Source: Blastocladiella emersonii ATCC 22665 (lineage: Eukaryota > Fungi > Blastocladiomycota). Taken from it: 64,000 nucleotides of DNA. The notes under the pieces are model-generated. The model saw nothing but the letters and a program-made list of their open reading frames with translations, was not told the DNA's origin and did no database searches. Where the stretch lies: positions 992,001-1,056,000 of the forward strand of contig JANHCV010000012.1 in assembly GCA_025594325.1 (NCBI GenBank), given 5' to 3'. This document shows positions 1 through 64,000 of the stretch, piece by piece. The first letter of the stretch is position 1. Every line of letters begins with the position of its first letter. The position numbers and the translations under genes are program-made.

Positions 1-305
1 GCGCGTTGCAGGCAGTGAGGGGGACGCTGGCCTGGCGCACGCTTCCGCGGTCGGCTGTCGGGCTGACGGGGCGATGTGCGACGCGACGACGACGGCGAGG
101 GCAAAAAAAAATCTCAAGGCAACCTGTCCCCACGCGACGGGTCAGCTGACGCGGGGTGACCTCAATCCACACGAAGCGACCCCGCGCGCCCCACCCTGCC
201 ACCGCGCTGCCGCGCCGTGCGTGCCGCCGTCGTTGCGCGGCGCTTGCCCTGATCCCGAGGTTGACCGCACGCACGCCCGTCAGTCCATTCAAAAACCCGC
301 CAACC

Positions 306-1267
306 ATGAAGCGCGTATGTGTGTCGTCCGCACACCCCACCGGCCCGCCGACCAAATCCCTGACGCCTCACCCCGCGATGACCTACCCTAGTCGTACAAC
401 AACCGCAACGAGGGCCCGACGTCGCGCGACCAGCAGTCGAAGCGTGCGAAGCCGGACGCGGCGGTTCTGGCGACGAGCCCGATGATCTTCGTGGGCCAGC
501 TGCCGTTCACGGCGACGCAGGCGGCGCTGTCGGAGCTGTTCGGCCAGCACGGCACGGTCAAGAACCTGCGCATGGTGCGCAAGTCGCTGCGCCGCGAGGG
601 CAAGGTCAAGCACCTGTTCACGGGCGTGTGTTTCGTGACGTACGCGAGTGCGGCCGAGGCCGATGCGGCCGCCAAGGCGCTGGCGGGCACCGAGTACGAG
701 GGCCGCAAGCTGCGGTCCGACAAGGCGCCGCCCGGCCACGAGGCCGGCATGTCGCACAAGCCGCGCGACCCGACGGGCGCGCCCTCCAAGACGCTGTTTG
801 TGGCCAACCTCCCCTACAACTTTGACAAGGAGGTGCTCGAGGGCATGTTCGCCAAGCAGCGCGGGTTCGAGACGGTGCGCGCCACGCCCGACTCGATCGC
901 CAAGGGGTTCGGGTACGTGCAGTTCGAGGACGTGGACGCGGCCGTCGCTGCCGTCAAGGCCATGAACGGCACCATGTTCCGCGCCCGCCCGATCCGCCTC
1001 GACTACGCCAACTCGTCGCAGCTCGCCAACGTCAAGTCCAACGACCCCGCCAAGCAGAAGAAGGCGCTGGAGGCCGCCAAGGCCCACGCCGCCGAGAACG
1101 GCGAGGTCGTGGTTGCCGCGCCCGCCTCGAAGAAGAAGGCCGCTGCTGCCAAGGCGGCGCCCGTCCAGGTCAGCGACGACGACGACTCGGACGCGTCCGA
1201 CGACTCCGAGGAGGAGGAGGACAACTCGGAGGACTCGGATTCCGACGAGGACTCGGACGACGAGTAG
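306..1267 (+). CDS. Two-RRM RNA-binding protein with acidic C-terminal tail (nucleolin/Nsr1-like)
   Basis: RNP2/RNP1 motifs occur twice (IFVGQLP...GVCFVTY; LFVANLP...KGFGYVQF), followed by a D/E/S-rich tail. Exon 1 is ATGAAGCGC (306-314), intron 315-391 (GTATGT...CTGAC...TAG), and exon 2 (392-1267) is in phase. Confidence 0.85.
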
Positions 1268-1405
1268 GTGTAGTCGGTCGGTCCCGCTGCTTAGTACTAG
1301 TTTCCCTTTTGTGTATATACACGGCACTCGCTTATAGCCCCCTCCACGACGATGACGGCGACGCAAAAACTAGTTGTGTGTATTCTCTCTCTCGCACCCA
1401 CGCCC

Positions 1406-2442
1406 TTAGACGCGCACCTTGCCGTTCTGGGCCTCCCAATCGCCAATATGCTTGTTGGTGCGGTCGACCATCTGCTGCACCGTGAGGTTCTTGCCGTACG
1501 CGTCAACAAACTGGCCCGCGGGGTCCATGAGGTACATGAAGATGGAGTGGTCGACGAGGTAATCGTCGTCGCACTCCTCCTCGGGCGGCGGCGACGAGAA
1601 GTAGACGCGGTACTGCTTGGCGGTCGCCTTGACCTGCGGGTAGGTCCCCGTGAGCCCGCGCAACCGCGGGTGGAACTCCTTGACGTACTCGCGCACCGCC
1701 GCCACATCGTCGCGCTTCGGGTCGACCGAGATGAACACCGGCACCACCTTGAGCTGGTCGTTGGGGGCGAGGGAGTCGAGCGCCTCGGCCATCTTCTCGA
1801 GCTCCTCGGGGCAAATGTCGGGGCAGTTGGTGAACCCAAAGTACACGAGCATGAACTTGCCGCGGAACGCCGCGTCCGTGATCGGCGCGCCCTGCTCGTC
1901 CGCCAGCGTGAACGGGCCGCCCAGCTTCGGCTTGCCGACGGACTGGTCCGCGTCGCGCGCGGCTACACTTACCGGAGTCAGCCGGTGTCGCGGGTACGAG
2001 GGGAGAGCGCGGGCGGTGCGTACCGATCGCCTGCTTGGCCTTCTCCTTCTCGAGGTCAAAGTACATGTAGATGGCGGCGCCCGTCGCGAGCATGAGCGCG
2101 AGGCTGCGGTACGCGAGCGACTACGCGGATCGAGGATCAGTCGCAGGCACGGTAGCTATCGCGGGATAGCAGCGTACCGAGAACCGGCCCGTCTGGTTGC
2201 GCAGGTCGCGCACCTCCTTCTTGGCCGCCTCCTCGCCCGCGGGCGTCGAGTACATGCGCGCGAGCGGGCGAATGGGACGCGCGGCGGGGCGGCTAGACGG
2301 TTCACAACAACATCAGCAAGAGAGAGCGCAATCCACATGGGGTCTTGACATACAGCGCGGCAGAGGCGGCGCGCATGGGCGCGGCAGCACGCGGAGCGGC
2401 AGCAACACGCGCCGCAGCGGTTGCGAACAGTTGCTTCAGCAT
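1406..2442 (-). CDS. SCO1: Mitochondrial copper chaperone SCO1/SCO2 (cytochrome c oxidase assembly)
   Basis: Contains GGPFTL, YFGFTNCPDICP (CxxxC), FISVDPKRD and YLVDHSIFMYLMDP. The N-terminus (MLKQLFATAAARVAAA) resembles a mitochondrial presequence. A TM segment and several short introns are present. Confidence 0.92.
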
Positions 2443-2628
2443 GGTGTCGATCTTCGTAGCAGCGTGCGTGGTCGCGTCGGGAGGGCGGGGAGATGTGCGC
2501 GGCGAGCGATCTCAGAGTTCATTCAGCGCGGCGCGTGTTGACGGCGGCCATCACATGCAGCGCTGTTGACCGTCCCCTTCTCTCCCTATTCGTCACGGCC
2601 TCGCCCCCGCCCACCCAGACTCTCTGCA

Positions 2629-4095
2629 ATGCATTCCATGTTCCTGCGATCCGCCTTGGGCGGGCTCGCGCGGTCCACTCTGGCCCGTCCCGCCATCGCG
2701 CGCCCGCTCGCCGCCAAGCGGTTCGTCTCGGCGTCGTCGCTCCGCAGCGAGGGTTCCCTGGCCGCCGCCGCGAGACGCGTGGTTGCTGCCGCCGACAGCA
2801 AGAAGAAGGCCGAGCCACTCGCCGCCGCGAGTCCCGCACCCGCAATCGACCCGGCGGCGGCGGCAGCGGCGGCAGCGGCCGAGCTCAGCTCGACGGCGGC
2901 CAAGAAAAAGTCGACGATCCGGCGTGCCGGCAGCGCGGCGTCGCAGATCACCATGGACGATGTCACGATTGAGTCGCTGTCGCCCGTACGCCGCTTCCCC
3001 CCCTCTGACCCGTCCCCACCGTCAGCTAACTTCTCGCGTAGAACATGAAAATCGTCGCCTTCTGCACCGCCGAAGAGTACGACCTGTCGCCGATCCGCTC
3101 GCTGATCGACCGCACCCCCGGGTTCACGCTGCAGCCCGAGCTCGCCGCCGACGTGCTGCACGTGCGCGTGCACCTGCCGCCGACCGAGCCAACGCGCTCC
3201 ACGCCCGCGACCGACGGCGAGGGCGAGCTGTTTGTCTTCTCGGACGGCAGCTTTGTCGCGTGGGGCGCCAACGCGCAGGACTTGGGGACGCAGTTCCTCG
3301 CACGCGTGATCCGGAAACCGGGCAAGACGAAGATCGAGGGGATGCCGCATAAGTTTGCCGAGACCGAGGAGATGGATTTTATCGAGGATTCGAACGAGTA
3401 CGTGCGCTTTCTCTTCGAGCTCGTGCGATGGCTAACCGATCGTGCCGCGTAGGACCACGGGCCTCATCGGCGACACCATCATCATCGGGTCGCACCCGCC
3501 GCCGCCTCTCTCAAAACTCGCCTTCTCGCACGGGATCGCGCGGTCGACCAAGATCGCCGTCCTCGAGTCGCTGCTCGACCGGTACCTGGGCTCGACGCGC
3601 CACATCCCGCAGCAGCTGGCCATGGGCCACCCGCTCGCCATGGCCATGTCGCGGACCGCCGTTCTCCAAAAGATCGGCGAGCTGCTCTCCGTGCGCGCCC
3701 TGCTCAACCTATCGGGCAGCCCGCACGCCGCCGAGTCGCTGCTCGACACGCCCGACTGGTGCTGGTCGAAGCCGCAGCTCGAGGAGTACTACACGAAGGT
3801 GTGCCGGTGGCTCGACGTGAAGCCGCGGATCGCGGTGCTCAACCAGAAACTCGATTACGCGGCCGAGTTCGCCAACGTGCTCCGCGGCCATCTCTCGGAA
3901 CAGCATTCGCTCAAGCTCGAGTGGTTCATCATCATCCTCATCGCGATCGAGGTCGTGTTCGGGCTCTGCGAGTGGGGCGAGAAGCTCGGGTACCTCGAGT
4001 TCCCCGGGTCGCCGCACGGGCACGGGCACGGTGGTGGGTGTCAGTGCAAGTGCCAGCACGCCGCGATTGCTGCCGCGCCGCCAACACAGGAGTAG
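2629..4095 (+). CDS. DUF155/RMD1-family protein (RMND1/Mrx10-like, probably mitochondrial)
   Basis: Contains FCTAEEYDL, LFVFSDGSFVAWG, LAFSHGIARSTKIAVLE, LDVKPRIAVLNQKLDY and LKLEWFIIILIAIEV. Introns 2986-3041 and 3398-3452 keep the frame. The N-terminus is Arg/Ala-rich. Confidence 0.82.
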
Positions 4096-4140
4096 GTCCG
4101 GGTTCGCTTAGGTCACAATAATATATATACTCGTTGCTCT

Positions 4141-6471
4141 CTACTCGTCGCCAACAACGACCCCCGCCACCGCGAGCACCGACGGCGACACCCCGCCCCT
4201 CGCCCCCTCGCGCCCGCGGGACACGAGGTACGCGACGACCAGCCGGGCCGCGGACTGCACAAACCACTCCTCGCGCCGCTGCTGCACCTCGCTCCCGCCG
4301 GCCGCCTCGATCTGCTTGCCCTGGTGCGCGTTGTACACGGCCGCGAGCGCCTGGACCGCCGTCAGCTCACCCCGCTCTGCGCCATCGCGCTTCGTCTCCC
4401 CGCCGCGCTGCGACGGCCACCGCCCCACCACCTTCGCCGCGACCGCCATCGTGCAGCACCAGCACACCACAACGGCGTGGACTTCGAAGACCCAAAGCGC
4501 GGGCCACGCCGCGGCGCGTGCGAGCCCGAACACCAGCTCGCGCGCCGGCGCGGGGACGCGGCGGACGGCCGTCGCAAGCGCGGTCCCCGGCAGCCACCCG
4601 GTCCCGCCGCCGGCCTCGGAATCGAGCGCAGCGACCGTCAGGACCATGTACACGGTGACCGCGGCCGCGAGCGTCCACAACGGCGACACGCGCGTCGACG
4701 CGAGCGATTCGACGAGGGCGACGAGCGGGACGACGACGGGTTGGTTGGTGGGGGAGGAGGGGAAGCGGGTGGGGAGGTCGAGCGCGTGTGCGAGGTAGAG
4801 GGCGAGGGGGTGCCGAGGCGCGGGCCGAGATGGGGTGGCGCGAGGGCGACGGCGGACGGATTTCGATGCCGAGGCGGACGCGGAGGACGAGGTCCATGAA
4901 CGCGCAGCGGCGCTCTCATCGTCAGTCGACGATTCGACGGTAGCTTCGGGCACCGCGTCGAGCGAGCCGCGGCGCGAGACTCCCGTCGGCGGTGGCGGTG
5001 CGTGGTTGTGGTACCCGTTTCCGTTCCCGTTCCCGTTCATCGCGACGATCGCGGGCGCCGACTCAGCGTGCCGCAGCCCCGAGGGGCGGTGCGGGACCCC
5101 GCCAGCGCCGCCCGCCTTGCGCACCACCGGTACAGGTTCGGGCGACGACGACGACGCGGACGACCACCCATTCGCCCGTGTCGGCGACGGCGCGGGCACG
5201 ACCATCGGGCTGATGTTGAACGGCGGCGGGGTCAGGTCCCCCAAACCGCCGCACCGGCGTTGCTGCTGCGTGTCGTCTTCGCTGGGCGGCGGGAACCACC
5301 AGTCGGCCGGCGAGTCGGACGCGCTGCCCGCGCTACCGCGGGACGAGGCGCCGGTGGCGTACCGTGGGGATGCCGAGCGCGGGTCGAGCAGGCGGCGGCG
5401 CACGCTCGCGCTCGCGCGTGCGGGGAACGGCGGGTGGTCGCCCGATCCCGCAGCGGCGGCGGGCGGCGGGAGCGGGGGCATCGGCGAGAGGGTGTTCGGG
5501 CGCGGCGACGACGCGGTGGTGGCGGGCAGCGGCGGAGCGAGGTGGGTGCCGCTGCCGTTGGCGAGCGGCGGGCTCGCGGGGAGCTGCAGGGCGGCGGCCG
5601 CGAGGGGAGGCGAGTCGGGCGCGTTGACGGTCGTCCGCATGCTGCTGCCCGAGACATCCTCGTCGTCGTCCGATTCGCCGCTGCGCAGGTCGTCGGCGGA
5701 CACGTCGTCGTCTTCGAGCGCGAGCTCGGGTTCGGGCTCGGCGTGCGTCGCGTCGTCATCGTCTTCCTCACGTTTGTCGTCGGTCCCGTACGACGTGTCG
5801 AGATCCGCGTCCTCGCCATCGGGCAGCGCGGCGGCGAACCCGTTGCGCAGGCCGCCGCCGCCCGACGACTCGTACATGGAGAGACACGTCGACCCGACCC
5901 CCGCCGCTCCCGCCACCCCCGCAGCTGCGGCAGCAGCAGGCGCCGACTCCTCTTCGGGACTCGCCGCGGACGGGAACGCCGGATCGAACCCGCGGCGGCC
6001 CGGAAACGTGCCGGGCGGGAACGCGAACGTCGCGGGCGGCGCGCTGCCGCCGCCGCCAAAACTGCGGTCGCCGTCAGCCTCGGCAGCGAGCGCGGTCGGC
6101 GAGTCGGGGCGGCGAAACGGCGAACTGAGATCGCTGAGCCTGTCGTCGTCGCCGTCGAGCGACAGGTCGTCCATGGACGTGTCGTCGTCGGTCGCCGCGG
6201 CGCAGCCCTGCAGGAAGTTGGCCACGGGGCTGTCCGGGCACGAGTCGGCCGTCGACACGCTGCTGGCGCGCGGGCGCGAGGCTGCGGGCGAGAGGGTGGC
6301 GCGCCGCGGTAGTGGCGCCGGGGAGGCGGTGCGCGGGGGCGAGGCCGTCAAGTCGTCGTAGAGCAGCGGGACGAGTGGGGGTAGCGCCGGCGACGCGGAC
6401 GCGGGCGGGGTGCCGGGTGGACCGCCGCCGGCGGGCGGGGCCAGGCGCGAGATCATGGGCGGTGCGTTCAT
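4141..6471 (-). CDS. Hypothetical protein with a long P/S/D low-complexity N-terminus and 2-3 hydrophobic C-terminal segments
   Basis: Long uninterrupted ORF with coding-like GC3 bias and hydrophobic stretches (LWTLAAAVTVYMVLTVAAL; ALWVFEVHAVVVCWCCTMAVAA). The family was not recognised. Confidence 0.6.
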   Translation of the reverse strand: MNAPPMISRLAPPAGGGPPGTPPASASPALPPLVPLLYDDLTASPPRTASPAPLPRRATLSPAASRPRASSVSTADSCPDSPVANFLQGCAAATDDDTSMDDLSLDGDDDRLSDLSSPFRRPDSPTALAAEADGDRSFGGGGSAPPATFAFPPGTFPGRRGFDPAFPSAASPEEESAPAAAAAAGVAGAAGVGSTCLSMYESSGGGGLRNGFAAALPDGEDADLDTSYGTDDKREEDDDDATHAEPEPELALEDDDVSADDLRSGESDDDEDVSGSSMRTTVNAPDSPPLAAAALQLPASPPLANGSGTHLAPPLPATTASSPRPNTLSPMPPLPPPAAAAGSGDHPPFPARASASVRRRLLDPRSASPRYATGASSRGSAGSASDSPADWWFPPPSEDDTQQQRRCGGLGDLTPPPFNISPMVVPAPSPTRANGWSSASSSSPEPVPVVRKAGGAGGVPHRPSGLRHAESAPAIVAMNGNGNGNGYHNHAPPPPTGVSRRGSLDAVPEATVESSTDDESAAARSWTSSSASASASKSVRRRPRATPSRPAPRHPLALYLAHALDLPTRFPSSPTNQPVVVPLVALVESLASTRVSPLWTLAAAVTVYMVLTVAALDSEAGGGTGWLPGTALATAVRRVPAPARELVFGLARAAAWPALWVFEVHAVVVCWCCTMAVAAKVVGRWPSQRGGETKRDGAERGELTAVQALAAVYNAHQGKQIEAAGGSEVQQRREEWFVQSAARLVVAYLVSRGREGARGGVSPSVLAVAGVVVGDE

Positions 6472-8304
6472 GGGTTCCAGTAAGCGGGTTACATTGGGTT
6501 CAGCCAGTCGCAGCGGAGAGAGGGAAGGGAGGGGGGGAGGGTCGAAGAGCGAGCAAAGGGGCGGCGCAACGCGAGCGCGGCCGTGCGAACGCGCGTCACG
6601 TGGCGCCACCGCGCATGACCGCCGCGTCGCGTTTCGAGTTCGGCGGGTTCTCCTCTGCTCTTCGTCGTTCACGAATTGAATGGAGCAACGATTTCCTGCA
6701 TCTTCGGGGCTCGCGCTTGATTGAAGCTTGTGCGAACCCGCCAGGCTCGCAGACCCGCGGGACCTCGACGCAGCACACTTGACTGGCCAGCTCTACGTTC
6801 TGAAGGCATGGGACTGTCCCAGCGCTCGGTCAACCACTCAGAGTCCGTCTTGACAAGCCCGTCCCATATGCTTCATTCGACTGGTGCCTCAGATCCGGCC
6901 GTTCGCTGCCCAAGTACACCGGCGGACCCGCTGCACTTACTCAGAAAAACACGACTTGCTTGCGCGAACTCCGACCCCGAACCCCGAGCCCATTTCATGC
7001 CTTTGGCGACGGCACGCGAACTCGGCCCGTGGGACAACTCTTTTGATCGTGGCGCTGTACGAGCTCGCTTTGTCGCTCTACAACTTGATCTTCTTGCACG
7101 ATCGTTTCCGTTCAACTGATTCCGCACATGCTTGATCGTTCAATGTTTACTCCGCGGGCAAGACCGACCTCTGCTGCGTCGGACTCGCCGTTGTACTCGC
7201 AACACTGGCCTCATCATTCTCGAACGGGCACGCACGGTGGACGACGAATGTTAGCACGAGGATCGACCAAGTTTCGTAACCTTCAGTTGACGCTCTAGCT
7301 CATTGTGGGCCTGAGAGCGAGTGACGCGTTAACCTTGAACGAGCTTCGCCAAATCTCATCCCCATACCAGTATGCTCGGATTGCTGGATACGGGAGGCGA
7401 CGCAGCCGAGCGTTCGTTTCGCGGTGACAGCCGTCAAGTGCGGACTGCGACAAACCGTCCATTCAAGCGCCCGTTTTCTGTCAAGAAAGTGTTTTCTAGC
7501 ACGCAAAGGGTAGGTGTCGACGAAATAACGGAACCATGCGCTGCGCCACCACGTGGTCCGGTCTAATCGCATACGTTTGACATGTCCAGCCGCTTTCCGA
7601 GCAGCGCGAACGCACACTGGCGGGGCCGGCTGGTGTTCGACCAGTACTATTTGTCAATGCGCACTCACCGAAGCTAAGCGAGGACTAACAACGGGAGCAT
7701 AAAGCCGACTTCAGCCCGCCGCTCCCTCCTGGTCTCCCAAGTCTTCTGCAAGAGAACCTCGACTAGACAACAGTTGTCTCACAATGTACCATGTTCCAGC
7801 GACTCCGCGTGCTTGCCGCCTACGAACGCTCCCTTACCATCACCGCCAAGCTCGGGCCACCTCGAAAGTTTTGGGGGTACCGCGACGGCGAGGGGAAGGT
7901 TCTCTGGATCCTATCTATCGAATTTCCCTACCCTCGCACCATGCCCTTTGCAGGCCTGGTCGGTGCGGGCTTGTACAAGTTGGCCGCTCCAAAAAAGAGC
8001 GACACTACACCCTAACTTTGGTTTTATCCGGGTGTATGTTCGAGTGGTCAGGGATACGAAACCACCGTGAGCTCACTACCGGTCTAGGCGGTCGGGGAGA
8101 GACAAGCGCGGACGCGTCAAACAATCATGTGAGAGGCATGGTGTGTGGCTGAGTCGGCGGCACCGCACCGCTGATCCAAACCGCAATGCGCACACGGGCG
8201 CCTGATCTGGTGGCTCTGCCTCGCAGGCCACCGCCGCCCATAAATCGCGGATCCCTCCCTGGCACCCGCCCTCTCTCCCCACACCCCGCGCAAACCCGAA
8301 TCAA

Positions 8305-9748
8305 ATGAAATCCAACGTGCCGTCCTTGCCCGCGGCACTCGTCGACCGGATCCTGTGCACCGCCGTGCGGTTGCACGACCCCAACGACGTGCAGGACATG
8401 CTTCCCTACAGCCGCGTGATGCTCCTCGACGACGCGCCGCTTGTCCACAAGACGATCCAGCGCCACATCATGTCGATCTCCATGGACGAGGCCAGCGCGA
8501 CGGCCCGCCTCAACGTCCTCGACGTGTGGCGTCGCTCGAGCATGCCGCTCGTGTACACGGTCCGCGCCATTCGCGACGCGTCGGCCTCGTACAAGACGCT
8601 CGACTGGTGGCGCCGCTCGGGCCTCGCGCTGCCCGAGTGCCAGGTCTCCGACATGGTCCAGGTGCACTTCAACGGGACCTGCGACGGCGACACGGACGAC
8701 GCGGACCTCTACGTACGCCTTTTGTGATGTGGTGTCGCACAGCTCAACAAATTGACAACGTCTGACTGTTTAGACCCTGGCTCCGGGCACCGCGCCGCCC
8801 GCTGACGCGCAGGTCCAAGGGATGCTCAAGGGCATTCGCAGCGGCGAGGTCACGGACGTGTCCCTGTTCGAGGAGCGCCTCTCCGAAACCGGTGCTGCGG
8901 TGCTCGCTGAGGCCTTGGCCTCGCCCACGTCCAAAGTCGAGCAGATCGACCTGACCTGCAGCGACATCACCTTCTCGGTGCTGCGCGCGTTGCGTCTCCC
9001 GGAAACCATCAAGAAAATCTCCGCGCAGTACAACTGGCCCGCCGAGGGCGCCGAGGACCCGCACGCCGCGTCGCCGTTCCCGTCCAACCTGCAGATCCTC
9101 GACTTCGAGGGCAGCATCCTCGGCAGCCCACAGCAGATGGAGGGCCTCCTGCGCCGCCTCCCGTCGTCGCTCGTCGAGCTCCGCCTGCCGCGCATCCGCA
9201 TGGACGGCGAGTACGCCGCGATCCTCGCCCGCCACCTCCCCGCGGGGCTTCGCGAGCTGACGCTGTACATGTGCCACCTTGACTCGGCCGCGATCGCCGT
9301 GATCGCGCCGCACCTGCCCAAGGGCCTGACCTACCTCGCGATCGGTACCAACAACATCTCGGGCGACGGCGCAGTTGCGCTTGCGTCGCACCTGCCGCCG
9401 GGTCTCGAGCAGCTTGACGTCGCCCACAACCCGATTGGCGAGAAGGGCCTCGTCGCGCTCGGCAAGGCGCTGCTCAAGTCGCTCACCACGCTGTGGGTGT
9501 CCAACACGGGCATGACGGACGCGGGCATCACGGCGATCATGGTAAACGCTCCGCCGCAGCTCGATATGATCAGCATGCGCGGCGCGTCGCTCACGCAGGC
9601 GGGCCTCGACGCGATCCTCAAGTACCGTCCCGAGAGCCTGAACTACATTGGGCTCGAGGAGCTCACGAACGCCGAGACGGGTGGCGAGCTCGATGTGACG
9701 GACTTCCTCGCGCGGGCGCCTGAGGGACTTTCCGTCGACCTGCAATAG
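8305..9748 (+). CDS. F-box-like/ankyrin-like/RNI-type LRR protein, family copy 1 (apparently intact)
   Basis: Exon 8305-8712, phase-0 intron 8713-8773 (GTACGC...CTGAC...TAG), exon 8774-9748. N-terminus LPAALVDRILCTAV; ankyrin-like SMDEASATARLNVLDVWRRS / TLDWWRRSGL; repeated LPxxLxxLxLxxNxIxxxG LRR units. Confidence 0.8.
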
Positions 9749-9934
9749 ACTGTTCGTTGCGGACATACGATCCAGGGAAAATAGATTGTTCGTCGAGACA
9801 TGGGTGACATTGTTCCCAACGGTTCAATGTCTCGAGGTGAAATAATTAACGACGCGTTGAGTTATCATCTGTTCAAACTCTCGCCACGTCCCCCACGCGT
9901 TCGCGCTCCCTCGCAGCTTTGCAAACCCCTCACC

Positions 9935-11405
9935 ATGAATCCAATGGAGAAAAAACTTCCTGTATTACCTCTTGTGATACTGGATCTCATCCTGTGCGAG
10001 GCCGCCCTGCTCCACGGTCCATCCGAGCTCGACGGGCTTGGCGAATATGGCCGCGTCCTACTACGAGCGCACGCACCCCGCGCTCACCACGCCATCCAGC
10101 AGCGGCTTCTCTTGCACATGTCCATGGACGACGCTAGTCGCGACGGCCGGGTCGATGTGCTTGAGGCCTGGCACCGCTCAGGCTTCCCGCTCAACTATTC
10201 TTACTGGCATCAACAACGTGGGGTCATACGAGGTACTTGACTGGTGGTACCGGTCGAGACTTTTGATGCCAGAGACGGAGTATCGGTACAAGGACACAGT
10301 GGTTGTCCACTTCATGGGGAAAGCTGGCAGGGAGGACGTCCACGTACGGAGATATAGCCGCTTGATCATCTCAAAGGGCTGCTCTGAACAAAGCCGTATG
10401 CTGTAGCTTTCTCTCCGCGTGGGCGAAGAGGTCGGCGATCGTCAAATTCGCGAAATTGCGACCACTATCGCTGCCGGGAACACTTGTGTCGTTGAAATCG
10501 AGGGCATTCGCATCACCGAAGCTGGAGCTGCTGCTCTCGCTGACGCCATGGCCGCTAATGGAAAGATCCGCGGCGTGCAACTCTCTTGCTGCTCCTTGAA
10601 CTTCCCGCTGCTGTGTTCGCTGCGGCTGCCAGCGACTGTCAAACGGCTAAAGCTTGACCGAAACTGGGTTTTTACCGGCGCGTCGGCGTCGACCACGGGC
10701 AGCGCTTCGCCATTCCCGCCCTTCCTTGAGGAACTCGCTATCGAATCGGGCGACTACGCGACCGACGCGGACGCCGAAGCATTCTTTCGTCACCTACCAT
10801 CGTCGCTCACCTATTTCCAGCTCGACTCAGATGCTGAACACAACCCGCCTGGATTTGGTCGCGCGCTGGGTCGCAACCTCCCAGCCGGCCTGCGAACACT
10901 TGATCTCGCTCGCGCCTCGCTCTCGTCGGACGACCTGGCTAACCTCGCGCCTTTCTTGCCCGCCAGGCTGACCCACCTCAATCTCTCATTCAACGAGTTT
11001 GACGAACGTGGCGTGGTACAGCTCGTGCAGCACATTCCGCCTGGCCTTGTCTCGCTTGACTTGACCAATAACGGACTTGGCGATGCAGGAGTTGCCGCGC
11101 TCATGCCCAACCTTCCACCGACTTTGCGTATCCTCATCGTTTCCGAAGTGGACATGACCAGCACTGGCGTGGCCACAGTTATGGCGCACGCACCTCCCGG
11201 ACTTGAAGAGCTGACTTTGGACTTCGCCGAGGTGACTTTCGAGTCGATTGACGTGATCTTTGACCAACTCCCGCCCGACTTGCGCCGCTTATCGCTTATC
11301 CAAATCCAACTTGATGCTGGTGACCACAACGCGTTTGTCCAGGAGTGCGAATGGCGCACGCCGCTACGACTTCCTACGAGCATTTCGATCGCAGCACAAC
11401 ACTGA
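9935..11405 (+). pseudogene. LRR family copy 2, one frameshift near 10,205
   Basis: MNPMEKKLPVLPLVILDLIL... shifts frame into GINNVGSYEVLDWW. The phase-0 intron 10344-10406 is at the same position as in copy 1. The LRR exon 10407-11405 is open. Confidence 0.72.
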
Positions 11406-11462
11406 GGCGCGTCGGCGAGCAGTTGGAGAGTGGTTTGTTGATCCTAATCCCGTTCGAATACA

Positions 11463-11528
11463 TTCGCTGCGCTTCGCTGCGCTTCGCTGCGCTTCGCTGC
11501 GCTTCGCTGCGCTTCGCTGCGCTTCGCT
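11463..11528. repeat. Perfect 10-bp tandem repeat (TTCGCTGCGC) x ~6.5
   Basis: Read directly from the sequence, between LRR copies 2 and 3. Confidence 0.95.
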
Positions 11529-11688
11529 CGATCTACGAGTATATTTCCGGAGCTGTCAATTAATGTAGCCGGCAACGGATCAGCCAGCGTTGAGACAGAC
11601 TGAGACGCGTTGAACAATCAACTGACCTGAAGCCGAGCGAGCCGCGCTTGGCCAGCTCTCCCCCGCGCGAGGCATGAACTCCCTCACC

Positions 11689-13166
11689 ATGGATCCAATG
11701 CAAACCCGATTTGCTGCAATCCCTTGTGTCATCATCGACCTGATCCTGGCCGAGGCCGTCTACTCACCGGTCCAAAGGAGCTCAAGCGGCTTCGCGAATA
11801 CGGTCGCGTTGTGCCTCGAGCGCACGCGCCGCGCGCCCACCGCATCATTTAAGGGCGGCTGCTCTTGCGCATGTCCATGGACGAGGCTACGCACCAAGGC
11901 CGCGTTGATGTACTCGATGCCTGGCGCCGCTCGGGGTTCCTGCTTCGCTACACATACAAGGCTCTCGACGACGTCGGCTCGTACGACGCCTTGCAGTGGT
12001 GGTTTCTGTCGGATCTTCCGCTGCAAACTTCTTCGCAGGGGTATAACGACAAAGTCGTTGCCCACTTTATGGGGCCCTGTGGCTCGAAGCGTGTCAGGGT
12101 ACTTGATCGCTCGTGTACTCGAGTCCGTCGAGACGCGAACTGACATACGCCTGTTCGATCCCGTGTAGAAACTGTTGCGCAAGAGCGACGACGTGCCCGA
12201 CGCGTCCAATATAAGCTTCATTGGGGAGCTTGATAGTAGCAACAGCTTCGGCATCGGAATCCCTGGAGCTCGAATTACCCAGACGAGTGCGGCTGCGTTC
12301 GCCAATCTAATGGCGACCAACAGCTCGTTCCGCGAGATCAAATTCAAGCACTGCTCCTTGACGTGTCCGCTGCTGTGCTCCCTGTGCCTTCACGCAGACG
12401 TCCAGGAGCTCAAGCTCGTGGGGAGTTGGGTGTTTACAAGGGCGGCCGAGACCGACGCGGCTTCGGACAGTCCTCGACCGCTACCGCCTCAACCTCAAGA
12501 GCTCATCATCAAATCGGACAATTTTTCGAGCGACGCCGATTTTGCGGCCTTCTTTTCTCATCTGCCGCCGACACTCAGCTTGCTCAGGCTCAACAAGAAC
12601 CGCATCGAGAACTTGTCGGATTTTGGGCAGACACTTGGCCGCCAACTTCCCCCCAGCCTGCGCACGCTCAATCTTTGTGAATCAAATTCACGTCCGAGGA
12701 CGTGGCCGATCTCGTGCCGTTCCTTCCTGCAGGTCTCACGTCCTTGGACCTGTGTTCCAACGATTTCGACGAAGCCGTCGCACCACTTCTCGCGCAGCAC
12801 TTCCCACTGGGACTTCTTTACCTCAACGTGTCTGGTAACCTACTGGGCGACGCAGGCGTTGCTGCACTTACGGCTCGACTTCCATTGACGCTCGAGAACC
12901 AGGAGCTCGACGCTGTGGGCATTACCCACGCTGGCATTCCTACACTCATGGCCAACCTCCCTGACAGCCTCGAGTCACTCGATCTGAACCAGGCAACGTT
13001 GACACTCGAAGCTGTTGACGTGATCTTTGGATGCAGGCCTTCATGCTTAAAAATTGTGTGGCTTGGACGACTGGACATTAGCGGTGATAATGCCGCCTTC
13101 GTCCGGGAATGCCGTCGCCGTACGCCTGCGGGTCTCCAAGTGGCCATGGATCGGGTTGAGGAATGA
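11689..13166 (+). pseudogene. LRR family copy 3 (frameshifts plus nonsense codon)
   Basis: MDPMQTRFAAIPCVIIDLILAEAV shifts frame near 11,760 and has an in-frame TAA before GRLLLRMSMDE. The family intron is conserved. A second frameshift near 12,690 falls within the LRRs. Confidence 0.75.
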
Positions 13167-14268
13167 AAGCGCTCGGCGGAAGAGTATTTAATACAGTCTT
13201 GACGATTCCATCGCGTGATACTGGCACAGTAGAGGCGAAGTGACGTCGCGTCGTGCATCGAAACGCGTCCGGCCCAGCGTGTAGAAGGAGAGTTGAGCTC
13301 CGTTCACACTGCCACGCGAGTACCTACCCGTGATTGAGCTACATTGGGTCGGTCTCGAGTCGAAAGAGGAGAAGTCGCAAGCTTTAGAGATGGCGCTCAT
13401 GGAGACGCGAAAGGTGCTTGCGAGCACACTTGGGCGATATGAAACCAGGCAGAAGATCAGTTTCTGAGGCGGACCGGACGGTCGACGGGGATAACAGAGA
13501 AGTACGCGAGGGGCGACAGCACCGAAAGTGCCTCGGCCGGCCGTGTTCCGTTAGGGATTCTCGGCCCTAGACTAAAACGACGCGTCATTTTTCCGTGACG
13601 ACGTAATTACATCAGATTAGGAGGAGGTACCCCCGTAATAATAGTACAACCGCCCGACCGCGCGGCGGTGGCGGACGCGGACACGACAACGTGGGCGGTG
13701 GGCGTAATGATGTCGACCTGGAAGGACTTGGAGCGCTGGCCGAGTCGGAATCACGATGCGGACGCACGCGATGGCTATGGTCATGGCGGCTGGCAGCCGC
13801 AGCAAAGTCCGGAAGAGAGCGGGAGAGGTCGAACTGTCAAGAACTTGGTTGAGGCGCACACACAATGGGTTTCCAGTGCAGGGCGATGAGCGAGCAAGTC
13901 GTGAGTGATCTGCCGTGCTCGCTCGGGTGTGAGATCCGGAGTCATGACACGTCCCAAGCGGACGACGACATGCTACCCCGACGCTCGCCGCCGACTTGAG
14001 CTACTGGTTCGCGTCGCGTCGCGTCACGCTACTCGCTGGCTGTCCTCGACGGCCGACACGCGACACGCAGAAAGCTTAGTTGTCGCAAGGTCGCGCGTTC
14101 ACGAGTCGCAACGGGGATATACGCGGTGGTGAGGTGCACGTGGCTCACCTGATGCTGTGTGGCGGCGTCAACTCGGCGTCCGAAATTTCGTGGCGCCACA
14201 TGAGTCTCGCCCTCCGTCCGCTCCTTCGTCCACGCCCACCACCGATGCAACCACATGAAAAACCTGCC

Positions 14269-16003
14269 ATGGACCTAATGCAACGTAAACTCGACGTCAG
14301 CGAGATTCTTGCTGATATTCTCATGCGCGCCGTCCGGCTGCACGACCCGCACGATGCTCCCGGCCTGCTCCAGTACGTGCGGGTCTTGCCGCGCAACCGT
14401 GCCCCCGAGGTAACCCGCCTCGTCTTGCAAATTTGTCCTGCTTTCGGTGTTCTGGAAGCCACGCGCAGTGGAAACGCTCGACTGCTTAAGCTACGCCAAG
14501 CGTTTGCTCTCAAGGAAGCCGCACCCGACGACAAAGACGAGCGGGATCTACGTAATGCCCTTTACCAGGCCCTTGATCTCGGCTACGAGGATGTGCTTGC
14601 GTGGTGGCGCGGGGTAGATACGAGCCGGCTTTGTCGGTATAGCTCGGCTGCCTTACGCACAGCGCTCGATCTTTTCCACCCGGCCGAAGCGGGCGTTGCA
14701 CCAGGTGACGCAGAAATTGCGCGCATTGCCAACGATATCCAATGCGGCAAGTTGACCAAAGTCGAGGTCTCTCTCAAACGTGTGACTTCGAATGGAATTG
14801 CAGAGCTCAACCGTGCGCTCGCTTCGCCTAATCAGCAGGTGGCGTCGGTCGCGCTTGAATCCTGCTATGTCAACGCCTCTCAAGCCCTCGAACTACGGCT
14901 TCCCGCCACCGTTGTTACGCTTGATTTATCGCGCAACAAGTTTCGGCTAGCAAATGCAAACGAGGATAATTACGCGGCAGCGAGTCCACTTTTACTCTCG
15001 GCATCCTTGCGTGAACATAAGCTTGCCTATTGCTCTTCGGCGGTAAACTACCTCTTGGCTTTCAAACCCCACCTGTGTCCATCCCTTGTCGCGCTTGACC
15101 TGACTTGTACTGCGCCGACTCAAACTGAAATTGTGCTACATGTCTTCCGCAGTCATGGCAACCATCATCAGCAACCTTCCTGATGGGATGGAGGAGCTGA
15201 ACCTCAGCTGGAACACGTTTGACAAGGAGACTGCACTGGCATTTGCCTCCCGCGCTCTCCCGCGTCTCTTCAAATTAAAGCTTCGACATGTCAAGATGAG
15301 CAACGACAGCGCGCTCACGCTGGCGCAAGGGTTCTCATCGACCCTCGTACATCTCAATCTTTCTGATAACAAGCTTGAAACCACTGGAGTTCTTGCCATT
15401 GTCCGCAAATTGGCTTCAACCGCACCCCAATTTCGTGTACTCAAGCTCAATCAAATGGGTTGGGTCGAAGCGGCAGACTTGTTAGAAATTGCATCGTCTC
15501 TTCCGCAGCCCTTGAGCGAGCTGTGTCTCAGCCCGGGCGAAAGTAGTCGTTTTGAGAACACGGAAGGATTCTTTACTGCAGTTTCACTGAACTCGTTGAC
15601 GCGGCTCGAGCTCTGCCGCTTTGATATCGGTTTTCCAGGAATCGAGTCGTTTGCCGCGTGGCTCCGGACGGCAACTACTCTCAAAATATTCACGTTTACT
15701 CAGGGCAACCTGAACAACCGGACAGCTCGTGTCATTATCCAGGCGTTGCCCCCATCAATCGAGCAGTTAGTCCTGAGGGATTGCCCCTTTGGCAAAGGAC
15801 CTGTTGCTTTTCTCCTGGCCGCAAATCTGCCCCGTCTCGCGAAGGTTATTTTACCAGTGGAATGCATTGCGGACTCGGACGAATTCGATGACTCGGACGA
15901 GGATGAATCTGGGTACGACTCCGTGAACTTGAACGAGGTTGAAGACGAAGAAGTGGTGCGGTCGATTCTCGCGCAGCGTGGTTGCAAGCTGGAGTTTAGT
16001 TAA
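14269..16003 (+). pseudogene. LRR family copy 4 (divergent, frameshift near 15,140, acidic tail)
   Basis: Contains MDLMQRKLDVSEILADILMRAVRLHDPHD, GYEDVLAWW and GDAEIARIANDIQCG. LRRs continue in a second frame (15131-16003). No family intron was seen. Confidence 0.7.
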
Positions 16004-16253
16004 TTCACTAGCATTTGCTGTCAATCCAATTGTTGTTCCAAAATACACGTTTCATCCTGCCGTGACACAGCCACGATCTTTGCGTAGACATGCGGACTGT
16101 CTCGCAACGTGTTGCGCCACTCAGCTGACTGGATTTGACAGCGGCCGATTCCGCATGCACTTCTCCATCTCAACCTGCTCAGCTGGACGCTTCACATTCC
16201 AAAAAAACGAGCGTAACATACAATTTCGCAACACGTCTGGTTCAAAATCGCAC

Positions 16254-17458
16254 TTACTTGCGCGGTGACCGGTGCGCCGACCGCGACTTGCGCGCAGCTG
16301 GGACGGGCCCTGGCGCGGTCAGGAGAAGTTGCGCCTTGCGATATTTCTCAAGCACGGCCTTGCCAATGACGCGACTCTTGGCGCTGGTGCCGAACATCCA
16401 CGTGTTGCTGAGGGTTCGCATCGGCCCACTCGTGGTCGTTGCGGATGAAGACCTGGTCGCTCGGCTTGGCCGCGTTGACACCGAGCGTCTCGAGCGTGGC
16501 GCTGCGATCGAACGTGCAGAAGGCATGCAGCGTGTTCTCGCGCTCCTCGCGCTCCTCGGCTGGCAGCGTGTCGGGCACGATCGACTTGAACAAACTCCAC
16601 GTGCTCTCCCGCGAAGCAGGGTTCGCGGCCTTTTCCATCATGGCCAGAAGCGACGCGACGCGGAGGCCGGCGGCGGTGGTTGAAGTGGATCTCGGTGCCG
16701 TTTTTGAGCGCGTCGATGAAGAAGCGCCGCGCGAGCTCCTCGGTCGGCAGCGTCCACGCGCCGCACGTGGAGCGTGCCAGGCTCGCCGGTCTCGGAATCG
16801 TGCGTGAACACCGACACGCGTCGGGGAGCAGTGGGTGAGTTGGCTTGCGTTGCGCTCCAGTCGCTATGCGCCTTTCACGCATTCACGTACCTTCTCGCTG
16901 TTGATCTCGAGCTCCCTCAGGTGCTTCCGGTTGTCGCCGTCGGAAAGCACGCGGGTCACGGACTTGTCGAATTCGGGATTCGGGTTCGAAAGTTGAGGAT
17001 CAGCAGCCTCCATGGCCGTCGTCGAAGTGCGCTCGTCAACGGCCGCGGGCTGGAGCACACTCTCCAGACTCTGGTACACGAAGTGAGCGAGGTTGGTAAG
17101 TTGCGCGAAGCTCGCGATCGTGCAACATGAATGCGGGACATACTGGCAGGGGCGGCTGCGAGCTGTTGCCGCGCTCCGCCTCCTTGGCCTTGAGCGACGC
17201 AATCCACTCGGCGTACTGCACAACGTTGGCGCGGTGCACGTCCGTCTTCTTGTGCCGCTTGAGGGCCTCGGTGCGGAAGTGCACACCGCACGAGTCACAC
17301 CAGTCGTAGCCGTTGCCCGACTCGAACTCGGGCGGGAGGTTGGTGTGCGGCTTCGAAAGCGGGTTGACGCGCCGCGCGGGCGAGTCGAGCCACTCGCTGC
17401 GGCGGGCGCTGGAATCCAGTGCATTCATTGTAGGAAGTGTGGGCGCCGCTCTTCGCAT
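16254..17458 (-). pseudogene. Spliced, frameshifted gene with a C2H2 (U1/matrin-like) zinc finger
   Basis: WCDSCGVHFRTEALKRHKKTDVH motif. Intron 17071-17143 keeps the frame. Downstream coding-like segments change frame several times. Confidence 0.45.
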
Positions 17459-20356
17459 GGACAGGCAACTGAGCGAGAGAAGGGATGAACAAGTTAGAAG
17501 GGAGGGGAGGGGCAAAGGGTGATGGAACGCCGCGGAGCCGCCGCCGCTCCGTCACCTCCGTGCTAGGCACGTGAAGCGTGTGGCGAACGTGAAACGAGCG
17601 ACGCGGTCGCCTCGAAACGGAGATCAGTCAGACTTTTAGCAATATGTCACCTACGCCGCGCTCGGGTGAGTGCGCAAACTGTACAGCCTCACTCTCGTAT
17701 TATTCGGGCCGTTTCCCTCAATATCTTCGCCAGCATCGCTCAGCACGGGCTCGTCGCTCCCTCGCGCTTATTTGCGCGCATCGCATCGGCCTAGGGTGGA
17801 GCGAGGAGGGCCGCGGGTTTTCTTGCAATGGCCGAGCGTAAGTCGATGCCACATGGTCCGGGCTCCCGGGATACTTGCTCAATGCCGAAAATTCGAGAAT
17901 CAGCGGATTCGCCATCATGGTCTCGTGCACTAGATCACATGTCGCGCTCGTTCTGATTCCAGCGGGCGCCAGTTTGCCGCTCGTTGATGTGTGGTCGGTC
18001 AGGATGGGTGATATACTTACAACTCTCCGCGGACACAACTGGATCCTGGTGTTAGAGCGCGACAAGCAGCTTGAAGGCTATTCGAGAAAGGTTCCAAGTT
18101 CGCGATGATCATGGCCATGGCTGGCCGCTGTTGGAAGCCTTCGACCATCAACCTTCGCGCGCGGCGGCTCAGTTCTGCCTGCGAATGAGCGTGACTCGAG
18201 CTCGTATCTCACAGCAGTTTGTGAAGCAATAGACATGTCCGAAGCGGATACCCTATATACGGTTCGCTGTACGAGGCTGTTCGCCTCGCTCAACTGCGCC
18301 GGCGGATGGGCAGGCAAGACACGTCGCGTTCGACGCGTCGATCAAACACCTGACCGCCGGCCAATCAGAGCGCGCAATTGGCTCGGCATCGCGTTCACCC
18401 CAGTCCCCCGTTGAAGGCGAGAAATGTCGGGCAAGTGAATGCCCAACGCGTTGGATCCCAACACAGGCTCATTTCGGGTGGTCTCTCGTGACACGCATTG
18501 CGAGCTGATACGAAAGGGTTCAGCGAGCTGGGCGCGACGCGTTTCCTCAGCGGCGAGACGAAGTGCAAGTCGTGCGCTCGTACTTCTCAACGTGCGCAGG
18601 TAGAGCTATTTCGTGAGCTACACGGGGCACGCAGGGGCATCGCGTTGAGAAGACGGTGAGTACAACGACATTTTTTCTCAGCTGTAGCTTTAGCGAAGCT
18701 GAGTTTCTGTTTGAGCAATTGAAACCTATCAGAGACATCAACCTTCACGTGAATCAAGCTTTGTCTGCAGTTCTGGCCCCCGACCCCAACTCTCTTGGTC
18801 TAGCCCTCATTCCAAGTCCCCGACTCCCCGCATTGGCCTCAGCTCTGTGTAATAACAATTCTGACACTGCTTATTTGACGAGGCGACCTACTTGAAAGTC
18901 TTCAAATGTGCGTCAACCTGGAGTGACAGTGGAGCGGTCGGTCGCTGGTGACTCCCACTGCTGCGCCACCCGCTGAGCCACCCGCTGAGCCACCGCTCTC
19001 CGACCCCGCCTGCAGCTCCGTCGCCAACCGTTACGACCGCTTTCGAACAACAATCAGCGCAGCATCAAGGTCGCGCAAAAATCATTTTGAAACACCCGGC
19101 GCAAAATATAGGTCCTCTATTTCCGCTGGTTCCCTTAACTGTCTTCAATCTGGCCGCCCGAACTTCCGCGCTTCGATCCGCCTTTGTCTTTCTCTTTAGG
19201 CGCAAAAAATTCTAGAGTTCGTGAATCGCCTAGTTACCGAGATAGTTCAAGGTCATGGATCTGGGTCATCGTTCGCAAGTAAATGATTTCATTGTTGGCG
19301 ATGGGTAGCGTCTACATAGCGATTACTGAGGGGTAGCGATGACGTGACGTACACACTGACTGGAGAAAGCTCAACATGCACGCAGCAAGGCGAGAACAGA
19401 GCGACGCGAGCCCGAAACATAGGTTTCAGGCGGCGAGAACGACTCTGAGGATCCACGACCACGACTGGATCACGCCAGCTAACCGAGCCTAGCCCGGCGA
19501 TAAGGAAGAAGGCTCAGCAGCGTCAGGTGTGTACGCGCCCACTGCATCGTACTGAAAGTAGTCAGCCGCGAATCGTGCTCGACACCGCGTACCGCGTCGT
19601 GCGGGTCGACCTGCGCGACACAATTCTTTCTCGCTCCAACGCGTCGTTGACGAGGTTACGGGCGAGGGGCACATGCGCATCGTTGACGTGATCGACGTCA
19701 AGGACTGGCCCTGCGTCAAGATCCCCTTGGGCTCGATCCTGATGGCTGGTCAGACGTCGGCCGCGTGCGAAAGATCCTCACGGCGACGCTCGTTGCGTTC
19801 CGCTCAATAGCCATCGCCCGGAACGCGAGTCAGGGTGACGCCCATACACTGCGGCGCTTCACGACGTCGTCCAAATTATCCAAGTTTTTATTAACCTTTC
19901 CGCTCACTGCAACACACCGCGTTTGATCCTTCACGCGCCGATCAGCAACCCAGCGACCGTCGCTGCCGCGGACCTGGCCTTGGCCTTCTCGTCAGTGGCT
20001 TCTTCACTCGCGAAGAGTGCCGCCGATGCAGCCTCGTACCAGTTCGGCGAGGTGGATCGCAAGATAACGAATCGCAACACAGAAAGCACGCGGCGGTAAC
20101 AGGTGCGTGAGGTCGACTGCTCCTTAGACTGCTTCTCATAGACCGGGACCATGAGCAGGTGCTCGGGCGAACGTTCTCTCCAGCAAGGCTGCGGACGATC
20201 CGCGCTCAGGAACAAGGCGGCGTGGGCGGCCGCGACCTTGGCCACGAGGGCTTCTCCCGCTCCTCAACTTTGTTAACTCAGTTAACTTAACTGGCACGGA
20301 CTTTCGGGCAGCCAGCGCGACATGTTTGAGTCCAGCCTCAGTTCCGACCATGAGCC

Positions 20357-21526
20357 ACGGCGAGAGTGCTTGCTCAACCGAATAACGTGATTTTCTGCCG
20401 AGTGAGTTGTACCTGCGCTGCTATTCTCATCATCGACACGTCAGACTTAAGCTACAGCTGAGACCCAAGTGTGTGCGCAGCACACACACCTAGTCCAGCA
20501 GATGCGGCAGTCGGGCGACGCGAGCTTCCTCAACGTGCTCCAGGACCTGCGCAACTGCATCGTCTCGCAGCGCGTGATCGAGTACCTCGGCTCGCGGCGA
20601 GCAGACGTCGTACTGGGCCAGCACCCAGGCCAGCTCGACGATTGGAGCGACCTGGTCCTCATCACGGCGCAGAACTCGGGCGCGACGCGTGGAACTCGAT
20701 GGCCGCCGCGAAACACGCACCTCGCCTCGGCCTCCAACCCGACGAAATCTTTGACCTCGAGTGCGTCGATCTCGTCCGCAAGCCCTCCACAACCGGACCA
20801 CTCCTTTGGCGGCAGCTCGTCATTGAGAGCAGCGGTCAGAGCGTGAGCGACCAGCGCATGCTCAACTTCGCAAAACTGCTTCCCTCGAGCAAGACGGACC
20901 ACATCCCGTCTACCCTCAAGCTGTTTGCTGGCGCGCGTGTCATCGTGACGCGGAACATCAACACGCCGTACGTCTCCGCGTCATATTCGCCGGCCATTGG
21001 GCGCGTGGACTCACCAGCGCTTCCTCGCTTCGCATCGTGTAGTCGCGGCATTGTCAACGGCGTCATTGGCCGTGTTGAAGGCTTTGCCACCGACGCGAAC
21101 AACGACATTGATGCAGTCATCATCCGGCCCAACATGGATCTGGGTCGCATGCCCAACCTACCCGGGATCCCCGACGGCTGCTTCCCGCTGCGCCGCGAGA
21201 TCGCCTCGTTCCGCCTCAAGAACAAGGTGGCCGGCACATCCAAGACGATCCATCGAGCCCAGTTCCCGCTCGAGCTCGCGTACGCGCTGACGGCGCACGA
21301 GGCCCAAGGGATGACCCTCGAAAAGGTCATCGTTGATCTCGCCGACATGACGCGTGGATCGTTACCGTCGCGCTTCCTGTACATGATCCTATCGCGTGTA
21401 CGGCGCGGTGACGACAACCTGATCCTGCGTGATCCAGGTATCCAAGGCCTGAATCAAACACAGGATCAACATTTACTTGCCGAGTACGCTCGACTGCAAA
21501 GTCTGGCGGAGGCAACCACTACCTAG
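20357..21526 (+). pseudogene. PIF1-family (SF1B) helicase C-terminal relic, possibly Helitron/transposon-derived
   Basis: Contains LVQQMRQSGDASFLNVLQDLR, LKLFAGARVIVTRN, GIVNGVIGRV, QFPLELAYALTAHEAQGMTL and LYMILSRV. There is a frameshift near 20,700, an HK-to-HE change in the conserved HKxQG motif, and a 75-bp intron at 20968-21042. Confidence 0.8.
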
Positions 21527-21623
21527 TCCTTAGCTCATTAATACATGGCGATTTTGACACGTCATTCACTACTCGCCTTTCAACGCGGACGGAACTTGAC
21601 GTCCAGCATATTTTCAAGCCAGC

Positions 21624-21965
21624 CTAGTCGCCTACTGCTGAGACAGAGTGTGCAAAGCACACACCCCTAGTGGACTGCAGGCAGAAGGGAACGAACGGCG
21701 GATCAGACTCGGGTTGGAACAGAAAAGCGCGAGCCCCGTTCTCAACAATGACAATATCGTTCTCCTTGAGTTGGCTCTGACCGATCGAGCGGCTGATCTG
21801 AACAGCGGTGTTCAGCACGGGCACGACGCGCAGCCGCTCAAGAAAGTCCGGGCAGGCATTGGTCAGCCCAAGCTCGACCATGAGGTCGTCGGGGACCTTG
21901 TGCGAGACAAGGCTCGACGTGTCGATTGCATAGAGTCGCGTCGCAGTATACTCCATTGGTTCCAT
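21624..21965 (-). CDS. Small hypothetical ORF (113 aa)
   Basis: Non-repetitive, globular-looking sequence starting MEPME. No motif was recognised. Confidence 0.25.
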   Translation of the reverse strand: MEPMEYTATRLYAIDTSSLVSHKVPDDLMVELGLTNACPDFLERLRVVPVLNTAVQISRSIGQSQLKENDIVIVENGARAFLFQPESDPPFVPFCLQSTRGVCFAHSVSAVGD

Positions 21966-22945
21966 GGTGCGGTCTCGCTGAGGGAGCCTTGATTGCGCGC
22001 TGCGGTGGAGTGAGTCTTGCGCGCGCGTTGGCGGCCTTGCCGCAGCGACACGCGTCGTTGGCCCTGCCGCACTCCCTCTCCCTCCACCCTGTGATCTGGC
22101 CGACCACGAACGACCTCGATGAAGGAATTGCTGCAACTCACCGCCACTAGTCGCCCGAACCAATTTTTTTGGACGCGCCCGCTGACGACGTTGGTGGGGA
22201 AAACCAGAAGGAATGCTGTCAGAGGGGATGTGCCTAACGAGGAGGCGTTAGAAGGAGCTTACACGCGCTCTTCCGCGAGCCACGCGCAAGAAACCGTACC
22301 AGGCGCAGCACGAGTAGGTCGGCCACGTTTCGACGCGCACGAGCCGTTGCTTTCGTCTCCGAGTCTCGCCCGACTCACGCTTGCCTTCCCGTAGCAGCGA
22401 TGACCAGCGTGCCTCAAACCGCTAGCGAACAGGGCCGAGGTCAGGCGCTGTAGCGATGCATCTTAGGTTAAAAGGCCTCCGCACCGAAATGCCGTAAGAG
22501 AGACAAAACCGTCAGCGACGATGCACGCTGACGTTTGCCTGGCGTCGTGCGACGGATCTTCACGACACAGCCTCGCTCGTTTGACTCCACCGGCAATGCT
22601 ATACTATAGTGCAGCCGAGCCCGTTGCGAGAAGCCCTACAGATTAGAGATACATAGCAAGTGCGGTGAAGGGGAGCTTGGGCCGAACGCGAGGACGCTGC
22701 TCAAGGCGACTCTTCCGCTGATCGGCTCGGCTCGCACACGTGGTGGCGCTTCGCGTCCAAGCTCACCCATGCTCTCGCTCCCTCTCATCTGGACCCTCTC
22801 ATCTGGACCCTCCCCGTCCCACGGAAACGACTGTTTGATTGACAACCAGAGATCTCTATTCACTCGTCGAGTCCGCGCGCCAACAATATCCCGGCGCTCG
22901 CGAGACTCGAACAACCAAATCACTCCCAACATCCCACTCCCTTCT

Positions 22946-24880
22946 TTAAAACGCGGGCGCCGCGCGCGTCGGCGACCCACCACCCGCGCCACGCGCGATG
23001 CGGCGGCGGGACGGCGACGCCGACTTGTTCCGCACAACATGGTCGCGCACGGCGTCGGCGTCGAGCTGGAAAGGCGGCGTGGTGCCGGCGAGGAACGAGG
23101 GCGCGGCCGAGACGACCGTGGTGGCGGGCCGCTTGGTCACGGACGTCGAGCGAGCCGACACGGGGACCTCCTTGACGACGCCCGCGGGTTTCGCGGACGC
23201 AGCGGCGCGGGGAACGAACCGGCACGCGACCATGGCGACGACGAGCCCGACGTGGCCGGCGAAATAGTTGGCGCGCCAGACGGCGAGCGAGTCGGCGAGC
23301 GAGAGGAGGAGGAACGGGACCACGGCGTAGTTGAGGACCGCCTGCGTGAGGACCCACCCGGCGAGGTTGTACGCGGCGCGGACCGCGGGCGGCGCGGCGA
23401 GCGCGTGCGGGCGCAGCGTGCGGCGCAGGACGCGCGCCGTCTCGGTGATCATGGCGCCCGTCGTGAACGTCAGGTAGTAGCCCGGGTAAAAGCCGTGCCA
23501 GAAGGCGGACGTGGCGTAGGTGACGACCGTGGTGAGCGCCGTCGGGCGGGTGCCCGCGGGCGCGAGCCGCAGGTACACGTAGTGCTTGAGCCAGCTGGAA
23601 GTGCCGAGGTTCCAGTTGTCGATGATGCCCTTGAACGACTGCGCCGACTCGAGCGCCCAGATGTTGACGTTGGTGACGCGGTTCCACTGCGCGGCACCCG
23701 TGTCGCTGTCGAACCCGTTGAACCCGAGCCCCGCGAGCACGCACGAGCCCTCGGCGAGCTTCCAGATGGCATAGTACTGCAGGCGCGCCGAGAACCCCGA
23801 CACCTGCAGGCGCAGGAACCGGCGCAGGATCACGGCCAGCGACACGGGGATGTGCAGGTACGTCGTGTTGAGCAGCCGCGCGAACGCGTACCGCTCCGAC
23901 AGCGTCACCACGCCCACCATGAACAGCGCCGACGTCGCGAAACACTTGAGCGTGGCCAGCGCGGGCGACGGCATCGGCACACGGACGCGCTCGCCGACGA
24001 CCGTGGCGGTGCGCGAGGCGGTGGAAGTTGAAGATGGTGGTGGCGGGGTGGGCGCGCGCGACGAGGCGGCCGAGATGGACGACTGGTCGATGGCCGAGTC
24101 GACGCGGTGGTGCAGCTTGGCCGAGGACTCGGACGCGAGGGCGAACGCCGAGGGCGTCTCAGTCGTCGGCGCGGCCGTGACGGCGGGTGACGCGGGCGCG
24201 AGCGGGGCGGCGGCGTCGAGGAACACGTCGCCCGAGATGAACCGGCGGAAATCGGCAAACTCGAAGGCGGGCCCGACGAGCAGACCGCCGAAATAGAAGA
24301 CGTAGGCGAAATACTCGAGCAGCGACGGCAGCTCGGTCGCGTACTGGCGCTGGCGCGGCGAGAGCGCGGGCGCCGTCGGGTTCTCGCGCAGCACCTCGTA
24401 GTCGTAGACGGTCCACGCGAAGCCCGTGAGCTTGATGACCATGAGCATGAGCGGCGCCGTCATGTCGAACTTGTAGGCGCCCCAGTCGGTGATCTGGCGG
24501 TGGATGTGGCTGAGCGACAGGTGCGCGAGCGCGACGGCCCACGCCGCGGCGACGAACCGCTTGCCGAGGCGCAGGCGCACGCCGGCCGCGACCACGGCGT
24601 AGACGGCGAGCGCGGACCCGACCAGGTGCGCAATGTCGCGGCGGTTCGGGAAGCAGAAGACGCACAGCACCGCGGCCACGGCCACAATGTAGACGTGCTT
24701 GAGCGTCGTCGCCCACTGTGGCGCCGGCGTCACGCTGCCGTCGACGCGCCGCCGCCGCGACGGGTGCCACTGCAGCGGCACCGACAGCGGGTACGTCAGC
24801 ACCAGCGCCGCCAGGCACCGCACCTTGTCCTCGGGCAGGTGCGCCGCCGCCGACGCGGCCGTGACGAGCGAGTCGAGCAT
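22946..24880 (-). CDS. ALE1: MBOAT lysophospholipid acyltransferase (ALE1/LPCAT3-like)
   Basis: Contains PLMLMVIKLTGFAW, LPSLLEYFAY, GPAFEF, YYAIWKLAEG, WNLGTSSWLKHYVYLRL and SAFWHGFYPGYYLTF (catalytic His). Intronless 644-aa ORF. Confidence 0.9.
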   Translation of the reverse strand: MLDSLVTAASAAAHLPEDKVRCLAALVLTYPLSVPLQWHPSRRRRVDGSVTPAPQWATTLKHVYIVAVAAVLCVFCFPNRRDIAHLVGSALAVYAVVAAGVRLRLGKRFVAAAWAVALAHLSLSHIHRQITDWGAYKFDMTAPLMLMVIKLTGFAWTVYDYEVLRENPTAPALSPRQRQYATELPSLLEYFAYVFYFGGLLVGPAFEFADFRRFISGDVFLDAAAPLAPASPAVTAAPTTETPSAFALASESSAKLHHRVDSAIDQSSISAASSRAPTPPPPSSTSTASRTATVVGERVRVPMPSPALATLKCFATSALFMVGVVTLSERYAFARLLNTTYLHIPVSLAVILRRFLRLQVSGFSARLQYYAIWKLAEGSCVLAGLGFNGFDSDTGAAQWNRVTNVNIWALESAQSFKGIIDNWNLGTSSWLKHYVYLRLAPAGTRPTALTTVVTYATSAFWHGFYPGYYLTFTTGAMITETARVLRRTLRPHALAAPPAVRAAYNLAGWVLTQAVLNYAVVPFLLLSLADSLAVWRANYFAGHVGLVVAMVACRFVPRAAASAKPAGVVKEVPVSARSTSVTKRPATTVVSAAPSFLAGTTPPFQLDADAVRDHVVRNKSASPSRRRIARGAGGGSPTRAAPAF

Positions 24881-25662
24881 CGTGGGTTCGTGGTTTCGTT
24901 GGTGGTGATGAGGGTGGTATGAGACCGCGGGGTATGGCTGCGAGACACGAGAGCGGGCCAGCGTCGCTTAAGAGATCACGGCCGCGCCGTCGTCGTCGAC
25001 TCGCGCGCACATCATGCGGTCTGCGGTTGGGGGCTCCGCTGTCCGCGACCGTCCCATGGCGACGCGGCCGTTCCGCGGAGCGCGAATCCGCGAGCGCGCT
25101 GAGCGTGCGGTTGGGGATGCGGCCGAGACTACGCCTCCCCAACCGGAGGCGCCGCTGTGGCTCGGCTGCGCACCGTGGGGGGCCGCGTGAAATCCGATCA
25201 CGCCCCGCGCGCCGTGACGTCACCCGCGGGAGAGGCCCCAGGCGTTTCACGCGCGCTATCGCCCGATCCGGCAGCCGAGCCCGCGGGCCCAAACAAAAAC
25301 CAAAATGTCTCGCGCCGGTCACCCGATATCGCGACGCGTCTCCGGGGAACGAGGCGCGAGACAGATTCCCACGTGGCGCCACGCGTGCTGCCGGTTTCGG
25401 ACGCGTCGATCGCCGCGCCGTTCCCACACTTCCCCTCTTTCTTCGGCCGAGTTGGCTCCCATGAGCATCCATCGCCGATGCGCTCCTCTCTCCCTCATCA
25501 CCGACACGCCATCTTGCCACGAATTGCTGTAACGAATCGACTCGACACGACTTCTTGCCCAACTTGCTCAACCACGCTCTGTGAGTGCCATCCATCTCGC
25601 CACGCTGCCGACCGAACCTGCGCTCATCGTTCCTGGCCCGCGAGTAGCTCCTCGCCGCCACC

Positions 25663-28600
25663 ATGATGCCCCGGGACTCGCTCCCGTCGCGGCCGACCAC
25701 CGCCATCCCGCCGCCGGCCCGCTCGCACTCAAAGTCGCCCGCGCGGGACCACCGACGATACGCGCCCGCATCGCCACCACTGCAACCACAACTGCAACCG
25801 CGTCGCTCGCCCTCGCCGTCCGGCGGCCTGGTGCGCGAGGCCTCGGTTGCCGACGCCGGTGACGAGATCGAAGAGTTCCACACGGCCCCGCAGTACCACA
25901 TCCACGCGCACGTCCACCACCCGCCGCACCGCCCAGCGACTGCCGCTTCCGCAACAGGGTCCGTGCGCTCGACGCGGCCCGTTCGGCCTTCGCCGCTCGC
26001 TGCAACTGCCGTGCTCGCGCCCGCGTCGCCCGATCGGCGGTCCGAGGCCGAGTCGCCGCAGGAGCAGCAGCAGCTCGTCCCCGTCACGGGCAAACTGCCC
26101 GGCTCATGGCCCGCCCTGTCCGCGCCGCAGCCCGCACATACGCGGCCGTACGACGACGGCGACGGCGCGTCGCCCTTCATCTCCGCCACCGACAGCGAGC
26201 CCTCGAATATCGGCCCGGAACCGCGCGAGTCGACGGCGTCGTGGTCGTCCGAGGCCCGCGCCGAGTCGCAGCTCGGCAAACTCGTCGCGCGCCGCACCGT
26301 GCGCACCACCCGCGTCATCACCACCAAGGTCGACCGCCGCGTCCTGCAGCAGCAGGCGTCCAACAGCTCCATGGCGTCGGGTTCGGCCATGGCCGGTACC
26401 CCGCTCGCGACCGCGAGCGCTATCTCGTTTGCGACCACCGACTCGTACGCGTCCTTCGCCGACGCCGCGGGCGACGCGCAGCGGTTCGAGGAGGAGGAGG
26501 CGACCGAGATCACCCTCCCGCCCGTCTCCTCGTCCATGCCGCTGTCCGAGAGCAGCGCCGGCACCGTGCTGCAGGTCTCGGACCTCGGCATCACCGCCTC
26601 GCGCCCATCTACCGCCGAGACCGTGGCAGCGCCTAACGTCTACGAGCCCGCGCAACCCGCACCCGCCGCCGTCCGCCGTGCCGTCCCGCGCATCCTCATC
26701 TCGCGCCCGACCGCCACCGACTCGCTCGCGTCCATCGAGTCCATCAACCCGAGCGAGACCGACCTCGTCCGCCTCGCCAAGCTGCTCGAGTCGTCGCCGC
26801 CTAGTCTCGGCAGCGAGGCACCGACGATCGCGACTGACGGCGCGATTTGTGTCGCTGCGAACGCGTCGCCTCCGCCGCCGTTGCCGCTGCCGGTTCCGCC
26901 ATCGCCTGTACCCGCCGCCCGCCGTGCCGCGGTGCACGCGACGACGTACGAGAACGAGGTGTCCGTCCGCGTCGAGGAGCGCCACACGCTACTCCAACAC
27001 GACGAAATGGTGCAGCAGCAGCGGTACCGCCGCTCGCCGTCACCGCCGCCGCGCCCGCAACAGCGGCAACAGCCGGCCGAGCCCATCATCCCGATGCCGC
27101 AGCCCACGCCCTTCATCCCACCGCGCTCGGCGTCGCTGCTCGGGCCCGCTACGCTCGACTCGAACCTGTCCATGTCCTACGCGCAGGTACGGCGGAGGCG
27201 CTGTTCGTTATCTGGGCAGAGTGCCAACGAATTCAACTTGTGTAGAGCTCTGCCTTCTTCGACCACGACGAGAGCTACCACCACCACCAACAACAACAAC
27301 AGCAACAGCAGCAGCACGACTACTCGCTCTACCAGTCCCAGCACGGCTTCGCCGCCATCGGCAGCGCGAGCGCACACTCGCTGCACACGGTCGTCTCGAC
27401 GCTAGGCTTCGAGCCGTCGTACTCGCTCGACCCGAGCGCGCTCGACCCCGTCGCCGAAACCGCGACGCTCGAGCTTGAGCCGCCCGCGGTGGGCCCCGCC
27501 GTCGCCATCGTCCAGGGCTCCCCGCCACCACACGCCCACGCGCTCCCGCCCGCCGCGCGTGTTATTGTCGTCGGTCCGCGCACCTCGAGCGCCAACCAGC
27601 CCGTCCACCCGCCGCCGCCTCTGCCGCCGCCTGTCCAGCACTCGTACGCGACGGCCTCGGGGTCCGTGGCCGCGGCGGCGTACCACGCGTCGGTCCCCGC
27701 TGGGTTCGGCGAAGTTCTCGTCTCGGCGATTCCGAGCCAGGACTCGCACCACCCGCATCAGCGGCACTCGACGATGCCACCCGCGCAAATGTTCCACCGC
27801 CCGCCGCCGCCGCTCTCGCCGCCGCGCCGCGCGCACTCCCGGCCGGTTCCGTCCACGGCTGCGGCGGCGCCCGTGTCGTCGCCCCCGCCGCGGTCGCCCG
27901 TGCGCGTCGCGACACATACCGCGGGCAAGACGACTACCACCACCACCACCACGAGCGTGACTACGGCCGCCGCCGTCGCTGCGACGACTACGACCGCGAC
28001 CGCGTCGCTCCTCGTCGCCCCGAAACCCCTCCCGCGCCTGTCGTCGCTGCTCAACGAGTACCCGCCGTCGTCCTCGGCGCTCTCCGTTAGCGACGACGAG
28101 GGGTGTGCCGGCCATGCCCATGACCATGCGCGCGTCTCGTTTGACCCGCTCACGTCCACGTCGGCCATCGCGGGCGCGGGGTTGGGCCCGCCGTCCCGCT
28201 CGCCGTCATTGTCCCCGCCGCGTCGCCGGCGCACGGTCTCGATCGACCTCGCGCCGCCCGTCGTCCACCACCACGTCTCGGGCCCGTGCGACGTGTCGGG
28301 GCGCGTGCACGCGTACCAGCACCTCGCCGCGGCGGTGGATGGTGGGAGAGGTGGGGCAGGGTTCCACGACGTGGTCGAGGTCGAGGACGCGGACGGCGTC
28401 GAGCAGCGGTACCACCACCAGTACGGGAACCACGGGCGCGGCTATCACGACGTGCAGCCTGCGCCTCCCTCTTCCACCGCGCTCGTGCTCCCGGGCGGCG
28501 GCGGGGGCGGCGGCGACTCGCCCATGAAACCGTCGCGCAAGGAGCGCCCGGCGTCCGTGATCTCGCTGTCGTTCACGGGCTGCTGGTCGCAGGTGCGGCG

Positions 28601-31600
28601 CGCGCTGATCCTGCTGAACCTGGTGCGGTCCGTGATCACCACGTTCCTCGCCATGTACACGACCATCACGACGCTGCCGGACCTGGTCGAGCCGTTCGAC
28701 GCGGCCGGATTCTACGCCGCGTCCGTGATCTTCGCCGTGCTCGACCTCGTCGTCGCCGTCGTCCGCGCGCTCCCGCGCGGCTGGCTGCTGTCGCGCGGGT
28801 GCTGTCCGAGCCAGCCGGAATCGGGGTGCTGCCGCGTCCCGCACTCGTGGCTCAACGGCGACCGCGCCAACGTCAACACGCTGAGCATCTGGGGCCTGGT
28901 CGCGGGCATGGACCTCGTCCTGCACGTCGTCCCGCTGCTCGCCAACTCGGTCCTCAAGCTGTACCACCTGCGGCTCATCGAGCTCAGCGCGTCGCCGCAC
29001 CTCGACCGCGTCATTGGGACCACGGGGTTTTCGGCGTCTGTCACGTCGCTGACCGCGCCCGCCGCGCAGCTCGCCATCTTCGTCATGTCCCTCTACATTG
29101 CGATCGCGGGGCACACGTACGGGATCGTGCACACGCTCGTCGCCCGAAAGCGCGCGTGGAAGCTCGCGGGGATGGTCGTCGCCAAGGCGGTCCTGTTCAC
29201 GTTCGATATCACGGTCCTCGGCGTCGTCCTGTACCAGCTCCTGATCCTCAAGGGGCCCGACCTGTTCGACCTCAGCGACGCGGCGGTCCGGCTCGCGCTG
29301 AGTATCGTGGCCGTGGCGCCCGTCGCCAACCTCGCGAGTAACGCCGCCATCAACTACCCGCTGCACTACTACCACATCCGCATGGCGCTCAAGGGCCGCG
29401 TCTTTATCCTCGACGACGACCGCCGCAGCGGTCAGGTCGCCTCGATCGCGTCCAGCCACGAGTCGTCGGTCCTCGTCCAGACGGTCGACGGCGGGACCGC
29501 GGTCATCGGGACCGGCCGCCACGTCTCGAAGCGCCGCATCCAGCGCGCCGCCATGCGCAAGACCCTGCAGCCCGTCGCCGTCGCGGTCTTTGGGACGTTT
29601 ACGCTGTACGCGGCTATCGTCCTCGCGTCCATGATCGCCCCCGTCACGTCCACGTCGCCGTTCGCGTTCCTCGTCTCGTTCTTCTTCCCGGGTGTCGGCA
29701 CGCCCGCCGGCGCGGTCGCGGTGCCGCTACCCCCGGCGCCGCCTGCTACGGCGGGTGTGGGCGGCGGCGGTGGTGCGGTGACCAGCGTGTTCAGCACCTC
29801 GACGACGTGGGCCACGTCGACCGTGTTCGTCAGCAACGGCATGACGTGGACCGTCGCGACAACGTGGACCTCGTGGACGTCGGCCGGCGTCGTCATCTCG
29901 ACGGCTGGGTCGGCGTGGACGACCAACACGATCCCGACCACCACCACTACATTGGTCCCCGCGCCGACCGCGGCGCTGACGCAGGGCACGCTCGTCGGCG
30001 CCACCCCCACGACAGCGCCGTGGACGCTCGTCGAGGTGCCGAAACCCACGGCCGCGCCGACCGCCTCTTCGGCGAACCCGACCACGCTCGTCGTCACGTC
30101 CGCGGGGCCCAACGGCGCGGTGTCGACGCTCACCGTGACCGGGTTCGTCGCGCCAACCCCCGCGCCGGTGCCCGCGCAGCCCAGCGACGCGGGCGCCGGG
30201 ATCTATCCGCCGCTCGGGCTCGGCGGCCGGCTCGACCTAGCGGTCCACGCGACGCTGTTCCTGGTCCCCGTGACGTCGACGGCGCCCTCGGGGACCGTGG
30301 TCACGGCGACCTCGACGCTCGCGTTCGCGTCGCAGGAAAGGCCCGCGCCCGTCCCCGTCGCGGGCCCGTCCACGCCCAAGGCCGGGTGGGAGGCCATGGT
30401 CGACCGGATCTCGGCGCAGTTCAAGGAGTTTACCGAGGAGTTCAACAGTCCCGCGCGGCGGCGGCGGTACGTCGCGCTGATCGTCGCCAACCTCGTGCTG
30501 AACTACCTCGCGGGGTCCCTCGTCGCGGTCGGGTACTGGTGCTGGATTTTGGCGATTGGGCTCGGGCTGCTCCGGATCGTCGACTGGGTCAAGCGCGGGT
30601 ACCACCGCGTGCGGCACGGCGCGCATCCGCATAGCGGCGGGGATCATCACCATCACCTGCACGACGTCGAGCGCGGTGGACGCGTCCCGTCGCCGACGCG
30701 TTTGCCGCTGCCGGTGGTGATGCCAGCTGATTGTGCGCACGAGCACGAGACCCACGTCCCGCGCGGCCCGTCGCCCGCGCGCACGGCGCGCACGCTCGTC
30801 GGGTCGACGGCCGCGACGGACCACCACCACGCGCAGTCGGCCGCGACGTCGGCCGTGCTCGCGAAACTCGTCGGGCAGCACAGCGGGGACGGGGATGGGC
30901 GGCCGCTCGAGTACGCCGCGTTCGACCCGCACCATCCGCTGCCCACTCGCCCGGCGCGCCGCGAGTCGTCCCTGTACGACGCGGCGACGGCCGTCAACTC
31001 GCCGCTCCTCGCGCCCGACCCTGCGGGCGGCGGCGACTGGGCGGCGGCGAACGACTACAGCCAGGTGCCCCGCCGCGCGAGTGTACCGCCGCAGCCGCAG
31101 CTCCGACTCGCGCCGCTCGTCGCGGACTCGCACGTGTCCGAGGACGCGTGGGCGGATGCCGAGGATAACGTTGAGGTGGGGCGGCCGCTCACGATGCTCG
31201 TTGTCCCGCCGCCGGATGAAGATGAGGGGGAACGGGCGCGCGGGCGCACGCGCAGCAAGTCGGCCGACCGCGACCGCGACCGCGAGACGCACCACCACCA
31301 CTACCACCACTACATCCACCACCACCACCACGCGTGCGGCAGCGGCGACGGGAGCGTGTCGCCGAGCCGCACGCCCAGCCCGCACGTCCGCAGCCGCAGC
31401 GCGAGTCCGACGCTCGGGTGCCGCCCGCACGTACACGTGCAGTGCAGCGGCAGCGGCGGGGTCCAGCCGAGGTCGCGCCGCGGGTCCGCGTCGCCGCCCA
31501 AGCTCCGCGCAGGCGACGGCCTCCTCGACGCGGTGCTGGGCGATACCGCGGGCGACGGGAGCAAGCGGTCGTCGACGTGGTCGCTCCAGTCGGTCCCGCC

Positions 31601-31754
31601 GCCGCTCCGGCCGCGCGCGAGGCGCGGGCATCAGCACAGAGGGTCGACAAGGTCAGCGTCGGCGGCGGGCGCGGCGGAGCGGCGCGAGGCGGTCGTGGTC
31701 GCGGGCGAGGTGGTCGGCGGAGGGAGTGCAGCGGGGTATCATGGGGACCGCTGA
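25663..31754 (+). CDS. ~2,010-aa orphan multi-pass membrane protein
   Basis: Exon 25663-27186, phase-0 intron 27187-27245, exon 27246-31754. About 1,000 aa of P/S-rich N-terminus with poly-H/Q, a cluster of hydrophobic helices (~28,590-29,690), an S/T-rich stretch, a further TM segment (~30,470-30,570) and a His-rich tail. Confidence 0.75.
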
Positions 31755-31942
31755 GAGTGTATCGAGTGTGACTATATATATGATTTTGGTACACAGAAGG
31801 GTGCTGGCACAACACGGCTTGAGGGCGAGCAGCGCGTCGCTCATGCGAACGTGATCGTTCGCTGCAGCAACCCTTCACAGCTGGCCGGCCCCTCGACCAC
31901 GACGCACCCCCCTCGCCCTCAACTTGCACATGCAGTAGACCC

Positions 31943-33292
31943 ATGGACACTCCTCGCACCGCGCTCTCGAAGCCGCTCCTCGCTCGCGTCGTCCGGCTGA
32001 CCGAGTAGCCGACGCCACGCCTTGCGGCCGCCTCGTCGGCGCTCCGCGCCGCCGTCGCGCAAGACGCGCTGCTGCGCCTGTTCTGGCTGATCACCGTGTT
32101 CGGCGGACGCCGCACGATCCCGCGGCCGGTGCACTGGCACGGGACCAACTGGGACGACAGCGGTGCGCCGCCGCGCGCGGTCACGGCGCTCGGCCCGCGC
32201 CTGTTCCACCGCCTGCAGGCGCACCAGGCCGCCGTCAACCCCGACGTCAACTTTGTGGATGCGTTCCGGGACGAGCAGAACTACGACGGCGACGATGATG
32301 ATGACGAGGAGGGGGAAGGGATTGACCCGTCCCGCTGCCTCGTGGTGTTCGGCGACCCGCCGTCGCCCGTCGCCGAGATCAACTACGGCAGACTGGTCCT
32401 CGACGACGCCTTCGTCAGCGCGCTCGCCGCCTCCCCCGACACGCGGCCGCGGCCGCGCGCGCCGCTCGCCGTCGCGCTGTACGACGAGATTCTGTTCACG
32501 CAGCTGCGCCCGGACCCGCGCCCGTGGTCCGAGCTGCTGACGCTGGTGCACCTCGCCGAGTTCCGCGTCCTGACCAACGACGGCCGCGCGGTCGCGCACC
32601 TGCTCGCCGAGGTCCACCGCCACCACCCGTCGATTCTTGAGGAGAGCGTCCCCGTCGAGTACTGGGCGCAGCTGTCGCTCGAGCGCCGCGTGTTCGTGGT
32701 CTCCCGCCTGCACTCCTGGGCCGGGTGGACGGGGCACGGGTCGCGGCGGACGCTCACCGAGTTTCTCGCCGTCATGGCGGTCCTCGCGTGGAACGGCGAT
32801 GCGCTCGCCGCGCTCGTCAGCGACCCGAAATACGGGATCCGCGGGTCCGATTTCATCCGCCGCGCCGTCGGGACTGGGATCACGTCGTCGGTGCTCGGCG
32901 CGGTCAGCATCGCGCACGCGTCGCACGCCGACATCCTGCGCGTGCTCGCGACCCTCAACGCGCTCGGCTGGATGCAGTGGTACCCGCGCGACAAGCGGCC
33001 CGTCGTCTGCAACCACGTTTTGGGGGTTGGCAGCGCCGCGCTCTTCTTTGCCGTGTTCGACCTGTGCGACGCAGAGTACGTCAAGACGTTCTCGCGCGAG
33101 AGCCGGCTCGAGTGGGGCCGCTCGCTGCTGCCCAGGTTCTGGCACCGCGCGCACCGCAGGAACCTCGTGCTTGGGGATCAAGATGCGCGGGCTGTCGGAT
33201 GCCGTGGAGGAGAGGCTGTAGGAGTAGTGCGATCAGGTGGTGCATCGGCTCGGGTTGAATTGATGGCGTTGGACAAGCGAGTGGCGCGATAG
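31943..33292 (+). CDS. Hypothetical protein with F-box-like N-terminus, interrupted by an in-frame TAG at codon 22
   Basis: ATG 31943 is in frame with TAG 32006-32008 and with the downstream ORF: MDTPRTALSKPLLARVVRLTE*PTPRLAAASSALR...LLRLFWL. GC3 bias is strong. Confidence 0.5.
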
Positions 33293-33432
33293 AGTGAAGC
33301 AGGGCGGCAAACTCGCGGTCGCGAGCAAGGACGCGAGGAAGGAGACGGGCGAGAAGCACGCAGGACAGGTTGGAGGGTAGCATGGACGTGTATGAGGTTT
33401 TCAATTGGGTCGAACGAGACGCGGGGGAGCGT

Positions 33433-34205
33433 TTAGATCGGCTTGATCTACACGACGTCGCGAGCGAGAGCGGGTGAGCACCGAGACGACGACGTTCGCG
33501 CACGCACGAAACGTACCTTGAAGTGCAGGCTGATGACCGAGAAGACGAGCGCCTTGATGTCCTGCACCATGTAGTAAAAGTTGCGCAATCCCTCCTGGTC
33601 CTCGGCCTTGGCCACGTCGGCCAGCGAGTTGATCTTGCATGTCTACAGGCACGCGTTGACGGGTCAGTTTGGGGTCGAAGGTCGCGTGGGAAAGAGGGAC
33701 GTACCGTGAAGGACAGGTGGTCCTTGCCCATGACCAGCTCGAGCTCCTGCTTGCCGTCAATGTTGGGCTCGGGCCACTTGGAATCGTCGCAGCTACGGAG
33801 GGACGAGCGGCGTGAGCGAGGTCGGCGCGACGCCGCAGAACTTTCGAGCGCACCTGACGACGGTCGACTCCTCGATGATCCGGCAGATCTCCTCGACCAG
33901 GATCGGCGAGATGAACACTACGCGAGGGCGAGCGCGGGAAGAGCGTCAACCCTGCTCCCCGCGACAGCGAGCGACCAGCACGCACCCTCCTTCTTGATCA
34001 TCGAGTCATTCTTGTAGTTGGAGTTGTTGATGTACCGCAGCTTGCCGCTGGCGTGCACCTCGAACTCGAGGAACTCGTGCCCGTACCGGCCCGTGTGGCC
34101 GACGCTAGCGGGGGCGGGGCGGGCGTCAGCACCTGGAACCTCGAGAGCATTGCATGGAGTCGATTCATACTAGTAGCGGAAGAAAAAGTCGCTTGGTGCG
34201 GGCAT
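33433..34205 (-). CDS. MAGOH: Mago nashi, exon-junction complex core subunit
   Basis: Spliced product [22 protein letters not shown]...[20 protein letters not shown]...GKQELE...[29 protein letters not shown]. Several short introns. Confidence 0.92.
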
Positions 34206-34432
34206 GGCGGGTCGGTTGGCGGCCGGGTCGCGGCCGGACCGCGCGCGCCGACTTGAACGAGACGAGCGGCCGCGAGGTGGGAACGGCTCGACCTGCCACG
34301 CCTGTCAGCCTGCCAGCCAGACTGAAACGCCACACGGCGGCTGGGCTCCAGGCCAAAACCTCGCCCGCAGCGTACAGGCCTGCTCGCTCTCCGTGTCCGT
34401 GGCCGCTCGTTACAGTCGACACATCAGCAAAG

Positions 34433-36087
34433 ATGGTCAGTGATGCACTCCTCAATGAATCAACCCCGCCGCCGCCCTGCCGCGCGCGCGCACACCGATG
34501 AACGCTGGTGACTGACGATCCCGCCCGCTCTTTCGAATCCCCCCGCCCGCCGTGTATGAACTGGTGGCCACGCTCACCCATCCGCGCCCCCTCGCTGCTT
34601 CCGCCCCGTGCGCGCGTCTCCAAAAACCATGCCAATGACCCTCCTCACGCTCCGCTGTGTGGTGTGCACCTTCGACGTGCGCTCGCTGATCTGGTCGCTC
34701 TGCGCGATGTGCCTGCCGTGTCCCGCTGTTTGGACGGATGTCGCGTGATTCGCGCTCCTTGTGGCTGTCCTGTCCCTGCAGGCTCCTAAGGGCAAGAAGA
34801 TCGCCGCCGCTCCCTTCAAGGCCGGCGCCAAGGCCGCCGCCGCGACCAAGGACGCTCGCATTGAGAAGACCCCCCGCAACTTCTCGATCGGTACGCCTCC
34901 GTGCATCTCTCTCCCCTTTTTCTTCGTGTCCCGGTGACTCGGGTGCGGGAACTGGGGCGGGGTCGCTGGACGGTCGAAAGTCGATGAGTGCAGCTTTCCG
35001 TCGCGCCATTTCAAGCGGGCGGCCGCTCCGGCGGCTGCTCGTGGCCGACGTAGGCATGGTTTTTGTGATGGCAGGCGGCTCTCGTACCGTCCCTTGCGGG
35101 CGGTGCGTGTACCGTCGCGCCAGTTGACGCCGGGTGGCGAGGTGGCGGCGCTCGAGCCCGTCCTCCGTTTGCGTGCTGCCGCTGCTCGTAAATGATCCGC
35201 GCGCTCGCACCCGCCGGTCGGCCCGTGTGTCCGCCACCTCGTTCCCCGCCATCCGGCGTCGCATCTCGTTTGACCTGCCTTTTGAACTGCTGCACTTTCG
35301 ACTCTCGACTCTGTCCACCACCCCGCCCGGTTCTCGCACTCGCACCGTGTCGCCCTCAACCGCCCGCCCTCCCGAACCGTCGTGCTCACCGCCCGACCCC
35401 CGCTCAGGCAACGACATCCAGCCCAAGCGCGACCTGACCCGCTTCGTCCGCTGGCCCGAGTACGTCCGCCTCCAGCGCCAGCGCGCCATCCTCAAGCGCC
35501 GCCTCAAGGTCCCCCCGGCCATCAACCAGTTCTCGCGCGTCGCCGACAAGAACGTCGCCACCCAGCTGTTCCGCCTCCTGAACAAGATCCGCCCCGAGAC
35601 CAAGCAGGAGAAGAAGGCCCGTCTTTCGGCCGCCGCTGAGGCCAAGGCCGCTGGCAAGACCGTCGAGGCTGGCAAGAAGCCCGTCATCGTCAAGTACGGT
35701 ATCAACCACGTGACGGCCCTCATCGAGGCCAAGAAGGCCAAGCTCGTCGTCATCGCCCACGACGTCGACCCCATCGAGCTCGTCGTCTTCCTCCCGGCCC
35801 TGTGCCGCAAGATGGGCGTGCCCTACGTCATCGTCAAGGGCAAGGCCCGCCTCGGGACGGTCGTCCACAAGAAGACGGCCACCGCCCTCGCCATTGTTGA
35901 CGTCAAGGAGGCCGACAAGAACGAGCTCGCTGCCCTCGTCACGGTCGCCAAGGCCAACTTCAACGACAAGTCGGACGAGATCCGCAAGACCTGGGGCGGC
36001 GGTATCATGGGCAAGAAGTCCAACGACAAGACCCTCAAGCGCGAGAAGGCCCGCGCCAAGGAGGTCTCGACCGCTCACCTCGCCTAA
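34433..36087 (+). CDS. RPL7A: 60S ribosomal protein eL8 (L7a / yeast L8)
   Basis: Exon 1 is the ATG only (34433-35), intron 34436-34781, exon 34782-34890, intron 34891-35407, exon 35408-36087. Contains [23 protein letters not shown] and [25 protein letters not shown]. Confidence 0.95.
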
Positions 36088-36410
36088 GCGTGTGTGCTGC
36101 TGTTGTCGTCGCTCATCGCTTCGCGACCGGGTCCGGGTGTGGTGTGTTCACTCAATACATTGCTCCTTGACTCTCCAAAGCACTCTTGTACAGTTTTCTC
36201 TAGATACACAATGTTTTAGTCCCCACTTTTTCTCGCTGCCTACTTCGCCCCGGTGGCTCGGGCTCACTTCTTTCGTCGGCTTGGCGGCTCGCTTGCACAG
36301 CCGCACAGCTTGCGGGTCGATGCTGAGCTCGGGCCTCGTCCATCTCTTCTCTCTCGCAGGCCACGAACGTCTCCATGTAACTCGACCCTCGGCTCGCCAG
36401 CGTCTCCATC

Positions 36411-37104
36411 ATGTCCAACTTCCACCGCCCACGCATCTGCACGCACACGGCTTCGGCCGCAGCGGCAGCGGCACCGTACCACGCTAACCTGCGTTATGAG
36501 CCCATGGCGGCGTACAAACTGACGCTCGCTCGTTCGCACTTCGAGGCGACAATGGAAGACTACGAGCCGTACCACGCTCGCGCGCACTATGAAAGACTAC
36601 GAGCCGTACTACGCTCGCGCGCACTATGAGCCCGCGATGGCCAACGAGCCGCCCCTCGCTCGCTTGCGCTTCGTGTCCGCGATGGCATACGAGCCGCACC
36701 ACGCTCACACTCACTACGAGCTCACGCTGGCCATCCACCCACACATCGCTCACTCGCACTTTGGGACCTGTCCAGATGCAGCTGCGCTGTTCATGGCCTT
36801 GCAGCACCACTTGCGCACTTGTCGCGGGTGCTACGGCCACGCGGAAATGGTGTTCCGCGGCACTGCGGCCATGGCCATGGCCACGGTCATGAGCGTGCGA
36901 TGGCCGGCGCGGTCCGCGGCAACGCGCGTCCCCGCTGCTCCGCAGCGGAAGAAACAGCAGCAGTGGCGCGAGAAGACTTACGACCCGAACCTGCCGTTCG
37001 CATGCGTACCGCAATGTCCGTTGCGGTCCGCGAGCTGGCGAGGCCTCCGTATTCACCAGGCATCCTGCAAGCGCTCTCGCCTTCACTTTGGCAAGCCGTT
37101 CTGA
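36411..37104 (+). pseudogene. YEP-repeat ORF with C-terminal C2HC zinc finger, frameshifted by a 37-bp tandem duplication
   Basis: The duplicated unit starts at 36556 and 36593. Removing one unit fuses ORFs 36411-36629 and 36589-37104. The C-terminus reads CVPQCPLRSASWRGLRIHQASC. Confidence 0.45.
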
Positions 37105-37360
37105 TCAAATGGGCGGCGCTTCAGCCGTGTTCCTGGGTCAACTGCGTCACGGTGTCGCCATCAAGCGGGTCCTGTGTGATGGATGGTGCGAGTAGACTCT
37201 CTTGACTGGACCGCGCGTAATTCGCCGGTAAGAGTGAGGCAAGAACGCGAAGGCGAGCGTGAGGAAGCGCGTTGCGCCACAGCGTGACGGCCAACGCTGG
37301 CAGGAGGTGAAAGTGTGGCGGCCCGCCGAAACGCTTTCTCGCTCCTCGCCCACGAAGCTC

Positions 37361-38491
37361 ATGGAACCAATGATGGAAACCAGCTCAAACGACTTGATGC
37401 AACCCGTCCCAATCGAGCAGCTCAGCTTGGACGACGAGCCAGCGGCACCGCCGTCGCCGTCGACGCTCGGGCCCGCCCCGATCCGCGAGCGCCCGCTGCG
37501 GCTCCTGGACCTCCCGCAAGATGTTCTCTCTGCGATCTTTCATACTGTCATCGAAACCGCGGGACCCCGGACTTTCACCTCGTTGATGTTCTCCCACTCT
37601 TCACTGTTCCGCTTGGCCCAATTCGACCCGGCCGTGTATTTGCCGCGCTTACATCTTGTCGTCTCGCCGCCTTATGATCGCTTACAAGCATTCAAGAAGC
37701 GCGGAGTGGTATTACCCAACAGCCTTCTATTCCTACTCGTATCATTGCACAGGTCGACCCACCAAGGCGCGTCCGCGCGTTCCTGCCCGCCGATCCAAGT
37801 GCTTCTCACGCTCCTGCCACGCCCTGCTCGTTGCACATGGACGGATGACGACCTCTTACCAATGATGTCTACCTTTCAAACCGCAGCCCAAAATGTCTTC
37901 AAGGTAATTGAGCCAAACCCCGTCACGCTTGATTTCTCACTCCTTGAAAACAGCCTTTTGGTTCGTTTCGTGCTGTTACACCTGCTGGATGGAGACCCCT
38001 TGGAGCCTACTGCTCCGGATCTTCGTATTATTCACCGGGCCCCAGAGTTCTCGAGTGGAAACGGGTTCGACTGGCCTACTGGGCGCAAATACTCGACGCC
38101 GTTTGTAACCGTGTGTTCCAGCTGCGAACAGCGAGCCGTACTTGGTGATCGACCACGCTGGCTGTGCTTGGCCTGTTCCCCTGATGCCCGCCAAAAACTA
38201 CCCGTTGGGGGTAGCGACTCACCTCCTCCGCCGCCAACTCGGACGTGCTGGACTTGCCGCAAGCTCACGACGGACTGTTCACCACTCTCCGACGTCTGCC
38301 AGCGCGAGGGCCATGTCTCGCCCAAATCGTTTCGGGTAGACCTCTGACCCGCTTGCGCACCTCGCATCCATCGAATCGGCTGCGACTGGTGCTTCTACGC
38401 AAACGGCGGCGATCCGGTGTGGCTCCCCCCACTCGATGCTCCCGCTGATCTCGGGTTGACCCCCGGCGAGGTCAATGCTGCTCAAGAATAG
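37361..38491 (+). pseudogene. F-box-like plus CxxC-rich protein, left outer palindrome copy (in-frame TGA at 38345)
   Basis: LRLLDLPQDVLSAIFHTV resembles an F-box. CSSC, CLAC, CWTC, *PAC and CDWC follow. It is colinear, at 376 codons, with the copy at 52424-53554. Confidence 0.7.
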
Positions 38492-39045
38492 CTCAAGAAC
38501 GGCGTGCCGGGTACGAGAGTCGCTGAGGCCTCACGCCAAAATCGACTCGTTCCGTGAAGCTTGATCGACTTCGCAATACATTTTGTTTCTGTGCCGCTCC
38601 CTCTGTGATACGCGCAGCCGATCTACTCACCTGAACTCCGGGTGATGATTCGTCGTCCGTCCGTTGACTTGACGCGTTGCGCCACGCACGTGTGCATGGT
38701 CAACGCGCTCTTCAGCTCGCTTCGGCCGACCCACGGCGGGGCAACCCCAGTCGAAGAACAGCTGTTGTACCAAGAACTAATGCTTGGCTCGGACGTTCCG
38801 TCACGACGTGACGCAACGCGTCCGCATACTTCGCCACCCCCTTGCCACGCGGGAAACAGAACGGGAAAGTAGAAGTTCAGAAGATAGCTCCGCCACGATT
38901 GAATTCTCATCAAACACGCTGTATTGAGCCCTCGAAATACGCTGCGGCTTGACTATCCCCTTAACGTACGACGACCGCTTGAGTGAAAAACGCTGCACTT
39001 TTAATCTCAAGGGGCACTCAGCGAGCAGCTGTAGTGGCATCAACT

Positions 39046-40786
39046 TAATGATCTGCGGCAAGTGAAGCGACGGGCCACATTGAACCCCCGCCGTTCGCGT
39101 AGAAGCACCATTCTCAGCCGATTCGGCGAATTTGAGGAGCGCACGAAGAGCAAAGGTCAACACGGAAGGATGCGGGCGATGTATGACCTTCGCGTTGGCA
39201 AACTTCAGCGAGCGGGACGATGCCCGTGGGCAGCCTGCAGTAGATCCAGCACATCCGTGGTGGGTTGCTGCCATCGTTCGCGCGGCAGACTAACCTTGAT
39301 GTGCTTCGAGCGAGTATGCCAAACAACGCCACAAGTGCTTCTCGCTGCGTTCCCTCTATCGCAACGTGGTGGCAACAGCACGCCCGCTCAGAGGCGGACC
39401 AAGTGTGACTGACTGGCACGCGAAGGCCCCGTTGGCCGCTCCGCTCTTCGGACGGCTACTCGACGTGCCGCTGCGGCTCGACCACGCGAACCACATTCGA
39501 TCGCTCGCTCTCGCAGTCTGGATTTCATGGACATGCCCTGTCAGTTGCTGGACAACTGCGATGGGAAGATTCGCATCAGCTGGCGCGAGTGGCCAGTGCT
39601 CGCCCTCGACTATTATGCGGCGAATCGTCACGCCCTTAAGTGACGAGCAGGGCAAGACGGCGGCGAGGTTCACTGGGCGCGAGGCCGACTCGTCCAACAG
39701 CGGCTCAAAGACACACGATATGTCAAGCCCGCCCGCCCGCGCATCCACGAAGCGGATCAGGTGTCGCAGCACGTCGTACTCGACCAGCGGGGTGTGAGCG
39801 GCGGCAGACGGGTGCTCGCGCGGAGACGAAGACGGAGCCTCGTGCCAGATCCGTCGTCCGTCTCAGCGAGCGCATCGCAGCTGTCGTGTTCGCGAAGTGC
39901 GCGGCGGGCGGGTCAAGTACCGGCCAGAAGAATCAGCGAGAATTCCCAATCCGTGAACTCTTAGAGGACGTCAAAGAGAGCCCACACGCGTGACGCAGTT
40001 GGCTCGGTCACCAAGCGCTTCCCCCTCGTCGTACGTAACACGCCAAAAGATTGGAGAAGCTTAGCGGTCCGCTTCACGTCACGAGCAGACCGTTGGTTTC
40101 TGAACCTCACGGGCTTCGGTTGAAGACGTGTGAGAAGTTCGAGTGGCGCGTCGAGCGAGTGAGGCACACGCAATTCTGGGCGCAAACACCGCTACTAGCA
40201 CCTAGCTGTGCGCTCAACAGCAGCGCGCTCGCAGTTACGTTCAAATGCGCCCATCGGACCCAAGTGAGTTGGAAGCGCAACCAGGCCGTGACCTTGGCGC
40301 GGCCGCGTGCGCGCGCATCCGCGAGTCCGGGAGCAGCATAAACAACGACGCAAACGTGGCCTCGAGGTCGCCGGCGTGCGTACAGGAGAGGAGACGCGGC
40401 AGCGAAACCCGGCGAGCGAGCGGTGCAGCGGGAAGGTGCCCACGGAAAGTTGGATCGCGGCGACAAGGAGATCGGACCAAGTTGCGCCGCGAGCAATCAA
40501 GGGCGGCGCGAAGAGGGAGGGGTACAGACGAGAGCGGCGAGAGCAGCTGACGGATCGAACGCAGGGCGCCCGTGAAGCGTAGATCGATGTACCAGACGAG
40601 GAGCATCTGCAGGTGAGGCACGAGGCTCGTAGCAACAGGTTGCGGCCAACGCCTGGGAGCAGCCGGCGTCGTCGACGGCGAGCGTCCGTCGCAGCAGAGC
40701 GGTCATGCGCGAGGTGCGACGACGCAGCGGAGCGGCAGCTCGAGCGCCGTGTTCATAGGGTGGTATTCATATTGCATAAGCTTCAT
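39046..40786 (-). pseudogene. Decayed distant paralog of the F-box-like/CxxC gene (left inner copy)
   Basis: Mirror of 50132-51872. The C-terminus CWIYCRLPTGIVPLAEVCQREGHTSPASFRVDLCSSCAPQIRRIG*EWCFYANGG aligns with the outer copies. The 5' extent is uncertain. Confidence 0.55.
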
Positions 40787-43014
40787 GGGTAGATTGCAGC
40801 GGCTGGAGGTCCCAATCAGAGCTAGCGTCCCAGTCAGAGCTAGCGAGAGAGAGAGCGCGAGAGTCGCCGAGGGGAGGGCGCGCTGGAGGAACTCGCGCTC
40901 GTGCAACCAACCCCGCGCCCCGGACCACAGAGCGCCCCGTCAGCGCCGTGATGCACTCGCTCGTGTGTGTTGGAGAGCAGCCGCTCGTTGAACAAGGCCG
41001 GTCGTGAACGGGATCGGCACTCGCGAACGCTGCAGGGGGCGTCGCGGGCTTCGCGACGTCACCACCGTGGCGAAGCCATGCGATTGGCCTTGCTGAAAGG
41101 ACGGGCGTGCATCAACATGAGCCCCGGGCTGCCCTACGCGTCCTCAGTTGACCAAGATCGTGGTGATCGAGCCGGTCCCGAGCTTGAGGCGAGGCTCGCG
41201 GCGGAGCTCGAAGGGCGACCGGCTTGGTCGTCAAGAGCACTATCAAGCAGGTCCCGACGAGAGTCCGGCGAGGCCCGTGAGGGAGCTTCACCAAGTCGAG
41301 CAAGACCCGTTGACGGTCAAGGTCCGCAAGCGAGGGTGGTGGAGACGACCGGGACGCGCGATCACGTCGAGGCCGGCGGCCGGGCCAGCCAACGGGGACG
41401 GCTCGTTTGCAAGCCGCCGCGATGTGGCGCATCGCGTGGGCCGGCAACGGCAGGCGGGCCGTGTGCGCGAACACGGCGCGTTCCCATGGGAGCGGAAGCG
41501 CGAATTGCGAGGCGCGCGGCGCGAGGAGGCGTGCGAGGGGCGACTGCGTGGTGGGAACGCGGCCCCCCGAACCCCGAACAACGGCACGGGCAACACACCC
41601 CAAGGCCCGAGCGGTAGCGACCGATGCGGTTTGCGGCGCCGCTCGTCCGTCCACTCTCTCTGTCCTCTGAGGTCCCCGATCCGAGAAGCCATGGAGCAAA
41701 GTGTGAGAGTCGACTCGTGGACGTGCGTGCGCGCTACCCCGACGTCGGAAGCTTCGGCAGACGCGTTGCACGGGATGGGCCGACGATGGAGGAGGAAGGG
41801 CGGATGGATCGAGCGGCTGTGGCATGGAGAAGGAAGATTGGTCGAGAAGCGCCGGACCGGGCAAGGTCAAGTCCCGAGGCCGATCCGCTGTACGCGCGCC
41901 GGGGAGCGGTTTCCTCCGTGTCCGAGGTCGCGTCCTGCAACAAGCGGATTGGGCTTGGATGCCCTTGGGCCAAAGAGCCGGAGGACCTGCTCGAGGTGCC
42001 CCAGCACACGGACGGCCAGCTCCGGAGCGCGGTGAACGGTCGGGTTCGATGCCGAGCGCCTGCCGCGCGAACCGAGGTCGCGTCCAGGTCGGCCGACGTG
42101 GGCGACCCCGGTGCACGCAGTCGCAGGACCAGTAGCGCATACATGATTGCTTCATACGAGACGATTGCAGCGTCGCGCGTGGAGTACGTGTCGTGGGAGG
42201 CAATCTTGAGTGGAACTGGCGGTACGTCCTGCCAAACTTGATGGTGTGACGCGCCAGCCCCGTCCCTGCCGCTACGCCTCGATCGTGGCCGGGTGCCTCG
42301 GCGCGCTACCGCGGGCATGGGCCCGAGAAGGCGTCATGGTCACGGGGGATCAGGCACATGAGAATTGTCTCTCAAGTGGCGCGGCGAGGGCGGCAGCCGG
42401 AGGGAGACGGTGGCGCGACGCGTCGCGGGCAAGCTTGTTCACCGCCGACGCGTCGTGCTCCCGCTCTCTCTCTCCGCGATATTGCAACGCTATCCCGATC
42501 CTCCTCCGATCCGACCTCTCCGACTCTTCGCATCCACAAGGTCCACTACCGGGCAGTACTACCAGACACCGCTCGGCGCGGTGACGGACACGCAGGTACA
42601 TGCGCGGCTGGGTCGTGACGGTCGTGCACTCACGGTACGCGTCCGGATCCGTGTAGATTCGCGTAGCACACGACGCAAGGGCTTCTGCAAGACGATCGGT
42701 GCGCGGTCAAGAGCTACTCGGGCGCATCAAGGTCGAGAGACGCACAAGCGGTGACAACGTCGCGCGTCCAGCTGCTGCTCATCGGGGCTGTAAGCAACGA
42801 CTGCAAGATCGAGGAGATCAACAAGTCCAAGCTCTAGACGCCCGCCCGCCCGCGTTCCCGCGTTCCCGCGCGTCGTCGTCCAGCTGCTGCTCGCCAAGGC
42901 CAAGACCATGACCGAGGAGCTCGAGGAGTTCAAGCTCGTGGTGGTCGTGTCGTTGTCGTGCTGCGCGTGGTCGTGGTCAAGCGCAACGTGTTCCTCCCCG
43001 TTCCTCGCGTCCCT

Positions 43015-43700
43015 CGACTCGACGTGCTCGCGTTCCTCGACTCGACTCGACTCGACTCGAATCGAATCGACGTGTTCCCGTTCCTCGAGTCCCTTGACGT
43101 GCTTCCGTTCCAACAAGATGATCCTCGACTACGGGACTACGACCGGTACTCGCTCGCTCCCGCCTGCCCACCCGCGCCCTTGTCTCTCGACTCTCCGGCG
43201 CGCGTCCATCACCAACCACAGCACGCAGCAGCAGCAGCACATCGACCTCGACTCGACCGACCTCTTCTCCTTCCTCGTCGACCTGACCAGCCAAATGCAG
43301 GTCGCGGGTCGCACACGCGCGCGCGCGTCGGTCGTCGGTCAACTCGGTCGTCGGTCGGGTCGCGCGGGTCGCAGGCCGCCGCCGCATTCGCCATGGAACG
43401 TGTGCGCTCTCGCCTCGCTGCTGCTGCAGCACGTGTCTTCTTCTTCTTCGAGCTCGACGAGTGGTGCTGACCCGAAAACTCCTCCCTACCCCCGCGCCCG
43501 ACGACGTGTACGCTCTCCCTCGCACTACAGCCTGCTCCGCCTGCTCCGCCTGCTCCGCCTGCTACGGTACTCGGGTCCTCGACTCGATCCTCGACGTGTT
43601 CCTGTTCCTCGACGCCTCGACGCCTCGACTCCCCAACGTGTTTCTCGCTCGGCCACGATCCTCGACGCCTCGACGACGTGTTTCTCGCTCGACACCACGA
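43015..43700. repeat. TCGA-rich low-complexity block: (CTCGA)n, 9-bp CCTGCTCCG tandem, ~40-bp tandem unit (mirrored at ~47,220-47,900)
   Basis: Read directly from the sequence. Confidence 0.8.
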
Positions 43701-45413
43701 TGACACGCACGACTGCTCGCTCCCGCGATCGTCCGTCATCTCCCTCATCCACGGGTACGCGTCGCGTCGTGCGTGCTCCGCGCAGTGGGCTCACCACCAC
43801 CCTCACCTCGCGTAGTCCATCCGTTCGTCCCACGGGCGGCTCTTCTCTGTCTTCCATCGGTGCTGTGCCGCGCGTTCTGCCGCGCGTCCGGAGCACTTCC
43901 ACATCACCTCCCTTCACCCTTACGTCCATCCACTTATCACCCCGCCTCACTTCATGCAATGGATCATACCTGTCGCCTGGATGTATTTACCAAGTCACAC
44001 AAGCTGATGCCACGCACGGCTTCGTGCTCCCTTCAAAGGTGCCGTCCATTCCGCGCCGCATTAAGAGCCGGCACCGCTTGAGCTTCCGGAGAGCAGCGAG
44101 TATGACGTGACAGTGAACCGTGAGCATCTTCTCTATACACAGCGTGAGCGATACGTTTGAGCCAAGGAACAGCACGGACACGATGTCAGCTCTGTTGGAC
44201 TTGGGCGTGCGGCAAGACTCCTCCGGGAATGCTTTCACACTAATGCCTGTTCTCCAGTAACTCACAGCAGTTACATGTTCATTATCAAGGACTGTTGCTT
44301 GCGCGTGTCTTTCTTGGCTGTACCCGTGCTTGAAGACGTAGATTACGAGGCGGATGCGCGAGATCATAACCCCCTTGACACGCGTCAGGACCTTGAGGCA
44401 GGGCGGTCGCCAGGGTCACTGACTGTTGCAAGCGAGATCACAGGCAGCTTGCCTCGATCGGTCGAGTCCTTGCGCGTTTTGCAGACAGTGCAGTCTAAAC
44501 GTGAATTTCGGGGGGGGGGGGGTGCTCAGAGTCGCGAGGCATGATTGAGGGCGCGGGCGCGTACCACCACCGCTCAAAGCGATTCTCGTACTGCGACCCG
44601 ATGCGGCGTCTGCGCTTGGCGGACATGATTTCACCGTTAGCCTCGTCATTGTCACCCAGTCCTATACAGCCGGCACGTCAAAAGTCAACCGGCTCGGGCG
44701 TCACGCAATCGTTGGCTTTGGAAACTGCGATCAGCTTGCTTAGCAACGTATTAACGCCGTCGCGGGGATTGTTCATAGTATCCTGGAGGCCACGCTACCC
44801 GCAAGCGAATTCTGAAATGGCCGACATTCAGCATATCTTGCCGGTTTGCTCCAATGCGCCTCTCACGCCTGAGATGAAAATTGCTCAACTTTACCGCGAC
44901 ATGATTCTTGCCGCTCTCCTGTGGCCCAATGAATAGTTTCCGTACTACACTAACATCATCATTGACGTGGACCAGATCAACGCGAGGCGTGATGCTGGGA
45001 ATGGATTTGAGCGACATGTTCATCAATAACACCGACTGAGGTGAGCGAGTGTGCGGCCAGCTCACACGATCGAGAGTACGCGGCTCGCCCTCGCGACGCG
45101 CCACTCATGTGCTGTGGCGCAATCTGAAACGCGGTCCGATCACTGACTTGATCATTGTCGTGTAGCGCGCTTTGAGTCGGTCGGCGTGTTCCGAAACCCG
45201 AATGACAAGGACTAGGTCGTCGCGCAGTACCTACAATTATACTTGATCCACCTAGACGCTTCGCGTTTGGTTTTCAATCGAGGGCTAAAGCATGCGCCAC
45301 GTTGGGCGCTTGTGCCGTGCAGGCGCGCTTCCGCTCGAGCCGTGAGTAGGCGCCCGTTGAACGAGTCTTTTACATCACTCATACTGCAGTACTCGACGGA
45401 GGGTTCGGAGATC

Positions 45414-45523
45414 GGCGCGTCGCAGCACGGCGCGTCGCAGCACAACGGTCGCAGCTCAACGCGTCGCATCACAGCGCGCCGCAGCACAGACCGCCGCAGC
45501 ACAGCGCGCCGCAGCACGGCGCG
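45414..45523. repeat. Degenerate 15-bp tandem array (consensus RGCGCGYCGCAGCAC) x ~7
   Basis: Units start at 45414, 45429, 45444, 45458, 45473, 45488 and 45503. Confidence 0.85.
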
Positions 45524-45559
45524 ATGCGCGCGCATCAATGGAGGCCGGTGCGGCTAGTC

Positions 45560-46345
45560 GCTCGCGTTGGGTGACGACAATTGTAGTGCCTTGCAAGGCA
45601 CCGACAAGAGTCACCGGCGCGACATCAACAATTGCGTTGCAGCGCGGGCACCAAGCACGCTCTCGCACGGCGCTCGAGGAGATGGCCGTCGCAGCGCAGG
45701 GCGCGGCTCCAGGAGCCTGCAAAGGTGGCTGTACATCCGCTTCAACCATGCAGCGAGCGGCGCATCCACGACGGAGGCCACGATGTGCTTGATACGGTTT
45801 GAGCCGCTGAGCTGCTCTGTGAGCGAGCGAGCTGGACATGCCAGCGCGGAGGCTGACGCCGATCTCGTCTGGCGACTACGGTCAGAACTGGTGCCAGTGG
45901 GCGCGGGTCGGTAGCTGGCCGGCGAGCAAGGGAAGCTGGAAGCTCATGAGCGACAGAGAGTGCGCCTCGGGTCTGTGTTGAATTCGCAGCCGCGCCGAGA
46001 CACCGTTTAGGGCGTGCCCTGGTCCGCGCGGATGGCGGCCGCGACTCCCAGCGGTAAGTGCGCGGCGGCGCCCTGAATGGCGAGCGCGTCGGCCTCCTTT
46101 TTGGCCGAGTTCGCAGCGTGGCCGCGAACCCACTCGAAGCTGACCTGGAGCTCGCGAGCCGCGATGATCCAGCAGAGCACGGCCCACTCGAGCGAACATA
46201 TTGCGCGGACCCACACCCTTGGAGAAGGCAAGAGCATCTTGACGGCCGAGTCGACAACTCTCTTGTTGTCGAGCGTGAGGGTGCGCTTGACACCGCGGCG
46301 ATACGCCGCATCGGGTCGCAGTACGAGAATCGCTTTGAGCGGTGG
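45560..46345 (-). mobile_element. Retroelement relic: RNase H C-terminal half and a downstream CPRC motif
   Basis: LKAILVL...TLTLDNKRVVD...LQVSFEWVRGHAANSAKKEADALAIQG matches the RNase H WVxGH...EEADxLA signature. WCPRC lies downstream. No RT domain was seen. Confidence 0.65.
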
Positions 46346-49300
46346 TGGTACGCGCCCGCGCCCTCAATCATGCCTCGCGACTCTGAGCACCCCCCCCCCC
46401 CCCCCCCCGAAATTCACGTTTAGACTGCACTGTCTGCAAAACGCGCAAGGACTCGACCGATCGAGGCAAGCTGCCTGTGATCTCGCTTGCAACAGTCAGT
46501 GACCCTGGCGACCGCCCTGCCTCAAGGTCCTGACGCGTGTCAAGGGGGTTATGATCTCGCGCATCCGCCTCGTAATCTACGTCTTCAAGCACGGGTACAG
46601 CCAAGAAAGACACGCGCAAGCAACAGTCCTTGATAATGAACATGTAACTGCTGTGAGTTACTGGAGAACAGGCATTAGTGTGAAAGCATTCCCGGAGGAG
46701 TCTTGCCGCACGCCCAAGTCCAACAGAGCTGACATCGTGTCCGTGCTGTTCCTTGGCTCAAACGTATCGCTCACGCTGTGTATAGAGAAGATGCTCACGG
46801 TTCACTGTCACGTCATACTCGCTGCTCTCCGGAAGCTCAAGCGGTGCCGGCTCTTAATGCGGCGCGGAATGGACGGCACCTTTGAAGGGAGCACGAAGCC
46901 GTGCGTGGCATCAGCTTGTGTGACTTGGTAAATACATCCAGGCGACAGGTATGATCCATTGCATGAAGTGAGGCGGGGTGATAAGTGGATGGACGTAAGG
47001 GTGAAGGGAGGTGATGTGGAAGTGCTCCGGACGCGCGGCAGAACGCGCGGCACAGCACCGATGGAAGACAGAGAAGAGCCGCCCGTGGGACGAACGGATG
47101 GACTACGCGAGGTGAGGGTGGTGGTGAGCCCACTGCGCGGAGCACGCACGACGCGACGCGTACCCGTGGATGAGGGAGATGACGGACGATCGCGGGAGCG
47201 AGCAGTCGTGCGTGTCATCGTGGTGTCGAGCGAGAAACACGTCGTCGAGGCGTCGAGGATCGTGGCCGAGCGAGAAACACGTTGGGGAGTCGAGGCGTCG
47301 AGGCGTCGAGGAACAGGAACACGTCGAGGATCGAGTCGAGGACCCGAGTACCGTAGCAGGCGGAGCAGGCGGAGCAGGCGGAGCAGGCTGTAGTGCGAGG
47401 GAGAGCGTACACGTCGTCGGGCGCGGGGGTAGGGAGGAGTTTTCGGGTCAGCACCACTCGTCGAGCTCGAAGAAGAAGAAGACACGTGCTGCAGCAGCAG
47501 CGAGGCGAGAGCGCACACGTTCCATGGCGAATGCGGCGGCGGCCTGCGACCCGCGCGACCCGACCGACGACCGAGTTGACCGACGACCGACGCGCGCGCG
47601 CGTGTGCGACCCGCGACCTGCATTTGGCTGGTCAGGTCGACGAGGAAGGAGAAGAGGTCGGTCGAGTCGAGGTCGATGTGCTGCTGCTGCTGCGTGCTGT
47701 GGTTGGTGATGGACGCGCGCCGGAGAGTCGAGAGACAAGGGCGCGGGTGGGCAGGCGGGAGCGAGCGAGTACCGGTCGTAGTCCCGTAGTCGAGGATCAT
47801 CTTGTTGGAACGGAAGCACGTCAAGGGACTCGAGGAACGGGAACACGTCGATTCGATTCGAGTCGAGTCGAGTCGAGTCGAGGAACGCGAGCACGTCGAG
47901 TCGAGGGACGCGAGGAACGGGGAGGAACACGTTGCGCTTGACCACGACCACGCGCAGCACGACAACGACACGACCACCACGAGCTTGAACTCCTCGAGCT
48001 CCTCGGTCATGGTCTTGGCCTTGGCGAGCAGCAGCTGGACGACGACGCGCGGGAACGCGGGAACGCGGGCGGGCGGGCGTCTAGAGCTTGGACTTGTTGA
48101 TCTCCTCGATCTTGCAGTCGTTGCTTACAGCCCCGATGAGCAGCAGCTGGACGCGCGACGTTGTCACCGCTTGTGCGTCTCTCGACCTTGATGCGCCCGA
48201 GTAGCTCTTGACCGCGCACCGATCGTCTTGCAGAAGCCCTTGCGTCGTGTGCTACGCGAATCTACACGGATCCGGACGCGTACCGTGAGTGCACGACCGT
48301 CACGACCCAGCCGCGCATGTACCTGCGTGTCCGTCACCGCGCCGAGCGGTGTCTGGTAGTACTGCCCGGTAGTGGACCTTGTGGATGCGAAGAGTCGGAG
48401 AGGTCGGATCGGAGGAGGATCGGGATAGCGTTGCAATATCGCGGAGAGAGAGAGCGGGAGCACGACGCGTCGGCGGTGAACAAGCTTGCCCGCGACGCGT
48501 CGCGCCACCGTCTCCCTCCGGCTGCCGCCCTCGCCGCGCCACTTGAGAGACAATTCTCATGTGCCTGATCCCCCGTGACCATGACGCCTTCTCGGGCCCA
48601 TGCCCGCGGTAGCGCGCCGAGGCACCCGGCCACGATCGAGGCGTAGCGGCAGGGACGGGGCTGGCGCGTCACACCATCAAGTTTGGCAGGACGTACCGCC
48701 AGTTCCACTCAAGATTGCCTCCCACGACACGTACTCCACGCGCGACGCTGCAATCGTCTCGTATGAAGCAATCATGTATGCGCTACTGGTCCTGCGACTG
48801 CGTGCACCGGGGTCGCCCACGTCGGCCGACCTGGACGCGACCTCGGTTCGCGCGGCAGGCGCTCGGCATCGAACCCGACCGTTCACCGCGCTCCGGAGCT
48901 GGCCGTCCGTGTGCTGGGGCACCTCGAGCAGGTCCTCCGGCTCTTTGGCCCAAGGGCATCCAAGCCCAATCCGCTTGTTGCAGGACGCGACCTCGGACAC
49001 GGAGGAAACCGCTCCCCGGCGCGCGTACAGCGGATCGGCCTCGGGACTTGACCTTGCCCGGTCCGGCGCTTCTCGACCAATCTTCCTTCTCCATGCCACA
49101 GCCGCTCGATCCATCCGCCCTTCCTCCTCCATCGTCGGCCCATCCCGTGCAACGCGTCTGCCGAAGCTTCCGACGTCGGGGTAGCGCGCACGCACGTCCA
49201 CGAGTCGACTCTCACACTTTGCTCCATGGCTTCTCGGATCGGGGACCTCAGAGGACAGAGAGAGTGGACGGACGAGCGGCGCCGCAAACCGCATCGGTCG

Positions 49301-51881
49301 CTACCGCTCGGGCCTTGGGGTGTGTTGCCCGTGCCGTTGTTCGGGGTTCGGGGGGCCGCGTTCCCACCACGCAGTCGCCCCTCGCACGCCTCCTCGCGCC
49401 GCGCGCCTCGCAATTCGCGCTTCCGCTCCCATGGGAACGCGCCGTGTTCGCGCACACGGCCCGCCTGCCGTTGCCGGCCCACGCGATGCGCCACATCGCG
49501 GCGGCTTGCAAACGAGCCGTCCCCGTTGGCTGGCCCGGCCGCCGGCCTCGACGTGATCGCGCGTCCCGGTCGTCTCCACCACCCTCGCTTGCGGACCTTG
49601 ACCGTCAACGGGTCTTGCTCGACTTGGTGAAGCTCCCTCACGGGCCTCGCCGGACTCTCGTCGGGACCTGCTTGATAGTGCTCTTGACGACCAAGCCGGT
49701 CGCCCTTCGAGCTCCGCCGCGAGCCTCGCCTCAAGCTCGGGACCGGCTCGATCACCACGATCTTGGTCAACTGAGGACGCGTAGGGCAGCCCGGGGCTCA
49801 TGTTGATGCACGCCCGTCCTTTCAGCAAGGCCAATCGCATGGCTTCGCCACGGTGGTGACGTCGCGAAGCCCGCGACGCCCCCTGCAGCGTTCGCGAGTG
49901 CCGATCCCGTTCACGACCGGCCTTGTTCAACGAGCGGCTGCTCTCCAACACACACGAGCGAGTGCATCACGGCGCTGACGGGGCGCTCTGTGGTCCGGGG
50001 CGCGGGGTTGGTTGCACGAGCGCGAGTTCCTCCAGCGCGCCCTCCCCTCGGCGACTCTCGCGCTCTCTCTCTCGCTAGCTCTGACTGGGACGCTAGCTCT
50101 GATTGGGACCTCCAGCCGCTGCAATCTACCCATGAAGCTTATGCAATATGAATACCACCCTATGAACACGGCGCTCGAGCTGCCGCTCCGCTGCGTCGTC
50201 GCACCTCGCGCATGACCGCTCTGCTGCGACGGACGCTCGCCGTCGACGACGCCGGCTGCTCCCAGGCGTTGGCCGCAACCTGTTGCTACGAGCCTCGTGC
50301 CTCACCTGCAGATGCTCCTCGTCTGGTACATCGATCTACGCTTCACGGGCGCCCTGCGTTCGATCCGTCAGCTGCTCTCGCCGCTCTCGTCTGTACCCCT
50401 CCCTCTTCGCGCCGCCCTTGATTGCTCGCGGCGCAACTTGGTCCGATCTCCTTGTCGCCGCGATCCAACTTTCCGTGGGCACCTTCCCGCTGCACCGCTC
50501 GCTCGCCGGGTTTCGCTGCCGCGTCTCCTCTCCTGTACGCACGCCGGCGACCTCGAGGCCACGTTTGCGTCGTTGTTTATGCTGCTCCCGGACTCGCGGA
50601 TGCGCGCGCACGCGGCCGCGCCAAGGTCACGGCCTGGTTGCGCTTCCAACTCACTTGGGTCCGATGGGCGCATTTGAACGTAACTGCGAGCGCGCTGCTG
50701 TTGAGCGCACAGCTAGGTGCTAGTAGCGGTGTTTGCGCCCAGAATTGCGTGTGCCTCACTCGCTCGACGCGCCACTCGAACTTCTCACACGTCTTCAACC
50801 GAAGCCCGTGAGGTTCAGAAACCAACGGTCTGCTCGTGACGTGAAGCGGACCGCTAAGCTTCTCCAATCTTTTGGCGTGTTACGTACGACGAGGGGGAAG
50901 CGCTTGGTGACCGAGCCAACTGCGTCACGCGTGTGGGCTCTCTTTGACGTCCTCTAAGAGTTCACGGATTGGGAATTCTCGCTGATTCTTCTGGCCGGTA
51001 CTTGACCCGCCCGCCGCGCACTTCGCGAACACGACAGCTGCGATGCGCTCGCTGAGACGGACGACGGATCTGGCACGAGGCTCCGTCTTCGTCTCCGCGC
51101 GAGCACCCGTCTGCCGCCGCTCACACCCCGCTGGTCGAGTACGACGTGCTGCGACACCTGATCCGCTTCGTGGATGCGCGGGCGGGCGGGCTTGACATAT
51201 CGTGTGTCTTTGAGCCGCTGTTGGACGAGTCGGCCTCGCGCCCAGTGAACCTCGCCGCCGTCTTGCCCTGCTCGTCACTTAAGGGCGTGACGATTCGCCG
51301 CATAATAGTCGAGGGCGAGCACTGGCCACTCGCGCCAGCTGATGCGAATCTTCCCATCGCAGTTGTCCAGCAACTGACAGGGCATGTCCATGAAATCCAG
51401 ACTGCGAGAGCGAGCGATCGAATGTGGTTCGCGTGGTCGAGCCGCAGCGGCACGTCGAGTAGCCGTCCGAAGAGCGGAGCGGCCAACGGGGCCTTCGCGT
51501 GCCAGTCAGTCACACTTGGTCCGCCTCTGAGCGGGCGTGCTGTTGCCACCACGTTGCGATAGAGGGAACGCAGCGAGAAGCACTTGTGGCGTTGTTTGGC
51601 ATACTCGCTCGAAGCACATCAAGGTTAGTCTGCCGCGCGAACGATGGCAGCAACCCACCACGGATGTGCTGGATCTACTGCAGGCTGCCCACGGGCATCG
51701 TCCCGCTCGCTGAAGTTTGCCAACGCGAAGGTCATACATCGCCCGCATCCTTCCGTGTTGACCTTTGCTCTTCGTGCGCTCCTCAAATTCGCCGAATCGG
51801 CTGAGAATGGTGCTTCTACGCGAACGGCGGGGGTTCAATGTGGCCCGTCGCTTCACTTGCCGCAGATCATTAAGTTGATGC
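46303..51881 (-). repeat. Right inner arm of the large inverted repeat (5,579 bp)
   Basis: Reverse complement of 39037-44609. The spacer is 44610-46302 (1,693 bp). Confidence 0.95.
50132..51872 (+). pseudogene. Decayed distant paralog of the F-box-like/CxxC gene (right inner copy)
   Basis: Start MKLMQYEYHPMNTALELPL (tentative), several frame breaks, CxxC-rich end with TGA at 51802-51804 replacing a Cys. Confidence 0.55.
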
Positions 51882-52423
51882 GACTACATGTGCGCGCCGA
51901 GTACTGCCCAGGATAAACGCGTAGTTTTTCTCGCTCGGGCAGGCGCCGCGACTCGAGGCTGATCGGCGAGCCTCAGCGTATTTCGATTGTCTCAATACAG
52001 AGTGACTGATGAGAATCTGATCGCGGCGGATCTCTCTCCTCTGAACTTGGACACGCTCGCGTCTTGTCATCCACGCTGCAAGGGGGTGGAATAGCCTGTG
52101 GACGGGTTGTGTCACGTTGTGATGAAACGTGCGAGCTCGACATCATTTCTATTAATGACAGTTGCGCCGCGACTTGGGATGCATAGCTGGAGGTCGGGCT
52201 AGGCGAGATGAAAAGCGCGCTGACCATGCGCGCGTGAGTGGCGCAACGCGTCGATCGAATCAGGGAACGAAAAAACTTTGCCCAGCACTTGCGATTGTGA
52301 ATCAGCTGTGTGTATTGGGGTAGTGGAACAAGAGAGGTACATCACGACATTAATCAAGCTGTACAGAACGAGTCGGTTTCGACCTGAAGCCTCAGCGACT
52401 ACCGCGCCCGGCACCTCGTTGAG

Positions 52424-53554
52424 CTATTCTTGAGCAGCATTGACCTCGCCGGGGGTCAACTCAATATCAGCGGGAGCATCGAGTGGGGGGAGCCACACCG
52501 GATCGCCGCCGTTTGCGTAAAAGCACCAGTCGCAGCCGATCCGCCGAATCCGCGGCGCGCAAGCGGGGCAAAGGTCAACTTCAAACGACTCGGGCGAGCA
52601 GTGTCCTTCGCTTGGGCAAACCTCGGCGAGCGGCAAACAGTCCGTGGTGAGCTTGCGGCAGACCCAACACGTCTCATGTTCCGGTTGAGGCGGGTTGTCA
52701 TCATCACCGACGGATTGATCTTGATGAGAGTCGGGCGAGCAGGCCGGACAAAACCAGGTGGGTCTATCACCAAGGACGGCCCGCTGGTTGGAAGCGGAAC
52801 ACACGGTGACCAACTGCTTCGAGAGCCCAGGGCCAAGCGGCCAGGCAAAATCGGTTCCACTCGCGTAATCAGGAGCTCGGTGAATGATGCGAATGTCTAG
52901 ACCAGCAGATGTGGCGAAAGTAGCTCGATTCGCAAGATGGAAGACGAGAAAACCGATCAGACTCGCATGTTCAAGAAGTGAGCAGTCAAGCGAGACAGGG
53001 ATTGGTTTGATTATCGCATAGACCATAGCCGCAGCATGTTGGTAAACCTGAAGTGCTTGGCTGACCTCCGGCTTCCGGCTTTGAGCAGGGTGCGCCAGCA
53101 GCGTGAGATGGACTTGAATCGGCGGGTAAGACTGGTCTGGCGGTCCGAGTTTGTACAGCCCGACCATGCATGCAAGAACAATGAGAAGACTCCGGGGCAG
53201 TCGTGTCACACGCTTTGGCGCCGGTGTAGGCGGCTCGTAGGGCGGCGATATGACAAGATGGATGTGCGGCGAGTATACAGCCGGGTCGGTTTTGATCAAG
53301 TTGAGCAACGACGTGTGGCAGTAAGCCAACGATACGAAGGTTCGCGTCCCGGAGTACTCAAGGACAGCGTGAAGAATCGCCGCAAGAACGATTTGCGGAA
53401 GGTCCAAGAGCTGAAGCGAGCGCTCGTGGATCGGGGCGGTCGTGAGCGCCGATGGCGGCGGCGGCGGTGCCGCTGGCTCATCGTCCAGTCTGAGCTGCTC
53501 GATTGGGACGGGTTGCATCAAGTCGTGTGAGTCAGTTTCCATGATTGAATCCAT
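52424..53554 (-). CDS. F-box-like plus CxxC-rich protein, right outer palindrome copy (intact, 376 aa)
   Basis: LQLLDLPQIVLAAILHAV, then CPAC, CWVC, CPAC and CDWC. The frame is open. Confidence 0.72.
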   Translation of the reverse strand: MDSIMETDSHDLMQPVPIEQLRLDDEPAAPPPPPSALTTAPIHERSLQLLDLPQIVLAAILHAVLEYSGTRTFVSLAYCHTSLLNLIKTDPAVYSPHIHLVISPPYEPPTPAPKRVTRLPRSLLIVLACMVGLYKLGPPDQSYPPIQVHLTLLAHPAQSRKPEVSQALQVYQHAAAMVYAIIKPIPVSLDCSLLEHASLIGFLVFHLANRATFATSAGLDIRIIHRAPDYASGTDFAWPLGPGLSKQLVTVCSASNQRAVLGDRPTWFCPACSPDSHQDQSVGDDDNPPQPEHETCWVCRKLTTDCLPLAEVCPSEGHCSPESFEVDLCPACAPRIRRIGCDWCFYANGGDPVWLPPLDAPADIELTPGEVNAAQE

Positions 53555-54707
53555 GAGCTTCGTCTGTGCGCAGTGGGAACACGTTGCGACCGTCTCAGCA
53601 GTTTTTGCCGCGCGGCTGCAGCCATCACGCTGTGGCGCAACGCGCTTCGCCTCACTCGTCGAGACGCACTTGATGGGCCATGTTGGCGACCATCGAATTC
53701 TCGTGAAATCAACTGCCCGACTTGACTGCGCGGGGGAAGTCAGCATTCCCGCTCCACCAGCGTCCAGCCTGCTTCACCTCACTGATTACAACTTCGAACG
53801 AACGGCCAACTCGCATAGCCATTCGAAATCTCCGCCATCAGTCGCAATCAAGGTCCTGATGGCACGCAAGCGACTCGTCGAACTCGCCCAGCTCGCTGCT
53901 TTATCCGCGAGTGTGGCGAAGACGTCTTTCTTGGGGCAGCGGCAGTTCGCGGGCACGATGTGCGCTCAAACCGCTGAATCTCACCATTCATTCACATCAC
54001 GCCAACTCAAGGTTTCCTCTCCTGTGCGGCCGGAACGATCCCTCTGCAAATTCGACGAGACGAGCTTATCCAACGTGGATACGGCGAGACCTCTAGTCCT
54101 GATCTCGACGTTTGCGCGAGGACCGTCACGGGGTGCGGTCACCCGCCCATAACGCACGGCGAAAAGGACGACAGAACGTGACGGCTACGTCAAGCAGGCT
54201 GGACGCGCAGGGGATCGGCCAAAGTAGCAACACAGGCTCTCGCGAGCTCAGAGTTCGAGAAAATGTCCTCCACCTTAGTGGTCCGACCGCCGTGAAGCTC
54301 GATCTTCGGGCTGAGGGCGGGCAGACCTGAGGGCAGGGTGTCGTTATGCAAGACACTTCCCACGAGCGAAATCCGATTATCCCAGTAAATGGGAAACATC
54401 AAGCCCCGTTGGATAGATTTAGAGTGTCCCGCGCTTGGTCAGGCTGTGGGTGAGGGACTCAGCTGAAGCTTTATGCTTTCGGTAGCGCGCGGCGGCGGGG
54501 CGCGAGCGGGCGGGCGGTGGCCGCGGTGTGGCGGAGCGGTGCGTCGAGGTCAGGTGACGGCGTGCTGCCCCGTTGCCGCCGATTTGCGCCACACGGTCCC
54601 ACGCGCGCTTCACACGCGCTCCCTCTCCTCTCCCCTCCCCTGCTTCCCGGACACGAATCAATCCATGCATCAGACCACGTAACGCTAACCGCAAAAATAC
54701 AACAACC

Positions 54708-55882
54708 ATGTCCGGTCTCGGCTCCGAGCTCGGGTCGCTGGGCCAGCTGCTGCTGTGGTTCGTGGTGCCCAACTTCGTGACGTCGCGGGTGCTGGCGTGG
54801 TACCACTCGCGGCTCGCCGCGCCGCCCGCCGAGGGCACCCCGCAGTACGCCAAGCACCGCAACCGCGCCTACGCGCTCGTCATCCTCGCCTACCTCGCCT
54901 ACTCGGTCCACGGCGCCGTCTCCGAGCTGCCGCCCAACGCCTACGCCGTGCTGGGCGTCACGCCGCAGTCGGGCCCCGCCGCCGTGCGCTCGCAGTTCCG
55001 CGCCCTGTCGCTCGTCTACCACCCCGACAAGAACACGGCGCTCGACCCGGACACGGCTGCCCGCGCCTTCATGCGCATCCAGGACGCGCGCGCCGCGATC
55101 GGCGGCGGGCCCGAGCTCCGCCGCATCCACGACCTGCTCGGCCCCGACATGGCCCGCGCGTGTGCGGGCGGCGAGGGAGCCGCCGGGATCAAGCGCGAGT
55201 GCGAGCAGTACGCGGGCGTCGTCGGCGCGTACCTCGCGCGACACCTCGCGCCGACGTACATTGGATACGCTGGGATTATTGGGTTTCTCACCCTGTTCCG
55301 CGCTGTCTCGGCCGGGACCTACTGGTACTACTGATCTTCGTGCGGCGACCGAAGGGGGTCACGGTGCACTGACGCGACATTCACCGTAGGCGCTTCACGA
55401 CGATCCTCGCCATGTTCACCGCCGAAATCGCCGTCGCATCCGGCCGGACACCCGTCGCGCTCGCGTCGCTCCTCGAATCCATCTCGTGGACCCCGCACGA
55501 CCTCGTCCTGCTCGCGCGCGCCCTGTTCCCGATCGTGCTGCTCGCGCTCAACCAGCTCGCCCCCGTGTTCGCCGCACCCGATGAGGCCGACGCCGACGCA
55601 CAGCTCGCGGGCGCCGTGGCCGCCGCGCGCCAGCTCGCGGGCATCACCCACGCGCAGCTGCAGAACGGCCTGCGCCGTCTCATGGAGCCCCTGAGCTCGG
55701 CGGCTGGTAAGGACGCGCGGAACGTCATCCCGCAGGTCGTGCGCCGCATGGAGCTCGAGGCCATCGAGCAGTTTGCGGCGCAGGACCCGGAGTACCGCGC
55801 CGTGTGTGAGCGCGTCCGCGCGGATAAGGCGGGCGTGGCGGCGGTGGTGGGAACGGAGAAAGCGGCGTCGCGGCAGAGGTGA
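54708..55882 (+). CDS. Membrane-associated J-domain (DnaJ/Hsp40-family) protein
   Basis: Contains NAYAVLGV...FRALSLVYHPDKN (HPD motif) with flanking TM segments. Intron 55325-55389 joins the two ORFs in frame. Confidence 0.85.
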
Positions 55883-56113
55883 GCGGCGGCGGGCTGTAAA
55901 TGACGAACGAATACATCACGGTCAGCTTCGAGAACCTAAAAGCACTGGTTCATGCTTTGCGCCACATCCCATGATTGTTTGTCGCGTCTCGCAGTGTCTC
56001 GCCCCAGTCGCGTTCCAGTTCGCGCGAGACATCTGGACCTCTTGCATGGTATCAGATCATACGAACAGAACATATCAATTAAATTACACAGCTCTCCGAG
56101 CTTGGTCGAGCAT

Positions 56114-59100
56114 TCAAGACCCAAACGATCGTGGCGGCGAACACATGTAGCAGGTCTGCTTCCAGGAGCCCGTGACGGGGAACAGCGGGAGCAGCTCCGC
56201 GTGCAGAACATTGTCGCCCGCGGATGCAAGCAGCGCGGCCGGCTCGTCGCCAGGGGTGGGACGAGCGGAAAACTTGAGGTACTCCGCAAAGATGCTGGTC
56301 ACTGAGCTATCCATGACGCTCGCGTGGATTGCGAGTTCTGGAGCCTCCAACTTCATAGAAGCAATCACCTCGACCACGTCGGATTTCCCATAAGTAGCCA
56401 AGGGCGACACCACGCTGCATCGGAACGCAGGCGTCGGCTCCTGCTCGTTGTACTCTGGCGCCACGAGGTAGGCCTCGCCCGTCACCAGCACCATGACCGG
56501 GTCCTTGGGGCTGTGAGAGCTGGTATAAACAAGCACACGGTGCCCGAGAGCGTGGTTCAGGAAGAGAAGGCACAATGCCATCGAAAGCTTGTGCGCCATG
56601 CCCGGGGTCATGGCAAAGTCGATGTTGGCAGATCGGCAGCAACAATCAGGGACCGAAATGTTTTCGTTCTGGCATCCGTAGCGCGTCAGAAGGGTCATGG
56701 CGGTCAAGATGGACCGCTGACCGCGCCAGAGTGGTGCGGCCGGCCAAAAGTGAGAGCGCGGAAGAATGGGCTTGTTGAACACAAACCAGTCGACAAGCGA
56801 TGGAAGCTTGGTGAGATGGACCGTCGCGGTAAGCTTTTCGTCGTCCCTCTCCACGCGCTTCGGGTACGCGAGAAACGGAAGCATCAGCATCCGCCTAGAG
56901 TTGTTGACGCGAAGCACAATGGACCCACCGATATTGTTATGGCGGAAGAGATCTCGACTAATATCGTACTCGACGGTTGGAGGATCTGGGCCGGACACAT
57001 CAAGGACAAGCACGGCACTCGACGCGTGCTCGACCAGGCTCAGCACGGGGACCAACAACGGGCTCTGAAAACGCCGTCGTTCATGCGCCAAAGCGAGAAT
57101 CCCGTCAATCGCACCGCGCTGCGAAAAGACGGGGACGGGCGTCGGATTCATGCGCGAAACGGGCAAGATATGAGACTTCGTGGCCAAGTATTGCGCGAAC
57201 GAGGCACTGTTGGGCTGTTGCTCATTGTCGAAATCAAAGTCCGGGATCACGGCACCCTGAAGATCGACGCGGTGCGGTGCGTGCGGTCGTTTAATGAAGT
57301 TCCATGGCGCGTACGCGGTCGCCGCGACCAAAGTCCCGTTTGCTGGACGCCCAACGTGCAACGAGTCAAAGCGAACTGCACGAACCTCGTCTGCGATCGC
57401 GAGCACGGCCCCGCCCCGAGGAAACCATTCCAAGAATCAGGAATCGCACTCGAGGCGGCACACGGAGGACGGGTCAGCAAGCTCGTGCTCGATCGGGAAG
57501 CCGTAAAGCTGCGCCTGGGCGATGAGCTCGGGAAGCCGCGTCTTGGAGACAGAAGATTCGATGTCACGCCAGAGGTCGGGCATCGCCGGCCACGGGAGCG
57601 AGGTGTACGCTGCAGAACTTGACCACGTCAAGCGACCGGCCGCGAAAGCAAAGGCAAGGAGCTTCGGGAAGAAGGCGGCAGTAGTAAAGACGCAAGCTAC
57701 ATGCGAAAGTGTAAAGGGGTCAGTTAACTGGTCCACGCCAGCGAATCATGGGATGGCGTACCAGGTTGCTGGACCATGGCGCTGCGCTCGAGAAGCAGCG
57801 CCTTGACGCATAATTTGAGGCTGTCGAGCACGTAAGGCGAAGCAGAGAGCTGAACCGGTGCACCCGGCGCCTCCAGCTTGTAGAAAGTGTAAGTGAAGTG
57901 CCGGTTGAATAAACCAGACCGGTCTTGGGCTCCCGGATCGTCAAGCAGGTGCTGATGCGTTAGCGACCACATGAACGGTTGAACCCAGTTTGTCCAGTGC
58001 TGGTCGTTGAGAAACTCGACGAGGCCCACGCCAAATAACGTCGGAAACAGGTCCAGAGGAAGCGCGGTCGCGAAGTGCAAGTAGTCTTGGTGGTTGCGGG
58101 TGTGTTCGGTCTGGCAAGCGGTGAAGAGTAGCGAGCGATTACGGTACGTGCGATCATTGAGCAGCGGGGACCCGTTGATCAACGTGTTGAGCAAGCCGTG
58201 GTCGTTGACGAGCGCGGTCGCATCGATGGCATCAAATCGACAGTCCACGTCGGCGATCAGCTCCTCGAGGTACTCCATGGCGTTGCGGCACCCGAACGTA
58301 ATGGTGGACAGGACAGTGCCAGGCGGCAAACCAAAAGTGAAGCTAGGCGAATTTGGCCGAGCGCACAAACAGCGGCGAATCGCGCCAAGCCAGTCCTGGA
58401 TCTCGATTAGCATGCTCGAGTCGCGCGTCGCGCCATCAAAGTCGACCGAGAAGGCGCGAAAAGGACGCAAATCGGGGGCGACCATGTATGTGACGGACTC
58501 ATCGTGACGCACGTGGAGCATGGTCGGGTTCACGCACCGCTCATCGTCCTCGAGCAATGAACTCGACGCAAGAAAGCAAACCTTGGTTTGGGCAAGCCGG
58601 CCCGCGGCGCACGTCAGCCGCGCGAGTGAGGTCCGTGGCATCCCGTCGCCGTACCGGTTGTGAAGCTCGTGGATGCGCGCGTACTCGGCACGATTGTCGT
58701 GCCCGTCCAGATCCACGACGGAATAGTCGGGCGTCGCCTTGGCGCGATGCTCGTCAAGCTCGGCCGTCGTCCAGTCAACGGCAAGCCACGCGCGCCAGCA
58801 CCGCTGGACCTGCTCAAGTGTGCTCTCGTCGCGGACACGCACGGTAGCAGTCGCACCGAACCAGTCGTGTTCGAGGCATGAGAGCATAACCGTGTCCCAG
58901 AACGACGCGACGCGCGGGTCGAGTTCCTGCGAGTAGGTGAGCTGCGCGACGTAAGTCGCAAGCTTGGTCTCGGCTAGGTCGCCGCCGCGGGTCCGGAGCG
59001 CATGCAAGGTCATGAGACAGCGGGCAATGACCTCGGGCTGCGAGTCGTGGAAGTGGAAATCGATGCGCTGCGTGGTGCCGCTCTGCTCAGCGCAACGTAG

Positions 59101-59301
59101 CGTGCATCCGACGTTGCGCAGGTCACGACCCTCGCACAGGAGCACGCTATGGGTGTTGTGACTCTCAACGGCGTGGTAACGAAGCAAGTTCATGGGCCGG
59201 GTCTCGCCGCAAGGCCGCAAGGTCGGGCCCGTTCCGAGCCAGGTGGCACTCGTGGGCGTTATAGTCAGCAAGTTGCCGGGTCCGTTGCATTTAGTCTCCA
59301 T
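56114..59301 (-). pseudogene. DUF4470-domain protein (~1,060 codons) of the fungal DUF4470/MYND type, disrupted
   Basis: GETRPMNLL...LLCEGRDLRNVGCTL...HDSQPEVIARCLMTL resembles the DUF4470 consensus. There is a frameshift near 57,730 and an in-frame TGA at 57437-57439. Only CYMC remains at the C-terminus. Confidence 0.6.
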
Positions 59302-59617
59302 TGGAATAACATGTGTCTAGTGTCGGTAGGGAGGGTGGTGGGTGCGGAGGCCTCGAAGGAAGCCGGCCAAGCCCGCTCGCTCGCGGCTGTGGCACATCCC
59401 GTCACCTGCCCAGTCACATGAATTCGAAACGCGTCTCTCGTCCCGCCTGCAACCCTTGCCGCCTGAGACGTTGCGAGAGAGCGGCGAGCCATCGAAGAGT
59501 TGACTCAATAAACAGGTTTAAGACGTTGCCCAAGCTTTCGAGGGGCCGACGAAGACTTAAGTCGCGCTCAAGGGTGTATTTCGTGTTCCGCGTGCTCGGC
59601 AGGTCGGCAGGTCAAGG

Positions 59618-60177
59618 TTACGGTTCAGGGAGGGATGTAGGAGGAGCCGGGGTCGTTGGAGACGAGAGTGTCGAGGGGGGCGGGGCGATCTCGACGGCTG
59701 GCGGGTTGGCGATAAGCTGCTGGTACTCTTGGAACGCAGCCCTACAAGCGAAGCGGGCCTTCAGTACAGGCACGACTTGGAGGTGACTCGAGTCAGCAGA
59801 GCCGTACCGCCGCTTCTCAAGCTCCGCGTTCTGCTCGTTGACCATGGCCTGCATCTGGTCGAGCGACTTGTCGCCGTGCGGGATGGTGTCGAGGATCTTG
59901 AGCGCCTGTGCGTACTTGGCCTCGAGCTCGTACACCTGCACAGCACGGTCATCAGCAGTCTTCAGCATCGGTAAGCCCCAGTTGTAGCCCGTACGGCGCC
60001 GCCGATATCCGCCGCCTTGGCCGGGTCGCCCGACTGGAGCAGGTCGACAATGTACATCAGTTGACCCGTAAAATCAAAGTCCTCGTCGCGGATTTCGGGA
60101 ATGGCCGAGGGCTTGCGGGCATCGGCCGCTTGAGACGTTGCACCAGGTCGCGATGTTGGTGGGTTCATGGCATTCAT
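59618..60177 (-). CDS. Mediator subunit Med9-like protein
   Basis: Spliced product EDFDFTGQLMYIVDLL...VYELEAKYAQALKILDTIPHGDKSLDQMQAMVNEQNAELEKRRAAFQEY resembles the Med9 pattern. Introns 59936-59994 and 59742-59807. Confidence 0.55.
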
Positions 60178-60436
60178 GTTTGGTGAGTGGGTTCGAGAGC
60201 GGCGACGAGAAAGCGACGGCGAACAAGCCGTGCGAATCAATGCGCCACAATCACGCCGTGGCGCAGCGCGTCTCCGCCCCACGGCGGAAAGCGGACTCAC
60301 GGATGCCCCTGGAAACAAGGCATGTATACACATTGGGGAACGAACGTTCGCATCCTGCAGCAGCTTTACAATGATGGAATTCATTCAGCGTGTTTGAACC
60401 ATTAGCGGAAAGGTTATCGATTCCAGCTTCTTCGCT

Positions 60437-61219
60437 TCAAGGCTTGCCGTCCTCGCCCCACCAGGGAAACGGATTGATCAATTCAACCACGTCCATGTCA
60501 TCAAGGCCAAGCTACTCAGGGTAAAGAAATTCAGTGAGCTCGGTGGAGGTGAAATTGCCCATGACGCGCGCAAAGCGTACCTCCTCCAAGGACAACTTGC
60601 AACGCGGGTTCACCTTGTAGCCATCGGGGTGGAGAAATCGTAGATCGTCGGGCTTTCTCCCGTGGTGTTGGCTTGCAGCTAGGGCAAGTTTGTGAAACGG
60701 ACGCTTTCGTTTGGCCTTGAACTCTACCAAGGAGGAGAGGGCGGGCGAGGTAAACATGGCCTCCATTTGGGCGCGTCTCGGTCGAGTGCACCGTACCCAA
60801 ACTTTTGCCGCTTTCAAGACGTCGAAATATCACGGTATTTTCTTCATTCCGGCGGCGCTTTCGGTCCTTCTCAGCCTCGCCGTCATGCTGCGTGCTGGCA
60901 GATTTAGCCTCGTCACGCTGCTGCACAGCTGGCGCGTCGGTCGCCTCGCAGCTCTGCGGGCGAGATTCCTAGATCACGGGTGTCCCTCCTCAGCCAGCGG
61001 TCTCGCAGCAGCAAGGTGTTCAAGATCACGCACTTCCACGTCCGCTGCCTTGCTATTGATCTCGGCCCACTGCGGGTCGTCCTTGACCGCCCGGACGAGG
61101 TGGCGCAGCACGGCCGTGTCCGGATCGAGGGCCAGCAGGGGCTCGAGCTTCTGGAGCAGCGCGCCCTGCGTCTGCACGAGCTGCTCCAGCTTCGAAATGC
61201 GGTCTTTCATCTGTTGCAT
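60437..61219 (-). CDS. Coiled-coil plus single SUMO-like-domain protein (~191 aa)
   Basis: Introns 60969-61033, 60724-60796 and 60512-60580 all keep the frame, giving LESGKSLEFKAKRKRPFHKLALAASQHHGRKPDDLRFLHPDGYKVNPRCKLSLEELGLDDMDVVEL. The start is tentative. Confidence 0.65.
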
Positions 61220-61669
61220 AGAGTCTTCATTCGAGTTCGACAAGGCAGCGGTCTTACTTTGTTCCGGCGAGGGAAGCTTGGAAGCAGGTCCGATCGCCTC
61301 GATGCAAGAGCGCCAGGCCCTGGCGCGGCGCGTGATTGTGGCTCAACGCGCTTTCTCCTCGCGTTTTCTCCCGCGAAACCCGCCGTCCGTGAGCATCCAG
61401 TTTCCGCCGCGCGATTGAGTTTTCCACCAAAAACCATCCAAAGCCCGCTAATATGTGGCCTGATCTCGATCTCGGGAGCTGCGCGTCGCATCGAGGCGTG
61501 TGACACCGCGAGACACGGTCACGCGAGACCACCACGTGGCGCAGCGCGCCTTTTAACGAGTTTGACGTGCTGTTTCCGGCGCTGTTCCTTTAAGTGCTTT
61601 TCACCCTTGTCGGGCACCTACTCTACTTGCGTCACGTCGTGCGCTGCTGTACTACCAACTGGTCGATAC

Positions 61670-63563
61670 TCAAGATGAGAACACCATGAAAATGCGCCAG
61701 CGTGACTGCATGATCAATATAATAACAGCATGGATTTTGCTCGTTCGCTCACTTGCGCCGCAGAGTTTGGCCGCCGGAGCTGCACCCCGCAAATCTGCGA
61801 TCCCCTTTCTGGTGATGTTCCTGCACCCGAGAATCCCAACAACCTGAACCTCGGAATGTAAATAGCCTGCCAGGATCTTGATTCCCGCGTCCGTGATCGG
61901 GTTGTGGTCCACCACTAGCTTAGCCAGCGACGGTGGCAACGCGGGCGCCGGAACTACGGCACACGTGTCGTCAAACCGCAACGAGCGCAGGCACAAGTCT
62001 TCGAGGCCCTGCGACATCGCCCGTACAAAAGAGCGGAGGATCGTTGGTGAGAGCGAGCTTCCCGTCAAATTGAGCTTTCGAAGGCTGGGCGGAACGTGTG
62101 TAGTCCAGGGGACTCGACGCCAAACGACCACTGTTTTGTGCGGCTGATGTCGAGCGATTCGAGTCTGGGCAAGCTTGCGACGAGTAGACGCAGCTCATCG
62201 GGGGTAAATGTAGTAGCTGTGCAAGATGGAGAGGCTCGAGATCGAGGACGGAATGCTCTTGTACAACATTCCGCTGGTTTCTTCTGTAGCTTGAGCGAGG
62301 GAGTTGTCTCGAGAACGAGAGTTTGGAGGCCTGTGCACAGACGGAGTGCGGCTGCGAGTGCAAGTGCCGCTTGCTCCTCGAGCCGAGCCTCACAGATGGC
62401 GAGCTTGAGCAATTTCGTCGGCAGCGACCAGGTCCGTTTGCTTGCAGCTCCGGTCAGACCCGAAAAAAGCGCATTCAAGTTCGGCTCACCCTTGAACCCT
62501 GAACCAGACAGTTTCAGCTCGACCAGCGTCAAAGGTAGCTTCGGCCGGGCGAGCAACAGCACAGGGCCGCTGACATGGATGGAAAGCGACGCGAGATGAG
62601 GTGGCCAAGTCCATCGGCCGAGATCAAGTGGGCACACAGTCGAAAAGTCCCAACCTGCGCCGAGATCAAGCTTCACAAGCGTTGGCGGAAGCTGCAGCGA
62701 GAACAAACGTTGCCAATCAACGGTACATCCGTCAAGTCGCAGCGGATCGAACGGCTTGATTTGGGCTAGAGAAGGCCGCGTTGAGGGCAGCGATGCCGGC
62801 TGTTAGGATCGAGTAGGCTGGTTTTCAAATTTGAGATCGAGTACACGGCCAGCAGCAATGTCCTCGATGAGCGCAAAAACAGCGCCATCAGGTGAAGGCG
62901 AAGCGGCACGACGGGTCCCCATTCCAAGGGCGAGCTGCTGGATCGCCGAAAGCTTCGCATAATGTCCGTTGTCCAGGGTTCCCGCGAGTCCGGAGTCTCG
63001 CCACCATTCGGTCAGAACTAATCGACCAGCACTTGCGGCCCTGGCAATCGATTCGTGCGGGCAATGTTCGCTCGTGAGGCTGCCTAATGCATGCAGCTTT
63101 GCAGGAAGCTTGACCTTACCAGCGGTGCTCGCATGCTTGAGGTTGAGGTCCGAACCGATGCGGAAGATGGTCCGGATAACGCGCGATACAAGCTCTTCAG
63201 GCAGCACGCGCGAGTACTGCGAAAGTCCGTTCCAGTCGCGCGGGTCGCTATGCAGGTGCACTGCACGAACCATGATGCTTTCCAGCAAGTCGCATATCAC
63301 TAGGTGTCTGAGTACTCAAGCTGGCGGCCCGAGCGGTGCCAAATATCAAGCACATAAAGCTGGCCAGCCATGCTCGCCTCGTCCATCGAGATCAGAAAAA
63401 GCTGCTGCACAACGGCACGCTGGACATCGGGTGCGCGCGCGGATGGCAGAACGCTCGAGTACTGCAGAATCTCGTTGATGTCGGGTGGGCATGAGAGCTG
63501 AACCGCGTTGCACAGCACGAGCTCAAGCACACAATCCGGAATTCGAGGTTGCATTAGCTTCAT
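61670..63563 (-). pseudogene. LRR family copy 5 (inverted, duplicated N-terminal module, fragmented LRRs)
   Basis: MKLMQPRIPDCVLELVL...ISMDEASMAGQLYVLDIWHRSG* is followed by a second ICDLLESIMVRAVHLH...ASAGRLVLTEWWRDSGL module. LRR fragments lie at 62065-62706 and 61670-62131. Confidence 0.68.
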
Positions 63564-63789
63564 CCTTGCGCCCGACCTGGGTCTCACTGCGGCAGAAGAA
63601 AGAGCGGGCGGTGAGGGACGAAGGTCCGGACGAAGGTGTGGCGACGAGGGCGTCGCCCGTTCCCCTGAGCGCCCGCCCGCAAGCATGTGGCGTCAGGCAG
63701 TGCTTGTGGCGTCGCCTCACCGCTGCGTGATCAACCTGCCATAGCTAGTGTGGCGCAGCGCGTTCGCCTAACGACGACCAAGAGCCACC

Positions 63790-64000
63790 CGCACAATGCC
63801 GCGACGCAAGCACTAGGTGTGTGTGCTGCGCACACACTTGGGTCTCAGCTGTAGCTTTAGTCTGCCGTGTCGATGATGAGAACAGCAGCGCAGGTACAAC
63901 GCGCGCGGTAGGCACGCGTCCATGGCCAACTCCCCCACGGCCATGAGCATCGTGGCCGCGGAAAATCACGTTATTCGGTTGAGCAAGCACTCTCGCCGTG
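63790..64000 (-). pseudogene. Second PIF1-relic fragment (inverted copy of ~20,357-20,495 plus a short patch of ~21,040), runs off the window
   Basis: The reverse complement of 63961-64000 matches 20357-20395. 63815-63900 matches ~20407-20495. The GTCGCGGCATTGT patch matches ~21042. Confidence 0.8.

Follow-up and report, generated by a model that had tools for sequence, protein, structure and literature searches.

The genome of the zoosporic fungus Blastocladiella emersonii ATCC 22665 carries, on contig JANHCV010000012.1, a palindrome of 16.4 kb in which the inner arms (5.6 kb) are letter-perfect and the outer arms (1.8 kb) are about 71% identical. The structure is best explained as an old inverted duplication of which the inner 5.6 kb was recently copied from arm to arm by gene conversion or break-induced copying (probability roughly 0.7). 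This explanation was put forward in an earlier note on the same DNA, and it is supported here, since it fits every test that was run. All coordinates are positions in the window, which is the whole stretch of 64,000 nt that was analyzed.

The self-alignment of the window showed inverted arms on both sides of a non-duplicated spacer. The left outer arm (37259..39036, plus strand) is followed by the left inner arm (39037..44609, 5573 nt), the asymmetric spacer (44610..46302, 1693 nt), the right inner arm (46303..51881, 5579 nt) and the right outer arm (51882..53655, minus strand). The homology of the inner and outer parts is contiguous and in the same register, an arrangement that only homology-guided copying explains. 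The coordinate sums of 90912-90918 and the start codons at 37361 and 53554 given in the earlier note were reproduced, and its statement that the inner arms are exact reverse complements save one homopolymer was confirmed base by base. The sole difference between the arms is a run of G13 at 44510-44522 on the plus strand, whose partner is C19 at 46390-46408. The inner-arm divergence is thus at most 5.4e-4 (95% bound), less than 0.15% of the outer-arm distance, and the arms are much more alike than a duplication of such age would leave them, with 0/5573 substitutions in the inner part and a K2P distance of 0.36 in the contiguous outer part.

At the edge of the inner arms the identity drops as abruptly as had been claimed: the first outward mismatch is at 39036/51882, 6 matching nucleotides adjoin the edge, and identity is 63.5% in the last 50 nt and 64.1% in the last 100 nt. 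Further outward the homology continues in register and clearly diverged for about 1.8 kb, and it was traced to 37259/53655 with 71.4% identity over 1751 aligned columns. The changes in this part comprise 255 transitions and 245 transversions (ts/tv 1.04) along with 29 indel events, and codon position 3 is the most diverged. The ts/tv near 1, the many indels, the excess at codon position 3 and a dN/dS of 0.39 between the genes of the two outer arms show that the duplication is old and has been evolving normally. Uninterrupted matches in the outer arms reach 54, 40 and 37 nt at the longest, and all three lie away from the edge. An extension of the old duplication further outward was considered and rejected, as tblastx adds a few bases only and the homology ends at about 37241/53671.

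The inner arms consist mostly of decayed DNA, namely a gene fragment, a dispersed repeat and a DUF6570 relic. Their codon-position GC signal is 0.035-0.09 compared with 0.19 in real genes of the window, so that they lack the coding signature of genes and selection is not the cause of their identity; the proposal that selection on protein coding does not explain the perfect match therefore holds. The dispersed-repeat stretch (41200..43600) contains short tandem arrays, and in the read-derived contigs it shows a depth of up to 700 in run X1, variant contigs and loose ends. Further copies of this repeat elsewhere in the genome are 90-95% alike, which makes the repeat younger than the split of the outer arms, and it sits identically in both arms. 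A publicly annotated gene (42908 to 43227, plus strand), the only one called in the stretch seen, starts within it. The DUF6570 (PF20209) relic lies at 43990..44415 on the minus strand (Pfam 28.2 bits against a gathering score of 24.3, E 2.8e-6), and its mirror copy is at about 46503-46928 on the plus strand of the right inner arm; a feature-based atlas search with this piece was uninformative. Homology search found no homologues of a 400-aa arm ORF, and the Rfam and tRNA scans of the window gave no match.

The spacer shows no residual symmetry or inverted homology within 44610-46302, and the short inverted repeat that was looked for as a feature of de novo fold-back does not frame its 1693 nt. 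It holds a tandem array of 15 bp x 7.3 (45415-45523), which spans the axis at 45456, and a retroelement-type RNase H relic (46067..46282, minus strand) covering the C-terminal two thirds of the domain. The relic matches PF00075 with E 1e-3 and 19.7 bits, which is under the gathering score, and PDB 4ibn with E 0.024 over query residues 28-102; its nearest feature clusters are all RT/RNase H with scores of about 0.7, which serve as a lead only. The possibility that the relic crosses the right junction and so reveals the direction of copying was rejected, because all detectable homology falls within the spacer and breaks off at 46282, 21 nt before the junction. Beyond that junction the arm has a helix-like motif (46318-46342), which is only suggestive. 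Apart from the relic and the array no site-specific recombinase and no direction-sensitive promoter or gene was found in the spacer. On the favoured explanation the palindrome would be a side effect of DNA repair and not a device.

The history of the locus probably began with an inverted segmental duplication whose arms, each of about 7.4 kb, would have included an orphan-family gene and its downstream DNA, and the identity of the two copies would then have fallen to about 71%. The overwrite would have come much later, in a single event of non-reciprocal recombination or a brief series of such events: the inner 5.57 kb of one arm would have been replaced with the sequence of the other, which served as template for gene conversion over a long tract, for gap repair or for break-induced copying; a single long tract is the probable agent. 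The copying would have taken along decayed, non-coding and repeat-derived sequence and stopped at homologous positions in both arms. Being identical, the arms would now be a substrate for more conversion, and the spacer could in principle be inverted. This history is in keeping with palindrome P6, for which conversion tracts longer than 9 kb have been documented (PMC3723533), and with yeast, where inverted repeats continue to interact in single-stranded DNA at up to 25% divergence (PMC10164571). Against it, arms that share only 71% identity are expected to recombine very poorly, and none of the longest uninterrupted matches of the outer arms adjoins the edge. In a cross-species comparison, synteny with Blastocladiella britannica stops before the palindrome.

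The alternative that survives best, though we consider it unlikely, is continuous concerted evolution, in which frequent short conversion has preserved the identity of the inner arms since the old duplication, as happens in Y-chromosome palindromes, while the outer 1.8 kb escaped early and the boundary has not moved. GC-biased conversion would give the higher GC content observed in the inner arms (63.8%, against 58% in the outer arms and 60.8% in the spacer), but this difference is confounded by the differing sequence content, i.e., the repeat relics. The divergence of the outer arms is level right to the edge (Spearman rho 0.00, p 0.93, for identity against distance), which speaks against an arm that was under continuous conversion and was slowly eroded inwards. 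There is also no large heterology to pin the boundary, the register shift between the arms being 6 nt only.

It is much less probable that the identity is an artefact of assembly or polishing, by which one arm was overwritten or a fold-back chimera was formed, while in reality the arms differ or exist once only. Purging of duplicates and polishing with Pilon were among the steps that made the assembly (PMC9730499), and the reads were analyzed as public k=31 contigs of four runs which all come from the sample behind the assembly and are hence not independent; the comparison covered the left arm and its two borders, with one 600-nt contig as the single-copy baseline. Against an artefact, the contigs from PacBio-era and Illumina-era runs break exactly at 39036/39037, the contig of X1 and X2 beginning at 39037; the k-mer graph branches there in two libraries, and the flank contig runs 30 nt into the arm, which is the behaviour of k=31 at a true branch. 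The depth of the arm, a check proposed along with the palindrome, is 1.9x (X1) and 1.5x (X2) that of the outer-flank contig, i.e., a two-copy state on the left side in this one sample. Arm-specific SNPs, which had been named as the sign of collapsed arms, are absent over 39037-41215, where the X1 and X2 contigs contain no variants or bubbles. Contigs cross from the left flank into the arm in X3 and from the arm into the spacer in X4, and one X1 contig ends exactly at 44522, as is expected if the reads hold two run lengths of the homopolymer. The mean HiFi read length of 10.5 kb (PMC9730499) exceeds the 5.6-kb arm, and the flanks are distinct and diverged, which a fold-back chimera cannot yield.

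Equally improbable is that a 5.6-kb segment, mobile or captured, was inserted twice, in opposite orientation, beside two old paralogues. The transposon-related DUF6570 relic and the dispersed repeat in the arm speak for such a segment. Helitron and TIR termini were sought as candidates and rejected: the arm ends have no terminal inverted repeats, Helitron-type ends or target-site duplication. The Pfam scans of 30 stop-free stretches of the arms and spacer, which yielded the DUF6570 relic and the sub-threshold RNase H relic only, detected no transposase, reverse transcriptase or helicase. In the read-derived contigs the stretch 39037-41215 is present exactly twice and not as a family, and two independent insertions at exactly homologous positions beside a shared spacer are very unlikely. 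A young 7.4-kb palindrome with its outer part hypermutated or under diversifying selection can hardly be upheld, even though the outer arms carry a fast-evolving orphan gene family, since hypermutation is contradicted by the substitution spectrum with its ts/tv of about 1 and by the 29 indels, the 548 nt of non-coding sequence (about 68-71% identity) are as diverged as the coding part, and the dN/dS indicates purifying selection.

The structure is of an already known kind, and the proposed copying from arm to arm is a repair process known best from sex chromosomes. The likeness to sex-chromosome palindromes, which the earlier note had drawn, is apt for the mechanism and not for a gene-preserving function. 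Primate Y/X palindromes such as P6 (PMC3723533, PMC8327919) likewise have inverted arms round a unique spacer, arm identity far beyond the age of the duplication and non-reciprocal copying tracts of several kilobases (some in P6 are longer than 9 kb), and inversion of their spacers is possible and rare. The palindrome of B. emersonii is, however, 10-100 times smaller and internal on a fungal contig; its arms hold mostly decayed non-coding DNA whereas those of primates hold preserved gene families, and its history is read from a sharp 100%/64% step in one genome and not from the comparison of species.

Inverted gene duplicates on the autosomes of Caenorhabditis, where repeats round paralogous pairs reach up to 100% identity, extend into intergenic DNA and have been attributed to gene conversion (PMC1803023), offer a second parallel. 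The C. briggsae duplicates also have two tiers, being 54% identical overall and 99% over one sub-segment (PMC1803023). In these worms, in contrast, the arms do not exceed about 2 kb and the homogenised part covers functional genes and their promoters; here the homogenised tier is the non-genic interior and the genes lie in the diverged tier. The fold-back and inverted-repeat rearrangements of yeast (PMC7467729, PMC10164571), in which widely spaced repeats pair and prime the copying of an arm, indicate a possible route, but they produce dicentrics or terminal duplications, whereas the palindrome of B. emersonii lies in a chromosome that continues unbroken to either side, with the copied tract joined up again in register.

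The sharp step in one inverted homology is a record of arm-to-arm copying within a single genome, and it provides a case that comes from neither an animal nor a sex chromosome and concerns DNA whose identity selection cannot account for. These features suggest that Blastocladiella could become a microbial system for studying the formation, homogenisation and decay of palindromes. A more tentative idea, which we regard as rather doubtful, is that B. emersonii, through a pathway of unusual activity, creates inverted duplications and then re-homogenises even those that are about 30% diverged and non-coding. If this were so, palindromes would be a genome-wide architectural feature of this early-diverging fungus, on which its genome paper is silent, and they could reflect a distinctive regime of hairpin or double-strand-break processing.

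The outer arms carry two genes, A in the left (37361-38488, plus strand) and A′ in the right (53554-52427, minus strand), which share 59% amino acid identity and are old paralogues of an orphan, species-specific gene family. A′ is intact and encodes 376 aa; in A, an in-frame TGA (38345-38347) stands in the place of a Cys codon of A′. A third member of the family is represented by fragment B (39072..39278, minus strand), which corresponds to the C-terminal ~70 aa, lies tail-to-tail with A and matches A′ by tblastn with 59% amino acid identity (E 3e-23); its mirror copy is at about 51640-51846 on the plus strand of the right inner arm. Related to this arrangement is a 190-nt inverted repeat of 71% identity between 38234-38423 and 39074-39263. 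The N-terminal part of this third member was not found by tblastn. A word-index search returned no homologues of A′; an exhaustive HMMER search with A′ gave a single true relative, in the same genome, and two spurious bacterial fn3 proteins, which match the Pro-rich stretch. There is no called-gene record for A′ (376 and 440 aa), for a 525-aa ORF or for the arm ORF, and the 2344-aa neighbour protein is on public record. Users of the assembly are thus provided with an intact gene, A′, that was left unannotated, and with a species-specific gene family that is expanding by inverted duplication.

The geometry of the palindrome was established by three agreeing methods, namely a repeat search, a BLAST comparison of the left half with the reverse-complemented right half, and global alignment. 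The left inner arm (39037-44609) is the exact reverse complement of the right one (46303-51881), and the arms differ solely in one homopolymer run, which is G13 on the left (44510-44522) and C19 on the right (46390-46408). With 0 substitutions in 5573 nt the inner divergence is bounded at 5.4e-4, which is less than 0.15% of the outer distance. Going outward, the first mismatch falls at 39036/51882 and the alignment continues in unchanged register to 37259/53655, with coordinate sums of 90912-90918. These outer arms are 71.4% identical (255 transitions, 245 transversions and 29 indel events; K2P 0.36), and no homology was found past about 37241/53671 by tblastx and sensitive blastn, nor was any residual symmetry found in the 1693-nt spacer. 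The step at the edge is abrupt, identity being 63.5% over the final 50 nt and 64.1% over the final 100 nt of the outer arm, and outer identity shows no trend with edge distance (Spearman rho 0.00, p 0.93). An earlier note had described the arms, register, sums and abrupt edge from sequence alone, and all of its coordinates that were checked were correct. A neighbouring ORF is 100% identical to protein H9P43_008801 of Blastocladiella emersonii ATCC 22665, which, with the base-for-base identity of its locus to 15663-43227, places the window at JANHCV010000012.1:992,001-1,056,000; of the two contig ends, the closer one is ~418 kb away from the palindrome axis. Each of the G13/C19 runs stops 87 nt short of the inner end of its arm, and their length difference could be real instability or a HiFi/Pilon homopolymer error. 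At 36552-36733, immediately outside the old duplication on its left, there are 37- and 45-bp tandem repeats, which are not matched by any on the right.

Inner and outer homology make up a single continuous alignment in a single register, which means that the homogenising event stopped at homologous points of the two arms. Such end points are what templated, homology-guided copying from one arm to the other leaves behind; they are not the mark of a fresh duplication with arbitrary breakpoints or of two insertions. The dispersed repeat at 41200-43600 in the inner arm is 90-95% like its other genomic copies; since it differs from them by only 5-10% it is younger than the split of the outer arms, yet the two arms hold it in identical form, and the copying must have transferred it. 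We favour, at a probability of about 70%, the reading that one or few recent long tracts would have overwritten the inner part of one arm from the other, as the earlier note had proposed for an old duplication; the single register, the old outer divergence and the flat edge all point this way. One or few long tracts are favoured because divergence is flat up to the edge. Conversion tracts of >9 kb are documented in the Y palindrome P6 (PMC3723533), and in yeast, pairing within single-stranded DNA still occurs between inverted repeats that are up to 25% diverged (PMC10164571). A crossing of the right junction by the RNase H relic, which would give the direction of copying, was considered and rejected, as the relic's detectable homology ends 21 nt inside the spacer and the arm beyond that junction holds no more than a suggestive motif.

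Continuous concerted evolution, with an edge frozen long ago, is an unlikely account that keeps some weight, since recombination is expected to be rare between 71%-identical arms, the longest perfect outer runs (54, 40 and 37 nt) lie away from the edge, and the GC of the inner arms is 5.8 points higher than that of the outer arms. However, continuous conversion without a barrier should give a graded, inward-retreating edge, whereas the observed divergence is flat to the edge and the boundary has no large heterology. A mobile element as the source of the structure is very improbable, because the arm ends examined have no terminal inverted repeats, Helitron-type ends or target-site duplication.

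An assembly artefact is given equally little credence. The assembly (21 contigs, 34.27 Mb in total) was made from PacBio HiFi reads of mean length 10.5 kb with the LJA assembler, purge_dups and Pilon polishing (PMC9730499), and the strings "palindrom" and "inverted" are absent from the text of that paper. Four public sequencing runs (X1-X4, stored as k=31 contigs), all from the same single sample as the assembly, were compared over 38750-44700, which covers the entire left inner arm and both its borders. In both X1 and X2, a contig of 600 nt that comes from the A flank stops at 39066, exactly 30 nt inside the arm, and a 2179-nt contig begins exactly at 39037, as a true k=31 graph branch from the base difference at 39036 would produce. 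Read depth over the arm, which the earlier note had suggested checking, rises above the flank from 126 to 236 in X1 and from 41 to 61 in X2, with one contig as the single-copy baseline, and in the remaining unique parts of the left arm the depth is 1.6-2.1 times that of the flank. All four runs are free of variant letters over 39037-41215 and 43624-44522. An X3 contig spans flank to arm and an X4 contig spans arm to spacer; an X1 contig stops at the 13th G of the homopolymer, which is expected if two run lengths exist, and the Illumina-era contigs end before this run. With the left arm and its borders compared in runs of the assembly's own sample, it is unlikely that the assembly collapsed or overwrote an arm or built a fold-back: the two flanks are distinct and diverged and the reads are on average twice the arm length. 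The loose ends of X4 in this comparison read as a loxP-like adaptor; X4 was probably prepared as Cre-lox mate pairs, which makes these ends technical rather than biological. Hypermutation of a young palindrome, the least credible explanation, is excluded by the old and ordinary outer divergence.

The proposed copying matches in mechanism the gene-converting palindromes of primate sex chromosomes and the inverted repeats maintained in Caenorhabditis, for which a two-tier duplicate pair of 54%/99% is known (PMC1803023). Unlike those systems, the B. emersonii palindrome is small and lies in an early-diverging fungus, and its homogenised tier is non-genic while the genes are in the diverged tier. 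The phenomenon is already known and the locus is a particularly clean two-tier case; a genome-wide palindrome-forming, re-homogenising regime in Blastocladiella is a tentative and rather doubtful extension. No recombinase was found in the palindrome content and nothing orientation-dependent in the spacer; no evidence points to a function of the structure, which is best regarded as both a product of DNA repair and a substrate for it. Crossover between the identical 5.6-kb arms could plausibly invert the spacer.

The outer arms carry two paralogous genes, A in the left arm (37361-38488), with a TGA in frame, and the intact A' in the right arm (53554-52427, minus strand, 376 aa). Their amino acid identity is 59%, and by codon position the identity is lowest at the third (58.8%, the others being 71.7% and 76.7%), with dN/dS of 0.39; on this pattern both have evolved as real genes since the duplication. 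The TGA of A, at 38345-38347, takes the place of a Cys of the CxxC motif in A', and conservation in the outer arm is highest in the 140 nt beyond it (82-92% nucleotide identity, including the perfect runs of 54 and 40 nt). It could be a recent nonsense mutation, or could be subject to read-through or recoding. Neither A nor A' has a Pfam domain, and a word-index homology search with A' gave no match. An exhaustive search gave one true relative, P0002, and two spurious bacterial matches. P0002 is on contig 10 of the same assembly, within a cluster of four family members of 30-40% amino acid identity (positions 10094-17861 of locus L001 on JANHCV010000010.1) which includes a tail-to-tail pair ~290 nt apart. 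The family is an orphan, species-restricted and locally expanding one, partly via inverted duplication. Between the contigs, the C-terminal CxxC region is conserved even in its nucleotides, with up to 94% identity across 36 nt. The public annotation, whose locus is identical base for base to 15663-43227 and which is visible to 43227, has no gene between 36087 and 42908 on the left side, leaving A unannotated. For the A' product (376 aa, or a 440-aa extension) no such gene is on record, and A', with purifying selection and an intact ORF, is likely an unannotated gene.

Of a third family member, B, the inner arm holds only a C-terminal fragment of ~70 aa (39072-39278), tail-to-tail with A. The C-terminal domain of A together with B forms a small older inverted repeat (38234-38423 / 39074-39263, 71%, 650-nt gap), that is, a decayed mini-palindrome inside each arm of the large one. 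In the rest of the inner arm the codon-position GC signal is 0.035-0.09, against 0.19 for the genes of the window. Within the dispersed repeat, 41221-41956 and 42504-43530 have variant contigs that are 90-95% alike and whose X1 depth is ~2.3 times the single-copy level; this repeat is present at a minimum of one further locus, which is possibly duplicated too. One annotated gene begins at 42908, and no homologues of its 400-aa ORF were found. The arm also holds a DUF6570 relic (43990-44415, minus strand). The spacer contains the RNase H C-terminus relic (46067-46282, minus strand) and a 15-bp tandem array (45415-45523, 7.3 copies, 84% matches) across the geometric axis at 45456, which may be the 3' tail of a retroelement relic whose RNase H sits ~550 nt off on the minus strand.

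Follow-up and report, generated by a model that had tools for sequence, protein, structure and literature searches.

A 16.4-kb palindrome in the window (the whole stretch of 64,000 nucleotides that was analyzed) houses four copies of one protein family, two outer genes and two inner relics. The encoded proteins join an F-box-like N-terminal module to a cysteine-rich tail. F-box motifs recruit substrates to SCF ligases through Skp1, and the proteins of the family would most likely serve as substrate receptors in an SCF ubiquitin ligase. Taken as a whole, we favor with some reservation a reading in which the family is found only in its own genome, comprises likely SCF receptors, evolves by birth and death, and lies here in a palindrome that is old and not specific to it. 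The features of the locus are as follows.

37259–39015, no strand: left diverged outer arm, with gene A, about 100 nt of DNA upstream and 520 nt downstream of it
37361–38491, plus strand: left outer gene A, 376 codons, colinear with gene B, broken by an in-frame TGA
39016–44609, no strand: left identical inner arm, 5.6 kb
about 39033–39449, minus strand: left inner relic, a tail-only fragment (profile positions 227–366)
44610–46302, no strand: asymmetric spacer between the arms, 1.7 kb
46303–51902, no strand: right identical inner arm
about 51469–51885, plus strand: inner relic on the right, mirroring the left one, within the identical arms
51903–53655, no strand: right diverged outer arm, with gene B and its flanks
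52424–53554, minus strand: right outer gene B, an intact single-exon frame of 376 codons

The arms are joined by a single 7.35-kb blastn alignment (37259–44609 to 53655–46303), along which two zones are readily distinguished. The left and right outer arms are 65–70% identical with the register kept, and patches of 95% identity are present inside the left outer arm at 37394–37453 and 38348–38527. At position 39016 identity jumps sharply to 100%, and the inner arms differ by no substitution and by one 6-bp indel near 44522. Among the longest ORFs in these inner arms, Pfam identified no recognizable gene; part of the left arm (40264–42853) matches, at 80% identity, the arms of a further palindrome of this contig. 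Within the spacer, positions 45235–46302 are part of a dispersed repeat with matches at 93 further places of the genome, and an RNase H relic at 46007–46237 (minus strand) gives a weak, sub-threshold Pfam match, the only one on the longest spacer ORFs. The outer genes are oriented toward each other, and the two convergent pairs described in a first-pass annotation of this DNA are indeed present, as A (+) with a relic (−) and a relic (+) with B (−). The same annotation described the inner pair as identical and decayed, which agrees with our results: the relics are identical to each other because both lie inside the arms of 100% identity, and they carry a TGA at the first cysteine of the last CxxC as well as a TAA.

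The frame of gene B stays open upstream to 53746, according to the ORF list and the sequence. Its product comprises an acidic leader (residues 1–45), the F-box-like module (46–96), an alpha/beta middle domain (97–245) and the cysteine-rich tail (246–350); the N-terminus, read directly from the sequence, lacks a hydrophobic leader, which gives no support to a secreted-effector reading. Gene A shares 59% amino acid identity with B and contains no frameshift. Its in-frame TGA (38345–38347) falls at the first cysteine position of the fourth CxxC, past which the frame reaches the same stop as B; A is thus not an open frame. The proposed shared N-terminus LLDLPxxxLxxI is found in both (LLDLPQ.VL.AI(L/F)H near residue 48), and both end in GCDWCFYANGG as described; the intact B, however, has four CxxC pairs and not the about five that had been described, as its first pair is degenerate (CSAS, one cysteine lost). 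Both cysteines of this first pair are kept in eight of the nine other aligned copies, including gene A, and the remaining one (C2:254513) has a gap there. Each of the two window genes is thus defective in one of 12 tail ligands. The dN/dS of A versus B shows purifying selection on the coding sequence, with values of 0.38 overall, 0.32 in the F-box part and 0.22 in the tail. The dS is about 1 in the middle of the gene and falls to 0.14 (5′ end) and 0.26 (3′ end), a profile that fits an old partial conversion.

The assignment of the N-terminal module to the F-box was only partly upheld, as Pfam profiles do not match whereas the fold, a profile from the same genome and language-model neighbors agree. 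PF00646 and PF12937 gave no match at E ≤ 10 on 11 members, and none above the Pfam gathering score; in genome-wide scans they matched 72 and 52 other places, respectively, and none of the loci of the family (E ≤ 10). The lack of a profile match is an outcome that the first-pass annotation itself had named as refuting its reading. The module follows the pattern LLDLPQDVLAAILHAVLE..G...F..L..AH.SL.R.A.SDPAVY, a divergent, three-helix arrangement in which helix 1 is followed by a 4-residue insertion. It has the elements of the F-box sequence pattern (the LP, the hydrophobic heptads of helix 1, the aromatic or leucine of helix 3 and the closing D..hydrophobic-aromatic), and L12, P13, I20, G29, F33 and L43 are invariant in the family alignment (A2). 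An AlphaFold2 (AF2) model built on 11 paralogues has a mean pLDDT of 64.7, with values of 86–94 for residues 50–100 and helices at 54–68, 70–77 and 81–89, so that a three-helix F-box fold is predicted for the module.

We compared this model with 48,161 chains using VIA-align. Cyclin F (9cb3_A) aligns with Z 5.7 and an rmsd of 1.7 Å over 48 residues (27% identity), Cdc4 (1nex_B) at 2.1 Å over 47 residues, beta-TrCP1 (6ttu_T) at 1.8 Å over 44, FBH1 (9xzj_F) at 1.8 Å over 41 and FBXO31 (5vzt_B) at 2.0 Å over 48. All six solved F-boxes, FBXL17 being the sixth, land on model residues 44–97 (pLDDT about 90), and all except FBXL17 align there only. Their Z-scores (4.5–5.8) are in a range also reached by unrelated matches, and what makes the structural matches convincing is solely that six independent F-boxes fall on the same 50 residues. 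Foldseek of the whole model against the PDB yielded only TIM-barrel-like noise.

These data have to be weighed against the possibility that the proteins form an orphan zinc-binding family without any link to SCF, in which the LP-helix motif is a three-helix bundle that arose by chance or convergence, and the cysteine-rich tail is the acting part, for instance in nucleic-acid or protein binding. The missing Pfam match and the Z-scores below 6 speak for it, as does a search of the PDB sequence set with the N-terminal profile of the family, which returned no F-box protein. In hhalign the family aligns with F-boxes in the correct register, LP on LP (P = 0.0014), at a probability of just 17.6%. Against the orphan view, the only other small helical domain matched on the model was Vps16 (4kmo_B), poorly, at 6.5 Å, and the invariant L, P, I and L coincide with the most conserved F-box positions. 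Furthermore, when 12 Pfam-positive F-boxes from this genome were combined into an HMM, it aligned with the family over its full length at 4.3–19.4 bits; in the control, 16 of 2000 shuffles reached the real score and 1984 were beaten. In the ESM Atlas, F-box clusters take ranks 1–11 when named clusters only are counted (0.87–0.89), and the best Pfam-carrying cluster for the whole protein is also an F-box cluster (0.90). We consider the orphan view unlikely, though deserving of serious attention, and F-box identity of the module probable rather than proven. The genome carries Skp1-family genes (C1:792512 and C15:2012609 among them), and the module would dock on Skp1.

Between the F-box-like module and the tail, the AF2 model places an alpha/beta domain of approximately 150 residues with alternating strand and helix. 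The suggestion that the family uses zinc fingers rather than LRR or WD40 repeats was therefore overstated: the cysteine-rich tail is present, but it follows this domain, so that zinc does not stand in for a repeat domain. The middle domain and the zinc tail together would hold the substrate. The tail comprises approximately 105 residues, among which 12 ligands are conserved: five CxxC pairs plus one C-x4-H. Its invariant residues are of the types C, W and H. Judged from this ligand pattern, it could bind zinc, with ligands enough for three ions. It is the best-conserved part of the protein, a point in favor of an orphan zinc-binding family.

No match in ligand order or spacing was found to the known zinc fingers RING, PHD, MYND, ZZ, IBR, FYVE, zf-HIT and zinc ribbon, and Pfam zinc-finger matches were scattered over single members at E ≥ 0.03. 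Against PDB sequences the tail profile retrieved one PHD finger (1wev, E 0.022), a weak match driven by CxxC spacing, and the full profile nothing useful. The tail structure gave Foldseek matches at E ≥ 1 only, and VIA matches at Z ≤ 2.9 dispersed over many zinc-finger types.

As stop codons in gene A and the relics fall on cysteine positions, a selenocysteine reading of TGA was considered and rejected. The best tRNA-Sec match in the genome, only 72 nt long, scored 41.5 bits and so missed the cut-off of 47 bits; no SECIS element was found at E ≤ 1 in positions 36000–55000. The remaining TGA codons lie at a tryptophan position and at a non-cysteine position.

A search of the own genome gave 25 matches with one protein and 29 with the family profile, the latter corresponding to 22 loci (E-values of 1e-157 to 1e-4). 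As the shared architecture recurs at 22 loci, it is not due to chance. Full-length members have about 335–395 residues, and paralogues share 26–48% protein identity. No relative was found outside the genome among 1.84 billion protein representatives, and a word-index protein search with the 376-residue protein gave no match; the protein collection contains only one member of the family. The earlier description of the family as lineage-specific and unrecognized is supported to this extent, as across everything searched it is found only in its own genome.

Seven of the 22 loci are intact, C2:256066 and gene B among them, and the other 15 are not intact full-length copies. The family thus evolves by birth and death. 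Since most copies are dead, it may also be decaying rather than in use, with all copies pseudogenes or becoming so and the constraint reflecting past function; the ligand defect in each of the two window genes and the single member in the protein collection fit this as well. We regard it as rather improbable, because seven full-length frames of 335–395 codons remain open in a genome of 60–65% GC, with invariant Cys, His and Trp, and dN/dS is well below 1. A gene of a mobile element, multiplied by transposition, is very unlikely to account for the family, although it would give clusters, dead copies, nearby repeats and inverted duplications: the copies do cluster where dispersed repeats and inverted duplications occur, the 15 broken loci are in line with it, and the palindrome spacer contains the retroelement relic. 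The tail matches no known transposon protein, and none of the members has a Pfam match to a transposase, an integrase or a transposon domain of the CxC type. Moreover, beyond the coding region the flanks of paralogues have only an upstream element of approximately 35 nt in common, single copies are not framed by terminal repeats, and the degree of protein identity indicates old divergence under constraint and not a recent burst.

The palindrome had been proposed to act as a copy-maintenance or diversification structure. This is not supported, as both genes are located in the outer 1.75 kb of the arms, which has diverged, the identical 5.6 kb contains only dead relics, and one of the two genes is broken. 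Nor is the palindrome special to the family, as identical inverted duplications are common elsewhere: the arms of a palindrome on contig C2 are 99.6% identical, contig C4 contains inverted matches to the DNA of the window arm itself, and identical inverted pairs number 5 among 72 F-box matches and 1 among 129 kinase matches. The genome contains many such palindromes. An assembly artefact was judged unlikely given the asymmetric 1.7-kb spacer, the 6-bp indel, the diverged in-register flanks and the use of HiFi reads for the assembly (PMC9730499).

We propose that the palindrome goes back to an old inverted duplication, in which one block comprised the gene, the relic and downstream DNA, and that the inner 5.6 kb would have been recently re-copied from arm to arm, presumably by conversion. 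The genes lie outside the re-copied tract and have diverged. In both loci examined an edge of the identical arms lies 20–260 nt from the point where a family gene or relic has its 3′ end (39016 versus 39033 in the window; 236721 versus 236983 on C2). A bolder combination, which we hold to be a long shot, is that the tail is a new three-zinc fold, that the family is a species-restricted radiation of SCF receptors tracking fast-changing targets (such as proteins of mobile elements or viruses), and that, where genes are paired tail to tail, their conserved tail-coding DNA provides the homology at which the inverted duplications of this genome begin or end.

If the F-box reading is true, the family is a compact case of an early-branching fungus building new ubiquitin-ligase receptors, in which a worn but recognizable F-box is joined to a zinc domain without known relatives in a gene quickly multiplied and lost, and the tail would add a new zinc-binding domain to the catalogue. 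With respect to divergent F-boxes, the family exposes the limit of Pfam-only annotation. Among the palindromes with identical inner arms in this genome, the one in the window is one more case, internally dated (dS about 1 versus 0), and these merit joint study over many single ones. No long-standing question is opened by the family. F-box families with many copies are common, and the F-box genes of plants, nematodes and some fungi usually form such families, with fast turnover.

Large palindromes of primate sex chromosomes are kept identical by arm-to-arm gene conversion. The palindrome in the window resembles them in its identical arms, sharp edge, unique spacer and diverged in-register flanks. 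In contrast to them, live family genes lie outside the identical tract and no recognizable gene inside, and conversion is a process that we infer here.

The combination of F-box and zinc finger is not new in itself. The animal F-box proteins Emi1/FBXO5 and Emi2/FBXO43 carry a zinc-binding region at the C-terminus, and KDM2/FBXL19 proteins have CXXC and PHD zinc fingers together with an F-box. The family likewise has F-box-like and cysteine-rich modules on one chain, but its tail lacks a sequence or fold match to IBR, CXXC or PHD, its ligand spacing differs and it is unrelated to animals; compared with the PHD finger 1wev, two PHD ligands (the middle H/C pair) are missing. As in FBXL17 (6w66_B), the F-box of the model is followed by strand-helix repeats, and the two align over 147 residues with Z 5.5, though at an rmsd of 6.2 Å, and TIM-barrel enzymes score equally well on the middle domain. 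Unlike FBXL proteins, the family gives no LRR profile match, and its repeats are irregular, of about 45–50 residues.

From FBXO-class F-box proteins the family differs in falling below every Pfam threshold, in the 4-residue insertion after helix 1 and in a leucine in place of the usual tryptophan of helix 3, which is also present in some Pfam-positive F-boxes of the same genome. In common with this class, its N-terminal module of approximately 50 residues has the L-P, the (I/L)L..I(L/F) and a helix 3 ending in D..(V/L)(Y/W), is followed by a C-terminal domain of another type, and is predicted to adopt a three-helix fold, superposable on F-boxes of solved structure.

The eukaryotic genome searched comprised 32.65 Mb in 21 contigs, none of which looked human, with the window at C4 992001-1056000; the published assembly of Blastocladiella emersonii, obtained from PacBio HiFi reads, has 21 contigs and 34.27 Mb (PMC9730499). 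In the window (GC content 58-74%) four copies of the family lie between two ordinary genes. All family genes were taken as single exons, no spliced model being joined, and broken copies were aligned with X in place of the stop or searched piecewise.

Features of the window (coordinates, strand where assigned, description)
35134-36087, eL8/L7a gene, ordinary flanking gene (Pfam Ribosomal_L7Ae match, E 2e-24)
37361-38491 (+), copy A, 376 codons, colinear with copy B at 59% amino acid identity
39016-44609 and 46303-51902, identical inner arms, 5.6 kb (0 substitutions, one 6-bp indel)
~39033-39449 (-), left inner relic, tail only, with TGA and TAA stops
~51469-51885 (+), right inner relic, mirror of the left, with TGA and TAA stops
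52424-53554 (-), copy B, intact frame of 376 codons
54573-55334, J-domain-like ORF, ordinary flanking gene, seen directly in translation

This layout bears out the two convergent pairs of the first-pass annotation, with the genes outside and tail-only relics between them. In copy A an in-frame TGA at 38345-38347 interrupts the frame, in place of the first Cys of the fourth CxxC pair that all other members have. It must have arisen recently, as the frame has since acquired no frameshift. Over the whole gene, dN/dS between copies A and B was 0.38; by region it was 0.32 for the F-box part, 0.40 for the middle and 0.22 for the tail. Synonymous divergence was approximately 1 over most of the gene but only 0.14 across the 45 codons at the 5' end and 0.26 across the final 48. 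The low-divergence 3' patch extends beyond the stop codon; such a mosaic fits partial, ancient conversion between the two arms.

The proposal that the N-terminal module is an F-box was met with silence from Pfam. Neither PF00646 nor PF12937 matched any of 11 family members at E<=10, none of the 72 and 52 places listed genome-wide for these profiles falls in the family, and a profile of the family N-terminus retrieved no F-box protein from the PDB sequence set. Four other lines, each weaker than the Pfam test, nevertheless agree on an F-box: the predicted fold, an HMM of F-boxes from the same genome, hhalign and the ESM Atlas. The AF2 model was derived from an alignment of the paralogues (the structure models use only 9-11 paralogues) and has a mean pLDDT of 64.7, with 86-94 at residues 50-100; it contains helices at 54-68, 70-77 and 81-89. 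When the model was compared, independently of Foldseek, with 48,161 representative chains, its top 50 matches included six F-box proteins, and in all of these except FBXL17 only model residues 44-97 were aligned.

F-box proteins matched by the model (protein, chain, match)
Cyclin F, 9cb3_A, Z 5.7, 1.7 Å over 48 residues, 27% identity
Cdc4, 1nex_B, 2.1 Å over 47 residues
beta-TrCP1, 6ttu_T, 1.8 Å over 44 residues
FBH1, 9xzj_F, 1.8 Å over 41 residues
FBXO31, 5vzt_B, 2.0 Å over 48 residues
FBXL17, 6w66_B, Z 5.5 over 147 residues

The chain ranges matched are presumably where F-boxes are annotated in these proteins. Taken alone, the Z values are unconvincing; what convinces is that a single small domain type recurs on the same 50 model residues. 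An HMM made from 12 Pfam-positive F-boxes of this genome gave 4.3-19.4 bits for all ten family N-termini, the real score being reached by 16 of 2000 composition-matched shuffles. In the best alignment, which spans HMM positions 3-46, helix 1 is followed by an insertion of 4 residues, probably the reason why Pfam misses the family. Alignment of the family with an F-box alignment by hhalign placed LP on LP (P=0.0014), at a probability of just 17.6%. In the ESM Atlas, ranks 1-11 for residues 40-250, among named clusters only, were all F-box clusters (0.87-0.89), and the best Pfam-bearing cluster for the whole protein was likewise an F-box cluster (0.90); these neighbors are to be taken as no more than leads. 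The invariant residues of the module are L, P, I, L, G, F and L, of which LP and I-L correspond to the positions most conserved in F-boxes. Skp1-family genes were found in the genome. We consider it likely that the module adopts an F-box fold, and rate the chance that family members act as SCF receptors, as predicted from sequence and models, at somewhat better than even.

Past the F-box, the AF2 model continues with four or five units of strand and helix (pLDDT 55-88; strands at 97-102, 147-152, 187-190 and 221-225). They bear a weak likeness to the leucine-rich repeats (LRR) of FBXL17 (rmsd 6.2 Å), and TIM-barrel enzymes match equally well. As this repeat-like domain precedes the tail in the model, the earlier suggestion of zinc fingers in place of LRR or WD40 repeats is not favored; the zinc tail would be an addition to the middle domain, not a substitute.

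The tail follows the pattern C-x2-C-x13-C-x2-C ... C-x2-C-x13-C-x4-H-x10-C-x2-C-x8-C-x2-C. In the numbering of the tail alignment, C7, C24, C27, C51, C54, C68, H73, C87, C96 and C99 are invariant, as are the aromatic residues W22, W52, W98 and Y101, while C10 and C84 are nearly so. The twelve putative ligands would suffice for three zinc ions. The roughly five CxxC pairs noted at first hold for the family tail but not for copy B, of which the first pair is degenerate: residues 252-255 (52790-52801, -) read CSAS, whereas both Cys of this pair are kept in 8 of 9 other aligned copies. The first zinc site of copy B would thus have three ligands, and with the TGA of copy A on a Cys, neither window copy has all twelve. 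Modeled alone (pLDDT 68), the tail gave only Foldseek matches at E>=1 and VIA matches at Z<=2.9 scattered over zf-HIT, RING, MYND, ZZ, FYVE, C1, AN1 and ribosomal zinc ribbons. The single match by sequence was the PHD finger 1wev (E 0.022), and the middle His/Cys pair of PHD is absent from the family. No comparison places the tail in a known domain, so it appears to be a zinc-finger-like domain outside the known types compared. An origin of the tail in a known transposon protein, which would have spoken against the adaptor reading, gained no support from Pfam, as no family member matched a transposon protein.

A six-frame search of the genome with a single protein gave 25 matches, and an 11-member profile gave 29, at 22 loci. 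On C2 they form a cluster (233-321 kb), and on C16 they occupy four places (1.91-2.12 Mb); two pairs are shared as duplicates by C6 and C20, and the window has its four copies. Seven loci have full-length open frames (C4:1044430 and C2:254513, 256066, 260089, 261321, 314039 and 315757) and C2:236983 has an open frame without a leader; the remainder carry stops or frameshifts or are mere fragments. Paralogue identity is 26-48%, the window pair excepted. At the DNA level only the tail-coding part is conserved between paralogues (query positions 58-240), and their compared flanks share no DNA except an element of ~35 nt, located 50-100 nt upstream of the start codon at four loci and 81-91% identical. 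This element, a possible promoter or 5'UTR motif, is found at 37259-37291 and 53602-53655, coinciding with the outer edge of the palindrome, and upstream of C16:1913814 (L011/L021) and C16:2046444 (L020). The C6 and C20 loci (C6:782269 / C20:770562 and C6:794098 / C20:787872) are identical duplicates in opposite orientation and with unequal spacing (12 kb against 17 kb); they reflect a segmental duplication or, alternatively, a haplotig that was not purged. Within the C2 cluster, a tandem array of ~1.1 kb (C2:248603-249686) has a period of ~108 nt and direct self-matches of 91-96%.

The stops within broken copies are mostly TGA. Two lie on Cys codons of CxxC pairs (that of copy A, and 39117-39119 (-) in the relic with its mirror), one on the Trp of CWTC at the C6/C20 locus (L008, C20:770562) and one at a non-conserved position (L003, C16:2122955). 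Reading TGA as selenocysteine fails, as the best tRNA-Sec match in the genome, just 72 nt in length, falls short of the threshold and there is no SECIS within 36000-55000. The TGA codons in broken copies are read as nonsense mutations.

Beyond this genome, a word-index search of 5.8 billion proteins found no relative, and only one protein (P0001) was retrieved when 1.84 billion representatives were searched in full with a HMMER profile; its first 305 residues equal the frame at C2:254513 (L015). P0001 is a 307-aa gene model whose ending (...LAFSTG) departs from the genomic open frame within the zinc tail. Public annotation has probably spliced away a portion of the tail and overlooked the remaining members. 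As the sole outside match derives from the same genome, the family is confined to it as far as public data reach, in line with the lineage-specific family first proposed. Because Blastocladiomycota are thinly sampled, species-specific may equal clade-specific.

A single blastn alignment pairs 37259-44609 with 53655-46303. The outer 1.75 kb of the arms are 65-70% identical in the same register, with an abrupt shift at 39016. The spacer of 1.7 kb is asymmetric; 45235-46302 is a dispersed repeat with 93 other genome matches (66-93% identity), and 46007-46237 (-) holds a sub-threshold RNase H relic (E 5e-4); the palindrome centers on what is probably a decayed retroelement. The simplest history would begin with an inverted duplication, now old, of a block comprising gene, relic and downstream DNA. 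Later, one inner arm would have been re-copied onto the other as far as 39016/51902. The first-pass annotation saw the palindrome as maintaining or diversifying the family. The identical arms contain no recognizable gene, only the relics, and the genes lie in the diverged part, one of them broken, which argues against this role.

Comparable structures are also frequent elsewhere, which speaks against a device of this family. Arm DNA at 40264-42853 matches both arms of C4:1236082-1238651 (+) / 1246782-1249351 (-) at 80% identity, with weaker matches at C2:629224-633025 / 640226-644027 and C3:977521 / 1005681; as it recurs each time as an inverted pair, one non-coding-looking segment occurs in several palindromes. 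Arms of 6 kb flank the C2 cluster (230696-236721 and 317573-323596); they share 99.6% identity at a distance of 81 kb, and each has a dead family copy. The live copies C2:236983 and C2:315757, which have diverged, are situated just within the arm edges. In both loci examined an edge of the identical arms falls near the point where a family gene or relic ends on its 3' side (17 nt away here, ~260 nt in C2); this may be a candidate for follow-up, and two cases prove nothing. Identical-scoring inverted pairs, 9-110 kb apart, numbered 5 among 72 ordinary F-box matches and 1 among 129 kinase matches (C11:2281710/2392841, C1:4192590/4201692, C19:1573831/1603294, C17:1606957/1616571, C11:421214/467914 and C16:548357/577148). 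Large inverted duplications are a genome-wide habit and appear to favor accessory genes.

Large, fast-turnover and lineage-restricted families of F-box genes are well known, and Emi1/FBXO5, KDM2 and FBXL19 combine an F-box with zinc modules, the same combination as proposed here. What is new is the particular family, limited to one sparsely sampled fungal lineage, with a divergent, Pfam-evading putative F-box, a middle domain without assignment and a predicted three-zinc tail without relatives.
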